Of a DNA stretch of 64,000 nucleotides, positions 1-64,000 are shown one piece after another. The notes beneath the pieces were generated by a model, which was not told where the DNA came from, made no database searches, and was given only the letters and a program-made list of their open reading frames with translations. Positions within the stretch are counted from its first letter, which is position 1, and each line of letters begins with the position of its first letter. The stretch is from Myxococcota bacterium. Lineage in GTDB: Bacteria > Myxococcota_A > UBA9160 > JAFDDA01. Made by a program: the position numbers and the translations under genes. The DNA lies in NCBI GenBank assembly GCA_965228475.1, contig OZ245817.1, forward strand, positions 4,768,262-4,832,261, given 5' to 3'.

Positions 1-167
1 CGCTCCTCGTAGTGGCGCCGGGCGCGCTCGATCTCGTCCGCCATCCGCTCGAAGACGTCGTCCTGCCGGATGCCGACGCGCACCTTCTCCGGGTCGTAGA
101 TCATGAGGTCCGAAACGAGTGCGCGGGCCAGGCGCTCGGCGCGCACCGGGTCGTGGATGGTCTCCAT
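1..167 (-). CDS. hypothetical protein, N-terminal fragment (gene runs off the window start)
   Basis: Not in the ORF track because there is no stop in the window. Hand translation of the minus strand from the ATG at 165-167 gives METIHDPVRAERLARALVSDLMIYDPEKVRVGIRQDDVFERMADEIERARRHYEE. A GGAGGA Shine-Dalgarno (revcomp of 176-181) lies 8 nt upstream. No family recognised. Confidence 0.4.
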   Translation of the reverse strand, partial: METIHDPVRAERLARALVSDLMIYDPEKVRVGIRQDDVFERMADEIERARRHYEE

Positions 168-186
168 CGCTCGCGTCCTCCCTGCG

Positions 187-837
187 TCAGCCGCCGCGCT
201 TGCGGAGCTGCATTCTCGAGCCCTTGCGGAAGCGCTTGCGCGGTTTCGCGGGCGGCGCGACGGCCTCGTCGTAGCGGCTCATGAAACCCTGTACGGCGAG
301 CCCCGGGTCGAAGCCCACCGCGCGGGCGAAGGCTTCGACGAAGCCGCGCACGTACACGCGCGCGGGCAGCCCGGCCATGTTCTCTTCCTCGATGTAGCGG
401 AGGTAGCGCGGGTTCACCTTGGTGAGGCTCGCGACCTTCTCGAAATCGAAGGAGCGGCGCAGGCGTGCGTTGCGGAAGGCCGCACCGTCGTACTGCTCGG
501 GCGGCTCTTCGACGTCGGTGAGCGGCACGGCCGAGTCCCGCGGCTCGGCGCGGGGCTCGGGGTCGAACTGGATCTCCACCGTGCTCTCGGGCGCGGCCGG
601 CGCGAGGTGGCGGTCGTACTCTTCCCGGGCCGCGGCGTTCGAGAGCACGCGATAGGCCTCCTCGACGCGGTCGCGAATGCCCTCGGCGTCGCGCGGGTCG
701 ACCACCGAGTAGAGCGCGAGGGAATCCTCGGCGAAGGTCGAGCGGGCGAGCCGGTAGGCGCGCTCGACGGCGGCCGGCGAGGCGCGCCGCGGAATCTCGA
801 GAATCTCGTAGTAGTCCTGTTCGCCGAGAGGCTTCAC
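187..837 (-). CDS. J-domain-like / helix-turn-helix protein (HPD motif absent)
   Basis: This is the last 216 codons of ORF 187..1437. The GTG at 835-837 overlaps the stop of the upstream gene (GTGA). It has a J-like segment (DYYEILEI..AVERAYRLA..VEEAYRVLSNAAAREEYD) without an HPD tripeptide, and a RodZ/XRE-like HTH (FDFEKVASLTKVNPRYLRYIEEE). The Arg-rich N-terminal half of the tracked ORF overlaps the ParA-like gene and is rejected. Confidence 0.7.
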   Translation of the reverse strand: MKPLGEQDYYEILEIPRRASPAAVERAYRLARSTFAEDSLALYSVVDPRDAEGIRDRVEEAYRVLSNAAAREEYDRHLAPAAPESTVEIQFDPEPRAEPRDSAVPLTDVEEPPEQYDGAAFRNARLRRSFDFEKVASLTKVNPRYLRYIEEENMAGLPARVYVRGFVEAFARAVGFDPGLAVQGFMSRYDEAVAPPAKPRKRFRKGSRMQLRKRGG

Positions 838-1859
838 GGGCGGACCTCTTGCTGCGGCGCCAGCCGGGCGCGCCGCCGCTCCTTCTCTTCTTCGGAGATG
901 CGCTCGGCGATCCGCTTCAGGTAGACGGCCGCGTCGGTCGTGGGCTCGGCCAGCACGAGCGGGCGCCGCGCCAGCACCGATCGGTGCACGGCCTCGTCGT
1001 GGTTCACGTAGCCGAGGTACTCGGCGTCGATGCCGAAGTACTTGCGGCACACGCTGCGCACCGCGAACCCGACCCGGATGTCCTCCGCGCTGCGCACGCC
1101 GTTCATGACGATGCGCGGCCGGAAGGCCGTCATGCTCGCGACGAAGCGCGCGCCGTCCCGGTCGTCGAGGTTCTGGACCTCCCGCAGGAGGTCGAGGGGC
1201 GTGCGGATGCCGCGCTCGTTCTTCTGGTCCATCGCGCCCGAGACGAGCTGGCGGACGGCCGGCTCCTTCATCGCCATGCGCATGCGGCGGTAGAAGGCCG
1301 CACGCAGGAAGGAGTAGGCGTTCTCGACGGAAGTGGGCTCGGGCTGGATCACGAGGATCTCGTCGTCGCCCTCGCTGAAGTAGTCCGTGACGGCGCTCGC
1401 GGTGCCGGCGCCGAGGTCGAAGACGACGATGTCGCAATCGAGCCGGCGGAGCTGCTCGATCAGGAGCACGCGCTGCTTGTGGGAAGGCTGGGGCGTCGCG
1501 AGGTTCGCGTGCGTCCCTGCGATCAGGCGGAGGTTCGGGACCGGCGTGTCGTAGGCGAGCTTCGCAAGCTCCGCCTCACGCCCGGCGGCGAAGTCGGCCA
1601 GGCTCGCCGGCGGCGCCGGAACGCCCAGACACGTATGAAGGTTGGCGCCCTCGAGATCGCCGTCGACGACGACCACGCGATGCCCCGCGCTCGCCAGCGC
1701 GGCCGAGAGGTTCGCCGCGAAGAAGCTCTTGCCGACGCCACCCTTGCCACCGCCGATGGTGACGAGACGGGCCCCGCCGCCCGTGCCCTTCGGCCCGCTC
1801 GGCTTCGCCCGCATGGCGCCGCTGTTCTGGTCGGGTCGTGCGGTCCCCCCGTCCCGCAT
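834..1859 (-). CDS. MinD/ParA/FlhG-family P-loop ATPase
   Basis: ORF 834..1859. It has a deviant Walker A (GGGKGGVGKS) followed by VVVVDGDLEGANLH. The ATG at 1859 has a purine-rich SD; an alternative ATG lies at 1814. Confidence 0.8.
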   Translation of the reverse strand: MRDGGTARPDQNSGAMRAKPSGPKGTGGGARLVTIGGGKGGVGKSFFAANLSAALASAGHRVVVVDGDLEGANLHTCLGVPAPPASLADFAAGREAELAKLAYDTPVPNLRLIAGTHANLATPQPSHKQRVLLIEQLRRLDCDIVVFDLGAGTASAVTDYFSEGDDEILVIQPEPTSVENAYSFLRAAFYRRMRMAMKEPAVRQLVSGAMDQKNERGIRTPLDLLREVQNLDDRDGARFVASMTAFRPRIVMNGVRSAEDIRVGFAVRSVCRKYFGIDAEYLGYVNHDEAVHRSVLARRPLVLAEPTTDAAVYLKRIAERISEEEKERRRARLAPQQEVRP

Positions 1860-1915
1860 CGTCCCCCCTTCTCGAACGCGTCAACGCGAACGCGCCAACG
1901 CGTGCTCGGCTCGCG

Positions 1916-2512
1916 TTACTCCAACAACTCCGTGTTCCAGTATGAGGCATCCACGACGTTGAGGAATGGCTTCCATTCCTTGTAGCGCACTGAAGACGCG
2001 ACGAGGTTGGAAAGCGGAGTCCAGCGCGGTTTCGCCGGCTTGCGCGCGAGCTTCATGCCCGCCTGCCGAGGGGTTCGCCCCCCCTTTCGGCGGTTGCAGT
2101 CGAGGCAGCTGCAAACGACGTTGTCCCAGGTGCTGCGTCCGCCGAGGGCGCGCGGGATCACGTGGTCGAGGTTCAGGTCCGAGCGCGGCCCGCGCTTGGC
2201 GCAGTACTGACAGGTGAAGTCGTCGCGGGCGAAGATGTTGAGGCGGCTGAAGCGGACGTGGCGCTTCGGGATGCGGTCGAAGGTGACCAGGACGATGACT
2301 CTTGGCACGAGCAGGGCGCCGCTCGAGGTGCCGATCCGATCGCCCTCGCGGAGCTCCGCGAGCTCGCTCCAGCTCTCGAAGTCGAAGGTCTGGTACTGCT
2401 CGTCGATGGCCTTGGCCGCGCCCTGGTAGATGAGTGCAAACGCCCGCCGTACCGACGTGACGTGAATCGGTAGATAGGACCGATTGAGAACCAGGACGCT
2501 CGAGTTCAGCAT
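1916..2512 (-). CDS. HNH endonuclease
   Basis: C-terminal 198 codons of ORF 1916..2695. HNH/Zn motif CQYC..DHVIPRALGG..WDNVVCSCLDCNRRKG. Start set at the ATG at 2510-2512 (MLNSSVLVLNRSY). Confidence 0.8.
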   Translation of the reverse strand: MLNSSVLVLNRSYLPIHVTSVRRAFALIYQGAAKAIDEQYQTFDFESWSELAELREGDRIGTSSGALLVPRVIVLVTFDRIPKRHVRFSRLNIFARDDFTCQYCAKRGPRSDLNLDHVIPRALGGRSTWDNVVCSCLDCNRRKGGRTPRQAGMKLARKPAKPRWTPLSNLVASSVRYKEWKPFLNVVDASYWNTELLE

Positions 2513-2549
2513 CTCGATGGGGACACGGTACCGGACGGCACCGCGGGCT

Positions 2550-3998
2550 TCAAACCACGTTCCGGTGTAGGGCCTCGCCCAGGGCCGCCTCGACCAGCGC
2601 ATCGTCGCCCGGCAGGAGCGTCCGCGCGTCGAGCCAGACGGCTGCGTCATGGATGCGCGCCAGCACCGGAACCGCGGCATGACGCAGCGCCGCACTGAGC
2701 GCCTCGGCGCTCCCGGCTCCGCGCAGCACCACGGCGAAGGTCGGCAGGACGAAGCCCGGCAGGGTGCCGCCGCCCACCGCGGCCTGTCCGGGCTCGACCG
2801 AGATCTCGACGGAGCCTTCGAGCTTCCGGAGCCGCGCCGCCAGCGCCTCGGCCCGGCGCTCGACGGCTTCGGCAGGCTCGCAGAGCTGGCGGACGGTGGG
2901 GATCTCCTCCGCGCGGCCTTCGAGGAGCGCGCGAAGCGTCCAGTCGAGGGCGGCGAGCGAGAGTTTGTCGAGGCGCAGGGCCCGGGCCAGGGCGTTCTTG
3001 CGCATGCGATGCACGACCTCGCGGCGGCCGAGCACGAGCCCGGCCTGGGGCCCGCCGAGCAGCTTGTCGCCCGAGAAGCAGACGACGTCCGCGCCGGCCG
3101 CCACCCGGGAGGGCGCGAAGTAGGTGCGCGGCAGGCCGTGCTCGGCGAGATCGAGCAGCGTCCCCGAGCCGAGGTCTTCCACGACCGGCACGCCGTGCTC
3201 GCGGCCGATCGCGACGAGCTCCGCGAGCTCCACCTCGGCGGTGAAGCCCCGCACCTCGAAGTTGCTGCGGTGGACCTTCAGCAGGAGACCCGTCTCGGGC
3301 CCGATGGCGCGGCGGTAATCGTCCGCGTGAGTCCGGTTCGTGGTGCCGACCTCGACGAGACGCGCGCCGGAGCTCGAGAGGATGTCCGGCACGCGGAAGG
3401 AGCCGCCGATCTCGACGAGCTCCCCGCGCGAGACGATCACCTCCCGGCCGCGCGCCAGCGTGTCGAGGGCGAGCAGCGTCGCCGCGGCGTTGTTGTTCAC
3501 GGCGAGGGCGTCCTCGCTCCCGCCGAGGTCCGTGAGCAGCGCGTTCACCGAACCGAGGCGGTCGCCGCGCTGGCCGGTCTCGAGGTCGAGTTCGAGGTTC
3601 GAGTAGTGGGCGGCGGTCTCGGCGGCGGCGCGCGCGGCATCCGGCGGCAGCGCCGCGCGCCCGAGGTTCGTGTGAAGCACCACGCCCGTGGCGTTCACCA
3701 CGGCGGTCGGCTGCGGTCGCGCGAAGCGCGCGGCGGCGGCCGTGGCGCGCTCCAGGAGATGGGAGGGCTCGGGGGCGGCGGCGCCGGGTTTGCCGAGGGC
3801 CGCGCGCGCGGCGTCGAGGCTCGCACGCACGCCGCGCACGACCGCCCAGGCCGGGAGCTCGGGCACCGCTTCCGCGACCTCGCGCGAGAGACGGTCCACG
3901 CTCGGCAGCGCCCGCCGGGCATCCTTGCCGGGTTCGCGCGAACTCAACGAATTCCCCCCCGCCCGAGGGCCGGCTGCGCTGCGCCAAGCGTTCGGCAT
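2550..3998 (-). CDS. selA: L-seryl-tRNA(Sec) selenium transferase
   Basis: ORF 2550..3998 shows full-length SelA-like motifs: LPSVDRL, VVNATGVVLHTNLGRA, YSNLELDLETGQRGDR, VIVSRGELVEIGGSFRVPD, FSGDKLLGGPQAG. An alternative TTG start at 3947 has a G-rich SD. Confidence 0.85.
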   Translation of the reverse strand: MPNAWRSAAGPRAGGNSLSSREPGKDARRALPSVDRLSREVAEAVPELPAWAVVRGVRASLDAARAALGKPGAAAPEPSHLLERATAAAARFARPQPTAVVNATGVVLHTNLGRAALPPDAARAAAETAAHYSNLELDLETGQRGDRLGSVNALLTDLGGSEDALAVNNNAAATLLALDTLARGREVIVSRGELVEIGGSFRVPDILSSSGARLVEVGTTNRTHADDYRRAIGPETGLLLKVHRSNFEVRGFTAEVELAELVAIGREHGVPVVEDLGSGTLLDLAEHGLPRTYFAPSRVAAGADVVCFSGDKLLGGPQAGLVLGRREVVHRMRKNALARALRLDKLSLAALDWTLRALLEGRAEEIPTVRQLCEPAEAVERRAEALAARLRKLEGSVEISVEPGQAAVGGGTLPGFVLPTFAVVLRGAGSAEALSAALRHAAVPVLARIHDAAVWLDARTLLPGDDALVEAALGEALHRNVV

Positions 3999-4510
3999 CG
4001 CAGGGGAATCGAGGCGAGGGCGGGTTCGGGGCGGGAAGTCACGTCGGGGTGTCCTGGTTGCGCCGGGGTCTTGGATTTACCATGCTCGGGACCACAGTTT
4101 AGGGCGGTCTGGAGAGATTTCCCCGGGGGCAAGGCATTCCTCGACGGGGACCCAGGGACGAAGCCGCTGCGAGCGGCCACTGGAGGTGGCCTCGTGCGGC
4201 AGATGCCGCAGGGCTGGACGGGCGGCGGGGAGCTGCACGGAGCCCGGCGGACCTGGAAGTCGATCTTCGGACCGTGAAGGTTGGAAACCGGTGCGAATTC
4301 ACGCTTTTCCCAATGATTTCAGGGTTTTAGAGAACTCCCGTCCCGCCGGCCCCTAGGCCGGCGCCACTCCACGTCCCCGCCGCCGCGAGGCGCGCGCCCA
4401 CCGCGTGCGCCGGCGGATCCTCTCCATCACCCGTCCCGCGTGGGTTCGACCAACGCGGCCTTGGTGCGTCGACCGACGGGTCGACGCGACCGGGCGCCGT
4501 GGGGACGGAC

Positions 4511-6472
4511 ATGAAGAACGAGATCCTGGTGAACGCCGAGCGCGGGGAAACCCGCGTCGCCGTTCTCGAACGCGGCCAATGTGCCGACCTCCTGATCGAA
4601 CGGACCGGCGCCGAGGACGTGGTCGGCAGCGTCATCAAGGGCAAGGTCACGCGGGTACTGCCCGGCATGCAGGCGGCCTTCGTCGACATCGGCCTCGAGA
4701 AGGCGGCCTTCCTCTACGCGGGCGACTACTACGCCGACGGCGAGGAGGACGAGGGCCGCGGCCGCCGGCGCAGCAGCGCGAAGAACGGCAAGGGTGGCAA
4801 CGGGAAGGGCGGCCGCGGGCGCTCGAACGGCCGGGGCCGCAACCGCCAGCCCCCCCGGATCGACACCCTGCTCTCCGAGGGCGAAGAGATCACCGTCCAG
4901 GTCGCCAAGGAGCCGATCGGCACCAAGGGCGCCCGCATCACCTCGAACGTCTCCATCGCCGGACGCCACCTCGTGCTGACGCCGCGCTCGAAGCGCGTCG
5001 GCGTCTCGCGGCGGATCGATTCGGACAAGGAGCGGCGCCGCCTGCGCGACATCGTGACGCGGCTCCGCCCCGAGGGCCTCGGCTTCATCACCCGCACGGC
5101 CGGCCAGAACGTCCGCGAGGCGGACCTCGAGGCCGACATCAAATACCTCTCCGAGGTCTGGAGCGACGTCCAGAAGAAGAAGAACGGCGCCGCCACCCCG
5201 AGCGTGCTCTACAGCGAGCCGCGCCTGCCGATCCGCGTGATCCGGGATCTCGCGAGCAACGAGACCGAGCGCATCGTCGTCGACAACGAAGAGATCTACG
5301 AGGAGATGAAGACCTTCGTGGACCGCTTCATCGCGGACCCGAAGCCCAAGATCGAGCACTACCAGGGCGAGACGCCGCTCTTCGACAAGTTCGGCGTGGA
5401 AGCCCAGATCGACGCCAACCTGAACCGCAAGGTCTTCATGAAATCCGGCGGCTACCTGATCATCGATCAGAGCGAGGCGCTGACCGCGATCGACGTGAAC
5501 ACCGGCAGCTACGTCGGCAAGCGCGACCTCGAAGAGACGGTCCTGCGCACGAACCTCGAAGCGGTGAAGGAGATCGTCCACCAGCTCCGCTTCCGGAACA
5601 TCGGCGGCCTGCTGATCCTCGACCTGATCGACATGGAGAGCCAGGCCAACCGCGACAAGGTCTACCGCGCGCTGCAGGAGGAGCTGCGCGCGGACAAGGC
5701 GCGCACGAACATCCTGCGCATCTCGGAGCTCGGCCTCGTCGAGATGACGCGCAAGCGGACGCGGGAGAACCTCGTCCAGACCGTGTGCGAGCCGTGCAGC
5801 TACTGCGAGGGCAAGGGCTACGTGCTCTCGGTGCGCTCGGTGACCTACCGGATCCTGCGCGCCCTGCGCGGGGACCTCTCGCGCCTGTCCGGGCGGCAGG
5901 TCGCGCTCTCGGTGGCCCCGGCCGTGGCGGAGCTCCTGCTCGGCGAGGAGAAGGAATCCCTGGCTGCCCTCGAGGCCGAGCTCGGGCGCTCCATCGAGCT
6001 TCGGGCCGTGCCGGGCATGCACCACGAACGCTTCGAGGTCCAGGCCCTCGACGCCGGGCCGCCGGTGGCCGTGAATCTCTCCTGGCTCGAGGCCCCGGAC
6101 GGCGAGGCCCCGCCGGAGCCCGACGAGGAGGAGGTCGAGGCCTCCGAGGAGGGGGCCGAGGAGACGCCCGCAGCAGAGGCGCCCGAGGCCGGCCCGGAGC
6201 CCGAGGCGGCCCCGGAAGCCGCCGCAGAGGCGGCGGAAACGGCCGAGACCCCCGCGGAGAGCCCCCCGAGCGGGGCCGCGGAAGCGGCCCCGGAGGCGGC
6301 CGAAGCCGCCGCTGCGGAGCCTGGCGAAGCCGCTGCGGAGCCCGCCGATGCCGAGGAGGCTCCGCCGGAGCCCCCGAGCGGCCCGGCCCTGGCCCGGGCC
6401 GAGGAGGCCCCGCTTGACGAGGCGCCGGAATCCCGGATACTCCGCGGTTCCCAGCAAAGCGGAGAGTCCTGA
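4511..6472 (+). CDS. ribonuclease E/G family protein (Rne/Rng)
   Basis: ORF 4499..6472. It has an S1 domain ([24 protein letters not shown]) and a catalytic core ([17 protein letters not shown]). There is an internal Arg/Gly-rich insert and an acidic Ala/Glu/Pro-rich C-terminal tail. The ATG at 4511 is preferred over the GTG at 4499 because of a GGGGA SD. Confidence 0.85.
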
Positions 6473-6783
6473 TGTACGCGGTTGTGCGAACCGGCGGCAA
6501 GCAAGTGTGGGTCGCGCCTGGCGAGGCGGTCCGGGTGGAGAAGCTCCCCGGCGAGGTCGGCGAATCGATCGAGCTCGGCGAAGTGCTGCTCGTCGGCGGC
6601 GAGGGCGAGGCCCGCGTCGGCCAGCCGCTCGTGGATGGCGCCAAGGTCGTCGGCACGATCACGGCCCAGGGCAAGGGCCCGAAGATTCATGTCTTCAAGA
6701 TGAAGCGCCGAAAGAACTACAGCCGGCGGCAAGGCCACCGGCAGCTCTACACCGAAATCCGTATCGACAAGATCGAGGGTTAA
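6472..6783 (+). CDS. rplU: 50S ribosomal protein L21
   Basis: ORF 6472..6783, [14 protein letters not shown]... is a typical L21. The ATG overlaps the rng stop by 1 nt (TGATG), and a GGAGAG SD is present. Confidence 0.95.
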
Positions 6784-6788
6784 GTCCG

Positions 6789-7049
6789 ATGTCACACAAA
6801 AAAGGACAGGGCAGCTCCCGCAACGGCCGCGACAGCAACGCGCAGCGCCGTGGCGTGAAGGTCTTCGGCGGACAGCAGGTGAACGCCGGTGCGATCCTCG
6901 TGCGCCAGGTCGGGACGAAGATCCACGCCGGGCGCAACGTGGGCGTCGGCAAGGACTACACGCTGTTCGCCCTGCGCACGGGCGTGGTCCACTACGACGA
7001 CCGCCGCGGCCGCAAGGTCGCCCGCGTCGACGAAGCCGCCGCCTCCTAG
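6789..7049 (+). CDS. rpmA: 50S ribosomal protein L27
   Basis: Internal ATG of ORF 6348..7049. [29 protein letters not shown] is the L27 signature (86 aa). Confidence 0.95.
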
Positions 7050-7081
7050 GCCCGCGGCCCCCGGCAAGCGGGGCTCCCCCA

Positions 7082-8167
7082 ATGAACACGGACAAGAGCT
7101 TCGTCGACGAAGCCGTCGTGCACGTGCACGCGGGGCGTGGCGGCGACGGTTCGGTGAGCTTTCGGCGCGAGAAGTTCGTGCCGCGCGGCGGGCCCGACGG
7201 TGGCGACGGCGGGCGCGGCGGCAGCGTCATCTTCGTGGCGGATCGCAACCTGGCCACGCTCGTCGACCAGCGGCTCCACCCGAAGATCCGCGCCGAGAAC
7301 GGCCTGCCCGGCGAACGGCGCAACCGAAACGGCCGCGGGGGTGAGGACAAGATCGTCCCCCTGCCCGTCGGCACCCTGATCTTCGACGCGGACGCGGGCG
7401 AAGACGCCGAACCCCTCGCGGACCTCTCCGAGGACGGCGCACGCTACACGGCCGCCCGCGGCGGGCGGGGCGGACGCGGCAACACCCAGTTCACCTCGCC
7501 CACGCGGCAGACGCCGGACTTCGCCGAGGACGGCCGGCTCGGCGGGCTCGCGAACCTGCGCCTCTCCTTGAAGCTGCTCGCGGACGTCGGCCTGGCCGGG
7601 CTCCCGAACGCCGGCAAGTCGACCCTGCTCTCGCGCATCTCCGGCGCGAAGCCGCGCGTCGCCGCCTACCCCTTCACGACCCTCGTCCCGTCCCTCGGCG
7701 TGGTCGAGAAGGGCGAGCATCGCTTCGTCGTGGCGGACATCCCGGGCCTGATCGAGGGCGCGAGCGAGGGCACCGGCCTCGGCGACCGCTTCCTCCGCCA
7801 CGTCGAGCGCACCCGGCTACTCGTCCACGTCCTCGACGTGGGGACGTGCCTGCTCGAGGAGCGCGACCCGCTCGCGGACTACGAGACCATCCGCGGCGAG
7901 CTCGAAGCCTACGGGGCGGAGCTCGGCGAGCGGCCCGAGATCGTCGCGCTGAACAAGCTCGATCTCATCGCGGACCGCGAGGCACTCGATACCTTGGAGG
8001 CGGAGTTCGCCGCCCGGGGCCGGCGCGTGCTGCGCATCTCCGGGGTGACGGGCGAAGGCATCGACGCGCTCATCGACGCCATGGCCGAAGCCGTCGGCCA
8101 GGCGCTCGACGCGGAAGAGCAGCGCAAGCGCGAGGCCGAGCGCGAAGAAACGAGGACCGAGTCGTGA
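7082..8167 (+). CDS. obg: GTPase Obg/CgtA
   Basis: ORF 7082..8167. It has the Obg fold (FVDEAVVHVHAGRGGDGSVSFRREKFVPRGGPDGGDGGRGG) and GTPase motifs (GLPNAGKST, DIPGLIEGA, NKLD). Confidence 0.95.
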   Translation: MNTDKSFVDEAVVHVHAGRGGDGSVSFRREKFVPRGGPDGGDGGRGGSVIFVADRNLATLVDQRLHPKIRAENGLPGERRNRNGRGGEDKIVPLPVGTLIFDADAGEDAEPLADLSEDGARYTAARGGRGGRGNTQFTSPTRQTPDFAEDGRLGGLANLRLSLKLLADVGLAGLPNAGKSTLLSRISGAKPRVAAYPFTTLVPSLGVVEKGEHRFVVADIPGLIEGASEGTGLGDRFLRHVERTRLLVHVLDVGTCLLEERDPLADYETIRGELEAYGAELGERPEIVALNKLDLIADREALDTLEAEFAARGRRVLRISGVTGEGIDALIDAMAEAVGQALDAEEQRKREAEREETRTES

Positions 8168-9297
8168 GCGATGTGCGAAGAAAGCACGTGAAGGGCGCGC
8201 GGCGGATCGTCGTGAAGGTCGGGAGCAGCTCGCTCAGCTCCGACGGCCAGCTCCGGACGCGCCTGTTCGGCGACCTCGCCCGCCAGATCGCCGAGCTCAC
8301 CACGAACAAGCGCCGCTTCGTGATCGTCTCCTCGGGCGCCATCGCCATGGGTGCGCGTACGCTCGGCTGGAAGAACCGCGGCCGCTCCATCCCCGAGAAG
8401 CAGGCCGCCGCCGCCGTCGGGCAGATCGACCTCGTCGAGACCTACCGCAAGCGCTTCGCCCGCCACGACATGCAGGTGGGTCAGGTGCTCGTGACGCGCC
8501 AGGGCATGGAAGACCGCGAGCGATTCCTGAACGCCCGCCACACCCTGACGACCCTGCTCGACATGGGCGTCGTGCCGATCGTGAACGAGAACGACACCGT
8601 CGCGACCGACGAGATCCGCTTCGGCGACAACGACAACCTCTCGGCCACCGTGCTGAACCTGATCGGTGCCGACCTGCTCGTCCTGCTCTCGGACGTCGAC
8701 GGCCTCTACGAAGAACGGCCCGAAGCCGGCAAGCCCAAGCCGAAGATGATCCGCGAGGTCGAGAAGATCGACGCGCGCATCAAGCGCGCCGCGAGCGGCC
8801 CGGGCAGCGACTTCGGCAGCGGCGGCATGGCGACCAAGCTCGAAGCCGCCGAGACCGCCGCCCGCTCGGGCGCCGCGACGATCGTCTGCAACGGCCGCAA
8901 GAAGGACATCCTCCTGAAGCTCCTGGCCGGCGAGCCCGAAGGCACGCTCTTCCTGCCCGGCGAGAAGCTCAACAGCCGCAAGCACTGGCTCGCCTTCACC
9001 ACGCGCCCGAAGGGCGAGCTCGTCCTCGACGACGGCGCCGTCCGCGCGCTGCGCGAGGGCGGCAAGAGCCTGCTCCCGGCCGGCATCACCGAAGTCCGCG
9101 GCCGCTTCCGCATCGGCGACGCCGTCGCCTGCGTCGACCGCCGCGGCAACGAGATCGCCCGCGGCCTCGCCGCCTACGCCTCCGGCGACGTCGCCCGCAT
9201 CCGCGGCCTCGAGACCCGCAAGGTCGCGGGCGTCCTCGGCTACACGAATGGGGATGCGGTGGTGCACCGGGACGACCTGGTGGTGCTCACGGGCTGA
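8164..9297 (+). CDS. proB: glutamate 5-kinase (with PUA domain)
   Basis: In-frame GTG at 8164 within ORF 7846..9297, overlapping the obg stop (GTGA). Motifs RIVVKVGSSSL and IPIVNENDTVATDEIRFGDNDNLSA, with a C-terminal PUA-like region. Confidence 0.9.
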   Translation: MSDVRRKHVKGARRIVVKVGSSSLSSDGQLRTRLFGDLARQIAELTTNKRRFVIVSSGAIAMGARTLGWKNRGRSIPEKQAAAAVGQIDLVETYRKRFARHDMQVGQVLVTRQGMEDRERFLNARHTLTTLLDMGVVPIVNENDTVATDEIRFGDNDNLSATVLNLIGADLLVLLSDVDGLYEERPEAGKPKPKMIREVEKIDARIKRAASGPGSDFGSGGMATKLEAAETAARSGAATIVCNGRKKDILLKLLAGEPEGTLFLPGEKLNSRKHWLAFTTRPKGELVLDDGAVRALREGGKSLLPAGITEVRGRFRIGDAVACVDRRGNEIARGLAAYASGDVARIRGLETRKVAGVLGYTNGDAVVHRDDLVVLTG

Positions 9298-9340
9298 GCA
9301 GGCTCAGGATCTCCCCCGAGCGTCCGTCTGAGATCCACGC

Positions 9341-9374
9341 GGACGCGGGCTCGGTTCCCGCCGCCTCCACAACC
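9341..9374 (+). pseudogene. tRNA/tmRNA 3'-end-like fragment (T-arm plus acceptor 3' strand), degenerate
   Basis: GGACGCGGGCTCGGTTCCCGCCGCCTCCACAACC contains a GCGGG/CCCGC T-stem and a CTCCAC acceptor-like tail, as in bacterial ssrA 3' ends. The loop CTCGGTT departs from TTCRANY, there is no CCA, and no upstream body is possible because proB ends 43 nt before it. Confidence 0.5.
9355..9370 (+). repeat. left copy of the island-flanking direct repeat (TTCCCGCCGCCTCCAC)
   Basis: Matches 16661-16676 (TTCCCGCCACCTCCAC) at 15/16 positions. Read directly from the sequence. Confidence 0.7.
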
Positions 9375-9711
9375 AGTCTCTTTGCTGATCTCTAGCGGGT
9401 CGCTTGTGAGTCTGACGGCTTCAGCTCCCTTCACGCCCGCTTCGTCTTGGACATCGGGCGACGACTGCCGGGAGGCTTGGGTGCCACGTTCCCTAGGAGC
9501 AGGATCGGCACCGCCTCCACCATCATCGCCGCTCCCACTACCGGGAGCGTCACCACGATCGCCAGCATGGTCGCCAACACCAGCAGGGGAGGCATCGTCG
9601 GACGACGATGGTGAAGAGGACGAGGTAGACGAAGTTGATGAACAGGACGAGGCAGAACGACTAATGGCAGTGGGGCTGATCCGACGGCCAGAGTGTCGGG
9701 CGACCAACCTC

Positions 9712-10575
9712 CTAGGATCGTTCGCGGAGACCACCTAGGAACTCGTCGACCGTGGCAACGGCCTGCTGTCGAAGTCTGGCGTTCTCGTCGTTGTTCCCCG
9801 GAGCGGCCAGAAAAGACGCATAGGCGTTCGGGCCGTCCCGACCTACATCAGCGAACCGATCTTCGAGAAGCACCAGGGCGTCGATCACTTGGGGGTGCTT
9901 GATGACATCACTCGATGAGCATCTGCGACCAGCAGCTCGCGGGCCGTCAGCGTGATTCAAGAGCGTGAAGACCAGATCGTACGCGTCCTTGTTGGCATGA
10001 CGGTCCTGAAAAGCAAAGATCTTCAAGACGGTGTACGGAAGGACGTTCGCTACCTGCACTGTGACTCGGGACCGCCCTCCGCCATCGAGCCGCTCGCCCT
10101 CAATCTCGCGCTCCAAATAATCTCTGCGAACGAGCTGCGCCCCCCGGACGTTGAAAGCACCGAGTTTCGTTCCCGCATTCTCGCCCTTCGGTTTAAAGAT
10201 CCGGCCGTCCTCTACCTCGTCCGTCTCGCAGAGAAACTCCACCAGAACCGGGATGCCATCGACGTCTCTGGACCACTGAAAGCTGTGCTCACGCTGAACG
10301 AACTCAGCGGTTAGCAGGTTGTTCTGCAGGGTCCGGTACGTCTCGGGCGTCTCGTCACCAAGAGCGATGCCGATGACGAGATCAATGTCTGTGGTGCCCA
10401 CGTGCGGCTGCACTCCCTCTGGGAGCTGGCTGACCAGGTATCTCGGCGCGAGCCCTCCGGCGAGGAAGATCCGTTCCCTCCACGGCCCGAGGTCACCAAG
10501 CAGCGTGAGCAGGACCCGCTCGCAGCGCGCCGTCGTTTCCTCGTCGTAGCTGGAGCGGTGCCCTCGATTGGTCAA
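9712..10575 (-). CDS. nucleotidyltransferase, AbiEii-like toxin candidate
   Basis: ORF 9712..10575. NTase-like motif FLAGGLAPRYL..HVGTTDIDLVIG. The TTG start overlaps the stop of the upstream AbiEi-like gene (TTGA). The family call is by resemblance only. Confidence 0.5.
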   Translation of the reverse strand: MTNRGHRSSYDEETTARCERVLLTLLGDLGPWRERIFLAGGLAPRYLVSQLPEGVQPHVGTTDIDLVIGIALGDETPETYRTLQNNLLTAEFVQREHSFQWSRDVDGIPVLVEFLCETDEVEDGRIFKPKGENAGTKLGAFNVRGAQLVRRDYLEREIEGERLDGGGRSRVTVQVANVLPYTVLKIFAFQDRHANKDAYDLVFTLLNHADGPRAAGRRCSSSDVIKHPQVIDALVLLEDRFADVGRDGPNAYASFLAAPGNNDENARLRQQAVATVDEFLGGLRERS

Positions 10576-11624
10576 AACCCGATCACCTCTCTCCGTAGAT
10601 GGTCTGCCTGCTCCGTACCCCTTCGGGGATCGCTGCGTAGATCGACGTAGAGACGAAACTTGTTGACCAGACAGAGATTGTTGGTCAGCTCGCGAAAAGC
10701 GAGAGGTGCGTCGTGCCTAGATTGAAGGAATGTGACGTTCTGACCTTCGGTGACTGGCCTGGCACCAGTCACTTCGTGCAACTCTTCAACAGCCGCTGTT
10801 GCTCCTACCCAGACCTCGATGACAGGTACCGCAGTAATGAACGGAGCGATCAAGGTCCCGGCCGCAGCGCCTGTAAGCGCATACTCGATATGGCCTCTTG
10901 TGAGACGTTCGGCTAGCTCCTGGATCACCCGCTGGGGTGTCTGCTCGAGGAGATAGGCTGGGGTCCGAGTTGGTCGATCCGCGTTCTCCTCTGCCCAGAG
11001 ATCGAGGAGCGCGGCCGGGTTGGCGAGGCGCCGAACTCTCTTTGGCCCCGCGCCTTCCGTGGCGACGATCTCCTCGAGTTCCAGGCGGGTGAGTACGCGG
11101 TGCGCAAGCGCGGCCGACGTTTGCGCCTTGTCCGCAAGGTCTGCGACCTGCCAGTCACGATCCGGTTGCAGCAGCAATGCCTGGGCAACGATCCCAGCCT
11201 TTCCTCGCAAACGTGTCGGCCGTACCGCGGCAGCGTGCTTCGACGGCTTGCGCCGACCTGCGAGGTGGTAAACGAGGCCGGGCAGCTCAATGTGGGCGTT
11301 GCCCAGGCCGTCGATCAATGCGACGCCATGCTCCTTCAGAATTTCCCGCGCCGCGGTCGTGGTCTCGCCAGCGACGAGGAGCAGCGGCAAATCCGGTCGC
11401 TCGTGCGCAATATGTACGAGCTGCCAAGCGGTCGCGGTGTTCGCTCGCTGCTTGAACTCAACAGCAACCGCTGTCTGAGTCCCGGCGTATCGCACGATGG
11501 CATCAACGCGCCGATCGGGGTCGGGCGGCTCGGCGACGACCGTGAGGCCGGGGACCTCGCGGAGGATTCGGAGCGCCTCAGCTTCAAAGGCTCCGGTGAT
11601 ATTTACCATTTCTCTTTTATTCAC
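10572..11624 (-). CDS. AbiEi-like antitoxin/transcriptional regulator with a PD-(D/E)xK-like N-terminal domain
   Basis: ORF 10572..11624. N-terminal D..E.K pattern (RVDAIVRY..VAVEFKQR), a central wHTH-like segment (WQVADLADKAQTSAALAHRVLTRLELEEIV), and a C-terminal domain like the one paired with AbiEii-type NTases. Confidence 0.5.
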   Translation of the reverse strand: MNKREMVNITGAFEAEALRILREVPGLTVVAEPPDPDRRVDAIVRYAGTQTAVAVEFKQRANTATAWQLVHIAHERPDLPLLLVAGETTTAAREILKEHGVALIDGLGNAHIELPGLVYHLAGRRKPSKHAAAVRPTRLRGKAGIVAQALLLQPDRDWQVADLADKAQTSAALAHRVLTRLELEEIVATEGAGPKRVRRLANPAALLDLWAEENADRPTRTPAYLLEQTPQRVIQELAERLTRGHIEYALTGAAAGTLIAPFITAVPVIEVWVGATAAVEELHEVTGARPVTEGQNVTFLQSRHDAPLAFRELTNNLCLVNKFRLYVDLRSDPRRGTEQADHLRREVIGF

Positions 11625-11658
11625 CGCACCGGTAAATATAGGTATTTCGGTAAATATA
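11598..11658. promoter_or_regulatory. AT-rich operator/promoter candidate: three copies of GGTAAATAT(A)
   Basis: The plus strand has CGGTAAATATA at 11630-11640 and 11648-11658 as a direct repeat. An inverted copy, GATATTTACC, lies at 11598-11607. The set straddles the AbiEi-like start codon (GTG 11624; alternative ATG 11609). Confidence 0.35.
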
Positions 11659-11798
11659 TCCAGAAGGCTTAGCCCGCAGCTTGACCCCCCAACTAAGAAA
11701 ATTTTCCCTTTTATTTCAGATAGTTACTACCCCGATTCGCACACAGCCAGAGGCCGCGTCCTGGAGCACTGCGCCAAGGTCGATGCCTTCGACGGCCC

Positions 11799-12161
11799 CT
11801 AAGGGGAGCAACGCCCCCGCGAGTCGTATGCCCAGTCAACGCCGCCCCGACGCAGGAAGAAGTGACTCTTGCAGCCAACCGTCCTTCGAATCGACGGGTG
11901 AAGGGTGATCGTACCGCTCTTGTGAGGCACCGCGCTCCAACGTGGGCGAATTGTGGGCAGGGTGTTGAGCTGGATGAGCTCGCCGCACTCGCACGGGCAC
12001 AAGAAGCAGACGAACCAAAGATGCCCGCCTTCGCCGACCAGGTAGAGGGCGCCAGCCTCCGGCTCGTCGGGGATATCGTGAGTGGTGCGGTTGCGGTACG
12101 GCGCCGGGCGCCCGCGAAGTTGCTCCCAGGCCCGGGTCAGCCAGTACAGCAGGCCCTCCAC
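11799..12161 (-). CDS. DUF6527-like Cys/His-cluster protein (candidate Zn-binding partner of the Ubl system)
   Basis: Last 121 codons of ORF 11799..12305. The GTG at 12159-12161 overlaps the E1 stop by 1 nt (TAGTG), with a GGAG SD 8-9 nt upstream. Motifs FVCFLCPCECGELIQLN ... HPSIRRTVGCKSHFFL. Confidence 0.65.
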   Translation of the reverse strand: MEGLLYWLTRAWEQLRGRPAPYRNRTTHDIPDEPEAGALYLVGEGGHLWFVCFLCPCECGELIQLNTLPTIRPRWSAVPHKSGTITLHPSIRRTVGCKSHFFLRRGGVDWAYDSRGRCSP

Positions 12162-13555
12162 TACTTGCTCTCCTTCTTCGCGCTCAGCATGGGCAGCCCA
12201 AGTGGCGGGCTCGAATCGCCTCGGCCGACGCACTTCGCAAGGGCTGCATCTACCTCGTAGTCGCACTCCGCCTTCACGATCTGGAACAGCCCAGAGTGGG
12301 ACCACATGAGCGAGGCGAGCTCGGCGTTGTCCTCGAGGCGAAACGGATGCAGTCGCGCCAGGAAGTCGAGCACGGCGGCTGCGGAGTAGAACATGTTCAC
12401 GGGCGCCACCGCCGGGCGACCGACCTCGACGCCGGTGATGTATTTCTCGTCGCGCTCCGCGGCGAAGGCCTCCGGGTCGGCGCGCTGGAGGTTCGCCGCC
12501 CGAAGCTGCTCGCCCGTATACAGGCCGCGAGTGAGCAGGCTCGAGAGCCCCGGCTGCAGGTAGTGCACCGTGCCGCAGACCTGGTCGATGCCGCCCGCGC
12601 CGTCCGCGATCAGCCGGACCCCAACGTCAAAGTAGGGCAGGGCGTAGAAGGCGGCGAGGCGGTTCAGCAGGTGTCGCCCGTCGATCGAATCGACGCAGCC
12701 GAACACTATGTCCACACCGGCTACTGCGGTAAGGGCATGCGGGTGCTCGAGCTCGTGCGGGATGATCTCCACCTGCGTGCCGAGGCCGAGCGCTTCGACG
12801 CGATCGCGGAGCACCTCCACCTTGAGGCGCCCGACGTCGGCCGCCGTCGCCCCGTCGATGCGGTTCAGGTTCTTCTCCTCGACATCGTCCGGGTCCACGA
12901 GCACCAGCTGCCCGATCTCGAGTTTGGAGAGCAGGTCCACCACCCAGCTCCCGGTGCCGGACGTACCGACCACCGCCGCGCGGAGCCCGCGGAGCGTGCT
13001 GTAGGTGCCGTCGCCGAAGACCTGGGCGTTGCGCTCGCCGGCGGCGCTCACGGCCGTCTCAAGCGGCGTGGAGATGTGGATGTCGGCGCCAACGATCATG
13101 ATGGACGAGAGCGGCCCGTGGGTGCCGTCCTCGAAGTGAGCGCGGGCGATCAGCCGCCGGCCCGGCAGCAGGATGGCGCTCGCGTGCGGCAGCCCATCAT
13201 CGAGCCATCCATGAATGGACGGGAACAGCGCGTCGTCGGCCGCGTCGTCCGTGATGCTGAACGCCGCGCAGCCGCTCGGGTGGCTGTGCACCTTGAGGAT
13301 GGCCATGCTCTCCTTCGTGGCCTCGACCAGCAGGGGCTGCAAGAACTCGGTCTTCCAGGTGAGGAGGTCCTGCTCGCGGCGCTGATACTGGTCTTCGGGC
13401 ACTGGCACGACACGGTGCCCGACCAGGCGATGACGGCCGCCGTGCTCGTGGCGACCGCAGAGCACGACGGCGCCGGCCTCGAGCCCATCCCCGGGGAAGA
13501 GCGCCCCTTCGAGCTCGGTGAGCTGCGCTTCGGTGAGCGTGAGCGATACGTCCAT
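12161..13555 (-). CDS. JAB/JAMM metalloprotease - ThiF/E1-like adenylyltransferase fusion
   Basis: ORF 12161..13681 trimmed to the ATG at 13553-13555 (MDVSLTLTEAQL), which overlaps the E2-like stop by 1 nt (TGATG). It has an exact JAMM motif, HSHPSGCAAFSITD (HxHx7Sx2D), with an upstream Glu. The E1 Rossmann segment is VVGTSGTGSWVVDLLSKLEIGQLVLVDPDDVEEKNLNR plus FGCVDSIDGR. Confidence 0.85.
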   Translation of the reverse strand: MDVSLTLTEAQLTELEGALFPGDGLEAGAVVLCGRHEHGGRHRLVGHRVVPVPEDQYQRREQDLLTWKTEFLQPLLVEATKESMAILKVHSHPSGCAAFSITDDAADDALFPSIHGWLDDGLPHASAILLPGRRLIARAHFEDGTHGPLSSIMIVGADIHISTPLETAVSAAGERNAQVFGDGTYSTLRGLRAAVVGTSGTGSWVVDLLSKLEIGQLVLVDPDDVEEKNLNRIDGATAADVGRLKVEVLRDRVEALGLGTQVEIIPHELEHPHALTAVAGVDIVFGCVDSIDGRHLLNRLAAFYALPYFDVGVRLIADGAGGIDQVCGTVHYLQPGLSSLLTRGLYTGEQLRAANLQRADPEAFAAERDEKYITGVEVGRPAVAPVNMFYSAAAVLDFLARLHPFRLEDNAELASLMWSHSGLFQIVKAECDYEVDAALAKCVGRGDSSPPLGLPMLSAKKESK

Positions 13556-13959
13556 CACCTGGGCCTCAAGGCGAACTCGCGCTCGAGCCAGAAGTGCACG
13601 AGCGCCAAGTGGGAGCCGACGTCGTCGACGCCGGGCCGCCAGGGATTTTGACCGGTGCGGTGGCGCGACCAGCGCTGCCACGACTTCCCTTCGAACTGGT
13701 CCGCCGAGATCTGCGGGATGGCGACGCCGTCGATGCGCGCGAGCGCAGGCAGGAAGTAGACCATGTCGATCTGCGTCTCGGGATAGGCGGGCTCGATGCG
13801 CAGGTTCAACGTGGCGCGGTCGTGCTTGTAGCCGGGCGGGATCGGGAAGTCGTGAATGATCAACCGGCCGACGCCCCCGGCGCGCACGGTCTCCCAGGGG
13901 AGGCCCTGCGCGTCGAGGAACTCGACGTCTCCTTCGGGAAGCTCGAACTCACGGCGCAT
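13555..13959 (-). CDS. E2/UBC-fold protein (prokaryotic E2 family E-like), cysteine-free
   Basis: ORF 13555..13959. E2/UEV-like beta-meander pattern GRLIIHDFPIPPGYKHDRATLNLRIEPAYPETQIDMVYF, then WQRWSRH..WRPG. The 134-aa translation contains no Cys. Its ATG overlaps the Ubl stop by 1 nt. Confidence 0.6.
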   Translation of the reverse strand: MRREFELPEGDVEFLDAQGLPWETVRAGGVGRLIIHDFPIPPGYKHDRATLNLRIEPAYPETQIDMVYFLPALARIDGVAIPQISADQFEGKSWQRWSRHRTGQNPWRPGVDDVGSHLALVHFWLEREFALRPR

Positions 13960-14264
13960 CAGCGCGACCCCTCGGTCTGATCGAGGGGCAGCGTCACGAA
14001 GCGCTCAACTCCCTTGCGGGTGAAGTCGACCTTCGTGTCGGCCAGCACCTGCTGCATCTCCCCGCCGCGAAACTTCTCGAAGAGCTGAAACTCGGCGGGC
14101 TTCTTGCCGACGAGCTCGAGGATCTCGGCGCCTGTCAGGCAGGGTTCGTGCACGACGTGGCGCTCACGATCGATGCGAATGCGGTAGCGGCGGCAGCGCG
14201 GAGGAGTGCGATCCTCCTTGGCATACCGTTCCAGGTCGACGACTTCGTCGTTGTGCTCGGTCAT
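13959..14264 (-). CDS. ubiquitin-like protein, single 'multiubiquitin'-type beta-grasp domain
   Basis: ORF 13959..14264 (101 aa). The pattern YRIRIDRERHVV..LTGAEILELVGKKPAEFQLFE..VDFTRKGVERFVTLPLDQTEGSR resembles the multiubiquitin domain family. It is the first gene of the cassette, with a GGAG SD. Confidence 0.6.
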   Translation of the reverse strand: MTEHNDEVVDLERYAKEDRTPPRCRRYRIRIDRERHVVHEPCLTGAEILELVGKKPAEFQLFEKFRGGEMQQVLADTKVDFTRKGVERFVTLPLDQTEGSR

Positions 14265-14305
14265 GAGTGTCTCCTCTGAGATGGAGCGACTTCGGTGTCG
14301 CTCTA

Positions 14306-14340
14306 CCCTCTATGCCGGCCTCAGGCCGGTTTCAGGACAC
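14306..14340 (-). promoter_or_regulatory. promoter-like motif copy A (upstream of the Ubl cassette)
   Basis: The minus strand reads GTGTCC-N16-CCGGCATAGAGGG and ends 41 nt upstream of the Ubl ATG. It matches 16537-16571 at 26/35 positions, with identical end blocks. Confidence 0.4.
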
Positions 14341-14349
14341 ACGGACGGA

Positions 14350-15285
14350 TCAGTCGAGGGCGGAGAGAACCGAAGCGGCGTCGGGGAGCACCCGCAGGTG
14401 ACGGCCCAGCGTCAGGACGGCGTAGCGGTTCGAGAACGACTCGAAGAGGAACTCGTGGGCTTCGCCGTTGCGGTCCGTGAGGATCGTGGTCTTCTCACCG
14501 AGCGGCCCCCCGCGAGCAGGACGGCAGTAGCTGGCGATGATCGCGAAGAGCGACTGCTCGGTGGTGCTGCCAAAGCGCTCGCGATACGACGGGGACTCGA
14601 TCACGTGCTTGCAGGGAGCAGCGGGGTCGAAATCGGCGTCCGGTCGGTTCGGGTTCCCGCTGATGATCCCCACCATGGGCGTGTCGGCGTGCGCCTCCTC
14701 CACGAAGCGCCAAAGCGTCGAGCTCAGCGTGTTCTCAAAGGTCTTCTTCAGGTCCTGCACGCTGTCGAAGGACACAGGAAGGTCGTTCGCCTCGTCGGAG
14801 AACCGGTTGGCAAGGAAGATGAGCTGGCCGGCGGCGTAGTTCGCCTCAGCCTCCGTCGCATGGCGGCAGGCCGGGTCGAGGTTCTCGACGTCGTCGCCGT
14901 AGGCGTATCGGCCGTGCCAGGGGCACATCTGGTGCCCATGCTCATGCGCTTCGAGCCATCGATGCTTCAGGGGGTGAACGTCGCCATCGATGAGGATGCG
15001 CTTGCGGTCGGGAAGCCAAAGAGCCCGGAGCTCGGCCTTGCGCACGACATCGAGAAGGAGGCTCGGTCGCAGCGCGAGCTGCTTGCTCGCAACCCGGATG
15101 CGGCTGGCCATCTCCTGCAGGGCAGAGTCGTCCGTCGAGCTGAAGTACTTCAGATCGAGTTCGCGGAGATCTCGCACGTCGGCGAGATCAAGGGGTGGCT
15201 CAGGGTTGCCGAGCGCACGAAGCGTCTTTCCGACAATGACCTTGATGTCCTCGGCTTCCCGGGCACCGATCGTGAAGTTCTTCAT
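14350..15285 (-). CDS. ImmA/IrrE-family HExxH metallopeptidase
   Basis: ORF 14350..15357 trimmed to the ATG at 15283-15285 (MKNFTIG). The start has a GGAGGAG SD and overlaps the upstream stop (ATGA). Zinc motif WLEAHEHGHQM (HEHGH). Confidence 0.8.
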   Translation of the reverse strand: MKNFTIGAREAEDIKVIVGKTLRALGNPEPPLDLADVRDLRELDLKYFSSTDDSALQEMASRIRVASKQLALRPSLLLDVVRKAELRALWLPDRKRILIDGDVHPLKHRWLEAHEHGHQMCPWHGRYAYGDDVENLDPACRHATEAEANYAAGQLIFLANRFSDEANDLPVSFDSVQDLKKTFENTLSSTLWRFVEEAHADTPMVGIISGNPNRPDADFDPAAPCKHVIESPSYRERFGSTTEQSLFAIIASYCRPARGGPLGEKTTILTDRNGEAHEFLFESFSNRYAVLTLGRHLRVLPDAASVLSALD

Positions 15286-15875
15286 GTCTCCTCCTCGCCA
15301 TCCGTGAAGTCGGCGAGCAGGCTGATGAACTGAGAAAGCTCGCGCCGCTCCTTCCACGAGAGCTTGCCGATGTCGTTGCCGGAGCTCGCGGCGAACTTCG
15401 TCACGCCGTCCTCAAGGCGGCGACTACGTCGCTTGACCGCGCCCGAAAGCACGCCGAGTGATCGCTCCGGCAGCTTGAAATGATTCTCGAGCTGATAGAG
15501 CGTGCGCAGGCTTGGCCGGAAGGCGGCATCCATTCGGATCTGATGGAGCTCGGCTTCGTCCACCGCGGCCCTGTCCGCCAGCTCTGCAAGGTTCAGCGAG
15601 TCACGGCGCATCAGCCGGTCGAGGAGCGTGTTCAGCCCTTCGTGAAGCTCATGCGCGGGGGCTTCCAGAGTGTCGGCGACGGTCGCTGCCATGTCGACAC
15701 GCGCGATGGCGCGATCGATGGCGAGCTCCGCTCGTTCCGCGATGGCCTCCGGGTCCTCCCCGTTGTCGCTCAGCGCCTCATCAATCTCCTCCTCGCTGGC
15801 TTCGAACACGAAATCAACGAACGCGTCATGCAGCGAGCGGGAAGAGTTTCGGGTGCTCTTCTTGCTCTGGGTCAT
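15282..15875 (-). CDS. XRE-family helix-turn-helix protein (putative repressor or anti-sigma-like partner of the protease)
   Basis: ORF 15282..15941 trimmed to the ATG at 15873-15875 (MTQSKKST), which overlaps the sigma gene stop (ATGA). Central Cro/C1-type HTH: LNLAELADRAAVDEAELHQIRMDAAFRPSLRTLYQLENHFKLP. Confidence 0.65.
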   Translation of the reverse strand: MTQSKKSTRNSSRSLHDAFVDFVFEASEEEIDEALSDNGEDPEAIAERAELAIDRAIARVDMAATVADTLEAPAHELHEGLNTLLDRLMRRDSLNLAELADRAAVDEAELHQIRMDAAFRPSLRTLYQLENHFKLPERSLGVLSGAVKRRSRRLEDGVTKFAASSGNDIGKLSWKERRELSQFISLLADFTDGEEET

Positions 15876-16486
15876 TCTGCCTCTCCTGCGCCTTCGAACT
15901 CTGCGAGCTTTCGAATGGCGCGCTTCCTGACGGTTTCCCATCTCTTGTTGTCGAACCCGAGTTCTGCCTTGATCTCGGCAGGCTTGAAGCCTTGCGCTTT
16001 GAGCTCGAGCACACCGAGGAGCTCTGGGTCGTCCGCAAGGAACTCGTTGAGCTTGTTCAGCGAGTCGCGGGCTGCAACCTGCGACTCGCTCGTTGCAGCG
16101 GGTGGCGCACCTCCGGGTGACACCGTGTCACCGAGGGGAGGTGGCCGATCGAGCGCCGTGGCTTCGAGATGTCGCTCGTCGGAGCGCTTGTTCTGCCCAA
16201 CGGTGTGGCTCGCGATGCTCTTCATCGTCTTCGAGAGGAACGTCGCCAACGACACGCCGTCCGGGGGCTGTCGGCGCTCCTCGAGCACCCGAACGACAGC
16301 CTCCTGAAGAAGGTCGTCCGGCTCCACGAAACGGGACTGCAGGCGAAAGTGCCCCCACCAACGCCGTGCAGCGACGAGTAGGCGCTTTCGGTCGGCATTG
16401 GTGATCGCGCGGAGCTTGGCAAGCAGCTCTTCGCCGGATCCTTCTTCTCTCTCATCTTCCGAATGAACGGTGTCGTCGTCGGCCAA
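15872..16486 (-). CDS. sigma-70 family (ECF-like) RNA polymerase sigma factor
   Basis: ORF 15872..16486. Region-2-like DDLLQEAVVRVLEERR and region-4-like LGVLELKAQGFKPAEIKAELGFDNKRWETVRKRAIRKL. TTG start with a GGAGG SD 7 nt upstream. Confidence 0.7.
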   Translation of the reverse strand: MADDDTVHSEDEREEGSGEELLAKLRAITNADRKRLLVAARRWWGHFRLQSRFVEPDDLLQEAVVRVLEERRQPPDGVSLATFLSKTMKSIASHTVGQNKRSDERHLEATALDRPPPLGDTVSPGGAPPAATSESQVAARDSLNKLNEFLADDPELLGVLELKAQGFKPAEIKAELGFDNKRWETVRKRAIRKLAEFEGAGEAE

Positions 16487-16536
16487 TCACGGGCCTCCCT
16501 TCGGATCGAATCTTCGTGCCCACGTCTGCGGTTCAC

Positions 16537-16571
16537 CCCTCTATGCCGGGCCCACGAAGGAACCGGGACAC
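16537..16571 (-). promoter_or_regulatory. promoter-like motif copy B (upstream of the sigma/HTH/protease trio)
   Basis: The minus strand reads GTGTCC-N16-CCGGCATAGAGGG, the same architecture and spacing as 14306-14340. It ends 50 nt upstream of the sigma TTG. Confidence 0.4.
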
Positions 16572-16574
16572 GGG

Positions 16575-16630
16575 AGGCACTAAAGAACTCGGAAGCCAGT
16601 TCCGGTCAAACCCAAGTGCCTGCTTTTTAT
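16575..16630. terminator. nested hairpin with T/A runs at the island's right edge (bidirectional terminator/insulator candidate)
   Basis: Outer stem AGGCAC (16575-80) pairs with GTGCCT (16616-21). Inner stem CGGAA (16590-94) pairs with TTCCG (16600-04). GCTTTTTA follows on the plus strand and AGTTCTTTA on the minus strand. The structure lies between the oxygenase stop and promoter motif B. Confidence 0.3.
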
Positions 16631-16660
16631 AAGGAAAAGGCGGATTGAGGTCGTGTGCGA

Positions 16661-16676
16661 TTCCCGCCACCTCCAC
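16661..16676 (+). repeat. right copy of the island-flanking direct repeat (TTCCCGCCACCTCCAC)
   Basis: 15/16 identical to 9355-9370. The extended context CGATTCCCGCCACCTCCACC is also tRNA/tmRNA 3'-end-like. It abuts the stop codon (16680-82) of the oxygenase gene. Confidence 0.7.
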
Positions 16677-16679
16677 CGC

Positions 16680-17657
16680 CTAGCGAACCAGAAAATCCTC
16701 GACCTGGATCTCGCTCCCGTAGTCCGCGAAGTCTCCGGCGGAGCGTTGGTCGCGGAAGTGGGACCAGGGCACGGGCCGGAACTTCGGGGCGTTCGACGGG
16801 TCGGCATCGAGGATCGGTTCGCAGACGGTTTCGTAGCGCGGGTTGTAGAAGAAGGGCGCGCTGAAGCGCTCGCGGTCGCGCCTCGCGAGGACGCGGTGGA
16901 CGGGGGAGCGATAGCGGTCGTTGCTCCAGACGCGGAGCATGTCGCCGAGGTTCACCGTGAACGCCCCCGGGACCGGCTCGACGAGCTCGAACCGGCCGCC
17001 CGTCTGGACCTGCAGGCTCGCCACGCGGTCCTGGTAGAGGATCGTGAGCGCGCCGGCGTCGCTGTGGGGATGGACGCCGAGGTGCCCGTCCTCGGGAAGG
17101 GGCGCCGCGTCGGGAGCGGCGGGCGAGTCGCACACGGGGTAGCGGTTCAGGCGGACGAAGCTCGAGTCGCCCTCGAAGAAGCGCGCGAGCCGGTCGGGGG
17201 CGAAGCCGAGACTCACGGACAGCGCGCGCAGCAGGAGCCGGCCGATCCGGCCGCACTCGGTGTGGTGGCGGAGCAGGGTGGCGCGCAGCTCGGGTTCGCC
17301 CGGAGGCCAGCGATTCGTGCCGTCGCTGTGGGCCGGCGCCGCGCCGCCGGCCGCGGGCTCGGCGCCGTAGTCGAAGACCTCCTTCCAGTCCGGCCGGTTC
17401 TTGGTGAGCTCTTCGTCGTAGTAGCCCCAGGCGTTGTCGCGCGAGCGGCGCACCTGCTGCTTGACCGAAGCCGGCAGCGCGAAGAAAACCCGCATGGCCG
17501 CCTCGAACCGGGCGAAATCGTCCTCGGACAGGCCGTGGCCCACGATGTGGAACACGCCGAGCGACCGGCTCGGGCCTTCGAGCTCCGCGGCGACGCGCTC
17601 GAGGGCTCGCGCGTCGCCCGCGTCGAGGCCGCCGATGTCGATGATCTCGGGGGGCAT
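16680..17657 (-). CDS. 2-oxoglutarate/Fe(II)-dependent oxygenase (isopenicillin N synthase-like)
   Basis: ORF 16680..17657. Motifs GVFHIVGHG, HSDAGALTILYQD, NLGDMLRVWSNDRYRSPVHRV. Confidence 0.85.
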   Translation of the reverse strand: MPPEIIDIGGLDAGDARALERVAAELEGPSRSLGVFHIVGHGLSEDDFARFEAAMRVFFALPASVKQQVRRSRDNAWGYYDEELTKNRPDWKEVFDYGAEPAAGGAAPAHSDGTNRWPPGEPELRATLLRHHTECGRIGRLLLRALSVSLGFAPDRLARFFEGDSSFVRLNRYPVCDSPAAPDAAPLPEDGHLGVHPHSDAGALTILYQDRVASLQVQTGGRFELVEPVPGAFTVNLGDMLRVWSNDRYRSPVHRVLARRDRERFSAPFFYNPRYETVCEPILDADPSNAPKFRPVPWSHFRDQRSAGDFADYGSEIQVEDFLVR

Positions 17658-17759
17658 GAGCCGTGATCCTACCGCGCGCCGCTCCCGATGCGACGAACGA
17701 AGAAGGCCGGACGGGAACCCCCATCCGGCCTCGTGATCTTCGCGGCTCCGGGCGTGGGC

Positions 17760-18362
17760 TCAGAGCTTGTCGGCCTCGGTCGAGAGGTAGGCGGCCACGC
17801 CCTCCGGGTTGGCCTGCATGCCCTTGGCGCCCTGGTTCCAGCCGGCGGGGCAGACCTCGCCGTTCGCCTCGTGGAACTGCAGCGCGTCGACCATGCGGAG
17901 CATCTCGTCGACGTTGCGGCCGAGCGGCAGGTCGTTCACGACCTGGTGGCGCACGTTCCCTTCCTTGTCGATCAGGAAGGAGCCGCGCAGCGCCACGCCG
18001 TCCGGCGTCTGGACGTCGTAGGCCCGGCAGATCTCCTGCTTGGTGTCGGCCACCAGCGTGTAGCCGACGGCGCCGATGCCGCCCCTCTCGACCGGCGTGT
18101 TGCGCCAGGCGTTGTGGGTGAACTGCGAATCGATGGAGACGCCGACCACCTCGACGTCCTTCGACTTGAAGGCATCCATGCGGTGATCGAACGCGATGAG
18201 CTCGCTCGGGCAGACGAACGTGAAGTCGAGCGGGTAGAAGAAGAGGACGGCGTACTTGCCCTTCCGCGCCTCGGAAAACGTGTAGCTGTCGACGATGGAG
18301 CCGTCGCCAAGAACGGCGGCCGCGGTGAAGTCCGGTGCAGGCTGACCTACGAGAACGCTCAT
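17760..18362 (-). CDS. typical 2-Cys peroxiredoxin
   Basis: ORF 17760..18362. Motif FFYPLDFTFVCPSEL, with a resolving-Cys region GEVCPAGW. Strong GGAGAAGGA SD. Confidence 0.9.
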   Translation of the reverse strand: MSVLVGQPAPDFTAAAVLGDGSIVDSYTFSEARKGKYAVLFFYPLDFTFVCPSELIAFDHRMDAFKSKDVEVVGVSIDSQFTHNAWRNTPVERGGIGAVGYTLVADTKQEICRAYDVQTPDGVALRGSFLIDKEGNVRHQVVNDLPLGRNVDEMLRMVDALQFHEANGEVCPAGWNQGAKGMQANPEGVAAYLSTEADKL

Positions 18363-18436
18363 GATCCTTCTCCTTCTTTCGAGACCCGAGGCGGGAGGGT
18401 AGCCGGAACCCCACTACCGACCAGGGGTCTCGCGGC

Positions 18437-18991
18437 CTACCGCCCGCACCCCCGCAGGAAGGATCGCTTGGCGAGCTGCACCGCCTCCTCGCTCGTGATG
18501 CGCTCGCGCTCGAGCAGCGACCATGCGGTGTAGAGCGTCATGTCGAAGAACTCGGCGAGCCACTCGGAGGGGACGTCCGGGGCGATCTCGCCCTGCGCCT
18601 TCGCGTAGTCCATCAAGGCCAGCGTCTCGCGCCGGGATGCCTCCATCCTCCGGTGCACCTCGGGGTCGGCTTCCGCTTCGGCCCAGAGGAGGGAGAGGAA
18701 GCGGTAGCGGTCGGCGATCGGGATCAGCACCTCGAAGGTCGCCGCGACGGCGTCGCTCGCGGTGGACTCGTACCGGGGGCGAAGCGCGGCGTCGATCTCG
18801 TCGAGGCATCGGAGCGCGATGCCCTGGATGAGCGCTTCCCGCGATGGGTAGTGTCGATAGAGCGTCGTCCGCCCGACGCCCGAGGCCTTGGCGACCTCCG
18901 ACATGCCCGCGGACGGATTGCCCAGGAAGGTCCGGATGCCCGCCTCGAGGATCGCGGCTTCGGACTGGACGACCCGCTGGTCCCTCTTCAT
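18437..18991 (-). CDS. TetR-family transcriptional regulator
   Basis: ORF 18437..19030 trimmed to the ATG at 18991 (MKRDQR), which has a GGGGAGA SD. HTH: MSEVAKASGVGRTTLYRHYPSREALI. Confidence 0.8.
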   Translation of the reverse strand: MKRDQRVVQSEAAILEAGIRTFLGNPSAGMSEVAKASGVGRTTLYRHYPSREALIQGIALRCLDEIDAALRPRYESTASDAVAATFEVLIPIADRYRFLSLLWAEAEADPEVHRRMEASRRETLALMDYAKAQGEIAPDVPSEWLAEFFDMTLYTAWSLLERERITSEEAVQLAKRSFLRGCGR

Positions 18992-19058
18992 GGCTCTCCC
19001 CTGGCCTCCGAGCCGAGAATAACGGTACACGGTTGTGCCGAAAACAGGACTCCGTTAT

Positions 19059-19074
19059 GGTACATAAGTGTACC
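19059..19074. promoter_or_regulatory. perfect palindrome GGTACATAAGTGTACC in the divergent TetR/Rieske intergenic region (operator candidate)
   Basis: Read directly from the sequence as 6-4-6 dyad symmetry. A related half-site, ACGGTACAC, lies at 19022-19030. This is an AT-rich patch in a high-GC genome. Confidence 0.45.
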
Positions 19075-19103
19075 GTATCTCGCGCCCTGGAGGAGGACCC
19101 TCG

Positions 19104-20261
19104 ATGCTTCTGAACGAAATGCAGCGAATCACCGCCCAGCCCCTCGGCGAGGCCGAGGCCCTGCCCTTCGGGAGCTACCGCGACCCCGAGTACTTCGAGC
19201 TCGAGCAGCGGGAGATCTTCGGCCGGGACTGGGTCTTCGTCTGCACCGAGGCGGATCTTCCCCGGCCCGGCGACTACCAGGCGCTCGTCCTCGCCGGCGA
19301 GCCCCTGGTCGTGCTCCGCGGAAAGGACGGAACGCTGCGCGCCCTCTCGAACGTCTGCCGGCACCGGGGCGCCGTGATGCTGCAGGGAAGCGGGAACGCG
19401 AACAAGATCGTGTGCCCCTACCACGCCTGGACCTACACGGACGGCGGCAGCCTCGCCGGCGTCCCCCACTGCGGCAGCGTCGAGGTCGACCGGGAGGCGC
19501 ACGGGCTGCGCCGGTTCCGGCTCGACTGCCGCTTCGGGCTCGTCTTCGTCAGCCTGAACGAAGAAGCGCCCGCGCTCGCGGAGCGCTTCCGGGGCCTCGA
19601 GCGCTACCTCGCTCCCTACGGAATCGAGAACTTCGTCCACGTCTCCGCGATCGAGCGCCACGCGTGGCGCGCGAACTGGAAGCTCCCCATGGAGAACTTC
19701 GTCGAGGGCTACCACTTCTTCGCCGTCCATCGTGAAACGGTCGAGGCCGCGGCATCGACCCGGGATTGCTTCTACGTCGACGGCCACGCGGACTGGTCGA
19801 TCACCGGCGGCCGTCAGCTCGACGAACCCTCGACGCTCAAAGACTGGGTCCTGCGCAAGCCGAGCGAGGTCGAGTACCTCTCGATCTGCCTGCCCCCGAA
19901 CTTCGTGTGCAACCTCTACGAGGGCTACATGACCTGGGCGCGGGTCCTGCCGACGGGGGCGACGGCGTGCGAGATCGCCACTGGGTACGCCGCCGCGAGC
20001 GCGCATCCCGTGAGCGAGGAGCTAAAGGCCCTGAACGAGAAGATCTTCGGCGAGGACCGGGAGATCTGCGAACGCGTGCAGGAAGGTGTGTCGAGCCGGC
20101 AGGCGAAGGGCGGCCGGCTCGTGGAGCTCGAGCGAGCCGTCGTCGACTTCCACCAGTACCTGGGCAAGCGGCTCTTCGACGAGGATCACAGCCGCCGATT
20201 CCGGACCGAGCACGCGGCCCGCTTCTCCGCGCCCGAGCCTGCGGCGAGCGCCTCGCCCTAG
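19104..20261 (+). CDS. Rieske [2Fe-2S] aromatic-ring-hydroxylating oxygenase, alpha subunit-like
   Basis: ORF 19068..20261. Rieske motif CRHRG..(17)..CPYHAW. The ATG at 19104 follows a GGAGGAGGA SD. Confidence 0.8.
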   Translation: MLLNEMQRITAQPLGEAEALPFGSYRDPEYFELEQREIFGRDWVFVCTEADLPRPGDYQALVLAGEPLVVLRGKDGTLRALSNVCRHRGAVMLQGSGNANKIVCPYHAWTYTDGGSLAGVPHCGSVEVDREAHGLRRFRLDCRFGLVFVSLNEEAPALAERFRGLERYLAPYGIENFVHVSAIERHAWRANWKLPMENFVEGYHFFAVHRETVEAAASTRDCFYVDGHADWSITGGRQLDEPSTLKDWVLRKPSEVEYLSICLPPNFVCNLYEGYMTWARVLPTGATACEIATGYAAASAHPVSEELKALNEKIFGEDREICERVQEGVSSRQAKGGRLVELERAVVDFHQYLGKRLFDEDHSRRFRTEHAARFSAPEPAASASP

Positions 20262-20319
20262 GCGGGGACGCGATCCTTCGAAGCAGCGCTAGGCTTCGCG
20301 GAGCGAGGAGGATCGACGG

Positions 20320-20547
20320 ATGGGTGAGCGAGAAGAACTGCGAGACCGGATCGAGGCGAAGCGGAAGCGGCTCGAGGCGCGCCTCATCGAGCTCCGGGCC
20401 GACTCCCGGAGCGAGGCGCGGGAGAAGTCGAAGGAGCTCGAGGCGAAGCTCGACGCGCTCGCCCAGGACCTGAAGGGCGGCTGGGACGACCTGACGGAAG
20501 GCGTCGCGGCGAAGCTCAACTCCTGGTTGAAGCGGGACGACGACTGA
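20320..20547 (+). CDS. small charged coiled-coil protein, hypothetical
   Basis: ORF 20320..20547 (75 aa) with a GAGGAGGA SD. Heptad-like Glu/Lys/Arg-rich sequence. No family recognised. Confidence 0.5.
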   Translation: MGEREELRDRIEAKRKRLEARLIELRADSRSEAREKSKELEAKLDALAQDLKGGWDDLTEGVAAKLNSWLKRDDD

Positions 20548-20684
20548 GCCACCGCACCCGACGCGACCGCTCGAGCCCGAAGGGGACGAGCCTAACCGGA
20601 CGACTCCTGCCCTGGGCGGCCCTGGCGCTCGCCGCGTGTGCTTCGACCGGCTCGTCGCAGCAGGCGGCGCCGAGCTTCGAAACC

Positions 20685-21452
20685 GTGGCACGGTCCGAGG
20701 TCCGGTTCGTCCCGCTGAACCCCGCCCGCGGCGACGCGAGCCCGAAGGCCGGCGTCCTTTGGGGTGACCTGCGCAAGGACGTCCCGACCGGAGCGATCAT
20801 CCAGTTCGCAAGCGGGTTCTCCTCCCCGCCGCACATCCACAACGTCACCTACCGCGGCGTCGTGATCGAAGGCGCGCTCCACAACGACGACCCGGACGCG
20901 GCGAAGCACTGGATGGGGCCCGGCTCCTTCTGGACGCAGCCGGCTGGCGAATCCCACATCACCGCGGCCGCCGAGAGCGGCAAGGCCGTGGCGTTCCTCG
21001 AGATCCTCGAGGGGCCCTACCTCGTGAAGCCGCCCGGCGAAGCCTTCGACAACGGCGAACGCCCCGTGAACGTCGACGCGAGGAACGTCGTGTGGCTCGA
21101 CGCGGACGACGTGACTTGGATCGACGCGAACGGCACGGAAGAGGCCGAGGGGTCCGCGATGGCCTTCCTCTGGAAAGGGCCGCAGGACTCCGCCCCAAAC
21201 GGATCGTTCCTGAAGCTGCAGCCGGGTTTCCGGGGAACGCTACGCAGCGCCGGAGGCTCGCTGCGCGCGGTGGTCATCCAGGGCCGCCTCGATCACCGGC
21301 GATCCGGCGATGCCACGGGCCAGGGGCTCGGCCCGGGCAGCTACTTCGGCTCGTCCCACGGCGGCGAGCACGACCTCACGTGCGCGGGCGAAGCCGAGTG
21401 CCTGGTCTACGTCAGCGCCGACGGAAAGTACGGGCTCGAGCAGCGGCCCTGA
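20685..21452 (+). CDS. tandem cupin-like protein (DUF4437-like); 5' end uncertain
   Basis: ORF 20685..21452. Cupin-like SSPPHIHNVTYRGVVIEG. The in-frame upstream sequence encodes a lipoprotein-type signal (see findings), but no ATG/GTG/TTG precedes it. Confidence 0.55.
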   Translation: MARSEVRFVPLNPARGDASPKAGVLWGDLRKDVPTGAIIQFASGFSSPPHIHNVTYRGVVIEGALHNDDPDAAKHWMGPGSFWTQPAGESHITAAAESGKAVAFLEILEGPYLVKPPGEAFDNGERPVNVDARNVVWLDADDVTWIDANGTEEAEGSAMAFLWKGPQDSAPNGSFLKLQPGFRGTLRSAGGSLRAVVIQGRLDHRRSGDATGQGLGPGSYFGSSHGGEHDLTCAGEAECLVYVSADGKYGLEQRP

Positions 21453-21558
21453 CCCCGCACCGTCCCCACCCCCGCAAGCTCCCGGCGCTTGGACCCGCCG
21501 GACGCCCCCGCGCTAAGCTAGGAGGCTGCCCGCGGAGGTGCGGGCCCGGAGCCGTTTC

Positions 21559-22824
21559 ATGAGCGAGAACCAGTACCAGGCCGAGATCGAAGGCATCTGC
21601 AAGCGGGCGCGGGCGGCGTCGATCGCGGTGGCTTCGCTGTCTTCGGCGCAAAAGGATGGCTGGTTGCTCCACGCGGCCGAGCGGCTCGAGGCCGGGAAGG
21701 ACGGGATCCTCGCAGCGAACCGGGCGGACATGGAGGCCGCCGAGAAGGCCGGCGTTTCGCGGCCGATCGTGAACCGGCTCTCCCTCGAAGGCGGCAAGTG
21801 GGAGAACATGGTGGCGGGGCTGCGCGACGTCGCGGCGCTGCCGGACCCCGTCGGCTCGATCAGCGAGATGCGGGTGCGGCCGAACGGCCTGCGCGTGGGG
21901 CGCATGCGCATCCCGCTCGGCGTGATCGCGATGATCTACGAAGCGCGGCCGAACGTCACCGTCGATGCGGCGGCGCTCTGCGTGAAGGCGGGCAACGCCT
22001 GCGTGCTGCGCGGCGGGAAGGAAGCCTTCCAGGCGAACATGGCCCTGGCCGAGGTGCTGCGCGCCGCGGCCGCGGAGTGCGGCCTGCCCGAGGATGCCGT
22101 GCAGGTCTTCCGCACGACGGACCGTGAGGCCGTCGCGCCGCTCCTCCAGATGGACCGCTACGTGGATCTCCTGATCCCGCGCGGCGGCAAGGCGCTCGTG
22201 CAGCGCGTGATGGCCGAGAGCAAGATCCCGGTGATCGCCCACGACGAGGGCGTCTGCCACGTCTTCCTCGACGAGAGCGCCCAGACCGAGATGGCGCGCG
22301 AGATCGTGCTCGACAGCAAGATCAAGCAGATGGCGGTGTGCAACGGCCTCGAGACCCTGCTCGTGCACCGCGGCGCCACGCGCACGGTGCTGCCGACGGT
22401 GCTGAAGGGCCTCCACGAGGCGGGCATCGAGGTCCGCGGCTGCCCGGAGACCTGCGAGGTCGACCCGAACGTCGTGCCCGCCGCGGACGCCGACTGGGCC
22501 GCCGAGTACCTCGACAAGATCCTCGCCGTCCGCGTGGTGGGCGGGCTCGACGAGGCGATCGAGCACATCCAGACCTACGGCTCGGACCACACCGAGATCA
22601 TCGTCACCGAGAACTACAGCAACTCGGAGGCCTTCATCCGGCGCTGCAACTCCTCCGCCGTCGGCGTGAACTGCTCGACGGCATTCTCGGACGGCTTCCG
22701 CCTCGGCCTCGGCGCCGAGATCGGCGTCTCGACGACGAAGCTCCACGCCTACGGACCCATGGGCCTCGAAGGGCTCACGACGCAGAAGTTCGTGATGTTC
22801 GGCGAGGGCCAGCTGCGCGAATGA
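21559..22824 (+). CDS. proA: glutamate-5-semialdehyde dehydrogenase
   Basis: ORF 21538..22824. Motifs IPLGVIAMIYEARPNVTVDAAALCVKAGNACVLRGGKEA and NCSTAFSDG. The ATG at 21559 has a GGAG SD. Confidence 0.9.
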   Translation: MSENQYQAEIEGICKRARAASIAVASLSSAQKDGWLLHAAERLEAGKDGILAANRADMEAAEKAGVSRPIVNRLSLEGGKWENMVAGLRDVAALPDPVGSISEMRVRPNGLRVGRMRIPLGVIAMIYEARPNVTVDAAALCVKAGNACVLRGGKEAFQANMALAEVLRAAAAECGLPEDAVQVFRTTDREAVAPLLQMDRYVDLLIPRGGKALVQRVMAESKIPVIAHDEGVCHVFLDESAQTEMAREIVLDSKIKQMAVCNGLETLLVHRGATRTVLPTVLKGLHEAGIEVRGCPETCEVDPNVVPAADADWAAEYLDKILAVRVVGGLDEAIEHIQTYGSDHTEIIVTENYSNSEAFIRRCNSSAVGVNCSTAFSDGFRLGLGAEIGVSTTKLHAYGPMGLEGLTTQKFVMFGEGQLRE

Positions 22825-23513
22825 GCCCGGCCGGCTCACGAAGCAGAACCGGCGTCTTCGGCGGCACCTTCAACCCCGTCCACGTGGCACACCTGCGAGC
22901 GGCCGAAGAGGTGGCCGAGGCGCTCGAGCTCACGCGCGTGCTGTTCGTGCCCGCGGCGGACCCGCCGCACAAGCGCGCGGGCGCGCACGACCCGATCGCC
23001 CCGGCGGCGCTGCGGCTCGCCTGGCTCGAAGAGGCGATCGAAGGCAACCCGCGCTTCGCCGTCGACCCGCTCGAGATCGAGCGCGGCGGCACGTCCTACT
23101 CCGTCGATACGCTGCGCGAGATCGGCGAGCGCATCGCGCCCGAGCGGCCGGTGTTCATCATCGGCTGGGACGCCTTCATCGAGATCGACACCTGGAAGGA
23201 CCCGGCGACGCTCTTCGCCCTGGCGGACTTCGCGGTGCTCACCCGGCCGCCGGTTTCCGACGCCACGCTCGCGAGTTTCGTCCCCTCTTGCCTGGCGGAA
23301 ACGGCGCAGGTCTCCGAGGACGGCCGGGAGACCGCGCTCCCCGGCGGCGGGCGCATCGAGATCGTCCCCATCACCGCCCTCGACGTCTCCGCCTCCGCCA
23401 TCCGCGCCCGGCTGCGGGAGGGGCGCTCGGTGCGCTATCTCCTCCCCGAGCGGGTGCGCCAGGCCGTCGAGAGCTCCGGCGCCTACCATCCCCCCCGCGA
23501 CGAGGAGCGCTAG
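22821..23513 (+). CDS. nadD: nicotinate-nucleotide adenylyltransferase
   Basis: Internal ATG of ORF 22338..23513, overlapping the proA stop (ATGA). Motifs GVFGGTFNPVHVAHL, PPHK, and a SASAIR-type C-terminus. Confidence 0.9.
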   Translation: MSPAGSRSRTGVFGGTFNPVHVAHLRAAEEVAEALELTRVLFVPAADPPHKRAGAHDPIAPAALRLAWLEEAIEGNPRFAVDPLEIERGGTSYSVDTLREIGERIAPERPVFIIGWDAFIEIDTWKDPATLFALADFAVLTRPPVSDATLASFVPSCLAETAQVSEDGRETALPGGGRIEIVPITALDVSASAIRARLREGRSVRYLLPERVRQAVESSGAYHPPRDEER

Positions 23514-23520
23514 ACCCGCC

Positions 23521-23886
23521 TTGGATCGCCTCGAGAAGGCTCGCTGCATCATCGACGCCGCGCTGGACCGCAAGGCCGAGAACGTCGTCGCCCTCGACGT
23601 CCGCGAGCTCGCTTCCTTCACCGACACCTTCGTCTTCGCGACCGGCGGTTCGGACCGCCAGGTCCGTGCCATCTCCGACGCGATCGACGAGGCCCTGCGC
23701 GCCGGCGGCGAGCGTCCGCTCGGCGTCGAGGGCTACGAAGACGGGAGCTGGATCCTGATCGACGCGAACGACGCGATCATCCACGTCTTCCGCGAAGAGA
23801 CGCGCGCCCACTACGGGCTCGAGCGCCTCTGGAGCGACGCGCCCTCGATCCCGGTGGAAGACCCGGGCGAGAAGGCCGCGCCTTGA
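23521..23886 (+). CDS. rsfS: ribosome silencing factor RsfS
   Basis: ORF 23521..23886 (TTG start). Motifs ENVVALDVRELASFTDTFVFATGGSDRQVRAI and WILIDANDAIIHVF. Confidence 0.9.
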   Translation: MDRLEKARCIIDAALDRKAENVVALDVRELASFTDTFVFATGGSDRQVRAISDAIDEALRAGGERPLGVEGYEDGSWILIDANDAIIHVFREETRAHYGLERLWSDAPSIPVEDPGEKAAP

Positions 23887-25418
23887 CGCCGCCGCGCCCC
23901 GTCATGCTCGTGGTGCTCGACGGGTTCGGCCTCGGCGACGGGGGCGCGAACGACGCCACCGCCGTCGGCCACACGCCCTTCTTCGAACGGGCGCGCGAGA
24001 GCTGGCCCCACGCGGCGCTCGAAACCTCGGGCGAGGCCGTCGGTCTCCCGCCGGGCCAGATGGGCAACTCCGAAGTCGGCCACATGACCATGGGCGCCGG
24101 CCGCGTGATCGACCAGGACATCACGCGCATCACGAAGGAGATCGCCGCCGGCGGGCTCGCGAAGAACGCTGCGATCGGCGGGGCCGTCGCCGCGGTGAAG
24201 AAGAGCGGCGGCACGCTCCACCTGATGGGGCTGCTCTCGGACGGCGGCGTGCACAGCCACCAGGACCACCTCGTCGCCCTCCTCGAGTTCTTCCACGCCG
24301 AAGGCGTGCCGACCGCGCTGCACCTCTTCCTCGACGGCCGCGACACGCCCCCGAGCTCCGGGCTCGGCTACGTCGAAGCGCTGCTGCCGACGGTCGAGGC
24401 CTGCGGGAGCCACGTCGCCACGGTCTCCGGCCGCTACTACGCGATGGACCGCGACAACCGCTGGGAGCGCGTCCAGCTCGCGTACGATGCCATCGTCGAG
24501 GGCACGGGCGAAACGGCGCCGGACGCGGCGGCCGCCGTCCGGCAGGCCTACGAAGCGAAGACGACGGACGAGTTCGTGAAGCCGACCGTCGTCGAAGGCG
24601 GACGCAAACTCCAGGACGGCGATGCCGTGCTCCACTTCAACTTCCGCGCGGACCGCGCGCGCGAGCTCACCAACGCGCTGACCGGCGTCCAGGCGAAGCA
24701 GTTCGAGGGCGAACTCGAGCGCAAGACGACGGTCGCCCTCGCCGCCTACGTCTGCTTCTGCGAATACGATGCGAGCTTCGGCCTGCCCGTGGCCTTCCCG
24801 AGCGGCACGCCCGAGCGGATCCTCGGCGAGGTGCTCGCGGAGTCGGGCATGCACCAGCTCCGCATCGCCGAGACCGAGAAGTACGCCCACGTCACCTTCT
24901 TCTTCAACGCGGGTGTCGAGACGCCCTTCCCGGACGAAGAACGCATCCTCGTCCCCTCCCCGCGCGACGTCGCCACCTACGACCACAAACCCGAGATGAG
25001 CGCCGAGGAAGTCACCCGCCGCCTGCTCGAAGCGCTCGAGAACAGCGACTTCGACTTCGTCCTCGTGAACTACGCGAACCCGGACATGGTCGGGCACACG
25101 GGCGTCCTGCCCGCCGCGGTGAAGGCGGTGGAGACCATCGACTCCTGCCTCGACCGCGTCACCGCCAAGGTGCTCGCGCTCGGCGGAACCGTGCTCATCA
25201 CCGCAGACCACGGCAACTGCGAACAGATGCTCGACCCGGAGACCGGCGAGCCCCACACGGCCCACACGACGAACCCCGTGCCGATCTACTGGGTCACGAA
25301 CGATCCCGGCGGCCGCGCGCTCCGCAACGGAAGCCTCGCGGACCTCGCCCCGACCGTGCTCGACCTGCTCGGCCTCCCGATCCCCGAGCCCATGACCGGG
25401 CGCTCGCTCCTGGCCTAG
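23883..25418 (+). CDS. gpmI: 2,3-bisphosphoglycerate-independent phosphoglycerate mutase
   Basis: ORF 23883..25418. Motifs VLDGFG, GQMGNSEVGHMTMGAGR, SDGGVHSH, NYANPDMVGHTG. The TTG start overlaps the rsfS stop (TTGA). Alternative ATG at 23904. Confidence 0.9.
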   Translation: MTPPRPVMLVVLDGFGLGDGGANDATAVGHTPFFERARESWPHAALETSGEAVGLPPGQMGNSEVGHMTMGAGRVIDQDITRITKEIAAGGLAKNAAIGGAVAAVKKSGGTLHLMGLLSDGGVHSHQDHLVALLEFFHAEGVPTALHLFLDGRDTPPSSGLGYVEALLPTVEACGSHVATVSGRYYAMDRDNRWERVQLAYDAIVEGTGETAPDAAAAVRQAYEAKTTDEFVKPTVVEGGRKLQDGDAVLHFNFRADRARELTNALTGVQAKQFEGELERKTTVALAAYVCFCEYDASFGLPVAFPSGTPERILGEVLAESGMHQLRIAETEKYAHVTFFFNAGVETPFPDEERILVPSPRDVATYDHKPEMSAEEVTRRLLEALENSDFDFVLVNYANPDMVGHTGVLPAAVKAVETIDSCLDRVTAKVLALGGTVLITADHGNCEQMLDPETGEPHTAHTTNPVPIYWVTNDPGGRALRNGSLADLAPTVLDLLGLPIPEPMTGRSLLA

Positions 25419-26278
25419 GCAGGAACGTCCCCCGGGTCAGTCCGCCGCGCCTCCCTCCGGACGCGCCAGCCTGCCAGGCCCACGAAGGGCGCCAGCGCCC
25501 ACCAGCCCGGGTCGTCGCAGCTCCGGAAACGCAGGGTCGCGACGCGCAGCTCGCGAGAGTCGCCGAAGGTCCACACCACGGTGTTGCCCGCGACGTCGAC
25601 GATCTGCCGCCCGCCGGGACCGCTGTCGAGCACCTCCGTACGTCCGCTGCGAAGGTCATGGGTGACCGTCGCATCCTGGGTCACGCGGTTGTCGACGACG
25701 GGCCCCTGCACCCAGGCGATCCGCTCCCCGTCGCCGTCGAGCCAACCGACGAACAGGTTGCCCGGTGTGAGATCGTGCACGGTGCCCGTGCGGATCTCGT
25801 AGGCGAGAACGTGGCTCCGGAGCACGTCTGGCGCGATCTCGACCCGGCCCTCCCACACGAGCCACCGCGGACCGAGCAGGATGGGCGGGTCGTTCGGCGT
25901 GGAGGGCTGATACACCTCGACGGTCGTGCCCTTTCGGATGTCGTGGAGATAGAGCTCGGTCGAGCTGAACGCATCGCTTTCCGCGCGGCGCCAGACCACG
26001 TGGGTATCGCTCACGTGGAGATGTACCCGGTCCACGTCGGGAACGTTCGCCGGGCCGGGCAGGTCGCGCGTTTCGTTGCGGCGAAGGTCGTGCAGCCGGA
26101 TCACCGAGCCTTCGCGCCAGGCGACGAAACGCCCCGAGGGCGAGGCGACGGCGTCGTAGCCCGAGCGGATCGCATCGCTGACCGTCCGCACCTCGTACTC
26201 GAACGGCGGTCCGCCCCCCGTGGCCGAAGCCTGCGCAGCGAAGAACAAGACCGCGATTCCCAGGAATCCCGAACGCAT
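25415..26278 (-). CDS. secreted repeat (beta-propeller-like) protein with a C-terminal sorting-signal-like tail
   Basis: ORF 25415..26284. The ATG at 26278 is preferred because of a GGGAGG SD. Signal peptide MRSGFLGIAVLFFAAQASA. Repeated ..VW/..HDL strands. The tail is SCDDPGWWALAPFVGLAGWRVRREARR. Confidence 0.6.
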   Translation of the reverse strand: MRSGFLGIAVLFFAAQASATGGGPPFEYEVRTVSDAIRSGYDAVASPSGRFVAWREGSVIRLHDLRRNETRDLPGPANVPDVDRVHLHVSDTHVVWRRAESDAFSSTELYLHDIRKGTTVEVYQPSTPNDPPILLGPRWLVWEGRVEIAPDVLRSHVLAYEIRTGTVHDLTPGNLFVGWLDGDGERIAWVQGPVVDNRVTQDATVTHDLRSGRTEVLDSGPGGRQIVDVAGNTVVWTFGDSRELRVATLRFRSCDDPGWWALAPFVGLAGWRVRREARRTDPGDVPA

Positions 26279-26388
26279 GGGCACCTCCCCGACCTCTCCG
26301 TGAGCCGCAGGACGTTAACGAACGGACCCGGCCGGCCCTCGGGAGGACCGGCCTGCTAGCCTCGCGGGCCCCGGTCCGGCTCTTCCGC

Positions 26389-27027
26389 ATGCGCGCACTC
26401 GCCTACGGGTTCATGGATCTGCTGTTCCCGCCGAGCTGTTTCCTGTGCGGCCGCGCGAGCGCGCGGCCGCTCTGTGGGCCGTGTCTCTCGGCCCTGCGGA
26501 GCACGCCGGCGATCCCCCTCCGGCCGCCGCTCGCGAGTCTCGTTGCTGCTTCCGACTATCGCGGAGAGGTCGAGCCGATCGTCCGACGCTTCAAGTACCC
26601 GGACACCGGGTTCACGCTCGATCCGGCGCCGATCGCGGTCCTCGCGGCGCTGCTCGGCGAAGCGGCGGCGGCGCTTCCGCGGCCGGAACTCGTCGTCCCG
26701 GTCCCGCTCCATCCGCGGCGGCTGCGCGCGCGCGGCTTCAACCCGGCCGGCCTGCTCGCCCGGCGCCTCGCGCGCGATCGCCGCATCGCCTTCGACCCGG
26801 TCGCCCTGCGCCGCACGCGCGATACCCCGAGCCAGACCGGCTTCTCGGCCGCGGGGAGAAGACGGAACGTCCGCGGCGCTTTCACCGCCACGCATCCGGT
26901 CCCGGGGAAGATCTGGCTGGTCGATGACGTCGTGACCACGGGCAGCACGCTCGAGGCCGCGGCCCGTGCCCTCGCCCGCGCAGGCGCGCACGAAATCCAC
27001 GGCATCGCGGTCGCCGCGACGCCCTAG
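26389..27027 (+). CDS. comF: ComF-family phosphoribosyltransferase-like protein
   Basis: ORF 26389..27027. N-terminal Zn-ribbon CFLCG..CGPC and a PRTase motif IWLVDDVVTTGSTL. Confidence 0.75.
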   Translation: MRALAYGFMDLLFPPSCFLCGRASARPLCGPCLSALRSTPAIPLRPPLASLVAASDYRGEVEPIVRRFKYPDTGFTLDPAPIAVLAALLGEAAAALPRPELVVPVPLHPRRLRARGFNPAGLLARRLARDRRIAFDPVALRRTRDTPSQTGFSAAGRRRNVRGAFTATHPVPGKIWLVDDVVTTGSTLEAAARALARAGAHEIHGIAVAATP

Positions 27028-27046
27028 CGTTTCGCTTCTGCGAGCC

Positions 27047-28126
27047 CTAACTCTTCGCTTCTTCGGGGTAGACCGCTTCCAGGATCGCGGCGACGAGGCG
27101 CTCGCGCTGGACCGGCTTCTTGAAGACCACGCCGCGCAGGCCTTCGATGCGGCTGCGCTTGATGATGTGGTTCTTGTCGTAGTGGAAGGCGGTCATCATC
27201 AGGACCGGGAGGCCTTCGTAGCGCTGGTGGATGGCGCGGTAGAGGTCGTAGCCGTCCATGCCGGGCATGACGACGTCCGAGAGAACGAGGTCGAAGCGGG
27301 ATTGTTCGAGCCGCTCGAGGGCTTCGCGCCCGTCCCCCGCGGTCTCTACGACGCAGCCTTCGCGCTCGAGGATCTCGCTCATGCTGCGGCAGAGCCCGAG
27401 GTCGTCGTCGACGACGAGGATCCGCAGGCCCTTCATGCGCGGGTCGGGCTCGTGGCGCGCTTCGCCGCGCGGCCGCAGGTCGATCATGCGCGCCGGGCCG
27501 ACGTACTCGACCGTGGCGTACTCGTCGCCGCGGGCCATCTCGCCGACGCGCTCGAGGATCTCCGAGATGCGCGCCACCTCGCGCCGAACGGCGTCGAGCC
27601 GCTCGACCTCGACGGAGATGTCGGTCTCGCCCGCGAGGTTCGCGATGTCGCTCTCGAGCAGCTCGACCTGGTTCAGCACCACGGCCAGCGGGTTGTTGAT
27701 CTCGTGGGAGAGGCCGATGGCGACCTGGCCGAGCGTCGCGAGCTGATCCTTGCGCAGGATCTCGCGCAGGTCCTTCGCGAAGCCGATCGTGCCGTCTTCG
27801 TCGCCGTTCTCGTCGTAGAGGACCGCGCCCGTGATCGCGACGGGGATCTCCTCACCGGACTTCGCGACGAAGGTGGTCTGGAACGCGTCGCAGATGCCGA
27901 CGCCGCCGTGCCCCTCGCCGCGCATCGCGCTCATCACGCGGCGCGCCTCCTCGAGACTCGGGTAGAGCTTCGCGACGTACTGCCCGAGCGTCTCCCCAGA
28001 GCGGTACCCGAGGATGCGCGTGGCGCCGTCGTTGTAGAAGGAGACGGAGCCGTCCGCGTCGGTGGCGACGATGATGTCCGTCGACCGGGCGATCAGGCTC
28101 TCGAGGCGCTCTCGGGAAAGCGACAT
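27047..28126 (-). CDS. PAS - HisKA(DHp) - receiver protein lacking an HATPase_c domain
   Basis: ORF 27047..28126 (359 aa). PAS (IIVATDADGSVSFYNDGATRILGY), H-box (GLSHEINNPL), then REC directly (ILVVDDD..DLVLSDVVMPGMDG..KP). There is no room for N/G1/G2 boxes and none are seen. Confidence 0.75.
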   Translation of the reverse strand: MSLSRERLESLIARSTDIIVATDADGSVSFYNDGATRILGYRSGETLGQYVAKLYPSLEEARRVMSAMRGEGHGGVGICDAFQTTFVAKSGEEIPVAITGAVLYDENGDEDGTIGFAKDLREILRKDQLATLGQVAIGLSHEINNPLAVVLNQVELLESDIANLAGETDISVEVERLDAVRREVARISEILERVGEMARGDEYATVEYVGPARMIDLRPRGEARHEPDPRMKGLRILVVDDDLGLCRSMSEILEREGCVVETAGDGREALERLEQSRFDLVLSDVVMPGMDGYDLYRAIHQRYEGLPVLMMTAFHYDKNHIIKRSRIEGLRGVVFKKPVQRERLVAAILEAVYPEEAKS

Positions 28127-28136
28127 GACGGAGGTG

Positions 28137-29336
28137 TTACTCCACTCCTTGCTCGGCGAGCCAGCGCTCGGTGTCGATGGCGGCCATGCAGCCCGAGCCC
28201 GCCGCCGTCACGGCCTGGCGGTAGGTCGGGTCCATCGCGTCGCCGCAGGCGAAGACGCCCTCGATCGAGGTCCGCGTGCTGCCGGATTCGGTCTTGATGT
28301 AGCCGACCGGGTCGAGCTCGACCTGACCCTTCAGGAGCTGGGTGTTCGGCTCGTGCCCGATCGCGATGAAGAGCGCCTCGACCGGGATGTCGCGCTTCTC
28401 GTCGCTCTTCACGTCGCGCACGCGCACGCCGGTCACCTCTTCCGCACCGAGCACCTCGTCGACCTCGGCGTTCCAGACGAACTCGATCTTCTCGTTCGCG
28501 AGCCCGCGCTCCTGCATGATCTTCGAGGCGCGCAGCTCGTCGCGGCGGTGGATGACGGAGACCTTCGTCGCGAAGCGCGTCAGGAAGAGCGCCTCTTCCA
28601 TGGCCGTGTCGCCGCCGCCGACCACGGCCATGGGCTTGCCGCGGTAGAGCGCGCCGTCGCAGGTGGCGCAGGCGGAGACGCCGCGGTTCTGCAGGCGCTC
28701 CTCGCTCTCGAGCCCGAGCCAGCGCGCCGAGGCGCCAAGGGCCAGGATCACGCTGTCAGCGGTGAGGCTCCGCTCGGTGGTCTCGATGCGGAAGGGCCGG
28801 CGCGAGAGGTCGATCGTCGTCGCGTCTTCCTTGTAGACCTTCGTGCCGAAGCGCACGGCCTGGGCTTCGAAGAGGTCCATCATCTCCGGGCCGGTGACGC
28901 CCTCCGGGAAGCCCGGGTAGTTCTCGACGTCGGTGGTGAGCATGAGCTGGCCGCCGGCCATGAGGCCGCCCACCACGACGGGCTCGAGTTCGGCGCGCGC
29001 TGCATAGATGGCGGCGGTGTAGCCCGCCGGGCCGCTCCCGATGATCACGACCTTCGCGTGCTCGCTCGCGCCTTCGCCCGAAGCCACGCCCAGGAGATCG
29101 TCGAGCTCGCCCGCCTGTTCGAGGGCCTGGAGGTCGTCGAAGCCGCCGACGTGGCGGTCGCCGATCCAGATCTGCGGGACGGTGCGGCGGCCGGAGCGCT
29201 CGATCATCTCGTCGCGCTTGCCGTCCTCCCGCTCGATGTCGATCTCGGTCCAGGTTTGGCCCTTGCTCTCGAGCAGGCGCTTGGCCATGTCGCAGTAGGG
29301 GCAGGTCTGCTTGCTGTAGATCGTGATCTCGGCCAT
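28137..29336 (-). CDS. trxB: glutaredoxin - thioredoxin reductase fusion protein
   Basis: ORF 28137..29336. N-terminal Grx (TIYSKQTCPYCDMAKRLL, TVPQIWIGDRHVGG) followed by TrxR (VVIIGSGPAGYTAAIYAAR, redox CATCDG, second GGGDTAMEEA). Confidence 0.85.
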   Translation of the reverse strand: MAEITIYSKQTCPYCDMAKRLLESKGQTWTEIDIEREDGKRDEMIERSGRRTVPQIWIGDRHVGGFDDLQALEQAGELDDLLGVASGEGASEHAKVVIIGSGPAGYTAAIYAARAELEPVVVGGLMAGGQLMLTTDVENYPGFPEGVTGPEMMDLFEAQAVRFGTKVYKEDATTIDLSRRPFRIETTERSLTADSVILALGASARWLGLESEERLQNRGVSACATCDGALYRGKPMAVVGGGDTAMEEALFLTRFATKVSVIHRRDELRASKIMQERGLANEKIEFVWNAEVDEVLGAEEVTGVRVRDVKSDEKRDIPVEALFIAIGHEPNTQLLKGQVELDPVGYIKTESGSTRTSIEGVFACGDAMDPTYRQAVTAAGSGCMAAIDTERWLAEQGVE

Positions 29337-29390
29337 GGCGGGAGGATACCCCAGCGCCGGGGACGCCCCACTGCCCCTCGCCTACGTCGC

Positions 29391-31115
29391 CTACATCGGC
29401 TCCGTGATCGGCAGGTCTTCCCAGAGGAGCTGGAGGAAGGTCCCGATGAAGAACGAGAGGAAGGCGAACAGGATCACCGCCGAGGGGAAGACGTGGAAGG
29501 GCGCCATGCCGAGCACCGGCGGGAGGGCGCCGAAGACGGGAGCGGCCGTTCCCGCCAGGGCCTCCACGGAGAGCGCCTGGCCCTCGGCGGACCAGTTGCG
29601 AGAGGCCATGAAGGGCCCAAGCAGGGTCGTGATGACGATGCCGATGCCGACGGCCTGGAGCAGGCCGAGCAGGAAGATCGCCCGGGCCCGGCCGAAGGCC
29701 TCGTCGGGGTCGCGGATCCGGCTGCGGACCTCGACGTAGAGGTAGAGCAGGGTCGTGAAGCCGAGGAGCGACATCACGACCACGAGCTGGGGCCAGGGGC
29801 TGCGCGCCAGGTCCCAGACCTCGTCGATCAGGAACACCGGCGAGTAGCCGACGATGATGCCCGCGGTGATGCGCGGGACGGAGGCGTGGAAGAAGGCGAG
29901 GTCGCGCTTCCAGACGAATCGGTAGACGAAGAACCAGAAGGCCGCGGCGAGGCCCGCGACGGCGAAGGCCGCGGCCACGCCGTCGAAGACCTGCGGCGCC
30001 CGTTCGTAGGCGAAGCCGGCGGCGACGAAGGGCGCCCCGAGGCCCGCCAACGCCGTGAGGTAGTAGCGCGTGCCGTGGATGGAGAGGTGGCGGTCCGAGC
30101 CCGAGCGCCCGCGGCGGAGGTCGGCCTCGTGATGGATCACCGCGGCGCCGTTGGGCACGTCGTACTGGCGCAGGAACCAGGTCTGCAGCTTGCCGAGCAC
30201 GCGCAGGCAATCCCGGTCCTGCGGGCGCCGCAGGAAGGGCGAGAGGTCGCTGCTGCGCTGGAGCTCCTGCCGGTCCGCGAGCAGCACAGCGCGGAGCACC
30301 TCGCTCTCGCGGTCCGCGAAGGGGCTCTTCTCGGTCTCGAAGGCGCGGTTGGTTTCGTCGAGGCAGACGTCCTCGAGCCAGCGGTGGAAGCACCGCTCCG
30401 TCACGCGCACGATGCTCCGGTTCACGGCGTCGGCGTCGCCCATCTGGAGCGTGTAGAAGAGGCCGATCTCCGAGAGGTCGTCCCCCGCATCGAAGGGGTC
30501 GATGCTGCCGTCCACGTAGCCCGCGAGGAAGTCCTTCGTGACGCGCCGCTCCGCCAGGGCACGGAAGGCGCGCAGGGCGACGCGCCGCAGGTGGAACCCG
30601 GCGATGCGCAGGCGCTCCTTGTCGAGCCCCTTGTCCACGAGGAACCGGCTCATCACCAAGGCGAACAGGCCGGCGTCTTCGTAGACGTGGGTGAGGATGC
30701 GCTCGTCCGTCCCTTCGGAGGCTTCGAGGCGGTCCATCACGCGCTCGAGGTAGCCCGGAAGCGTCGCGCCGAGCCGGACGACGGCGTCCTCGGCCTCACG
30801 CCGGTTGGCCTTCGCCGAGATCAGCTGCGGCTTGGTCCAGACGTCCTCCATCTGGAGATAGAGCTCGGCCGGGTCGTGGCGCTCGGCGCGGAAGGAGAAC
30901 GTCTCGGCGAAGATCCGCTCGAAGCCGCTCCCGGTGTCACGCTCGAAGCGGACTTCCCGCGTGTGGAAGGCATAGGTGAAGCGCAGCGTCGTGCGCAGCC
31001 GCTCGATCCGGTACTCGAGCCGCTCGATGCCGGGCCGCCCCGCTGCGTTGCCGGTGACCGCGGAAGTGGCCTTCGTCTCGGGCCCGCTAGAGGACACGCT
31101 GCTTCGGGTTCTCAC
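29391..31115 (-). CDS. large membrane protein of unknown function (soluble N-terminal ~340 aa plus about 6 TM helices)
   Basis: ORF 29391..31115. The C-terminal third is strongly hydrophobic (AAFWFFVYRFVW, LVVVMSLLGFTTLLYLYV, AVILFAFLSFFIGTFL). The start is uncertain because the GTG at 31115 overlaps the upstream gene by 29 nt. Confidence 0.55.
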   Translation of the reverse strand: MRTRSSVSSSGPETKATSAVTGNAAGRPGIERLEYRIERLRTTLRFTYAFHTREVRFERDTGSGFERIFAETFSFRAERHDPAELYLQMEDVWTKPQLISAKANRREAEDAVVRLGATLPGYLERVMDRLEASEGTDERILTHVYEDAGLFALVMSRFLVDKGLDKERLRIAGFHLRRVALRAFRALAERRVTKDFLAGYVDGSIDPFDAGDDLSEIGLFYTLQMGDADAVNRSIVRVTERCFHRWLEDVCLDETNRAFETEKSPFADRESEVLRAVLLADRQELQRSSDLSPFLRRPQDRDCLRVLGKLQTWFLRQYDVPNGAAVIHHEADLRRGRSGSDRHLSIHGTRYYLTALAGLGAPFVAAGFAYERAPQVFDGVAAAFAVAGLAAAFWFFVYRFVWKRDLAFFHASVPRITAGIIVGYSPVFLIDEVWDLARSPWPQLVVVMSLLGFTTLLYLYVEVRSRIRDPDEAFGRARAIFLLGLLQAVGIGIVITTLLGPFMASRNWSAEGQALSVEALAGTAAPVFGALPPVLGMAPFHVFPSAVILFAFLSFFIGTFLQLLWEDLPITEPM

Positions 31116-32241
31116 CCGATTCGTAGTAGGCCTCGACGCGGCGCGCGAGCTCGGCCACCGGCTCCGGCACCGCCTCCGGCAGCGGCCAGCGCGCCGAAGC
31201 CACCCGCATGCGGTCGAGCAGGAGCTGGGCGTCGGGGTAGTCCTCGCGGGCGAGCGCGTCGTCGACGTCGAGCCAGTTCTGGATCGCGGTGATGGTCCGC
31301 GCCGCGCGCTCCTCGAGCTCCGCCATCCCCGCCGAGCGCACGCTGGCGTTGCGCGCCTGCTCCGAGAGCTTGCGCAGGTCCCGGGCCGCGGCTTCGAGGT
31401 GGCCGCGCACGCCCTCCTTGCGGGCGGCGAGCTCCTGGACGGCGTCTTCGAACTGGCGGCGGAGCGGCTCGTGGGAGATCTCGCGCAGGAGGAGAACGGT
31501 GCCGATGCGGTTCCCGCCGGCGTCGGTGAGACGGCGCTGGCCGACGCGGAGCCGCAGCGTGCTGGTATCGCGCTGGAGGACGACCTCTTCGTACTCGCCG
31601 TCCTCGCCGGAGAGGGTCTCGGCCACCTGGAAGATCACGTCGCCGGACTTCCCGGAGAGCACGTCCTTCAGGGCTCGCCCGCGCGGCTCGTTCTCGAGGC
31701 CGAGCCAATCCACGACGGCGCGGTTCGCCGCCTGGACCACGCCGTCCGGGTCGAGGGCCAGGGCGCCGGTGTCGAGCTCGTCCATCACGCCCTCGAGGAA
31801 GACGTTCGCGCGCTGCAGGCCCGAGAGCAGGCGCTCGTTCTCACAGCGCAGATCGTGGAAGTCGACGCCGCGCCGCACGATCTGCTTCAGATCCGCCGGC
31901 TCCCAGGGCTTGGTCACGTAGGCGAAGACGTGGCCGTCGTTGATGGCCTTGATCGTGGCTTCCATGTCGGCGAAGCCGGTCAGGATGATGCGGGTGGTGG
32001 CGGGATAGCGGTCGTAGACCTGGCTCAGGAACTCGACGCCCGTCGTCCCGGGCATGCGCTGATCCGAGATCACGACGGAGACGGGCGTGTTCTCTTCGAG
32101 CAGTTCGAGCGCGCGATCGGCGCTCGAAGCCGTCAGGACTTCGTAGTCGTCGTCGAAGGTGAACGTCATCGTCTCGAGGATGGCTTCCTCGTCGTCGACG
32201 ATGAGAATGCGGGATCGGTCGGCTACCTCGTTCTGGCTCAC
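31087..32241 (-). CDS. response regulator (REC) with PAS-like and helical C-terminal domains
   Basis: ORF 31087..32241. REC motifs ILIVDDEE, VVISDQRMPGTTG, YVTKPW, followed by a PAS-like segment. The GTG start overlaps the DUF1232 gene stop (GTGA). Confidence 0.75.
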   Translation of the reverse strand: MSQNEVADRSRILIVDDEEAILETMTFTFDDDYEVLTASSADRALELLEENTPVSVVISDQRMPGTTGVEFLSQVYDRYPATTRIILTGFADMEATIKAINDGHVFAYVTKPWEPADLKQIVRRGVDFHDLRCENERLLSGLQRANVFLEGVMDELDTGALALDPDGVVQAANRAVVDWLGLENEPRGRALKDVLSGKSGDVIFQVAETLSGEDGEYEEVVLQRDTSTLRLRVGQRRLTDAGGNRIGTVLLLREISHEPLRRQFEDAVQELAARKEGVRGHLEAAARDLRKLSEQARNASVRSAGMAELEERAARTITAIQNWLDVDDALAREDYPDAQLLLDRMRVASARWPLPEAVPEPVAELARRVEAYYESGENPKQRVL

Positions 32242-32795
32242 CAGCCGAGGAATCCCCGCTTCTTCTTGCTGCGGCGCTCGGTGATCTGGTCGCGGATCTT
32301 CTTGCGCTCCTCGACCAGGCGCTTGGGCAGCCGCTGGCGAGCCGGGCTCGCCCAGGGCCGCTGCTCCGCGCGCTCGCGGAAGGTGCGGAACTTGCGGTAG
32401 CCCCAGAGCTCCGCCTCGAACTCCTCCTCGAGCAGCCGCGTCATGATCGCGTCGTCGAGGTAGCCGAGGCCGGGGATCGAGTCCGGGATCAGATCCTGGG
32501 GATCCGAGAAGTAGGCGAGCGTGGCGAGGATCTCCCGGCGCGTTCCGGCCGGGACGGCGTAGTCGTCGTCCTTCAGGAGCTGGGTGAGATCGTCGAGGGG
32601 CTCGACGGCCTTGCGCACGAAGTGCGGCGTCTTCTTCGACTTCTGGATCTTCTTGACCAGATCCTGGCCATCCCGGATGACCTTCTTCTCGTCGAGCTTG
32701 GCGGCGTTCCGGCGCGCCTTGCGAAACAAGCCTCGGAAGTGGTCGAGATCTTCGGCGTCGAGTTCGAAGACGATCTTCAGGGACTTCGTGGCCAT
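32238..32795 (-). CDS. DUF1232 (YkvA-like) domain protein
   Basis: ORF 32238..32795. Signature LAYFSDPQDLIPDSIPGLGYLDDA. Confidence 0.7.
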   Translation of the reverse strand: MATKSLKIVFELDAEDLDHFRGLFRKARRNAAKLDEKKVIRDGQDLVKKIQKSKKTPHFVRKAVEPLDDLTQLLKDDDYAVPAGTRREILATLAYFSDPQDLIPDSIPGLGYLDDAIMTRLLEEEFEAELWGYRKFRTFRERAEQRPWASPARQRLPKRLVEERKKIRDQITERRSKKKRGFLGW

Positions 32796-32863
32796 CGGGG
32801 GGTCTCTCCTCGGAGCGGCAAGCTCCGGCCCGGAAGCGGCAGGCTCCGGCGGGCGGAACGATA

Positions 32864-34231
32864 TCAGTAACGCGCGTAGGCGATCAAGCGTTCACGCGAG
32901 CGCTCCCAATCGCCTTCCCAGTGTTCGATCACGACCTCGCCGGGGCTCTTGCCGAGGGCGAGTTGCTTTCGCACCGGGTCCAGGAAGCGGCGTTCGTCCT
33001 CGCCGAAGGCGTTCTTTTCGCCGATCCGCTCGAGGCCGCTGGCGGCGAGGTCGGTCACCTCCCCGGCCCACTCGGCGATCGGGCGGCCGCGCAGCTCGGC
33101 GCGCATGCCCCGGCGGGCGACGTCCGCCATGGCCTGGGCCACGTCCTCGGGCTGCCAGTCGGCCGTGAGGGCGGCGGCATCGGCGAGGGCACCGGTGTCG
33201 TAGAGGAGGCCCTTCCACAGGGCCGGGAGCGAGCAGGTCAGGCCCGGCGGCACCGCGTCGGCGCCGCGCAGTTCGATGAAGCGCTTGAGCCGGACGTCCG
33301 GGAAGAGCGTCGTCAGGTGCAGGTCGAAATCGCCGAGCGTCGCGCGGTCGCCCTCGTGGCCTTCGGCCATGAACTGGCGGAAGGTCTTTCGCCCGAGCGG
33401 GATCATGCGCTCGCCGCGCATCAGGAAGAACACCGGCGCATCGAGCGCCCACTCGACGTAGTCGCGGTAGCCGAAGTCTTCGCCGTAGGCGAAGGGCAGG
33501 CCGCCGGTGCGGTCCGGGTCCGTCGCGGTCCAGATGTGGAGCCGGCGCGAGATGAAGCCGCTGGCCTTGCCGCCGACGAGGCTCGAGTTCGCGAACACCG
33601 AAGACACCACCGGCGTGAGTGCCAGCGCCACGCGCATCTTGCGCGCCATGTCCGCCTCGTCCGAGAAGTCGAGGTTCACCTGCACGGTGGCCGTCGCGTG
33701 CATCATCTCGAGGGCGAGCTCGCCGCGCGTCGGCAGGTAGCTGCGCATGAGCGCGTAGCGTTCCTTCGGGATGCGCGGCAGCTCCTCGACGGTGTGGAAG
33801 GGGTGGATGCCGAGCCCCAGCCAGACGATGTCGAGGGGCTCCGAGACCTGCTTCATCAGCTCGAGGTGATCGTTGAACTCCTTGCACGTCTGATGGATCG
33901 TGCGAAGCGGAGCGCCCGAGAGTTCGAGCTGGCCGCCGGGCTCGAGCGTGAGGCTCGCACCCGCCTGGCGGAGCGCGACGGTCCGGCCGGCCTCGCGCAC
34001 GCGCTCCATCTGCGGGTCGGCCGCGACGAGACGCTCGAGCAGCGCTTCGATGCCGTCCTCGCCGTCGAAGGAGACGGGCTCGAGCGTGCTTTCGCGCAGG
34101 CCGATCTTCTCGTGCTCGGTGCCGACCCGGTAGTCCTCGGGCGGCTTCTCGCCCTTGGAGATCAGACCGACGAGATCGTCGATCGAATCGATCGGGGCCT
34201 CGAGCTCCGGCTGCGCCTGGTACTGCGTCAT
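32864..34231 (-). CDS. gshA: glutamate--cysteine ligase (plant/proteobacterial GCS2 type)
   Basis: ORF 32864..34231 (455 aa). RVGTEHEKIG and downstream GCS2-like blocks (LEPGGQLELSGAP, FIELRGAD). Confidence 0.75.
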   Translation of the reverse strand: MTQYQAQPELEAPIDSIDDLVGLISKGEKPPEDYRVGTEHEKIGLRESTLEPVSFDGEDGIEALLERLVAADPQMERVREAGRTVALRQAGASLTLEPGGQLELSGAPLRTIHQTCKEFNDHLELMKQVSEPLDIVWLGLGIHPFHTVEELPRIPKERYALMRSYLPTRGELALEMMHATATVQVNLDFSDEADMARKMRVALALTPVVSSVFANSSLVGGKASGFISRRLHIWTATDPDRTGGLPFAYGEDFGYRDYVEWALDAPVFFLMRGERMIPLGRKTFRQFMAEGHEGDRATLGDFDLHLTTLFPDVRLKRFIELRGADAVPPGLTCSLPALWKGLLYDTGALADAAALTADWQPEDVAQAMADVARRGMRAELRGRPIAEWAGEVTDLAASGLERIGEKNAFGEDERRFLDPVRKQLALGKSPGEVVIEHWEGDWERSRERLIAYARY

Positions 34232-34265
34232 GACCGCGCCTCCGGAGAATCGGATCGGGACTGCG

Positions 34266-34973
34266 TCATGCCGCGACCTCGCCGTCTTCGTAGAGGTCCG
34301 GGTGGAGGAAGCGGATGAGCGCGCAGAGGACCGCGTGGCGGCCGTACTCCTGGCGCGTCAGCACGCCCCCGGTCAGCTTGCCGACGTTGCCCATGCCGCG
34401 GCCGCTCGGCGCGCTCGAACGCTCGCCGCGCCGCTCCCGCCAGAGCGCGTCGAAGAGGTCGCCGATCGGGTCGCGGCCCGCGGCGGCCGGCGCGGTCACG
34501 GCCGGCGGATAGGCGAAGCCCGACGAGAATCCGAGCCCGGTCCGCTGGCCGTCGGTGACGACCGCGCATCCGAGGTTGAAGTACGGGTCCATGGGGGCTC
34601 CGGGGCGCGGGGCTTGGGCACTGGGATGCCCGCTCTCGCCGGAGGTCACGCGGGCCGCCTGCTCCCCGAGCGCCGCGAGGCCGCCCTCGAGGGCCACCAG
34701 GCCGTCCTCGATGCCGATGCCGAGCTGGGCCCGGGGGCCTTCGGCCGAGGCCAGGGCGGCCCGGGCGCGGTTGCCGGCCCCGCGGGCGATCTCCTCGAAG
34801 CCGACGGGCTGCTCGGGCACGCCCGAATCCACGGCGACCCCCGAGACCAGCGCCTCGGGGGCGAAGGGCCGGAGCGCGGCCCGGGCGGCGGCCACCTTGG
34901 GCCGGTTGGCCGAGCCGACGCGAACCGTCCGCACCCAGCCGAGGCCGCGCGGGTAGGCCGCGGGGCCGCTCAC
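34266..34973 (-). CDS. inosine/xanthosine triphosphatase-like (DUF84/YjjX family) protein
   Basis: ORF 34266..34973. VRVGSANRPKVAAARAAL and IGIEDGL resemble the YjjX family, and an insertion is present. The start is uncertain. Confidence 0.55.
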   Translation of the reverse strand: MSGPAAYPRGLGWVRTVRVGSANRPKVAAARAALRPFAPEALVSGVAVDSGVPEQPVGFEEIARGAGNRARAALASAEGPRAQLGIGIEDGLVALEGGLAALGEQAARVTSGESGHPSAQAPRPGAPMDPYFNLGCAVVTDGQRTGLGFSSGFAYPPAVTAPAAAGRDPIGDLFDALWRERRGERSSAPSGRGMGNVGKLTGGVLTRQEYGRHAVLCALIRFLHPDLYEDGEVAA

Positions 34974-34986
34974 CGCGGCGCCTCGG

Positions 34987-35436
34987 TCACGGCGTCGCGG
35001 CCTGCTCGAGGAAGCTCTCCAGGAAGTCGGCCAGGGCCGGCTCGAGCTCGGCCTCGGCGCCGAACGGGAACGAGAGGCACGGACCCTCGGTCTTGCCGGC
35101 CCGGAAGGGGCCGACCAGCGTCACCTCGCCGCGGCTCTTCACCGTGACGATGGCCGTGTGCCGGCCGCGCCGGACGTCGAACTGCACCGAGCGCAGATGC
35201 TTCTCGTCGGCCCGGGGCTCGGAGACGGTGACGGCGAGCTGCTCCGCGCCGGCCTCCTTCACCGCCCGGTCGTAGCCGGCGAGGCCCTCGTTCACGAGCG
35301 CGTGGAGACGCTCCGCGGCGCGGCGCGCTGCGGCCAGGCCGGCGGCCTCGCCCGCCTCGCGTTCGGCCAGCCGGCGGCCCGCCTCGGCGAGCCGCGCACG
35401 CAAGCCATCCGTGTCGAACTGATGGTCGTCACTCAT
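34987..35436 (-). CDS. hypothetical protein
   Basis: Last 149 codons of ORF 34987..36993 (ATG 35434-35436, MSDDHQFDTDGL...). The composition looks coding, unlike the Arg-rich upstream part that overlaps the M23 gene antisense frame. Confidence 0.5.
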   Translation of the reverse strand: MSDDHQFDTDGLRARLAEAGRRLAEREAGEAAGLAAARRAAERLHALVNEGLAGYDRAVKEAGAEQLAVTVSEPRADEKHLRSVQFDVRRGRHTAIVTVKSRGEVTLVGPFRAGKTEGPCLSFPFGAEAELEPALADFLESFLEQAATP

Positions 35437-35492
35437 GGGTTTCCAGATTGTGGCGCGAAGGGGAGGAAAGAGTCTAGAGAGTAGAAGCGGGC

Positions 35493-36818
35493 TTAGAGGG
35501 CCTCGCCGAGGGCGGCGATGGGCGTCGGGTCGAGCTCGGCGAGGCTCGCATCGCGGATCGCGGCGAAGGCTTCGAACTGATCCTCGGGGATCGGCGGCGC
35601 GGGCGGCGTGTGGAGCTTCTTCGGGTTCACCGCCTTGCCGTTCTTCTTGAGGTCGTAGTGGACGTGGGGGCCGGTGGCGAGCCCGGTCGAGCCGACGTAG
35701 CCGATCACCTGCTTGCGCTTCACCTTGGTGCCGACCTTCAGGCCGAGGGCGTAGCGCTGGAGGTGTCCGTAGGTCGAGACGAAGCCGTTGGCGTGCTTGA
35801 CCCGGACCGTCTTGCCCATGCCGCCCATGCGCGAGGCCTTCACGATCTCGCCGTCGGCGACGGACCAGACGGGAGTCCCGTACGGGGCGGCGTAGTCGAC
35901 GCCGAGGTGCGGCCGCCGGACGCGCAGGATGGGATGGAGGCGGTTCCAGCTGAAGGGCGACGTGATGCGCGTGTACTTGAGCGGCGCGCGTACGAACTGG
36001 CGCTCGAGGGCGCTGCCGTCCGGGCGGTAGTAGCCGGCCTCGTCCTCGGTCCATCCATAGTGGATGGCGGTGTGGACCTCGCGGCTGCGATACTGGGCGG
36101 CCAGGATCTGGCCCGGGCCGACGTAGACTTCGTTGCCGTCGCCGTCGGCCTGGTAGAGCCGCTCGTAGAGGATGCGGAACTCGTCGCCGGGGCGGACGTC
36201 GCGGGTGAAGTCGAGCTCCCAGGCGAAGAGCTCGGAGAAGTCGTGGGCGAGCTGGCCGCTCTCGCCGAGGTTGCGGATCGCGTTGTAGACCGAGTTGGCG
36301 ACGACGCCCGAGAGCCGCTCGACGCGGCGGACCAGGTTCACCTCGAGCTTGTGGGCGACGAGGATCCCGGCCACGCGGTGCAGGCGGTAGCCCTCGGTGG
36401 CTGACGTCCGGTACTCGAACTCCATCACGCTGCCGTCGGGACGGCGCACGAGGCGGAAACGATCGCCGGGCTTCGAGTAGCGGAAGTCGAACTCGGGCCG
36501 CATCTCCACGGCAATCTCGTGGACGGTGCCCGCCGAGATTCCCATGCTCGTGAGCGTGGAGTGGAGCGACTCCCCGGCTTCGATCTCGCCGCGCAGGACG
36601 TCGAGGTGGTCTTCGGGGATGGGCGGGCCGAGCGGGGCGTCGTCGCTCGGGATCGGCAGGGTCTCGACGACCGCCGAGTTCGTGAGGGAATCGGCGTGGG
36701 CATCGTCGGTCTGGAACCAGGCGAGGAACGCCACCGCGGTGACCGCTCCGCAGACGAGCGCCACGCCATAGGCCATCCAGATCTGGCCGCGTCCGAATGA
36801 ATCGAGTTTGGAGCCCAT
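35493..36818 (-). CDS. M23-family metallopeptidase (membrane anchored)
   Basis: ORF 35493..36818. N-terminal TM segment, then M23 motifs HLGVDYAAPYGTPV ... GSTGLATGPHVHYD. Confidence 0.8.
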   Translation of the reverse strand: MGSKLDSFGRGQIWMAYGVALVCGAVTAVAFLAWFQTDDAHADSLTNSAVVETLPIPSDDAPLGPPIPEDHLDVLRGEIEAGESLHSTLTSMGISAGTVHEIAVEMRPEFDFRYSKPGDRFRLVRRPDGSVMEFEYRTSATEGYRLHRVAGILVAHKLEVNLVRRVERLSGVVANSVYNAIRNLGESGQLAHDFSELFAWELDFTRDVRPGDEFRILYERLYQADGDGNEVYVGPGQILAAQYRSREVHTAIHYGWTEDEAGYYRPDGSALERQFVRAPLKYTRITSPFSWNRLHPILRVRRPHLGVDYAAPYGTPVWSVADGEIVKASRMGGMGKTVRVKHANGFVSTYGHLQRYALGLKVGTKVKRKQVIGYVGSTGLATGPHVHYDLKKNGKAVNPKKLHTPPAPPIPEDQFEAFAAIRDASLAELDPTPIAALGEAL

Positions 36819-36995
36819 CTACTCCCGAACCACTCCCGAAGCGATTGAGGTGGCGACGCCAAACGGGCGTTTGGGTGGCGATGCCCGGCAGGCGCGCGTA
36901 GCGTACTGATCGACCGGGCGCTGTGCACGCAGAAGTTGGATCGAACCCGCGAAATCCCCGCGGGGAAACCCCCGAAAGGCTGAGGGAATCCAAAG

Positions 36996-38450
36996 GTGAA
37001 ACGGCCGCGCCCCGCCCTCCTTGCCCTCGCCCTGCCCGCGGCCTTCCTGCTGCTGACGGTGCCCTTTTCTGCCCAGGCGATCTGGCCGTTCGGCGGCAGC
37101 GCGCCGGATCCGAGCGAAGACACGGGCGAGGCCGCCGCGCGCATCCTCTCGCGGGCCATCCAGATCCGCACGGTGAATCCGCCCGGCGACGAGGCGCCCC
37201 TGGCCCGTTTCCTGGTCGACATCCTGAAGGACGCCGACGTCGAGGCCCGGGTGATCGAGACGCCGCGCGGAGACTCGAAGCCCGGGCGCGCCGCCGCCTG
37301 GGCCCGCGTGCGCGGGACCGGCGCGCGCCGCCCGATCGTCCTGCTCTCCCACCTCGACACGGTACCCGCCGACCCCCGCGAGTGGGCCATCGCCCCCTTC
37401 GAAGGGGCGACGGGCGCGGGCTCGGTGATCGGCCGCGGGGCGCTCGATGCCAAGGGCGTCTCCGTCGTCCACCTGATGACCCTGCTCGCCGTCGCCCGGC
37501 GAAGCGAGCCCCTCGACCGCGACGTCATCTTCCTCGCCACCCCCGACGAAGAGACCGGCGGCCGCGACGGGTCCGGCTACCTCGTCCGCGAGCGCCGCTC
37601 CCTCCTCTACGATGCCGAGTACCTGCTCACCGAAGGCGGCGGGATCCAGGTCAGCGAAGGCGGCACGGACCCGCTCTGGGGCGTCACCGTCACCGAGAAG
37701 GCCCCCTGCTGGATGAACCTCGTCGCGGAAGGCACGCCCGGCCACAGCTCGATCGCGCCGCCGGACACGTCGGTCACCCGCCTGCTCGACGCCCTCCAAC
37801 GCATCCGCCGCTACGAACCGCCCGTTCGCGTCGTGCCCGAGGTCCAGCGCATGTTCGCCTCGGTCGCGGACCGCGCTGCGCCGGAGAACCGCGAGGGCTA
37901 CCGCGACCTCGCCCGCGCTCTGGCCGAGGATGAAGACTTCCGCCTGCGCTTTCTCGCGAAGCCCGGCCGCGCCGCGCTCGTGCGCAACACCGTCGCCATC
38001 ACCGTGCTCTCCGGAAGTTCCCAGACGAACGTCATCCCGGGCGAAGCGCGCGCGCAGCTCGACGTCCGGCTCCTCCCCGGCGAGCACTGTGCGGACTTCG
38101 TCAAGACCATCGAGAACGTCGTGCGCGACCGGACGATCCGCGTCTCACCGGCCCTCGCCTTCACCACGAGCAGCTCGCCGGTGAACACGGCGCTCTATCG
38201 CGCCATCGAGCGGGTGGCCGCGCGCGACGACCCGGGCGCACTCGTGGCACCGCGGGTAATCGCGGGCTTCACCGACGCGCACTACTACCGGGACCTCGGG
38301 ATCGTCGCCTACGGGTTCGTTCCGCGCTGGCTCCCGCCGAGCGAGACGCGCGGCATCCACGGCACGAACGAACGCATCTCCGTCGCGAACCTCGGGCGCG
38401 GCACCGAGACGCTCGTCGCCATCCTCGAAGAGCTCGACGCCATCGAATAG
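36996..38450 (+). CDS. secreted M20/M28-family metallopeptidase
   Basis: ORF 36996..38450. Signal peptide LLALALPAAFLLLTVPFSAQA. Motifs LLSHLDTVPA, GRGALDAKG, DEETGG. Confidence 0.75.
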   Translation: MKRPRPALLALALPAAFLLLTVPFSAQAIWPFGGSAPDPSEDTGEAAARILSRAIQIRTVNPPGDEAPLARFLVDILKDADVEARVIETPRGDSKPGRAAAWARVRGTGARRPIVLLSHLDTVPADPREWAIAPFEGATGAGSVIGRGALDAKGVSVVHLMTLLAVARRSEPLDRDVIFLATPDEETGGRDGSGYLVRERRSLLYDAEYLLTEGGGIQVSEGGTDPLWGVTVTEKAPCWMNLVAEGTPGHSSIAPPDTSVTRLLDALQRIRRYEPPVRVVPEVQRMFASVADRAAPENREGYRDLARALAEDEDFRLRFLAKPGRAALVRNTVAITVLSGSSQTNVIPGEARAQLDVRLLPGEHCADFVKTIENVVRDRTIRVSPALAFTTSSSPVNTALYRAIERVAARDDPGALVAPRVIAGFTDAHYYRDLGIVAYGFVPRWLPPSETRGIHGTNERISVANLGRGTETLVAILEELDAIE

Positions 38451-38492
38451 CGAGCTCGAGTCCAGGGCGAGTGCGGGGCGGGCCGCCCCGGC

Positions 38493-39821
38493 TCAGTCCT
38501 CGCGCAGTTCCTGGATGGCGCGGTGGATCAGCTCGAAGAGCGACTCCACCTGGTCGACGTCCGTGCACGAGAAGGCGATCCGCAGATCCGTCTTGCTCGT
38601 GGCGACGATGCCGGTCTCGTACTCGTCGAGGAGGCGCTGGCGCACGGCTTCGGCCTCGACGCCCTCGACCTTCACGCACATGAAGTAGCCGCTGTTGAAC
38701 GGGTAGACCGCGAAGCTCTCCCGGAAGCGGGGCGCGTTCGCGACGTCGTAGACGCGCTGGGCGCGCAGCCGCAGCGTCTCCGCCTTCTCCTTGCGCTCCT
38801 GGGCGATCGACGGGCTCTGGAGCGCCTTCAACACCACGGACTGGGAGACCTTCGGCGAGTTCGAGATGGCGCCGCGGATGGCGCCCTTGAGCTTCGCCTC
38901 GAGGACGTCGCACACCGTCTCCGCGCCTTCGGCCCGGCCCGGACCGACCGTGAAGAAGCCGACGCGAAGGCCCCAGACGAAGAGCTCCTTGGTCGCGCCG
39001 TCGAGCTTCAGCGCCAGCAGGTTCGGGTGCGCACCGACGAGCGCGCCGAAGGGCGACTCGGTCATCGAGGGCTTCCCGAGGTGGAAGAACAGGCCGAAGT
39101 ACGCGTCGTCGGTCACGACGACGAGCTTCGTTCCCTTCTCCGCCTGGGCGACGAGCGCCTCGACCATGGCGCGCCCCTCTTCCGGGGTCGGCATGTAGCC
39201 CGTCGGGTTGTTCGGGAAGTTCAGCAGCACGACGAGCTTCTCGCGGCCCTCGGCCTCGCGCGCGAGCGCCTCGGCGAAGCCCTTCGTGTTGAAGCCCCCG
39301 CCGTCGTAGAACGGGAAGGTCGCGATCTCCGCCTCGAGGCGGACTTCGTAGATCAGCCGGTAGTTGCCCCAGAGCTGGTCCGGGAGCAGGATGCGATCGC
39401 CCGGGTCGATGAAGAGATCGCCGACGAGCGAGAGGCCGTGGGTGATCGCCGCCGTCGTCACCGGAACGCCGAAGGACTTCCCCGCGAGCGAGGGGTTCTC
39501 GGCCAGGATCTTCTCGCGCCAGGCGTCGCGCAGGGCGGGGATGCCCGCGGGCGGCGCGTAGTCGAGCGCTTCGCCGGCATCGAGCCCCTCGAACTGCGCG
39601 AGCAGCGAGGGCAGGTTCATCGGCGCGCCCTCTTCCGTGGCGATGCCGATCGTCGCGTTGATGCGCTTGCCCTTGGCCTTGGCCTCGGCGCCCTGGGAGA
39701 GGATGCCCTTCGGGAAGTAGAGCCGGCGGCCGCGCTCGGAGAGCATCGCGAGCACCTCGGGCGCGGCTTCGGACAGTCGATCATTCAACTCCGCAGCGAG
39801 CGGATTCAGACGCGGACTCAC
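38493..39821 (-). CDS. class I/II pyridoxal-phosphate aminotransferase
   Basis: ORF 38493..40064 trimmed to the GTG at 39819-39821 (VSPRLNPLAAEL), which has a GAGG SD. NFPNNPTGY and aminotransferase-like blocks are present. Confidence 0.8.
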   Translation of the reverse strand: MSPRLNPLAAELNDRLSEAAPEVLAMLSERGRRLYFPKGILSQGAEAKAKGKRINATIGIATEEGAPMNLPSLLAQFEGLDAGEALDYAPPAGIPALRDAWREKILAENPSLAGKSFGVPVTTAAITHGLSLVGDLFIDPGDRILLPDQLWGNYRLIYEVRLEAEIATFPFYDGGGFNTKGFAEALAREAEGREKLVVLLNFPNNPTGYMPTPEEGRAMVEALVAQAEKGTKLVVVTDDAYFGLFFHLGKPSMTESPFGALVGAHPNLLALKLDGATKELFVWGLRVGFFTVGPGRAEGAETVCDVLEAKLKGAIRGAISNSPKVSQSVVLKALQSPSIAQERKEKAETLRLRAQRVYDVANAPRFRESFAVYPFNSGYFMCVKVEGVEAEAVRQRLLDEYETGIVATSKTDLRIAFSCTDVDQVESLFELIHRAIQELRED

Positions 39822-39897
39822 GATCGGAACCTCGAGAAGAGTGCAGGGGGAGGACGCTCGCGCGAGGTTACAGCCGGCCGTGGCGTGCGTCCACGGA

Positions 39898-40404
39898 CTA
39901 GAGCGTGCGGTGGAGCACCTCGACGAAGTCGCCGAAGCCGAGGGCGCGCCAGAAGGCCTGACCCTCGGGGTTCCCCTTCGCCACCCGCACCGCCACGCGC
40001 CCGACCCCGCGCGCGGAGACCCAGGCCAGGGCCTCCCCGACGAGCGCACGGCCGAGGCCGGCACGCCGGAACTCCGGGCGGACGCCCACGTCGGTCACCT
40101 CGGCGCGCTCGATCTCGCGCGTGATCGGCGGCGCGCGGTCGATGCGCACGAGGCAGATCCCCTCGAGGCGGGCGTCGCCCGAGACGAAGGCGGCGGAATC
40201 GGGGTCGTGCAGCCAGGCAGCGATCAGGCGCCGGGCCTCCGGGCGGGCCCCGGAGCGGAGCTCGAAGGCCGCGTCCAGGGGCTCGTGGTGGCGGCCGATC
40301 TCGAGCCAGAGGTCCACGACCTCGTCGAGGTCGAGGGCCGTCGCGCGCCGGATCCTCGGCGCCGCTTCCCGAACGCCGGGGGACGCTCGACGATTCTTCG
40401 TCAC
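39898..40404 (-). CDS. GNAT-family N-acetyltransferase
   Basis: Last 168 codons of ORF 39898..41643. The GTG at 40402-40404 overlaps the upstream stop (GTGA). Acetyl-CoA motif VRPEFRRAGLGRALV. Confidence 0.75.
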   Translation of the reverse strand: MTKNRRASPGVREAAPRIRRATALDLDEVVDLWLEIGRHHEPLDAAFELRSGARPEARRLIAAWLHDPDSAAFVSGDARLEGICLVRIDRAPPITREIERAEVTDVGVRPEFRRAGLGRALVGEALAWVSARGVGRVAVRVAKGNPEGQAFWRALGFGDFVEVLHRTL

Positions 40405-41876
40405 GGGGCGGCGGGCCCGCCGTAGTAGCCACCGGTCTTCGGAGCGAACGGCTCGCCCCCCTTGCCCGCGAAACGCACCGGGACCGTCTTCGAGCGGCCC
40501 TCCTCGTCCCGGACCCACACGGCGAAGGCCAGGTGCGGCTCGGCGCTGAAGCCGGTGTTGCCGCTCTTCGCGATCTCCTGCCCCGCCTCCACGCGGTCGC
40601 CGACGCCGACCCCGATGCCCTTCGAGAGGTGGAGGTAGCTCGCGTAGGAGCCGTCCTCGTGGAGCACCATGACCACGTTGGCCTGGCTGCGCAGCGCCTT
40701 GCTCGTTCCGCCGCGCTCGTACTGATCGACCACCATCACGACCTCGCCGGCCCGGGCCGCGCGCACGCTCTCGCCGACGGGCAGGCGAACGTTCACGGCG
40801 TGGGCGAGGCGCGGCTCCGTCGCCGAGCGGCCGAACGTGCCCAGGGAGAAGGGGCGCGGCTTCGAGGAGGCGAAGGGCAGCCGGTAGACGTGAGCGTCGT
40901 CGTGGCGGGCGCCCTTGGGCGCGAACTCGAACTGGCCCTCCTCCGCCTCGAAGGCCATCTCCTTCTCGAGGATGCGCTGGATCTCGCGCTCGCTCTTGCC
41001 TTCGGCGGCGAGCAGCGCGATGCGGCCGGAGACCGCCTCGAGCTGCGCGTCGGAAACCTCGATCCCCTCCTTCGCGAAGCCGGCCTTCAGCTGCTCGCGC
41101 AGCGGCGCCATGTCCGCGCTCGCGGCGTACTGGGAAACCGCCATCTCGCGGAAGCGCTGGTTCGGGGTCTTGCCGCTGCCCTTCACCCACTGGGTGCCGC
41201 CGCTGCGCATCATGCGGAACGTCCCCTCCTGGGTGCCGTCGCGCTCGTAGCGGCCGGTGAGCAGCAGGCCCGAGGAATCGATGGCCGTCGCCGTGTAGCG
41301 CGTCGTGCCCTCGAGGGTCTCCGTCATGCCGGAGGAGAGAGAGTCCGAGCGGGTGAAGACGGGCTCGTCGGGCAGCCCGGAAACGCTCCAGTTCTCGACG
41401 TAGGAGATGAAGTTCATGGAGCCGGGGCGCGCGCGCGTCGCGGAGGTCCAGGTGCCCTCGTCGTCCGGCTTGATCGTCTTGGTCTTGGCACCGCGCTTGT
41501 TCACCTCGAGGCCGGCCTGGATGTTCTCGATCTGCGCCTCGTTCGGTTCCCAGAAGGCGAGGATGCGCGACTGCCGGTTCGTGCCGAGGCGCTCGAAGCG
41601 CCCGGTCTCGTCGTCGAAGACGACGATCGGATAGATCGTCCACTCGATGCGGTCGCCGGCGCGTTCGAACTTCCAGACGTGATCCACCCAGCGCTCGCGG
41701 TCCGGGTGGTCGCTGCCCGCATCCTTGTAGTGCGCGAGGACGTGCCAGGAGCCGATCAGGTTCTCCACGTCGAAGGCGCGGGCGCTCCCGGGAAGGAGGC
41801 TCGAGCCGAGCAGGGCCAGGGCGGCGCCGAGGGTGAGAGCCCGGCTCCGGCCGGTGAAGTTCCGAATCATCCGCAT
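40401..41876 (-). CDS. secreted protein with a C-terminal M23 peptidase domain
   Basis: ORF 40401..42131 trimmed to the ATG at 41874-41876 (MRMIRNF), which has a GGAGGA SD. Signal peptide ...LLPGSARA. C-terminal M23-like YASYLHLSK..GNTGFSAEPHLAF. Confidence 0.7.
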   Translation of the reverse strand: MRMIRNFTGRSRALTLGAALALLGSSLLPGSARAFDVENLIGSWHVLAHYKDAGSDHPDRERWVDHVWKFERAGDRIEWTIYPIVVFDDETGRFERLGTNRQSRILAFWEPNEAQIENIQAGLEVNKRGAKTKTIKPDDEGTWTSATRARPGSMNFISYVENWSVSGLPDEPVFTRSDSLSSGMTETLEGTTRYTATAIDSSGLLLTGRYERDGTQEGTFRMMRSGGTQWVKGSGKTPNQRFREMAVSQYAASADMAPLREQLKAGFAKEGIEVSDAQLEAVSGRIALLAAEGKSEREIQRILEKEMAFEAEEGQFEFAPKGARHDDAHVYRLPFASSKPRPFSLGTFGRSATEPRLAHAVNVRLPVGESVRAARAGEVVMVVDQYERGGTSKALRSQANVVMVLHEDGSYASYLHLSKGIGVGVGDRVEAGQEIAKSGNTGFSAEPHLAFAVWVRDEEGRSKTVPVRFAGKGGEPFAPKTGGYYGGPAAP

Positions 41877-42187
41877 CGCTTCCTCCGCCCGCTTCGAGCC
41901 ACTGCGCCGCCCGCCTGGCTTCGACGCAAGCGCCGGCGCGGGATTCGCACCCTCCGGCGGCGCTCCGCGGCTACTCTTGCAGACGAAGGTTGGGGCTTCA
42001 ACGTTCCCTCCGGATCTCCACGAACCGGATTTTCGCCGCGGGAATCCCGGTTTGTGGCGCCTTTTGCCGGCTCGCCCGCGCCATGCGCAACGTTTCGGCA
42101 AGGAGTGAGAGTCCGGCGCCCGCGCTGCCACCTAGTATCGGGGCTCGCGGGCGAAGCCGCCTGCCCTCTGGAGAAGCCGACCCCCCG

Positions 42188-44323
42188 ATGCCGACACTCT
42201 GGATCGTTCACCGCGAGCCCGCCGCTCGCCGCACCCTGGCCCGCCTCGCCGGCGCCCGCGCGGACGTCTTCGCCGGCGGCCCCGACGGCCGCAACTTCGA
42301 AGCCGCGCCCGAGCCCGACGTCATCCTGCTCGGCCCGGCGGGTGACTTCGAGGCGGAGCTCGAGTTCGCCCATCGCCACGCCCAGCGCCGGCCCGGTGCC
42401 AGCTGGATCCTGCTTCCCGAAACCGGCGCTGGCGACGACGCGCGCCAGCTCTTCGATGCCCTGCCCGCCGAGATTCTCCCCTTTCCGCCGGACCCGAGCC
42501 TGCTGCGCCGCCGCATCCGCGCCGCCGCGGCGGGCCGGCGCCGCCACGACTCGCTCTCCCAGCGCCGCGTGCGCGACGCCCTGGCCGACCGCTTCCGCCG
42601 CTGGTTCAGCGACCTCGAGCTGCCGGAACTCCTGCGCGCGGTCGATCCGCATCTGGCGACGGTGCCGGTCCTCGTGCGCGGCGAACCCGGCACCGGCCGG
42701 ACGGTCATCGCCCAGTACATCCACGTCTTCGGCGGCTCGACGGGCGGCACCTTCGTCCACCTGCCGTGCCGCGAGATCGAAGGCGCGGCGGCCGCCGTGC
42801 TCGAGTTGATCCGCAGCGCATCGCGCGGCGGCGAAGCCCTCACCATCTGCCTCGAGGACGTCGACGCGCTGACGCCGGTGGCGCAACGCCAGCTCCGCGT
42901 GTGGATCGAGAACGGGCTCCCGCCGGAGACCGTGCGCACGGAGCGCGTGCGCTGGATCGCGACGGCCGGGGAAGAGGACCCGTGGACCGCGAGCGACCTG
43001 CTCGACCCCGCCCTCGAAGATGCCCTCGCCGGCATCGTGATCCGCATCCCGCCCCTGCGCGAACGCATGGAGGCGCTCGACGCGATGGTGCTCTCGGCGG
43101 CCACCTCTTGGTGCGAGCGGCACGGCCAGCGCGCGCGAAGCTTCACGCCGGACGCCCTCGCCGCCCTGCGCGACGTGCTCTGGCTGGGGAACGTGCGCGA
43201 AGTCGAAGCCGTCGTCTCGCGCACCCTCGCCTCGCACAACGACGACCCGATCCGGCCGGCGGATCTCGTGCTCGGCGAACCGGAGCCGCGCCTCGAGGCC
43301 GTGGTCGAAGCGGGCGACCTCCGGCCCGCCCGCGAGCCCCACTCCCATGAGGCCGGCATTCGGGAAGCCGAGATCGTGGAGGAGCCCGCGGCCTTCGAAG
43401 CGGGGGAACGCTTCGTCGATCTCGAAGCCGAGGTGGATGCCAGCGGCGAGGCGCCGGTGCCGGCCGCTCCCGGAGCAGAAACGGCGCCGGAGGCGCACCT
43501 CGCCCTGGTGCCCGATGCCGAGGCCGCCGCGGCGCCGGAGACCTCCGACACGCCCTTCTCCGTGTTCGCGGCCGAGACGGAAGCCGCGGCGCCGGAGTCG
43601 AGCGCGGCACTCGAAGCTTCCGTGGCCCGGGAGCGCGCGAACGCCAAGGCCGGCGCGGAGCGCAGCGCGGCGAGCCTGCGGCAGCTCGTCGGCTCGATCG
43701 CCCACGAGATCCGCAACCCGCTCGTGGCCGTGCGCACCTTCGCGCAGCTTCTCCCGGAGCGGTTCGACGATCCGGACTTCCGCCGGCGCGCCGTCGACAT
43801 CGTCGGGGCCGACGTCCGGCGCATCGAAGCCGTCGTCGAGCGGCTCTCGCGCCTCGCCGAGCTCTCGAGCCCCGAGCCGAAGCCGGTGAACGTGGTCGAG
43901 ATCGTCGAGAACGCCCTGGCCGCCGAGCGGGGCACCATCGGCCGCCGGCGCCTCGTCGTCCTGACCGAGCTCGATCGCGAGAACCCCTTCGCCCTCGGCG
44001 ACGAAGAGCAGCTCCGCTTCGCCTTCGAGTCCCTGCTCACCAAGGCCCTCGAACTCGTACCCGACCGCGGCGACCTCTACTTCGCCTCGAAGCACCACGC
44101 CGACGCGCTCGACGGCGCGCCGGCCCTGCGCCTGCTCGTGCGCTTCCGCAGCCCGGGCGAGCTCGGGGCGACGGGCAGCGTTCCCGGGGTCTCCCTCGAC
44201 GAGAACTCCCTCGAGATGACGGTCACGCGGAGCATCGTCGAGGGGCACGGCGGGCGCATGACCGTGGGGAACGACGACGGCCGCGAGACGGTGGTCGTGA
44301 TCGACCTGCCCGCTCCGGCCTGA
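42188..44323 (+). CDS. hybrid sensor: pseudo-receiver - sigma-54-activator-like AAA+ (no GAFTGA) - HisKA - HATPase_c
   Basis: ORF 41990..44323 trimmed to the ATG at 42188 (MPTLWIV). Walker A VRGEPGTGRT, Walker B ICLEDVD, NtrC-like IPPLRERMEAL and WLGNVREVE. A low-complexity linker follows, then the H-box SIAHEIRNPL and a C-terminal ATPase region. Confidence 0.75.
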   Translation: MPTLWIVHREPAARRTLARLAGARADVFAGGPDGRNFEAAPEPDVILLGPAGDFEAELEFAHRHAQRRPGASWILLPETGAGDDARQLFDALPAEILPFPPDPSLLRRRIRAAAAGRRRHDSLSQRRVRDALADRFRRWFSDLELPELLRAVDPHLATVPVLVRGEPGTGRTVIAQYIHVFGGSTGGTFVHLPCREIEGAAAAVLELIRSASRGGEALTICLEDVDALTPVAQRQLRVWIENGLPPETVRTERVRWIATAGEEDPWTASDLLDPALEDALAGIVIRIPPLRERMEALDAMVLSAATSWCERHGQRARSFTPDALAALRDVLWLGNVREVEAVVSRTLASHNDDPIRPADLVLGEPEPRLEAVVEAGDLRPAREPHSHEAGIREAEIVEEPAAFEAGERFVDLEAEVDASGEAPVPAAPGAETAPEAHLALVPDAEAAAAPETSDTPFSVFAAETEAAAPESSAALEASVARERANAKAGAERSAASLRQLVGSIAHEIRNPLVAVRTFAQLLPERFDDPDFRRRAVDIVGADVRRIEAVVERLSRLAELSSPEPKPVNVVEIVENALAAERGTIGRRRLVVLTELDRENPFALGDEEQLRFAFESLLTKALELVPDRGDLYFASKHHADALDGAPALRLLVRFRSPGELGATGSVPGVSLDENSLEMTVTRSIVEGHGGRMTVGNDDGRETVVVIDLPAPA

Positions 44324-44364
44324 CCCGATTCCACGCCCTCGGCCCGGTTCGTTACGTTTCCGGC

Positions 44365-45756
<1,392 letters not shown>

Positions 45757-45956
45757 CGCCAGGATGCGGGGGCGTTCCGATCGGAACACCCCCGAAAAGT
45801 CGAACCGTTCCATGAGCTTGCGAGCCCAGGGCGCGCCGGTGCGTTCCTTCGGGAACACCGCGGCCGGGCTCGGCGGGCTCGCCATCCGAACGGCGTTCCG
45901 CGCCAAACCGAAATGAATCGCTTGGTTACACGAATGCGGAACGCCGTTTCCCGGAC

Positions 45957-45971
45957 TGGCATGGGCGTTGC
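45957..45971 (+). promoter_or_regulatory. sigma-54 (-24/-12) promoter candidate TGGCAT-N5-TTGC
   Basis: The sequence CTGGCATGGGCGTTGCT has the GG and GC dinucleotides at canonical spacing (12 nt from G to G). It lies 200 nt after the NtrC-type gene and directly upstream of the REC/PilZ genes. Confidence 0.55.
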
Positions 45972-45985
45972 TTTGGAAACGGCAC

Positions 45986-46636
45986 ATGAACCCCCGCCTT
46001 CGCCAGGGCGCCCCCGAGGCGCCGTTGGTCGTGATCGCTGACGGCGATCGCGGCGCCCGTGAATCCTTCCGACACATCCTCGACGCCGAACACCGGGTTC
46101 TCACCGCAGCGAGCCGGGACGGGCTTTCCTCCCTCCTCGCCCGGGAGCGGGCCGACGTGGTGCTCGTCGACCTCGCGCTACCGGGCGCCGAGGACGACGG
46201 CTGGCTCGGCGCCCTGCGGCGCAGCCATCCCGACGTCGCCTTCGTCGCGACCGCCGCGCGCATCCGGCTCGCCACCGCGCGCGAGCTCGTGGCCTCGGGT
46301 ATCGCGGAGCTGATCCCGAAGCCCATCGACGTGGCGGAGGTCGCCGCCACCCTCGCGCGCGCCCTGCTCGCGCAGCGTCAACGAAGCCATCTGGTCGGAT
46401 TCCTCCGCGCGCTCGGGCGCCTGGTGGGGAACGAGCGCCAGGTGGGTCAGATCCTCGGCGTCGTCGAAGGCGACGGGCCGCTGCGGCGTCAGGTCGGCGA
46501 GCTCGTCGGCTGGACGTCGCGCCGCATGGTTCGAGTCGAGCGTTCCCGGGACGTGACTGCCGTTCGGGGGGAGGGCATCACGCCCGGGAGCGCTGGCTCA
46601 TGCAACACCGCCGCACCGTCGGCCGCAACGAACTAG
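45986..46636 (+). CDS. CheY-like receiver domain protein
   Basis: ORF 45968..46636. REC pattern LVVIADGD..VVLVDLALPG..LIPKP. The tracked TTG at 45968 lies inside the promoter element, so the ATG at 45986 or the TTG at 46025 (GAGG SD) is more likely. Confidence 0.6.
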   Translation: MNPRLRQGAPEAPLVVIADGDRGARESFRHILDAEHRVLTAASRDGLSSLLARERADVVLVDLALPGAEDDGWLGALRRSHPDVAFVATAARIRLATARELVASGIAELIPKPIDVAEVAATLARALLAQRQRSHLVGFLRALGRLVGNERQVGQILGVVEGDGPLRRQVGELVGWTSRRMVRVERSRDVTAVRGEGITPGSAGSCNTAAPSAATN

Positions 46637-46647
46637 GGGACGGAGAC

Positions 46648-47076
46648 ATGACCGCGCGCCAGGGCCAGCTCAGTTTCGGATTCGAGGAGGACCCGGCGCG
46701 CGTCGCCGGCTGGCTCGACCGGCGTTCCCATCGCCGCGAAGCGACCGTGCGGCACGTCGAGTTCACTCCGTTCCCGCGCGCCGCCGCCGACGTCTGCGGG
46801 CAGCGCGGCTTCACGCGCGACGTCTCCCCGTCCGGAATGGCCCTGGTCACGGAACATGCGCTTCCCGTCGGCTCCCTCGTCCGCGTGATCGTGCTGCGCG
46901 CCGACGGCCAGCCGGACTTCGACGCGGTCGCCCGCGTGGCCTGGTGCGAAGACGAAGAGGCGGCCGGAAGCGGCGCCGCTCAGGCCCGCGTCGGTCTGAG
47001 CCTGCTGGCCGAAGTAAAGAGCGGCATGGCCCGCGTCCGGAACGTCGGGAGCCCGCCCGTTCGAGCCGCCTGCTAG
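46648..47076 (+). CDS. PilZ domain protein (c-di-GMP receptor candidate)
   Basis: ORF 46600..47076 trimmed to the ATG at 46648 (GGAG SD). PilZ motifs RRSHRR and DVSPSGMAL. Confidence 0.7.
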   Translation: MTARQGQLSFGFEEDPARVAGWLDRRSHRREATVRHVEFTPFPRAAADVCGQRGFTRDVSPSGMALVTEHALPVGSLVRVIVLRADGQPDFDAVARVAWCEDEEAAGSGAAQARVGLSLLAEVKSGMARVRNVGSPPVRAAC

Positions 47077-47159
47077 GCGAGTTCGCTAGCCGGCCGGGCG
47101 CGACGGCACTAGGCTCCGTCGCGGGGACGCGGGACCGTCCCCGGCGGAGGCACCCAACC

Positions 47160-48281
47160 GTGCGAAAGCTCCTGGCGCGGCTCGCGCTCGTCGCGCTGGC
47201 TCCGGTGGTCGTCCTGCTCCTGGCGGAGGCCACCTTCCGCGCCTTCCCTCGACTCCTGCCGAAGGGCAGCTACGGCACCGGCCGCTACCACCCGGAGCTC
47301 CGTGCGAACGTCCACGGCGGCACACAGATCTACAACAAGGTCGGTTTCCAGCTCCGCTCGCCCAACCCGGACGGCTTCATGGACGTCGCACACGAGCGGC
47401 GGGCGGCCCCCGGCGTCGAACGCATCGGGTTCTTCGGCGACTCCTACGTCGAATCCCTTCAGGTCCCCCTCGAAGACGCGTTCTTCCGCCGCCTCGAAGG
47501 GGCGCTCGACGGACGGGCGGAGACCCTCGCCTTCGGGGTCTCGGGCTGGGGGACGCTGCACGCGATGCGCGCCTGGCAGCTCTTCGGGCGCCGCTACGAC
47601 GTCGACCGGGTGGTCTACGTCTTCGTCGAGAACGACCCCGGCGATCACCTGCAGAGCCTTCGCAACCCCGGCCGCCTCCCCTTCTTCTGGGGGCCGCTGA
47701 TCTCACCGGGCAGGGTCGCGGGCAGCTACGACGTGCACTGGCCGCTCCCTCCCGAAGAGGGCTCCCTCGCCCGACGCGTCGCCAAGGCGAGCCAGCGCAA
47801 CTCGCGGGTCGCGCAGCTCACCTTCCAGCGGCTCTTCGCGATGGCGAGCCCGGGCGGGGGCCAGGGAGCCGCGGCCGATCAGGTGGAGATGGCCCGACGG
47901 ACCCGCCCGGGAACGCGCCCCAACTCGAACGATCTCGCGGGGAGCTGGCCCGAGCCCTTCGCGGAAGAGGCCCGCACCCTCGGAAGCTTCGTCCTGCGCG
48001 ACTGGGCGAAGCAGGTCCGGCTCGAAGGCAAGACCTTCTCCGTCCTCTACGTGCCCCGCGGCGAAGCGTACCTGCGCGGAGAGATTGCGGAGCGGGACGT
48101 CTGGCGCCCGTGGCTGCTCGCGACCTGCGCAGAGCTCGGCATCGAGGTCCTCGACCCGAGCGACGCCCTCCGCCGCACGATGGAAGAGGGCCGCCCGGTG
48201 TACCGGGACCACTGGACGAGCGCGGGCCACGAAACCATCGCCCGCTTCCTCGCCGAGTCTCCGGTCGCCCGGGGGCTGTGA
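47160..48281 (+). CDS. SGNH/GDSL-like hydrolase with an N-terminal membrane anchor
   Basis: ORF 46944..48281 trimmed to the GTG at 47160 (GGAGG SD 9 nt upstream). N-terminal TM segment LALVALAPVVVLLLA. Block I FFGDSY, and a later DHWTSAGH. Confidence 0.6.
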   Translation: MRKLLARLALVALAPVVVLLLAEATFRAFPRLLPKGSYGTGRYHPELRANVHGGTQIYNKVGFQLRSPNPDGFMDVAHERRAAPGVERIGFFGDSYVESLQVPLEDAFFRRLEGALDGRAETLAFGVSGWGTLHAMRAWQLFGRRYDVDRVVYVFVENDPGDHLQSLRNPGRLPFFWGPLISPGRVAGSYDVHWPLPPEEGSLARRVAKASQRNSRVAQLTFQRLFAMASPGGGQGAAADQVEMARRTRPGTRPNSNDLAGSWPEPFAEEARTLGSFVLRDWAKQVRLEGKTFSVLYVPRGEAYLRGEIAERDVWRPWLLATCAELGIEVLDPSDALRRTMEEGRPVYRDHWTSAGHETIARFLAESPVARGL

Positions 48282-48325
48282 GCCCAGCCACCGTCGCCGG
48301 TCGCGGGGGCTGCTACCCTCGGGGC

Positions 48326-48679
48326 ATGTTCGGCATCGGCATGACGGAAATCGTCGTGATCCTCGTGGTCGCGCTGCTGATCTTCGGGCCCAACAAGCTC
48401 CCGGAGCTCGCGCGCTCCCTCGGCCGCGGCTTCGGGGAGTTCCGCCGGGCGAGCTACGACCTGCGCCAGAGCCTGATGGAGGTCGGCGAGGAGCCGCCGC
48501 ACCAGGCCCAGGGCCCGACGATCGCCAAGCCGCCGGCGCCCCCGCAAACGCCCCCCGAGGCCCGGGCGAGCACCGAATCTGCCGAATCTGCCGGAACGGC
48601 CGGATCGGCTGAACCGGCCGCGCCGGCGCCCAAGGACGACCCGGGCCCGCCCGCCCGCGGCGGAAGCGAGCCGGCGTAG
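48326..48679 (+). CDS. tatA: twin-arginine translocase TatA/TatB-family protein
   Basis: Internal ATG of ORF 48110..48679. MFGIGMTEIVVILVVALLIFGPNKLPELARSLGRGFGEFRRA is the Tat signature. Pro/Ala-rich tail. Confidence 0.85.
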   Translation: MFGIGMTEIVVILVVALLIFGPNKLPELARSLGRGFGEFRRASYDLRQSLMEVGEEPPHQAQGPTIAKPPAPPQTPPEARASTESAESAGTAGSAEPAAPAPKDDPGPPARGGSEPA

Positions 48680-48687
48680 CCCCCGCG

Positions 48688-49470
48688 ATGCAGGTCGACG
48701 ACAAGCTTCCCCTGCTCGACCACCTGGCCGAACTGCGCACACGCCTCTTCCGCATGCTGCTCGGCTGGTTCATCGGCTTCGTGTTCGCGTGGGGCTTCCG
48801 CGAGCAGGTCTTCGAGTTCCTGCTCGCGCCGGCGATCGAATCCCTCGGCGGGGAAGGCACCCTGCTCCAGGCCCTCTCCCCGCCGGAGATCTTCTTCACC
48901 TACCTGAAGTGCGCCCTGCTCGCGGGCTTCGTGCTTTCCCTGCCCGTCTTCTTCTGGCAGCTCTGGGCCTTCATCGCGCCCGGCCTCTACGACCACGAGA
49001 AGCGCTACGCGGTTCCCTTCGTGGCCGTCTCGACCCTGCTCTTCGCGGGGGGCGCGACCTTCGGGTACGTCATGGTCTTCCCGCTGGTCTTCGACTTCTT
49101 CCTGGGCTTCAACAACGACTTCGTCGAGAACGCCTGGACCATGCGCGAAGTCTTCACCTTCACGACGCGGCTCTACCTCGCCTTCGGCACCGGCTTCGAG
49201 ATGCCGGTCGTCGTCTTCTTCCTGGCGCTCGCGCGCATCATGAACGCGCGCCAGCTCCTGGCGGGCTTCAAGTACGCCGTCCTCGTCTGCTTCCTGGTGG
49301 GCGCGATCCTCACGCCGCCCGACGTGATCAGCCAGGTGCTGCTCGCCGGCCCGCTGCTCGTGCTCTACCTGCTCGGCGTCGGCGCCGCCTTCATGGTGAA
49401 CCCCGGCGAAGCCGAGAAGCCGCGCGACCTCCCGGAAACCCGCCCGCCCGAGCCGCCGCCGGGCGCCTAG
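48688..49470 (+). CDS. tatC: twin-arginine translocase subunit TatC
   Basis: ORF 48688..49470. LLDHLAELRTRL and a six-TM pattern typical of TatC. Confidence 0.9.
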   Translation: MQVDDKLPLLDHLAELRTRLFRMLLGWFIGFVFAWGFREQVFEFLLAPAIESLGGEGTLLQALSPPEIFFTYLKCALLAGFVLSLPVFFWQLWAFIAPGLYDHEKRYAVPFVAVSTLLFAGGATFGYVMVFPLVFDFFLGFNNDFVENAWTMREVFTFTTRLYLAFGTGFEMPVVVFFLALARIMNARQLLAGFKYAVLVCFLVGAILTPPDVISQVLLAGPLLVLYLLGVGAAFMVNPGEAEKPRDLPETRPPEPPPGA

Positions 49471-49486
49471 GGCCGCGGGTAACCCG

Positions 49487-49798
49487 TCACGCGCCGGGCA
49501 GCACCACCCAGCTCGGGTCGTCGAACTCGCCGACGATGCGGATCTCGACGTGCTCGGACTGTTCGTCGAGGATGGCCTGGACGCGCGGGTCGCGGGCGGA
49601 CTCGGCGCGGTCGCGATCGGGCTTGGAATCCCAGCTCGCGATGGCGAGCAGCACGCCCTCCTCGCCGATCTTGCGGTGGAGACGCGTTCCCCGGGCGCCC
49701 GGCGCCTGCTGGATGATCTCGCTCGCGCGCACCCAGGCCTCGCCGTAGGCCTCGGCCGTGGCCCCAGGCTTGACGCGCACCTCGAAGACGAAGATCAG
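49487..49798 (-). CDS. antibiotic-biosynthesis-monooxygenase (ABM)-like small protein; non-canonical start
   Basis: C-terminal 103 codons of ORF 49487..49924 (LIFVFEVRVKPG...ASWDS...). The only start with an SD (GAGGAA 6 nt upstream) is the CTG at 49796-49798, which overlaps the upstream TGA (CTGA). Confidence 0.5.
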   Translation of the reverse strand: MIFVFEVRVKPGATAEAYGEAWVRASEIIQQAPGARGTRLHRKIGEEGVLLAIASWDSKPDRDRAESARDPRVQAILDEQSEHVEIRIVGEFDDPSWVVLPGA

Positions 49799-51036
49799 CT
49801 CGGTTCCTCGATCGTGAAGGCCATGCCGGCGTGGGCTTCGAGCCGAACCAGGAGGGGTTCCGCCATCGCCGAGGTCGGCGTGTGGATCCCGCCGGGCGAC
49901 GTGAGTTCGTCTTCGGCGAGGCACACGGCGGCCTCACCGAGCATGCGCGAGGTGGCGCCGTAGCCCGGGTCGCGGTCGCCGGTGACGCGGGCGAACAGGC
50001 TCTTCCCGGCGTCGCTCGGGTGTTCACCGAAGAGGCGGACGTCGAAGTAGCCCTCTTCGCGCTGCTTCTGGTTCGGACCTTCGCCCGGAGCCGGGAGGAA
50101 GCGTCCGAGTACGCCGCGCAGCGGGCCGATCGCCGCCGCCGCCATCGTGCCGACGACGCCCGCCGAGAGCCCGGCCGCCTTCACCGCGGAGACGGGGCCC
50201 GTGCCGAGCAGCGTGGCTTCGTCGTAGCGGAACTCGCGGCCGTAGGGGAAGCCGAGCAACGCGTTGCTCCTGCGCACGACGCGCTCGTTGATGGCCGCCA
50301 TCACGAAGGGACCGATCCACTGGCCGAAGTCTTCGTCGAAGGAGGGCCCGGTGCGGTCGCGGCCGTCGGGGCCGTGGCGCTCGCCTTCCGGGTTCAGGCC
50401 GTAGGGGTTCGCGAGGATGCGGCGCACCTTCGGGTCGCGGCTCGCCTCCTCCATCAGGTTCATCATGCTCGCGATCGTGCCGCCGCTCGCCGCTCCGGAG
50501 AAGCCGGCGACCCGGAAGCTCACGCGCGGCGCGACCACGCCGTGACGCGCGCGCATCTCGCGCTGGAGGAAGTGGACGCCGAGGTCCGAGGGGATGCTGT
50601 CGAAGCCGCAGGTATGGACGATCCGTGCGCCGGTCGCGGCGGCCTCCTTCTCGTGGGCGTCGATCATGCGGCGAATCCACTGGGCTTCACCGGTGAGGTC
50701 GCAGTAGTCCGTGCCCTTCGCCGCGCAGGCCGCGACGAGCTTCGAGCCGTATTGGGCGTAGGGTCCGACGGTCGTGCACACGACGGCGGTCCGCTCGGCG
50801 AGCTCCGCGACGAAGGCGTCGTCGTCCGAGTCGCCGACGATGAGCGGCAGCGCGGCGGCACCTTCGCCGAGCTCCTTGCGCACGGATTCGAGCTTGGCCT
50901 GGTTGCGCCCGCCGATCGCCCAGCGCAGTCCGCCTTCGGCGCCGTGACGCTCGAGCAGGTGCTCGGCGACGAGCTTGCCGGTGAATCCCGTGGCACCCCA
51001 GACGACGACGTCGAGTTCTCGATCCTTGCGATTCAT
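49795..51036 (-). CDS. saccharopine dehydrogenase-family NAD(P)-binding oxidoreductase
   Basis: ORF 49795..51036. VVVWGATGFTGKLVAEHL and full-length family resemblance. GGAGG SD. Confidence 0.8.
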   Translation of the reverse strand: MNRKDRELDVVVWGATGFTGKLVAEHLLERHGAEGGLRWAIGGRNQAKLESVRKELGEGAAALPLIVGDSDDDAFVAELAERTAVVCTTVGPYAQYGSKLVAACAAKGTDYCDLTGEAQWIRRMIDAHEKEAAATGARIVHTCGFDSIPSDLGVHFLQREMRARHGVVAPRVSFRVAGFSGAASGGTIASMMNLMEEASRDPKVRRILANPYGLNPEGERHGPDGRDRTGPSFDEDFGQWIGPFVMAAINERVVRRSNALLGFPYGREFRYDEATLLGTGPVSAVKAAGLSAGVVGTMAAAAIGPLRGVLGRFLPAPGEGPNQKQREEGYFDVRLFGEHPSDAGKSLFARVTGDRDPGYGATSRMLGEAAVCLAEDELTSPGGIHTPTSAMAEPLLVRLEAHAGMAFTIEEPS

Positions 51037-51070
51037 TCTGCCCTCCTCGGGCTTTGCGCGGCCATTCGGC

Positions 51071-52018
51071 CTAGAGCGTGGTGAGCCGGGCGACGATCGC
51101 CCGTTCGGCGGTGTGGGCGTCGACGGCGGTGGCCACCGTGGTCGGCATGCCGATACCGAGGTTCGGATCCACCTCGTGTGTCCGGAGCGTACCTCGTTCG
51201 ATGGTCGTGACGACCGAGAGCCGTTCGAACGTGAGGGGGCTCGGGTCGACCAGCGCCCAGACCGTGAGCGGGTCGTGCAGGTAGGCGGCGTTGTCGGGCT
51301 CGAGATCGCCCCCGATGCCGGTGAAGAGCCTGTGCTGGACGGGCTTCCACAGGCCGATCTGGTGCGCGATCACCCGGGCCAGGGGGCCGGCGGCGGCCAT
51401 GGCCTCGACGTCGGCGTCGCGCAGCCAGGTCGCGAGGGTGACGTCGGCGGCCACCAGGGTCGTCTCGAAGCCGGCGCCAAGAACGGCACAGGTCGCCTCG
51501 GGGTCGGAGCAGAGGTTGTAGTCGATGCCCGGCTCGCAGACGTGCTTCCCGATGGCGACGCGTCGGATGTGCCCGCCCATCACGGTGAGGCGCGCGACGC
51601 GCTGCGGAAGCTCCGGGTCGAGCGCCACGGCGCGCGCGACATTCGTGAGCGGCCCGATGGCGACGATCTCGAGCCCGGGCGTCTCCTTCGAGAGCCGCAC
51701 GATCGCCTCGGGCGCGGGCTCGTCGTGGATCGCCGCGTCGACGGTTCCCGCCGGGACCATCTCGTCCTCGTGCCCGAACCACGAGTACCGGGACTGCGAC
51801 CGGAGAGCAGGCTGCGTCGGGCCCGCGAAGACCGGAACGTCCGTGCGCCCCGCGATCCCGAGCAGCCGCGCCGCGATCTCGGCCCGAAGCTTCGTATCAC
51901 CGGCCACGGTCGTCACGGCGACGAGGTCGAGTTCTTCGGCGCACGCGAGCACGAGGCCGAGGGCGACGGCGTCGTCGACGTCGCTTCCGATGTCCGTATC
52001 GAAGAGGATCTTCTTCAT
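51071..52018 (-). CDS. nucleoside hydrolase (IUNH family)
   Basis: ORF 51071..52072 trimmed to the ATG at 52018 (MKKILFDTDIGSDVDDAVAL, which carries the DxDxxxDD signature). GAGGAA SD. Confidence 0.85.
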   Translation of the reverse strand: MKKILFDTDIGSDVDDAVALGLVLACAEELDLVAVTTVAGDTKLRAEIAARLLGIAGRTDVPVFAGPTQPALRSQSRYSWFGHEDEMVPAGTVDAAIHDEPAPEAIVRLSKETPGLEIVAIGPLTNVARAVALDPELPQRVARLTVMGGHIRRVAIGKHVCEPGIDYNLCSDPEATCAVLGAGFETTLVAADVTLATWLRDADVEAMAAAGPLARVIAHQIGLWKPVQHRLFTGIGGDLEPDNAAYLHDPLTVWALVDPSPLTFERLSVVTTIERGTLRTHEVDPNLGIGMPTTVATAVDAHTAERAIVARLTTL

Positions 52019-52162
52019 CTGGGGGTTCCTCGGGAGGCGCCGGCGGAGCGCGTCGGTATGGTTCTGGCTCATGGCTCGCCCTGGCGGGCTCCGAGGCGTT
52101 TTCAGTATCGGAGTGCGGGCTGCGCTTTACTTCGCCTGAACCATACCGACGCGCTCCGCCGG

Positions 52163-53869
52163 CTACGAGTCGGTTTCCGCCACCTTGAGTCGAAGCCGTA
52201 GTCCGCCAGCGAGGACGTCGAACTCGTTCGCGGTGATCTCAGCGACGACGACCTCGCTCTGCCGGCCGGCTTCGAGGACCGTGTAGATCCCCCGCCCGGC
52301 GTCGGCGACGTCGAGTGAGAACGTGCGCCCGTCGGCGGCGATCTCGAATCGGTGCGCTTCGATCTGGCGAAGCTCGATTCGACGGGGATCCGTCTTCGCC
52401 TTCTTTTCGGAGACCTCGTAGATCTTCGCGGCCCCGGCGGCGGTGGACGGTGACCCGGCCCGATGGGCGGCGATCGCCGCCATCGCGTTCGCCAGGCGCA
52501 CGGCTTCCTCGTCCGCGGACCGCTCGAAGCTTCCGCCCATGTGCTCGTCGATGAAGCCCGTGTCGTAGTGCCCCTCGACGAACACCGGATGGTCCATCAC
52601 CCGCTCGTGGAACGGGATCGAGGTGCGGATCCCCGCAACGACATACTCGCCCAGGGCGCGCTTCATGCGGTCGATCGCCTCTCGCCGGTCCCGGCCCGTC
52701 GTGACGAGCTTCGCGACCATCGGGTCGTAGAAGACCGTGACCGTCGCCCCCTCGAAGACGCCATCGTCGACCCGGACGCCGGGCCCGCCCGGCGGACGGT
52801 AGACGCGGATCTCGCCGGGCGAGGGGAAGAAGTTCTTCTCCGGGTCCTCGGCGTAGATGCGCGCCTCGATCGCGTGGCCGCGAATCCGAACGTCGCCCTG
52901 CTCGATCCCGAGCGGCTCGCCGGCCGCCACGCGGATCATCGCCTTCACGATGTCGACGCCGGTGATCTCCTCGGTGATGGCGTGTTCGACCTGAACGCGC
53001 GTGTTCATCTCGAGGAAGTAGAAGCGCTGGTTCTCGTCGACGAGGAACTCGCACGTTCCCGCGCCGTGGTAGTCGACCGCCCGGGCCGCGGCGAGGGCGG
53101 CGGCGCCCATCTGCTCGCGAAGCTCCGGCGTCATGCGGTTCGCCGGCGCTTCTTCGACGAGCTTCTGGTGCCGGCGCTGGATGGAACACTCGCGCTCGCA
53201 GAGGTGGATCGCGTGGCCGTGCCGGTCGGCGAGGATCTGGATCTCGACGTGGCGCGGCCTCTCGATGAACTTCTCGACGTAGATCGCGTCGTCGCTAAAA
53301 CCGGAGCGGGCTTCGCTGCGTGCGCGCTCGATGGCGCCCGCGAGCTCGCTCTCCTCGCGCACGAGGCGCATGCCCTTGCCGCCGCCGCCGGCGCTCGCCT
53401 TCACCATCACGGGCAGGCCGATCTCCTTCGCGAAGGCGAGAGCCTCCTCGTCGGTCAGGGCCTCGGTCGTTCCCGGGACGATCGGGACGCCGGCCTGCTC
53501 CATCGTGCGGCGGGCGGTGACCTTGTCACCCATGCGCTCCATCACCTCGGCCTCGGGCCCGATGAAGGTGATGCCAGCGTCCTGGCAGGCGCGCGCGAAG
53601 GCGCCGCGCTCCGAGAGGAAGCCGTAGCCGGGGTGGATGGCCTCCGCGCCGCACGCCTTCGCCACCGCGAGGATCCGTTCGATCGCGAGGTAGGACTCGG
53701 CGGCGGGCGGGGGACCCACAGGGTAGGCCTCGTCCGCAAGCCGGACGTGCAGGGCGTCGCGGTCGGCTTCCGAGTAGACGGCGACGGCCTCGATGCCCAT
53801 CTCGCGACAGGCCCGGATCACGCGGACGGCGATCTCGCCGCGGTTCGCGATCAGGATCTTCTTGAACAT
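52163..53869 (-). CDS. biotin carboxylase (acyl-CoA carboxylase BC component) with a non-canonical C-terminal domain
   Basis: ORF 52163..53908. MFKKILIANRGEIAVRVIRA, GGGGKGMR, and full BC blocks through about aa 450. About 115 further residues follow without an (A/V)MKM biotinylation motif. Confidence 0.85.
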   Translation of the reverse strand: MFKKILIANRGEIAVRVIRACREMGIEAVAVYSEADRDALHVRLADEAYPVGPPPAAESYLAIERILAVAKACGAEAIHPGYGFLSERGAFARACQDAGITFIGPEAEVMERMGDKVTARRTMEQAGVPIVPGTTEALTDEEALAFAKEIGLPVMVKASAGGGGKGMRLVREESELAGAIERARSEARSGFSDDAIYVEKFIERPRHVEIQILADRHGHAIHLCERECSIQRRHQKLVEEAPANRMTPELREQMGAAALAAARAVDYHGAGTCEFLVDENQRFYFLEMNTRVQVEHAITEEITGVDIVKAMIRVAAGEPLGIEQGDVRIRGHAIEARIYAEDPEKNFFPSPGEIRVYRPPGGPGVRVDDGVFEGATVTVFYDPMVAKLVTTGRDRREAIDRMKRALGEYVVAGIRTSIPFHERVMDHPVFVEGHYDTGFIDEHMGGSFERSADEEAVRLANAMAAIAAHRAGSPSTAAGAAKIYEVSEKKAKTDPRRIELRQIEAHRFEIAADGRTFSLDVADAGRGIYTVLEAGRQSEVVVAEITANEFDVLAGGLRLRLKVAETDS

Positions 53870-53921
53870 GGGAGGGAGGGCTGCATGGACGAAACCCTCA
53901 GGATCCAAGAGCCTCGAGAAC

Positions 53922-55283
53922 CTAGAGCGACGCGATGTCGCGGATCCGGCGCTCCAGGACTTTCCGGTACTCGTCGATGTCGACGGTCTGCCGCGCGACG
54001 CCCGAGTCCATCGCCGCCTGGGCGACGGCCGGTGCCACGTGCAGCAGCACGCGCGAATCGAAGGGCTTCGGGATGATGTAGTTCGGCCCGAAGTGGAAGC
54101 GTTCGCCCGGGTAGGCGCGGCGCACGGCGTCCGGGACCTCGTCCTCCCCGTGCCGGGCCAGCTCGGCCAGCGCGTGCACGGCGGCCTGCTTCATCTCCTC
54201 GTTGATCGCGCGCGCGCGCACGTCGAGGGCGCCGCGGAAGATGAAGGGGAAGCCGAGGACGTTGTTCACCTGGTTCGGGAAGTCCGAGCGGCCCGTCGCC
54301 ATGATCGCGTCTTCGCGCACGGAGCGGACCTCGTCGGGCGTGATCTCCGGGTCCGGGTTGGCCATGGCGAAGATGATCGGGTTCGGCGCCATGGCCTTCA
54401 CCATCTCCGGCGTGACGAGACCGGCCGAGGAGAGGCCGACGAAGGCGTCGGCGCCGACCAGCGCCTCCGCAAGGGTGCGCAGCTCGGTCTTGCGGGCGTA
54501 CCGGGCCTTGTACTCGTTCATGCCCTCGGTGCGGCCTTCGTAGATCACGCCCCGGCTGTCGACGTGGATCAGGTTCTCGGGCGCGAGCCCGAGGTCGAGC
54601 CAGAGCTGCGCGCAGGCCAGCCCCGAGGCGCCGGCGCCGGAGAAGACGACGCGCGCCTCCTCGAGCTTGCGCCCGGTCACTTCCAGCGCATTCAGGAACG
54701 CGGCGGCCGAGATGATGGCCGTGCCGTGCTGATCGTCGTGGAAGACCGGGATGTCGAGCGTCTCCTGCAGGTGGCGCTCGATGATGAAGCACTCGGGGGA
54801 GCGGATGTCCTCGAGGTTGATGCCCCCGAAGGTCTTTGCCGTGAGCTCGCAGACGCGGATCACGTCTTCCGCGGACTCGCTGTCGACCTCGATGTCGAAG
54901 ACGTCGATGTCGGCGAAGCGCTTGAAGAGGACGCCCTTGCCCTCCATCACGGGCTTGCTCGCGGAGGCGCCGATGTTGCCGAGGCCGAGGACCGCCGTGC
55001 CGTTGGTGATGCAGGCGACGAGGTTGCCGCGCGCGGTGTACCGGAAGACCTGGTCGTCGTCCTTCGCGATCTCGCGGCAGGGCTCGGCGACCCCGGGCGT
55101 GTAGGCCAGGGACAGATCGTCCGCCGTCAGGGTCGGCTTGGTGGGAACCACCTTCACCTTCCCCGGCCGCCCGTCGGCGTGGTACGAAAGCGCCTGATCG
55201 CGCGTGCTCAACCGTCGTTTCCTTCCGTGTGTCCGCCCCGGACCGAGGGAGACCGTCGAGGGCCGGTCGGCCCCGGACTCCAT
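53922..55283 (-). CDS. NAD(P)-dependent malic enzyme (short form, no PTA domain)
   Basis: ORF 53922..55283. Motifs [33 protein letters not shown]. An alternative TTG start at 55211 has a GGAAGGAAA SD. Confidence 0.85.
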
Positions 55284-55389
55284 CCAAGGTGGCGGCGCGG
55301 AGAGGCGGAGTCTATCAGATCCAGGATTCGGCCGCAGAGGCGAAAACCCTTCTCTTCCAAAGGGTTGCCGCCTTCCCGGGCCTTCGCCC

Positions 55390-56529
<1,140 letters not shown>

Positions 56530-56672
56530 GTTGGAACCCCTTTTCTACTGGGAAGGAGGGCAAACTACGTCAACTGACGCGGTGCGGCAATCGCCGGGAG
56601 CCCGAGAAGCAGCGAGCCGGAGCGGGCCATGCCTCGCTCCGGCTCGCGGATGGATCCGGGTGCCCTGGGGCG

Positions 56673-57461
56673 CTAGGCGCCGGCGCCGAGCTGGCGCGAG
56701 AGCTCCTGGGCGGCGGCCTGGACCACCGGGACGATCCGGCGGTGCAGCTCGTCCGAGCCCATCCGGACGGTCGGGGCCGAGACGGAGATCGCGGCGACGA
56801 CCTGGCCGGCCTCGTCCTGGATGGGAGCGGCCGCACAGTCGAGACCGATCTCGCACTCCTCGAGGTCGATCGCGAAGCCCTGGCCCGCCACCGTGCGGAG
56901 CTCGTCGAAGAACTTCTCGCGGTCCGTGATCGTGGCCGGCGTGCGCGCCTCGAGGCCGGCGCCGACGCGCTCGCGGTCGAACCGCTCGCGCCGGGCATCG
57001 TCGGAGAAGCCCAGGAGGACCTTCCCGAGCGCCGTCGCGTGGATCGGCAGGGTCATGCCCGTGCGGTCCGCCGTGACCAGGAGCTGGTTCGGCAGCTCCG
57101 CGGCGAGATGGGCGACCTCGTCGCCGCGGATGGCCCCCAGGTGCGCCGTCTCTTCGAGCTCTGCGGCGATCTCGGCAAGGATGGGACGGGCGCGGCACAG
57201 GAGGCTGCGGCTCCGCGAGTAGGACTGGCCGAGTTCGAGGCAGCGCAGGCCCAGGCGGTACTGGTCGTCCGAGGAGGTCTGTTCGATGTAGCCCGACTGC
57301 TCGAGCGTCGCGAGCAGGCGGAACACGTTGTTCTTGTGGAGGTCCAGGCGGCGGGACAGCTCGGTCACACCGAGCCGCTCCTCTCCGTCGAACATCTCCA
57401 ACAACCGCAGCGCGTTGGTGACCGTCTGAATCGCGTAGTCGCTCTTGGGCTTCCTCGTCAT
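56673..57461 (-). CDS. IclR-family transcriptional regulator
   Basis: ORF 56673..57461. wHTH LGVTELSRRLDLHKNNVFRLLATL and a C-terminal IclR effector domain. Confidence 0.85.
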   Translation of the reverse strand: MTRKPKSDYAIQTVTNALRLLEMFDGEERLGVTELSRRLDLHKNNVFRLLATLEQSGYIEQTSSDDQYRLGLRCLELGQSYSRSRSLLCRARPILAEIAAELEETAHLGAIRGDEVAHLAAELPNQLLVTADRTGMTLPIHATALGKVLLGFSDDARRERFDRERVGAGLEARTPATITDREKFFDELRTVAGQGFAIDLEECEIGLDCAAAPIQDEAGQVVAAISVSAPTVRMGSDELHRRIVPVVQAAAQELSRQLGAGA

Positions 57462-58020
57462 GCGCGTGACGCTCCGCCCCCGGGAAGGCCGCAGCCCCTG
57501 GGGGTACTAGGGATGGTTCAACCTCTCACCACGCGCCCGGATCCAGAAGATCGAGTCGGGCGCGAAAGAAGCTTGGGCATCCCTCGGCGAAGCAAAGAGT
57601 GGCGCCCGACGACCGTCGGAGCGCAGGAGCGGAGCTGTAGGCGACGAAATTCACTCGTTGTATCCGGGTGGAGGGATGGTCCCGGGAACGAAAACGAAGC
57701 TCACACCGACGAGAACGACGAGAAATGGAGACGAGAAACGCAGAGAATCGGGGAGGAGTCGGAGCCTTCTTCGTTTTCGAACGCCGCTTCACTCGCGGCT
57801 CGATCGTTCTATCTCAGTCCCGAAAACCGGTCAAGCAAACTTCCCCAAAAAGACCCGAAAAAAGAGGTGAGACACAGTTCGGTGTCGGACGTTCGGTATC
57901 GCACGTGCGCGATGCGCGGAGAAGATGGCTTCCCCGTCGAGGGATCGCGTCGAAGCGAACTTTTTTCGAAGCGAGTCGGGAGCGCAGCGTTCCTGCGGGG
58001 AAGCGCGTACGAAGCGACGG

Positions 58021-58605
58021 CTAGACGCGAGCGTCCTCGCCCGTCGTGCCGTCGGAAGGAGTCGACGACTCCGAAGCGTCCGCTCTTTCCGACGAGGAAT
58101 TCGCATCCGCACCGCTGCGGTCCTCTCCCTCGGTCACGAGGAGTTCGAGGATCAGCAGACCGACGCCGACGACGATGAACGTGTCCGCGAGGTTGAAGTC
58201 GGGCCAGGAGTAGCCACTCCATAGCCGGAAGTGCAGGAAGTCGACGACCTCGCCCCCGCGGAACACGCGGTCGACCAGGTTGCCGGCCGCACCGCCGAGG
58301 ATGCTGCCGAGCGCGAAGGCCGGAAGCCGATCCCCAGGGGCGAGCTGTCGGTAGAAGGAGAAGATGATTCCGATCGCGAGTAGGGAAACCCCGACGAAGA
58401 AGAACATGCGGATGTTCTCGGGGGCGTCCGCGAAGAGACTGAATGCCGCGCCGGGGTTGCGGACGTGGGTCAGGTAGAAGAAGCCATCGATGACGGCCCG
58501 GCGGTCGGCGAAGGAAAGGTTGTCGAGCACCCACTGCTTCGTGGCCCAGTCGAGAACGAGGCTGATTGCCCCGGTCGCCGTAAAGATCTTCGATTTCGCC
58601 GACAT
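58021..58605 (-). CDS. lspA: lipoprotein signal peptidase II
   Basis: ORF 58021..58605. Motifs NPGAAFS, GGAAGNLVDR, PDFNLADTFIVVG. Extra Ser/Asp-rich tail. Confidence 0.9.
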   Translation of the reverse strand: MSAKSKIFTATGAISLVLDWATKQWVLDNLSFADRRAVIDGFFYLTHVRNPGAAFSLFADAPENIRMFFFVGVSLLAIGIIFSFYRQLAPGDRLPAFALGSILGGAAGNLVDRVFRGGEVVDFLHFRLWSGYSWPDFNLADTFIVVGVGLLILELLVTEGEDRSGADANSSSERADASESSTPSDGTTGEDARV

Positions 58606-58616
58606 GGCGCGCGACG

Positions 58617-59132
58617 CTAGCGCAGCTCGCCCGCTTCGAGCATTCCGTCGCCCCAGGCGTTCGGTGCGCGCCGCCGCGCCTCGTCGAGCAGCGGCGCGGC
58701 TTCGCGGCCGCGCCCGAGGGCCTGGAGCGCGCCGCCGCGCAGACCGAGCAGGTGGGTCTCGGCCTCGGGGGTCAGCTCCTGGTAGGCCTCGAGCAGCGAA
58801 CGGCAGCGATCGAGGGCCGAGAGGGCCCGCGCGGGGTCACCTCCTTCGAGTTCGTGGCGCGCCAGGGCCATGTACGCCCACGGATTCCCGGGGTCGACGG
58901 TCAGTGCCATCTCGTAGCGGTCGAGCGCGTTTCGCCGGTCGCCGAGGTCGTCGGCGCCCAGGCCTTCGTCCACGAGATGGTTGGAAGCGACGCGGCGGTC
59001 GTCGCCCTCGTCGAGGACGTCTTCGAACTCGAGGGCGTCGTCGCGCTCGGGCAGCGTCGGCGCGAAGCCCGACTGACAGGCGAGCGTTCCCAGGGGGAGC
59101 AGTAGGGTGGAGAGAAGCCGCAGTGTCTTCAC
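58617..59132 (-). CDS. TPR-like lipoprotein
   Basis: Last 171 codons of ORF 58617..61514. The GTG at 59130-59132 overlaps the PBP stop (GTGA). Lipobox LPLGTLAC. TPR-like helices (ALDRYEMALTVDPGNPWAYMALA). Confidence 0.6.
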   Translation of the reverse strand: MKTLRLLSTLLLPLGTLACQSGFAPTLPERDDALEFEDVLDEGDDRRVASNHLVDEGLGADDLGDRRNALDRYEMALTVDPGNPWAYMALARHELEGGDPARALSALDRCRSLLEAYQELTPEAETHLLGLRGGALQALGRGREAAPLLDEARRRAPNAWGDGMLEAGELR

Positions 59133-61507
59133 GCGTCGTTTCCTCTTCCGCGACTGGCGCCGGGTTCCCCGCGGCGCCGCGCGAACCCGGGGCAGGTGGT
59201 CTCGGGCTCGGTCCCCGAGAGGAAGTATTCGGCCCGGCGGCGCGGGCAGGCGCGCAGGGCGCGCGCGCCGCTCTCGGGATCGATGTCCATGCGGACCACC
59301 CCTTGGGGAGGGAAGAAGGCGCCGCGGATGTTGCCGCCCGTCGCTTCCCGAACGAACTGAGCCCAGATCGGCAGCGCGGCGCTCGCGCCCGAGAGCCCGA
59401 TGCTGCGCGGCTCGTCGAAGCCGACCCAGACCGCCACGACCAGTTCTGGCGTGAAGCCGATGAACCAGGCGTCGCGCTCGTCGTCGGTGGTGCCGGTCTT
59501 GCCGGCGAGCGCGCCGGTGAGCCCGTGGCTCGAGAGTGAGCGCCCCGTCCCGCGCTCGATCACGCCTTCGAGCAACGACGTCGCCAGGTAGGACGTGCCT
59601 TCGTCGAGCACGCGGCGGAAGCTCGTCTTCCTGCGCTCGAGCTGTTCCCCGCGGGCGTCCACCACCTCGTCGAAGGTGCGCACCACGGGGCGGATCCCGC
59701 CGCTCGCCAGGGTCGCGTAGGCACGCGCCATCTCGAGAGGCGAGACGTCCGCGGTCCCGAGGGCGAGGCTCGGCACCTCGGGCAGGTCGCTCTCGATGCC
59801 GAGCCGCCGCGCCACGTCGACCACGCGGTCGACGCCGATGTCCTGGGCGAGCCGCGCCGTCGCCACGTTGAGCGAGCGCTCGAGCGCCTCGCGCACCGCC
59901 ACCCGGCCGTGGAACTGATGGTCGTAGTTGTTCGGGGCCCAGACCCCCGAGGGCGTCTTCACCTGGAGCGGTTCGTCCGAAAGGAAGTCGGCCAGTGTGA
60001 TTCCGTCGCCCTCCCGCGCCCGTTCGAGGGCGGCGATGTAGACGAACGGCTTGAACACGCTGCCCGCGGGGCGCCGGGCCTGGGTGCAGCGGTCGAACTG
60101 AGAGACGCCGTAGTCGCGCCCACCCACCAGCGCGAGCACCTCCCCCGTCTGGGGGCGAAGCGCGACGACACATCCTTGAATGCGCGCGAGGGGGTCTTCG
60201 CTCTGCTTTTCGGGGTGGCGTTTCTCGATCGCGTCGAGGCCCTCGCGCAGGGCCTTCGCCGCCGCGAGCTGGAGTCGGAGATCCACGGTGGCGTGGATCT
60301 GCATCCCCTCGCTCGCGAGCTGCTTGCGGTCGTAGTGGTCGGGGAGCTGGCGCTCGAGGGCCGCCATGAAGTATCGGGCGTCCCGGGCGTCGGGTGTGAC
60401 CTCGGCGAGCAGGAGCGGCTCGTTCTTCGCGTGCTCCCAGGTCTTGCGGTCGATCCGGCCCTGGTCGTGCATGAGGTCGAGCACGAGGTTGCGGCGCTCG
60501 ATGGCCCGCTCGGGCCGGCGGTTGGGCGAGATCGCGTTGGGGCTCTGGATGATCGCCGCCAGCAGCGCGGACTCCGCGGGTTCGAGATCGCTCGCCGCCT
60601 TCCCGAAGTAGAGCCGCGCGGCCTGGCCGACGCCGTGGACGGCCGTCGGCCCGCGCTGGCCGAGGTAGATCTCGTTCAGGTAGGCCTCGAGGATCTCGCC
60701 CTTCTCGAACCGCCACTCGACGAGCAGCGCCATCACCGCTTCCTGGAGCTTGCGCGTATAGGTCCGCTCGGGCGTGAGGAAGAAGTTCTTCACGAGCTGC
60801 TGGGTCAGGGTGGAGCCACCCTGGCGAACCGAACCGGCCTGGAGGTTCGCGATCAGGGCGCCGGCGATGCGGCGCGGATCGATGCCCGAGTGGGTCGGAA
60901 AGCGCTGGTCCTCGACGGCGAGGATGGCGTCGACGAGCGCCGGCGGGAGGTCTTCGAGCTGGACGAGCTCGCGCTGCTCGCGGTCCGGCCCGTAGTAGAA
61001 GCCGACGGGCTCGGGCGCGAGCGGCACCGCGCCGAGCCGGCGTCCGCCGGGCGTCGTGACGCGGACGATGATCGGGCCGACCAGCCGGAGTTCGACCTTG
61101 GTGCTCTGCTCCCCCGCCCCGGGCCGCTTCGACGGCCGCAGGTGCAGGCGGACGCGATCCCCCTCCCAGTCGTACTGGCCGGGCGCCGGCGTGCGCCCGC
61201 GAACGCGCCGGTAGCCGAGCCGCGCGAGCGTCCCGCGCAGGTCCGTCTGCTGCCAGTCGAGCCCCTGGTAGAGGACCACCGGCTGCGAGAGCACCTGGCT
61301 CGGAACCTGGAACGTGCGGCCCTCGAACCGCTCCACCACGATGCGATCGAGGCGGATCACCCAGACCGCGAGGAACACGCCGGTCACGAAGGCCACCGCG
61401 GCGATCGGAATCCAGAGCTTGCGGATCAGCGCGGCGATGCCGCCCGCCGTGCGGGCGATGATGCCGCGCGAGCCCCTCTTCCGACTCTTCTTCTTGGTTC
61501 GGGCCAC
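59129..61507 (-). CDS. bifunctional class A penicillin-binding protein (glycosyltransferase GT51 + transpeptidase)
   Basis: ORF 59129..61507. GT51 motifs EDQRFPTHSGID and GGSTLTQQ. Transpeptidase motifs SVFKP, SLN, KTGTT. N-terminal TM anchor. Confidence 0.9.
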   Translation of the reverse strand: MARTKKKSRKRGSRGIIARTAGGIAALIRKLWIPIAAVAFVTGVFLAVWVIRLDRIVVERFEGRTFQVPSQVLSQPVVLYQGLDWQQTDLRGTLARLGYRRVRGRTPAPGQYDWEGDRVRLHLRPSKRPGAGEQSTKVELRLVGPIIVRVTTPGGRRLGAVPLAPEPVGFYYGPDREQRELVQLEDLPPALVDAILAVEDQRFPTHSGIDPRRIAGALIANLQAGSVRQGGSTLTQQLVKNFFLTPERTYTRKLQEAVMALLVEWRFEKGEILEAYLNEIYLGQRGPTAVHGVGQAARLYFGKAASDLEPAESALLAAIIQSPNAISPNRRPERAIERRNLVLDLMHDQGRIDRKTWEHAKNEPLLLAEVTPDARDARYFMAALERQLPDHYDRKQLASEGMQIHATVDLRLQLAAAKALREGLDAIEKRHPEKQSEDPLARIQGCVVALRPQTGEVLALVGGRDYGVSQFDRCTQARRPAGSVFKPFVYIAALERAREGDGITLADFLSDEPLQVKTPSGVWAPNNYDHQFHGRVAVREALERSLNVATARLAQDIGVDRVVDVARRLGIESDLPEVPSLALGTADVSPLEMARAYATLASGGIRPVVRTFDEVVDARGEQLERRKTSFRRVLDEGTSYLATSLLEGVIERGTGRSLSSHGLTGALAGKTGTTDDERDAWFIGFTPELVVAVWVGFDEPRSIGLSGASAALPIWAQFVREATGGNIRGAFFPPQGVVRMDIDPESGARALRACPRRRAEYFLSGTEPETTCPGFARRRGEPGASRGRGNDA

Positions 61508-61541
61508 GCTTCACCCCCCGGCGCCGCGACCGACGCCGGGC

Positions 61542-61661
61542 CTAGCCCGACGCGGATTCGACGTAGGTGAACTCCTCGATGGGCTCGGCCGGCACCACGC
61601 CCGTCGGCTGGGCCCGCTCCGGCGAATCGGGCTGCGTGTCCGCCTTCATCACGATGATCAT
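61542..61661 (-). CDS. candidate small protein (39 aa), unknown function
   Basis: Below the ORF-track size cut-off. Hand translation gives MIIVMKADTQPDSPERAQPTGVVPAEPIEEFTYVESASG. There is an AGGAG SD 6 nt upstream of the ATG (61659-61661). The ORF ends 34 nt before the PBP1A start. Confidence 0.3.
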   Translation of the reverse strand: MIIVMKADTQPDSPERAQPTGVVPAEPIEEFTYVESASG

Positions 61662-61836
61662 GGTGCGCTCCTGGGGGGTGTTGCCCCCGGGGGAACCCGA
61701 AGCGGGCGAGGAGGCCGAAAGCCACCGCCAGCCGGATGGGATACCGTCTCGGAAGCGGTGCGGAGGCTAGGGGTGGGGAGCTGCCCCCGTCAAGCCCGCC
61801 CTTGAAATTCCACAACGATTCCTGAGATTTGCACGA

Positions 61837-63264
61837 ATGGTGGCGAAGAAGCCCTGGGCTGGCCGGTTCGGCCAGGCAACAGACCCTGCCGTCGAGCGGT
61901 TCAGCGCCTCGGTCCACTTCGACCGGGCCCTGGCCCGCTACGACCTGCGCGCCTCCCGGGCCCACGCCCGGATGCTGGCCGCCCAGGAGCTGATCTCCGC
62001 GGCGGACCGGGACGCCATCCTAAAGGGTCTCGACGACCTCGAAGCCGACATGGCGGAGGGCCGCTTCGACTACGACCCCGCGCTCGAAGACATCCACATG
62101 AACGTGGAGACCCGGCTGCGCGAGCGGATCGGCGACGCGGCGGCCCGGCTCCACACCGGCCGCAGCCGCAACGACCTCGTCGCGACGGACCTCGCGCTCT
62201 ACCTGCGCGAGACGAGCCTGGCCGCGGAGCAGGGTCTCGTCGAGATGCGGCAGGTCCTGTGTGAGCAGGCCCGCGAGCACGTCGATACGGTGCTGCCCGG
62301 CTACACGCACCTGCAGCGCGCCCAGCCCGTGCGGCTCGCCCACCACTGGCTCGCCTACTGCGAGATGTTCGAGCGCGATGGCGAACGCTTCGCCGGCGTT
62401 CGCGAGCGCGTGCGGCGCTGCCCGCTTGGCTCCGGCGCCCTCGCCGGCAGCACGCTGCCCCTCGACCGCGACGCCACCGCCCGCGAGCTCGGCTTCGACG
62501 AGCCGACGCGCAACAGCCTCGACACCGTGGCCGCGCGCGACGCCGCCCTCGAGTTCCTCTCGGCGGGAGCGATCGCCATGGTGCACCTCTCGCGGCTCGC
62601 CGAGGAGCTCGTGCTGTGGTCGACGGCGGAGTTCGGCTTCATCGAGCTCTCGGACGCCTATTCGACGGGCTCGAGCCTGATGCCCCAGAAGAAGAACCCG
62701 GACGTCCCGGAGCTCGTGCGCGGCAAGGCCGGGCGCGCCGTCGGGAACCTCGTCTCCCTGCTCACCGCGGTGAAGGGCCTTCCGCTGACCTACAACCGCG
62801 ACCTCCAGGAGGACAAGGAGCCGATCTTCGACACGGCGAACACCCTGCGGGATTCGCTGCGCGTCATGGCCGGCGCGGTGGCGACGCTGCGCGTACAAAT
62901 TGACGGGATGCGGGCCGCGGCCGAAGACCCGATGCTTCTGGCGACGGACCTGGCCGAGGTGCTGGTCCGCGAGGGCGTTCCCTTCCGGGACGCCCACGAG
63001 GTGGTCGGCCGGGTGGTCGGCCACTGTGTGGAGAAGGACGTGAGCCTGCGCTCGCTCTCGCGCGAAGACCTGGTGGCGTTCCATCCGAGCTTCCCGGATG
63101 GCGCGGATGCCCTGCTCGATCTCGACCGCTCCCTCGAGCAGCGGAGCCTCGCCGGAGGCACCGCCCGGCCGAACGTGCTGGCCGCCCTCGAACGGGAGGA
63201 GGCGGCGACGAGCGCGCGGGCTGCGGAGCTTGCGGCAATGACCTCGGAAGGGAACGCGGAGTGA
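61837..63264 (+). CDS. argH: argininosuccinate lyase
   Basis: ORF 61837..63264. Motifs WAGRF, TGRSRNDLVATD, GSSLMPQKKNPD. Confidence 0.95.
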   Translation: MVAKKPWAGRFGQATDPAVERFSASVHFDRALARYDLRASRAHARMLAAQELISAADRDAILKGLDDLEADMAEGRFDYDPALEDIHMNVETRLRERIGDAAARLHTGRSRNDLVATDLALYLRETSLAAEQGLVEMRQVLCEQAREHVDTVLPGYTHLQRAQPVRLAHHWLAYCEMFERDGERFAGVRERVRRCPLGSGALAGSTLPLDRDATARELGFDEPTRNSLDTVAARDAALEFLSAGAIAMVHLSRLAEELVLWSTAEFGFIELSDAYSTGSSLMPQKKNPDVPELVRGKAGRAVGNLVSLLTAVKGLPLTYNRDLQEDKEPIFDTANTLRDSLRVMAGAVATLRVQIDGMRAAAEDPMLLATDLAEVLVREGVPFRDAHEVVGRVVGHCVEKDVSLRSLSREDLVAFHPSFPDGADALLDLDRSLEQRSLAGGTARPNVLAALEREEAATSARAAELAAMTSEGNAE

Positions 63265-63422
63265 GGAGTTCGACCCCTGTGCGCTCGACGAAACGATGGA
63301 CGGCAGGGATCCTGGCTCTCGCCCTCGCGGCAAGCGTTGCGGCGTGCGGCCGGTACGGGCCGCCGGAGCCCTACCCGCCGGACCGGCCCGCCGCCGAGGA
63401 AGAAGAGGAGGAGCGGCGGTGA
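63261..63422 (+). CDS. lptM: small lipoprotein, LptM (YifL)-like
   Basis: Below the track cut-off. Hand translation from the GTG at 63261 (overlapping the argH stop, GTGA) gives VRSSTPVRSTKRWTAGILALALAASVAACGRYGPPEPYPPDRPAAEEEEEERR. It has a lipobox followed by a CG..GP motif, and sits in the classic position just upstream of lysA. Alternative GTG at 63279. Confidence 0.5.
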   Translation: MRSSTPVRSTKRWTAGILALALAASVAACGRYGPPEPYPPDRPAAEEEEEERR

Positions 63423-64000
63423 GCGTGCCCGAAGCCTTCACCCGCCGCGGCGGGCACCTCTTCGCGGAGGACGTCTCCCTCGACGCGCTCGCCGAGCGCT
63501 TCGGCACGCCGCTGTTCGTCTACAGCGCGACCGCCCTGGCCGGCGCCTATGACGCGCTCGACCAGGCCCTCGGCGACGTGCCCCACACGCTCTGTTACTC
63601 GATCAAGACGAACATGAACCTCGCGGTGGTGCGCACGCTCGTGGCGCGCGGCGCGGGCATCGACGTGACCTCGGGCGGCGAGCTCTTCCGCGCGCTCAAG
63701 GCCGGCGCCTCGCCGGAGAAGATCGTCTACTCGGGCGTCGGCAAGCGCGACGACGAGATCGACGCCGCGCTCGAGGCCGGCATCAAGATGTTCAACGTGG
63801 AATCGCGTGCGGAGCTGCGGCGCATCGACGCCGTGGCCGGCGCCCGCGGCGTGCGCGCGCCCGTCGCCTTCCGCGTGAACCCGGACGTCGACCCGCAGAC
63901 CCACCCCTACATCTCGACCGGGCTCAAGACCAGCAAGTTCGGCATCCCCTGGGGCGAGGCGAGCGATGCCTACGCCGAGGCCAAGGCCCTCGAGCACGTC
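63419..64000 (+). CDS. lysA: diaminopimelate decarboxylase, N-terminal part (runs off the window end)
   Basis: Not in the track because there is no stop. The GTG at 63419 overlaps the preceding stop (GTGA). Hand translation gives VSVPEAFTRRGGHLFAEDVSLDALAERFGTPLFVYS...LCYSIKTNMNLAVV...SGGEL, typical of group IV PLP decarboxylases. Confidence 0.85.
   Translation, partial: MSVPEAFTRRGGHLFAEDVSLDALAERFGTPLFVYSATALAGAYDALDQALGDVPHTLCYSIKTNMNLAVVRTLVARGAGIDVTSGGELFRALKAGASPEKIVYSGVGKRDDEIDAALEAGIKMFNVESRAELRRIDAVAGARGVRAPVAFRVNPDVDPQTHPYISTGLKTSKFGIPWGEASDAYAEAKALEHV

Follow-up and report, generated by a model that had tools for sequence, protein, structure and literature searches.

A strain-variable, integrase-less island bracketed by tmRNA 3'-end sequences between proB and proA of an uncultured Myxococcota-like genome

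We analysed a 64-kb stretch of DNA (the window) from an uncultured Myxococcota-like genome, in which a segment next to proB is foreign by composition, horizontally acquired and strain-variable. With modest confidence, we read this segment as a decayed island of CIME-like type, att-flanked but without an integrase, which occupies a hot spot that varies between strains at the proB-proximal end of a proB-proA insertion, and we infer both integrase-mediated entry and the later loss of the integrase. The observation that prompted the original prediction of such an element was confirmed, and its interpretation was borne out in part.

Extent, composition and strain variation of the island

Blastn comparison with the sister strain L083, which comes from the same sample and is the only close relative compared, placed the island proper, as the strain-specific variable segment, at window positions 9300–16648 (7,349 bp; features are listed in Table 1). 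Homology stops at 9299, two nucleotides beyond the stop codon of proB (98.3% identical), and restarts at 16649, the first base of the right tmRNA fragment; the flanks shared by the two strains are 96–98% identical. The segment is the sole compositional outlier of the 64 kb, with a GC content of 0.640 vs 0.705 for the remainder, about 6 SD below windows of equal size (420 other 7.35-kb windows; mean 0.705, sd 0.0105, minimum 0.680). Similarly, its tetranucleotide L1 distance was 0.287, the highest value elsewhere in the window being 0.137, and GC3 ranged from 0.67 to 0.91 in the island genes vs 0.86 to 0.955 in 13 flanking genes (0.90 or higher in 12 of the 13). The genes at the island centre, encoding BubCD and BubB, are nearly native in this respect (GC3 0.89–0.91). 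These values agree with the lower GC originally claimed, and the nine genes were confirmed to lie on one strand, all minus.

L083 lacks 9300–16648 and carries in the same slot a different three-gene cassette of 1,899 bp (GC 0.60), which includes a PADLOC candidate-defence HTH protein (PDC-M64B, 2e-8). The island is therefore polymorphic in the population rather than fixed, as had been proposed. The same 7.3 kb in close relatives, with no empty-site variants, had been named as speaking against an insertion; L083 does not have the island, and a search of this one close relative did not reveal the predicted empty site, in which a single repeat would lie between proB and the oxygenase gene. To the right of the island, an older lineage-specific block of native composition contains genes for a 2OG-Fe(II) oxygenase, a peroxiredoxin, TetR, a Rieske oxygenase, a 75-aa ORF and DUF4437. 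Together, island and block fill the 12.3 kb that lie between proB and proA (21559–22824), two genes that abut each other in relatives with 62–82% identical proB.

Table 1 Features of the island and its flanks (window positions).
Feature	Position	Strand	Evidence
proB (glutamate 5-kinase), conserved left flank	8164..9297	+	Pfam AA_kinase+PUA, gene table
Left tmRNA 3'-end fragment, CGGACGCGGGCTCGGTTCCCGCCGCCTCCACAA	9340..9372	+	Rfam tmRNA_permuted partial match 21.5 bits; 20-mer pattern
Left gap, expected integrase position	9373..9711		Adjoins left tmRNA fragment
g1, AbiEii-like nucleotidyltransferase (putative toxin), 287 aa	9712..10575	-	PADLOC AbiEii E 0.0045, Pfam NTP_transf_8 E 0.007 (weak)
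g2, AbiEi-like regulator/antitoxin (putative), 345 aa	10572..11609	-	Family profile matches; AF2 model partly confident
BubE-like (DUF6527 serine protease)	11799..12161	-	Pfam DUF6527 1.1e-19; gene-table label BubE
BubCD-like, JAB/JAMM peptidase-E1-like adenylation fusion	12161..13555	-	Pfam ThiF 3.5e-29, Prok-JAB 2.7e-5; PADLOC E1-E2 models
BubB, E2-like	13555..13959	-	Pfam Prok-E2_E 3.1e-37
BubA, ubiquitin-like, 101 aa, ends ...TEGSR	13959..14264	-	Pfam Multi_ubiq 1.8e-13
CapP-like HExxH metallopeptidase (IrrE/ImmA family)	14350..15285	-	PADLOC capP 1e-9; HEHGH motif
CapH-like HTH repressor	15282..15875	-	PADLOC capH 2.9e-6
Divergent sigma-70/ECF-like factor, cassette gene 1	15872..16486	-	NCBIfam sigma70-ECF 1.7e-7 (below its cutoff); Pfam Sigma70_r2 3e-4
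Right tmRNA 3'-end fragment, GGTCGTGTGCGATTCCCGCCACCTCCACCG	16649..16678	+	Pattern search, sequence, homology breakpoint at 16649
Older lineage-specific block, native composition	16680..21452		Gene tables; GC3 0.90-0.935

tmRNA 3'-end sequences at the island ends

Both claimed direct repeats were recovered on the plus strand, as TTCCCGCCGCCTCCAC at 9355–9370 and TTCCCGCCACCTCCAC at 16661–16676 (15/16 identical). By itself, a 15/16 pair of 16-mers does not exceed the chance level in this window of 70% GC, which holds 491 such direct pairs, 239 of them spaced 1–20 kb, and in a shuffle control on the repeats at least two matches occurred in 3/100 shuffles. The pair is significant because both copies match the tmRNA 3' end and sit near the edges defined by composition and homology. 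A 20-mer from the tmRNA 3' end that had been defined independently, GATTCCCGCCRCCTCCACCA, searched with up to 3 mismatches, matched twice against 0.01 expected, and two or more matches were reached in 0/100 shuffles. Furthermore, the repeats lie within some 40–70 bp of the two compositional and homology boundaries; by our rough estimate, the chance of a random pair falling so near is about 0.006.

Judged from their sequence, both repeats are tmRNA 3'-end sequences: each copy corresponds to a 3' end of about 30 nt comprising the T-arm and acceptor strand, in direct orientation, and the block common to both extends from T-loop to discriminator base. The left fragment, which encloses the left repeat and lies inside the strain-specific segment, has an intact T-stem, T-loop CTCGGTT, acceptor 3' strand CGCCTCC and the end A-CAA; it matches a phage-encoded tmRNA at 29/32 positions and the tmRNA 3' ends of IMG/VR loci at 88–94% identity. 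The right fragment encloses the right repeat, and has a decayed 5' strand of the T-stem, with the oxygenase stop codon 1 nt away. Eleven standard tmRNA genes have the exact 18-mer TTCCCGCCGCCTCCACCA as their 3' end, and it is internal in 9 permuted ones; of the first 60 IMG/VR loci inspected, 40 contained it as an orphan piece. Since the two fragments differ in their T-loops and arms (CTCGG vs TGCGA), neither is a simple duplication of the other.

Such repeats at both ends are the typical trace of tyrosine integrases that target ssrA, and the bracket that they form has the geometry left when these enzymes recombine in the ssrA T-loop. The predicted tRNA/tmRNA-like att site was thus upheld for the repeats themselves but not for a gene, as no tRNA or tmRNA gene was found at either island end; the fragments are orphans inside the lineage-specific 12.3-kb gap. 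With no tmRNA gene at either end, the segment is not a canonical ssrA island.

L083 contains a single tmRNA-like piece (7664–7690). It is orthologous to the right fragment, its arm to the left of the shared core included, and the right fragments of both strains share derived changes (GTGTG instead of GCGGG). Together with the breakpoint at 16649, these results indicate that the right repeat is resident flank DNA, and rule out that it is an attR hybrid formed by arrival of the island after the strains diverged. The L083 slot has neither the left tmRNA fragment nor the 40-nt spacer, so that an integrase model requires at least one extra event.

As originally claimed, the island has no integrase: a domain search of the nine island proteins revealed no integrase, recombinase or transposase domain, and a Pfam search of six-frame fragments of 9298–9760 revealed no integrase remnant. 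A check of the left gap for remnants had been suggested, and blastn and tblastx of 9375–9711 likewise returned nothing beyond the tmRNA piece. The gene caller of the source record places a 54-aa hydrophobic ORF here, at 9431–9595 on the minus strand (GC3 0.84).

Two candidate-defence modules in the cargo

The cargo is a mosaic that combines at least two candidate-defence modules, each mobile independently of the other, and no internal att remnant was found between them. Homology points to defence functions, and the island genes are probably anti-phage; the proposed "defence island" holds as a set of candidate genes, in the form of a two-module mosaic rather than a single unit. When the region was compared with PADLOC models, as had been suggested, capH, capP and the E1-E2 models were matched, and AbiEii weakly.

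Module 1 comprises a sigma-like factor, CapH and CapP upstream of a Type-I-like Bub operon, giving a ubiquitination-like seven-gene order, sigma-CapH-CapP-BubA-BubB-BubCD-BubE, that recurs on a mobilizable Planctomycetes plasmid at 32–54% amino-acid identity. The bubA gene is a separate ORF with a 1-nt overlap with bubB (TGATG), a split also present on plasmid pPla133_1. BubB has no cysteine, and S-x-H (WSRH) occupies the catalytic serine/histidine position; BubCD carries the JAMM motif HSHPSGCAAFSITD; and BubE, when its translation was read against the published description, showed a C4 zinc motif together with S...C...H residues spaced S+7=C and S+10=H (PMC11601596). The cassette resembles Type I Bub (6E.1/DUF6527) with CapH+CapP (PMC11601596; bioRxiv 10.1101/2022.04.27.489752) in its BubE/DUF6527, its JAB-E1 fusion with JAMM, its cysteine-less E2, its Multi_ubiq Ubl with a terminal Gly and short tail, and its upstream CapH/CapP and sigma-70-family factor. 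It differs in that BubA and BubB are encoded separately, whereas a BubAB fusion is stated for all Type I operons, and the regulators point in the same direction as the operon, unlike the divergent regulators of most CBASS-linked cases. The sigma+CapH+CapP trio has been described in 24 CBASS systems. Bub operons have been reported in mobile elements at tRNA genes, 31% of them with CapH+CapP, and phage protection has so far been demonstrated for none (PMC11601596). We infer that CapH/CapP would give DNA-damage-induced expression, and that the cassette would have an anti-phage role.

Module 2, which is separately mobile, is the AbiEi/AbiEii-like pair with its own predicted promoter. The pair is found alone in unrelated contexts at 78–81% identity, and in L090 a g1 homologue (81% identical) is paired with a g2 homologue. 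The g1 product shows the motif GG...TTDIDLV (GC3 0.72), and the g2 product combines an Mrr-like N-domain, a winged HTH and a C-domain; its family is 62–80% identical across phyla, with members matching AbiEi_2 (17/34), Mrr_cat (7/34) and HTH_IclR (24/34). Upstream of g2, a promoter scan revealed a promoter-like site, accompanied by an 11-nt direct repeat, TATATTTACCG, at 11657–11647 and 11640–11630. AbiE type IV toxin-antitoxin systems share the gene order, in which the regulator precedes the nucleotidyltransferase and overlaps it by 4 nt, the own promoter and direct repeats, the wHTH and AbiEi_2-like region (here in family members) and the GG...DxD nucleotidyltransferase motif. Unlike AbiE, g1 and g2 fall under all curated thresholds, g2 has the extra Mrr-like N-terminal domain, and the pair is known from sequence.

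Origin of the island and related systems

In the reading that we favour, an ssrA-type integrative element would have recombined with an orphan ssrA-3'-like site beside the oxygenase gene, and its integration module would then have been lost, presumably from the 340-nt gap adjoining the left repeat. The remnant would be an att-flanked, non-autonomous (CIME-like) island, in a slot whose cargo may afterwards have turned over between strains. A history without any mobile element, in which GC-rich repeats matched by chance and gene content alone lowered the GC, is barely credible: the pair counts and the repeat shuffle control agree with it, but the match to the tmRNA 3' consensus extends well past 16 bp, the repeats fall at the boundaries set by composition and homology, and a sister strain at 98% identity lacks the segment. 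Coincidence is effectively refuted by the tmRNA pattern test, the breakpoints and the composition. We also consider it improbable that the whole 12.3 kb (truncated ssrA 3' end, island, displaced fragment and oxygenase block) was inserted in one step by illegitimate recombination from the ssrA downstream region of a related genome. The abutting proB and proA of relatives, the native-like GC3 of the oxygenase block, compatible with a related donor, and the resemblance of the left fragment, with its intact T-stem, to a truncated ssrA end would fit such an import; however, oxygenase orthologues (78–82% identity, two loci) occur in unrelated contexts, with no tmRNA gene at the L087 oxygenase locus and no tmRNA-like fragment within 10 kb of the orthologues. 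Moreover, L083 shares the block and right fragment but not the island, so that block and island have separable histories.

A possible but doubtful alternative is that cargo alleles between proB and the resident fragment were swapped by homologous recombination in the conserved flanks, in which case no att recombination of its own occurred here, and the left fragment either travelled in the imported allele or is an older relic. The non-homology edges, at the proB end and where the right fragment begins, are those that conserved-flank alleles would give, and L083 holds another low-GC cassette with its PDC-M64B candidate and one fragment only. Next to the junctions, flank identity also dips from the level of about 0.98–0.99 seen farther out: it is 0.949 in the final 177 nt of proB and 0.955 in the 400 nt that adjoin the island on its right, although these dips are small and similar or larger ones occur elsewhere. 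Allele exchange leaves unexplained a second direct-orientation tmRNA 3' end exactly at the far edge of the allele; an integrase event would thus still be needed in the allele's past, and this alternative overlaps with integrase-mediated entry.

Defence-island hot spots between core genes, without mobility genes, are known from E. coli and Pseudomonas pangenomes. The proB slot is similar in having the same flanks, a different candidate-defence cargo per strain and no mobility genes in the cargo; unlike those hot spots, only two alleles were seen here, and the slot lies inside a recent lineage-specific insertion with tmRNA-derived att-like sequences. Islander-type tDNA islands (PMC4383910) likewise have direct repeats of the target-gene 3' end at both ends, with a T-loop-to-discriminator block, a foreign composition and no counterpart in a close relative, but here both ends lack an intact tmRNA gene, an integrase is missing, an orphan fragment between proB and the oxygenase gene serves as the site, and the "displaced fragment" is also present in the strain without the island. 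CIMEs are decayed ICEs or IMEs that keep attL/attR, have lost integration and transfer genes, and are cis-mobilizable (PMC5704250). Those described adjoin an intact target gene, unlike the present segment, for which we use CIME-like only, descent from an ICE or IME being conjectural; in common with them, it is att-flanked, carries no recombinase or transfer genes, and occupies a site with cargo turnover.

Direct repeats at the island ends and their tmRNA identity

The original prediction had placed two 16-bp direct repeats, identical at 15 of 16 positions, at the ends of a nine-gene, single-strand island between proB and an oxygenase gene, and both were confirmed where it had put them (coordinates are collected in the table below). 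A 15/16 direct repeat alone is unremarkable in a window of 70% GC: we counted 491 such 16-mer pairs, 239 of them spaced 1–20 kb apart. This pair is special because both copies are identified as a tmRNA 3′ end. Around the left copy, 33 nt align with the tmRNA T-arm and acceptor 3′ strand (Rfam tmRNA_permuted, partial, 21.5 bits), and the tmRNA 3′-end 20-mer GATTCCCGCCRCCTCCACCA, defined independently of the window, matches exactly two places, which are the two repeats (0.01 matches expected; two matches reached in 0/100 shuffles). Both fragments have the same strand and direct orientation and match the tmRNA 3′ consensus. The block common to both extends from the T-loop to the discriminator base plus one, and the T-loop and arm sequences differ between them. 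Before short GC-rich direct repeats are taken for att sites, an independent criterion is called for; here it was tmRNA-end identity together with the sister-strain comparison.

Coordinates of features in the window and in related sequences
Feature	Sequence	Position	Strand	Remark
proB-proA gap	window	9298–21558		island plus native-composition block
Left homology breakpoint to L083	window	9299
Island	window	9300–16648	−	7,349 bp; strand is that of its nine genes
Left tmRNA-like fragment	window	9340–9372	+	CGGACGCGGGCTCGGTTCCCGCCGCCTCCACAA, with left repeat copy
54-aa ORF	window	9431–9595	−	MPPLLVLATMLAIVVTLPVVGAAMMVEAVPILLLG...
Candidate third att remnant (rejected)	window	9511–9522		CCGCCTCCACCA
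AbiEi-like gene g2	window	10572–11609	−	345 aa
Promoter-like site and TATATTTACCG repeats upstream of g2	window	11630–11662	−	TGGATA-16-TATATT
BubB gene	window	13555–13959	−
BubA gene	window	13959–14264	−
capP-bubA spacer	window	14265–14349	−	85 nt
Right homology breakpoint to L083	window	16649
Right tmRNA-like fragment	window	16649–16678	+	GGTCGTGTGCGATTCCCGCCACCTCCACCG, with right repeat copy
Native-composition block	window	16680–21452
Lower-identity patch 1	window	20249–21447
Lower-identity patch 2	window	22647–23023
Alternative cassette	L083 (sister strain)	5765–7663	+	1,899 bp
Single tmRNA-like piece	L083 (sister strain)	7664–7690		GGACGTGTGTTCCGGCCGCCTCCACCC
Split BubA/BubB	L214 (plasmid pPla133_1)	5692–6427
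Predicted permuted tmRNA gene	L091 (phage Tunturi_4, PP885687.1)	2938–3472		~43.4–44.0 kb of the record

By blastn against phage genomes, the left region gave a 29/32 match to a permuted tmRNA encoded by a phage, in its acceptor piece. The exact 18-mer TTCCCGCCGCCTCCACCA is present in at least 120 IMG/VR stretches; among the first 60 loci examined, ARAGORN called a tmRNA gene at this spot in 20; all 11 standard tmRNA genes among these end, at their 3′ side, in the 18-mer itself, and in the other 40 loci it is an orphan piece. Its usual upstream context is GGACGCGGGTTCGA, with variants TGCGA and TCCGA. As a separate observation, ARAGORN predicts a permuted tmRNA gene, unannotated in the record, in Tunturiibacter phage Tunturi_4; its immediate upstream neighbour carries the annotation RF-1 domain peptide chain release factor.

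ARAGORN called no tRNA or tmRNA gene in the whole 64-kb window; of the predicted tRNA/tmRNA-like att site, the putative tmRNA-type att scars hold up, but the site is not a tmRNA gene. We rejected the idea that a permuted tmRNA gene begins with the left fragment: ARAGORN is negative, the Rfam match is limited to model positions 31–107 with mismatched acceptor pairs, and the end is CAA, not CCA. A third att remnant was likewise discarded as being at chance level (17/100 shuffles scored equally high); this candidate falls within the called 54-aa ORF. No tmRNA-like remnant was found between the Bub (bacterial ubiquitination-like) cassette and the AbiE-like pair.

Foreign composition and a strain-variable slot

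The locus is the conserved cluster rplU-rpmA-obg-proB-proA-nadD-rsfS. The closest proB genes in public genomes belong to Myxococcota MAGs (62–64% identity), and in relatives with proB 62–82% identical proA follows directly, overlapping it in several. In the window the two genes are 12.3 kb apart, and the native-composition block in this gap (2OG oxygenase, peroxiredoxin, TetR, Rieske oxygenase, 75-aa ORF, DUF4437) is missing from these relatives. Oxygenase orthologues (78–82% identity) occur elsewhere in unrelated contexts without a tmRNA-like piece within 10 kb, so that an ssrA gene originally beside the oxygenase block is not supported.

Island GC is 0.640 vs 0.705 for the rest of the window (420 same-length windows elsewhere: mean 0.705, sd 0.0105, minimum 0.680), and outside the island no 2-kb stretch of the 64 kb has a GC below 0.66. 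The tetranucleotide distance is 0.287, vs at most 0.137 elsewhere. GC3 is heterogeneous, at 0.67–0.72 in the AbiE-like pair, 0.72 in the sigma gene, 0.79–0.83 in CapH, BubE, CapP and BubA, and 0.89–0.91 in BubCD and BubB; flanking genes have 0.86–0.955 (at least 0.90 in 12/13). These results indicate that the island is foreign and mosaic. The predicted accessory defence island holds as to its accessory cargo and foreign GC, but not as a single unit, its modules recurring separately.

The window belongs to a contig of 2.45 Mb in ENA assembly ERZ25074506. We compared the locus with L083, a second, lower-coverage contig of the same sample, in which proB is 98% identical and the oxygenase block is shared. 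Its proB-oxygenase slot holds a different cassette with a GC of 0.60 and three genes, encoding proteins of 159 aa (no matches), 185 aa (XRE-type HTH; PADLOC candidate PDC-M64B, 2e-8; phrog_1373) and 177 aa (matches phrogs of unknown function), possibly a further candidate module for defence or TA. Homology (blastn) breaks 2 nt past the stop codon of proB and, on the other side, where the right fragment begins (its first base), with flank identities of 98.3% (left) and 95.9% (right). L083 has a single tmRNA-like piece, in which the derived GTGTG of the right fragment in the window recurs, and no second copy was found there; the right repeat is therefore resident DNA, and the left repeat part of the strain-specific segment. 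Since L083 lacks the island, the island is polymorphic, not fixed as originally proposed. The predicted empty site, with proB, one repeat copy and the oxygenase gene, was not found: the sole close relative, L083, holds other cargo, proB against genome contigs gave distant relatives only (at most 64% identity), and identical copies of the oxygenase, BubB and L27 proteins were found on the source contig only.

Next to the two junctions the flanks are slightly less identical (0.949 and 0.955), which is weakly compatible with recombinational import. Separately, two patches of lower identity (0.88–0.89) lie amid flanks 97–99% identical, spanning the 75-aa ORF, DUF4437 and the proA/nadD junction; they may be recombination tracts or reflect local fast evolution.

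Routes of entry

The predicted lack of an integrase was borne out, with no recombinase domain among the nine proteins and no conjugation or integration gene remnants found in the island. Six-frame fragments of 9298–9760, searched for integrase remnants, gave no Pfam match, and DNA-level matches of this interval (blastn/tblastx) are confined to 9338–9375, the tmRNA piece.

Recombination of attP with attB in the T-loop by tDNA-targeting tyrosine integrases is expected to leave such a shared-block pattern. Because the shared block runs from T-loop to discriminator while T-loops and arms differ, we favour integrase-mediated entry into an orphan ssrA-3′-like site and a later loss of the integration module. 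This would leave an element like a CIME (cis-mobilizable element), which retains attL and attR and has lost its integration genes (PMC5704250); the island has no integration or transfer genes, and its two att-like direct repeats are putative attL and attR. As in an Islander-type tDNA island, a displaced 3′ fragment in direct orientation lies at one end, but there is neither an intact regenerated tRNA/tmRNA gene at the other nor a tyrosine integrase gene inside; instead of an uninterrupted target, the sister strain L083, which is without the island, shows one fragment and a different 1.9-kb cassette in the slot.

With two alleles, any history requires two events or more, and the sister-strain data show that the island did not arrive by simple integration into an L083-like site. 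A swap of cargo alleles between strains by homologous recombination is thus a strong rival, one that partly overlaps the favoured integrase-mediated entry. Import of the ssrA neighbourhood of a donor in one step is unlikely, given the oxygenase orthologues without a tmRNA-like piece, as is pure coincidence of the repeats, which is at odds with both the excess of 20-mer matches over expectation and the position of the repeats at the L083 homology breakpoints.

A more speculative account, to which we give little credence, makes the orphan tmRNA 3′ fragment beside the oxygenase gene a landing pad at which ssrA integrases supplied in trans repeatedly insert and exchange integrase-less defence cassettes. 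It would explain why the candidate-defence cargo differs between two same-sample strains and yet stops, in both, precisely at the fragment's 5′ edge. If true, the slot would be a cassette-exchange site somewhat like integron attI, using a decoy tDNA end, with the ssrA-specific integrases coming from resident prophages or islands.

The feature is real, correctly located and of a familiar kind. On the favoured reading it adds, for an uncultured Myxococcota lineage, a clean case of a defence island that has decayed between its att sites in a slot varying among strains, and tmRNA-end att sequences can persist far from ssrA and mark cargo boundaries. The practical value of the case is modest.

Cargo modules

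All nine genes are transcribed from the right repeat toward proB. A divergent sigma-70/ECF-like protein comes first, followed by CapH-like (PADLOC, 2.9e-6) and CapP-like (1e-9) proteins, the latter with an HEHGH motif (HExxH, IrrE-like metallopeptidase). Downstream lie BubA (Multi_ubiq), BubB (Prok-E2_E, 3.1e-37; a cysteine-less E2 with WSRH), BubCD (one 464-aa protein; ThiF 3.5e-29, Prok-JAB 2.7e-5; JAMM motif HSHPSGCAAFSITD, form HxHx7Sx2D) and BubE (Pfam DUF6527, 1.1e-19; PF20137 is BubE in the source's gene table). BubE carries a CxxCxCxC (C4) motif in translation, and its S-x6-C-x2-H spacing matches S92/C99/H102 of published BubE (PMC11601596). The cassette thus shares with type I Bub a DUF6527 BubE with Ser/His dyad and C4 zinc site, a JAB/JAMM-E1 fusion and a Cys-less E2 with Ser and His.

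Whereas all Type I Bub operons are stated to encode a Ubl-E2 fusion, BubAB (PMC11601596), BubA and BubB are here separate ORFs in different frames with a 1-nt overlap (TGATG). The split recurs on the mobilizable Planctomycetes plasmid pPla133_1, where the order sigma-CapH-CapP-BubA-BubB-BubCD-BubE is conserved at 32–54% amino-acid identity; an unfused Type-I-like subtype seems likelier than an assembly error. The BubA C-terminus is Gly plus 2–3 residues (TEGSR and TEGSCG). Such a cassette, common to a Myxococcota chromosome and a Planctomycetes plasmid, could suit tests of Bub function. Against plasmids, the whole island (blastn) matched Bub genes only, and against phages nothing; BubCD gave one irrelevant metagenome match (30%), and window proteins of island and flank (tblastn) had no match in 80 IMG/VR loci with the tmRNA 18-mer. 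These metagenome, phage, plasmid and IMG/VR comparisons thus turned up no intact relative of the element.

An HTH repressor and an HExxH metallopeptidase are encoded beside the Bub operon, as CapH and CapP are in 31% of 544 Bub operons (PMC11601596); here they are co-directional with it, whereas the usual arrangement is divergent. In addition, 24 CBASS systems are reported with a sigma-70-family factor beside CapH/CapP. From the Bub paper (PMC11601596) and the CapH/CapP paper we infer that the cassette would be repressed by CapH, which activated CapP would cut in response to DNA damage or infection, and that the Bub genes may at that point be driven by the sigma-like factor. BubCD would trim and adenylate BubA and hand it to BubB for conjugation, and BubE would take the conjugates off. 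"Defence" is therefore a homology-based label; the Bub authors report that they had so far found no phage-protective Bub operon (PMC11601596). The capP-bubA spacer holds the short palindromes CCGGCC-TGA-GGCCGG and GAGCGAC-ACCGAA-GTCGCTC, candidates for an attenuator or for the operator bound by CapH.

The AbiE-like pair, AbiEi-like g2 upstream of AbiEii-like g1 (287 aa), stands alone in two unrelated neighbourhoods at 78–81% identity. g1 has a weak PADLOC AbiEii match (E 0.0045, no single stretch passing alone), a Pfam NTP_transf_8 match below cutoff (E 0.007) and no sequence relative in the PDB. The window g2 has no Pfam match; among close members of its family, 17/34 match AbiEi_2 (best E 1.9e-5) and some match Mrr_cat. 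Family identity is 62–80% across phyla, an unusual conservation spanning Elusimicrobia, Actinobacteria, Acidimicrobiales and Myxococcota-like genomes. Its architecture, an Mrr-like PD-(D/E)xK-type N-domain, wHTH and AbiEi_2-like region, lies outside every curated model, as scored on the window protein, and the AF2 model (mean pLDDT 59.5) is confident solely for the N-domain and wHTH.

Between the left repeat and g1, the called 54-aa ORF is strongly hydrophobic (GC3 0.84) and without family match; either a small membrane peptide or a false gene call would fit. At the other end of the pair, a 190-nt AT-rich spacer after the Bub operon contains the promoter-like site and two TATATTTACCG repeats 17 nt apart, a possible operator site of the AbiEi-like regulator.

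Follow-up and report, generated by a model that had tools for sequence, protein, structure and literature searches.

How is a bacterial ubiquitin-like conjugation operon controlled when a sigma factor gene lies upstream of it? This question is raised by an island in the window, as the whole stretch of 64,000 nucleotides of Myxococcota DNA that was analysed is called here, in which the regions upstream of two neighbouring operons share a 35-nt motif. Bub operons are recently defined ubiquitin-like conjugation operons; what they do for the cell and which signal induces them has yet to be established (PMC11601596). Their regulation has so far been studied for repressors only, namely CapW, CapH+CapP as well as CapK+CapS, and the Bub and CapK/CapS papers name no sigma factor as part of a regulator. 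CapH and CapP regulate CBASS, Bub and further defence operons in response to DNA damage (Lau et al. 2022, bioRxiv 10.1101/2022.04.27.489752; PMC11601596; PMC13373217) and are present in 31% of Bub operons (PMC11601596). In E. coli MS115-1, CapH occupies a site in the neighbouring operon's promoter, and CapP, once activated by ssDNA, cleaves CapH (Lau et al. 2022); the E. coli enzyme cuts at F82|R83 in the C-terminal domain of CapH. The same study mentions, without characterisation, 24 CBASS systems that encode a sigma70-family sigma factor beside capH/capP. No characterisation of a sigma/CapH-like/CapP-like trio or of its promoter was found in the literature searched, the scope of which did not extend to older comparative-genomics papers in subscription journals.

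The island and its shared motif

All seven genes of the island lie on the minus strand (Table 1). The first encodes a highly divergent sigma-like protein whose length of about 200 aa and modelled two-domain build agree with those of ECF sigma factors; the lines of evidence are coherent, but its scores stay under the curated cut-offs. TIGR02937 (sigma70-ECF, NCBIfam) aligned to residues 47-196 with E=1.7e-7 and 31 bits (cut-off 42.9), and Sigma70_r2 (Pfam) matched with E=3e-4 and 20.9 bits (cut-off 24). A search of the PDB with the profile of the family gave M. tuberculosis SigH (E=8e-4). The AF2 model (pLDDT 64) consists of two helical domains with a disordered linker between them, and the top Foldseek matches, as well as nearly all others, were ECF sigma factors, with weak scores throughout (best E=6e-3).

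The CapH-like middle protein was matched weakly by PADLOC capH (E=2e-6) over residues 79-192, the HTH part included. A search of the PDB with its profile gave no match, and its AlphaFold model was set aside as unusable (pLDDT 43). The translation of the CapP-like gene contains HEHGH. As in CapH+CapP systems, an HTH protein thus adjoins an HExxH metallopeptidase directly upstream of a defence operon, with weak profile matches for both. In contrast to the canonical module, the window has the sigma factor as a third gene, and its middle protein carries an additional acidic N-domain, with the HTH missing in many such loci. The stop codon of the sigma gene and the start codon of the CapH-like gene overlap in an ATGA, as do the stop of the latter and the start of the CapP-like gene; the three genes therefore form one operon, in which the sigma gene is translationally coupled to the other two. 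The genes for Ubl, E2, JAB-E1 and BubE make up a Type I Bub operon as described in PMC11601596. BubA and BubB are encoded by two genes here, the stop codon of the one overlapping the start codon of the other, and the start codon of BubCD was placed by orthologue comparison.

Two more genes (350 aa and 287 aa) lie just downstream of BubE at 9712-11624 on the minus strand; nucleotidyltransferase/AbiEii (E about 0.005) and the PADLOC candidate PDC-M05A were matched weakly. They are preceded by the only sigma-70-like promoter of the region (11662-11635) and may be a second defence or toxin-antitoxin module of the island. The whole island (9700-16650) has a GC content of 0.61-0.64 in parts, compared to about 0.70 in the surroundings, and is flanked by proB and by a 2OG-Fe(II) oxygenase/AhpC region.

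Table 1. Coordinates of the island's genes, of the two motif copies and of the neighbouring sequence elements in the window.
Feature	Position	Strand	Description
Copy B	16537..16571	minus	Predicted promoter of the sigma/CapH-like/CapP-like operon; -35 GTGTCC 16566-16571, -10 block CCGGCATAGAGGG 16537-16549; sequence GTGTCCCGGTTCCTTCGTGGGCCCGGCATAGAGGG
Sigma leader	16487..16536	minus	50 nt, SD GGGAGG; DNA identity of orthologues to the window 73-88%, above that of the sigma CDS (64-79%)
Sigma factor	15872..16486	minus	Divergent ECF-type, 204 aa, TTG start
CapH-like middle protein	15282..15875	minus	197 aa; acidic N-domain, XRE-type HTH, CapH-CTD-like tail
CapP-like HExxH metallopeptidase	14350..15285	minus	311 aa; PADLOC capP E=1e-9 (weak match)
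Copy A	14306..14340	minus	Predicted promoter of the Bub operon; -35 GTGTCC 14335-14340, -10 block CCGGCATAGAGGG 14306-14318; sequence GTGTCCTGAAACCGGCCTGAGGCCGGCATAGAGGG
Palindrome	14315..14329		CCGGCCTGAGGCCGG on the minus strand; perfect, 15 nt, 7-nt arms and one centre base; overlaps the first -10 bases
Hairpin	14284..14303	minus	GAGCGAC-ACCGAA-GTCGCTC; perfect 7-bp stem, 6-nt loop; near the predicted copy A transcription start
BubA, ubiquitin-like (Multi_ubiq)	13959..14264	minus	Pfam PF14452 E=1.8e-13
BubB, Prok-E2_E	13555..13959	minus	Pfam PF14462 E=3e-37
BubCD, JAB peptidase-E1 (ThiF) fusion	12161..13558	minus	Pfam ThiF E=3.5e-29, Prok-JAB E=2.7e-5
BubE (DUF6527)	11799..12161	minus	Pfam PF20137 E=1e-19; start approximate

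Copy A of the motif lies in the 85-nt spacer between the CapP-like gene and Ubl and ends 41 nt before the ATG of Ubl (14264), while copy B ends 50 nt before the TTG of the sigma gene (16486). The copies are identical at 26 of 35 positions: the GTGTCC and CCGGCATAGAGGG blocks are the same, and the remaining identities are scattered over the 16-nt spacer. No similarity was found between the flanks of the two copies. A scan of the window for GTGTCC-N16-CCGGCATAGAGGG with up to three mismatches gave two matches, both on the minus strand, compared to 0.01 expected from shuffles. The relaxed pattern TGTCM-N15-17-NNGGCAT returned the same two sites only (0.22 expected). The initial annotation had reported this match between the copies, with its identical 6-nt and 13-nt end blocks, its 16-nt spacing and its distances to both start codons; its coordinates and counts agreed on recomputation, and its impression that the motif does not recur in the window was borne out by the scan.

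The annotation had also proposed a search of the whole genome. The scan covered a collection of 185,579 species genomes (one genome per species; the host genome is outside the collection). TGTCC-N16-CCGGCATAGAGGG gave 23 single matches in unrelated phyla, none of which adjoins island genes. This is about chance level, with about 17 matches expected by our own estimate from the information content of the pattern, and the exact motif was enriched in no representative genome. The motif is therefore no common genomic repeat. It belongs to no Rfam family either: a search of Rfam 15 gave no match in the window at the gathering score, and the single match at E<=1 between 14150 and 16750 was a spurious miRNA.

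Conservation in close islands and distant loci

In a protein database of 5.8 billion clusters, close relatives were restricted to five clusters for the sigma factor and six for the CapH-like protein. The same seven-gene island was found on the contigs L001/L002, L003, L004, L071/L072 and L073 in differing neighbourhoods. Since the surroundings of the orthologous islands L001, L003 and L071 are quite different, the seven-gene unit appears to be mobile. Among the proteins of the island, the sigma factor has diverged most (65-81% identity of L001 and L003 to the window), compared to 83-85% for the CapH-like protein, 82-89% for the CapP-like protein and 83-91% for Ubl, E2 and E1.

Both motif copies were present in the orthologous islands wherever DNA exists for the site, copy B in L001, L003, L004, L071 and L073 and copy A in L001, L003 and L071. 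Upstream of the sigma gene, the orthologues read CTGGCC-N16-CCGGCATAGAGGG, CTGTCC-N16-CCGGTATAGGGGG, GTGTAC-N16-CCGGCATAGCCGG, ATGTCC-N16-CCGGCATAGAAGG and ATGTCC-N16-GCGGCATAGGAGA. Upstream of Ubl, GTGTCC-N16-CCGGCATAGAGGG was found in two islands, besides GTGTCC-N16-CCGGCATAGAGG and GTGTCT-N16-CCGGCATAGAGGG. At the DNA level, the orthologues are 43-55% identical to the window over the 120 nt that precede the -35 block and 66-77% identical in the promoter, followed by the values for leader and CDS given in Table 1; conservation thus begins at the -35 block. The core common to close orthologues is sTGTCC-N16-CCGGyATAG, and the trailing AGGG is purine-rich and variable. A position weight matrix built from these orthologues did no better than chance at a low threshold (60 matches compared to 58 in shuffles), and only its high scores and their positional enrichment carry information.

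The sigma family comprises 1,268 representatives in a full HMMER search. With a profile from a 12-sequence alignment, 43 metagenome loci with sigma relatives of 26-42% identity were collected. In many of them, a small middle gene comes after the sigma gene, together with the gene of a CapP/ImmA-like peptidase, and the Bub operon lies downstream or divergently. At a locus GC content of 0.45-0.67, these distant loci have the same oriented signature, roughly TGTCC-N15-17-CsGCAT, ahead of both the sigma gene and the operon next to it. The colinear loci L028, L031 and L032 contain TGTCC-N15/16-CCGGCAT sites, and the divergent loci L036, L056 and L034 contain back-to-back pairs for sigma gene and operon. 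In L031, with a GC content of 0.45, TTGTCC-N16-CCGGCATAGAGGG precedes the sigma gene and CTGTCC-N16-TCGGCATAGGG follows capP; in L032, ATGTCC-N16-CCGGCATTA precedes the sigma gene and ATGTCC-N16-CCGGCAGGG the Bub operon; and in L028, CTGTCC-N16-CCGGCATAGG follows capP. Equivalents of copy A after capP were found in L028, L031, L032 and L075, and the arrangement with one site for the sigma gene and one for the target operon is shared by L001, L003, L031, L032, L036, L056, L071, L075 and L077. L075 and L077 are plasmids of cultured bacteria with hosts in the Planctomycetota and Alphaproteobacteria, respectively. In L075 (Planctomycetes Pla86 plasmid pPla86_1), the sigma gene is preceded by ATGTCC-N16-ACGGCAAAGG and the Bub genes by ATGTCC-N16-ACGGCACAGG, and L077 (Sagittula sp. 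MA-2 plasmid p8) has a divergent pair of TGTCC-N17-CAGCATGGG.

In the promoter windows of the loci, TGTC[CA]-N15/16-NNNGCAT was matched 18 times, about 13 of these matches being independent as many loci are near-duplicates, with 0.32 expected from shuffles. Outside the promoter windows, there were 6 matches compared to 7.5 expected. The distance from the motif to the start codon is 25-60 nt across loci. The spacer, 16 nt long in the window, has 15-17 nt in the relatives, and its sequence is unrelated between loci. Subfamilies use variants that recur in both copies of their locus, such as CGTCCACGG...GAGAGTCATAG in the group of L043, L048, L052 and L062, ...GCCTAA in L042, also ...GCCAA, and ATGTCC-N16-ACGGCAmAGG in L075. 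As each locus uses its own variant in both copies, co-evolution of the sigma factor with its promoter is suggested. Members of the L033 group retain the -35 block and spacer in the Bub-side copy, but its -10 is deviant (CGAGCCTTT on the Bub side vs CGCGCATAG), which speaks against the promoter reading. In this group (L033:3620-3705; also L037, L038 and L039), both divergent promoters have their -35 block and entire spacer within a 21-bp inverted repeat (TGTCCGAATGCAGGGyTGCGG), and BubA and BubB are fused in one ORF.

Further observations concern the plasmid loci. In L077 (4878-9666), the trio of sigma factor, middle protein and ImmA/IrrE-type peptidase adjoins an MvaI/BcnI-type restriction-modification system with Vsr and not a Bub operon. 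In L076, an Ensifer adhaerens plasmid, the sigma homologue is directly followed by a helicase-related gene (4884-8634); this locus is without capH/capP and was left out of the evidence for the motif. These two contexts indicate that the sigma family is not confined to Bub operons. In the deposited annotation of L075, the sigma gene is apparently divided or given a wrong start (CDS 4401-4631 and 4628-5098), and the motif together with an ATG at about 4486 suggests a single gene. In the same locus (4401-7480), no genes are annotated at 6629-7480, where Ubl and E2 are expected.

Probable promoter assignment and possible control of the sigma factor

The two 35-nt copies are probably the cognate, autoregulated promoter pair of the divergent ECF-type sigma factor that the island itself encodes. 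The motif lacks symmetry and points towards the downstream gene, with two blocks separated by a fixed-length spacer of free sequence, and its copies lie upstream of the sigma factor's own gene and of a target operon. It is from this co-occurrence that we infer recognition of the motif by the sigma factor. The initial annotation had suggested that the repeat could be a bipartite -35/-10-type promoter serving both the sigma operon and the Ubl operon. This part of its interpretation gained strong support from the conservation of both copies in the orthologous islands from the -35 block on, a comparison that it had itself proposed, and from their recurrence at distant sigma genes in colinear or divergent arrangement; its suggestion that the palindrome could be an operator did not (see below).

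In the proposed mechanism, (G)TGTCC would be the -35 element, followed by 16 nt of free spacer and by CCGGCAT(AG) as the -10 region. Transcription would be expected to start at about 14304 ± 3 from copy A and at about 16535 ± 3 from copy B. Copy B would drive the coupled sigma/CapH-like/CapP-like operon and thereby give positive autoregulation, and copy A would drive the Type I Bub operon (Ubl, E2, JAB-E1 and BubE). As there is no terminator between the two operons, read-through from copy B could contribute to Bub expression. As expected from homology to CapH/CapP, DNA damage (ssDNA) would switch on the CapP-like protease, which would in turn cut the CapH-like protein; cleavage would then either free the sigma factor or de-repress the promoters.

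The autoregulated promoters of group 4 (ECF) sigma factors, such as E. coli sigmaE and B. subtilis SigW, are likewise bipartite with a spacer of about 16 nt. One copy stands before the sigma operon itself and more stand before targets, and the motif is specific for the sigma subgroup. The promoter of group ECF41 reads TGTCACA-N16-CGTC. The -10 core of ECF promoters is usually CGTC, and the CsGC of the motif resembles it; in contrast to the usual CGT-type core, the family described here has CsGCAT(AG). The gene content differs as well. In place of a classical anti-sigma factor, the neighbours here are a CapH-like protein and a CapP-like protease of the ImmA/IrrE type, with a ubiquitin-like conjugation operon as the target.

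It is unlikely that the shared motif is mainly an operator at which the CapH-like HTH repressor acts on both promoters, with RNA polymerase using another sigma factor. Canonical CapH does sit at a conserved site in the CBASS promoter until CapP removes it, and the middle protein of the window clade matches the capH profile with its HTH included. Moreover, the identical 13-nt block exceeds the typical -10 length. The conserved right-hand block, with 9-13 nt, is longer than the usual ECF -10 element, and part of it could therefore be the site of another protein. However, an asymmetric, oriented and bipartite motif with a free spacer of fixed length has the geometry of a promoter and not of a dimer operator, and the gap from TGTCC to TGTCC varies from about 6 to 11 nt in divergent loci. 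The motif is also present where the middle protein has no detectable HTH; thus, it tracks the sigma factor and not the HTH. No alternative promoter was detectable at either site, and a scan of 11500-17000 with the consensus TTGACA-N16-18-TATAAT found no sigma-70-type site at either copy.

The lack of any match to TTGACA/TATAAT at the two sites also argues against promoters for a sigma factor of the host, housekeeping or ECF, with some other role for the island's sigma-like protein. A basal expression from elsewhere, which positive autoregulation needs, would fit such an arrangement, as would the scores of the sigma-like protein under the curated cut-offs. Yet the motif travels with the sigma family through hosts of 45-67% GC and different phyla, including plasmids of Planctomycetota and Alphaproteobacteria, its variants agree within a locus and differ between loci, and no representative genome is enriched in the exact motif, which together make this explanation very improbable. 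Chance similarity or a recent local duplication, with palindrome and hairpin as by-products of high GC, can practically be dismissed: the 70% GC window is rich in inverted repeats of at least 7 bp (1.77 per kb), but shuffles predict only 0.01 such motif pairs, and the idea is already contradicted by the comparative sequence data, with both copies kept in islands with 62-85% identical proteins and analogous pairs in far more distant ones.

The acidic N-domain of the middle protein is conserved from the window clade to relatives of about 40% identity and is absent from the canonical 103-position capH profile. PADLOC capH matched 6 of 11 middle proteins. In L035, L036, L040, L041, L042, L048, L052 and L056, the middle protein has only 130-150 aa and no HTH by Pfam; all eight keep the N-domain and a C-terminal (F/L)-(T/A)-AA-(R/S)...LS..E motif. 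Because middle proteins without a detectable HTH keep the N-domain, the conserved neighbour of the sigma factor is not a DNA-binding domain. As it is not the HTH that is conserved beside the sigma factor, the middle protein may be a CapP-cleavable anti-sigma factor.

In such a case, the acidic N-domain of the CapH-like protein would hold the sigma factor inactive, with the HTH as an optional add-on. Cleavage of the middle protein by CapP, in its ssDNA-activated state, would free the sigma factor, which would then fire both TGTCC-N16-CCGGCAT promoters, giving a positive-feedback burst of Bub expression from promoters that the host could not otherwise read. The trio would then be a self-contained, DNA-damage-gated switch of sigma factor, anti-sigma factor and protease that travels with defence operons, a view that is put forward tentatively and may well prove wrong. 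In RseA/sigmaE-type anti-sigma proteolysis, in IrrE-DdrO and in ImmA-ImmR, a stress-activated protease likewise removes an inhibitor and turns on a dedicated programme, and the window protease is of the ImmA/IrrE type found in the latter two protease-repressor pairs. The trio differs in that neither a membrane anti-sigma factor nor site-1/site-2 proteases take part and in that the interaction of sigma factor and CapH-like protein is putative. A further difference is that the two promoters in the window have no RDRM-type palindromic operator in common. If the anti-sigma view is true, a cytoplasmic anti-sigma factor controlled by an ImmA/IrrE-type protease would be a previously uncharacterised class, and the regulons of the trio could be predicted from the promoter signature.

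The feature combines known kinds of control, ECF autoregulation and CapH/CapP control, and is not categorically new. Canonical CapH+CapP act by simple repression, whereas positive regulation via a dedicated promoter is predicted here. Besides the repressors studied so far, the locus would represent a third regulatory logic, a dedicated divergent sigma factor with its own promoter signature before itself and before the effector operon, and this throughout the family. TGTCC-N15-17-CsGCAT could serve as a sequence rule to find regulated genes, and the orthogonal pair of sigma factor and promoter could be used to induce Bub operons experimentally. The promoter pair is a directly testable switch for a putative defence system. 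That CapP-type proteases control sigma factors, beyond repressors, is a testable hypothesis, and the 24 CBASS systems with a sigma factor beside capH/capP may operate likewise.

Inverted repeats and leader regions

The initial annotation had described two hairpins in the Ubl leader and had suggested the palindrome as a possible operator of the HTH protein. Both inverted repeats are indeed perfect. The hairpin lies in the leader as described; the palindrome, in contrast, would belong to the promoter spacer and not to the transcribed leader under the promoter reading, and its right arm coincides with the beginning of the -10 block of copy A. Among the orthologues, its arms are 5-6 bp (L001 and L003) or 4 bp (L071) long, and what remains common is only CCGG-N7-CCGG, with the spacer segment AACCGGC invariant in 4 of 4 A copies. 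Copy B contains no palindrome, and no palindromic site is common to both promoters. These findings do not support an operator of the HTH protein, and the motif also occurs at loci without a detectable HTH in the middle protein. The palindrome may be a further protein site that is confined to the Bub promoter.

That the 85-nt spacer between capP and Ubl contains two perfect inverted repeats of at least 7 bp is mildly unusual, with P about 0.01 at the density of the window. Neither is followed by a T run, and the terminator scan found no intrinsic terminator at either of them. The hairpin has a fold z-score of -3.6, with -2.5 and -4.6 in orthologues. Its 5-bp core GCGAC/GTCGC is conserved in close orthologues, where L071 has a C-to-T change that gives a G.U pair; compensatory double changes were not found among these orthologues. 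At the predicted 5' end of the Bub mRNA, the hairpin could act as a stabilising stem-loop or as a protein site, and it could also be a DNA operator that overlaps +1. The leaders of distant Bub loci often have stems (10 bp in L028) with mostly non-significant z-scores, and the conservation of the hairpin is put forward for the close clade alone.

The fold of the sigma leader was no better than that of shuffles (z about 0). Just before its SD, overlapping short palindromes are found (CGAA-GA-TTCG-ATC-CGAA), and the leader could be a protein-binding or regulatory site.
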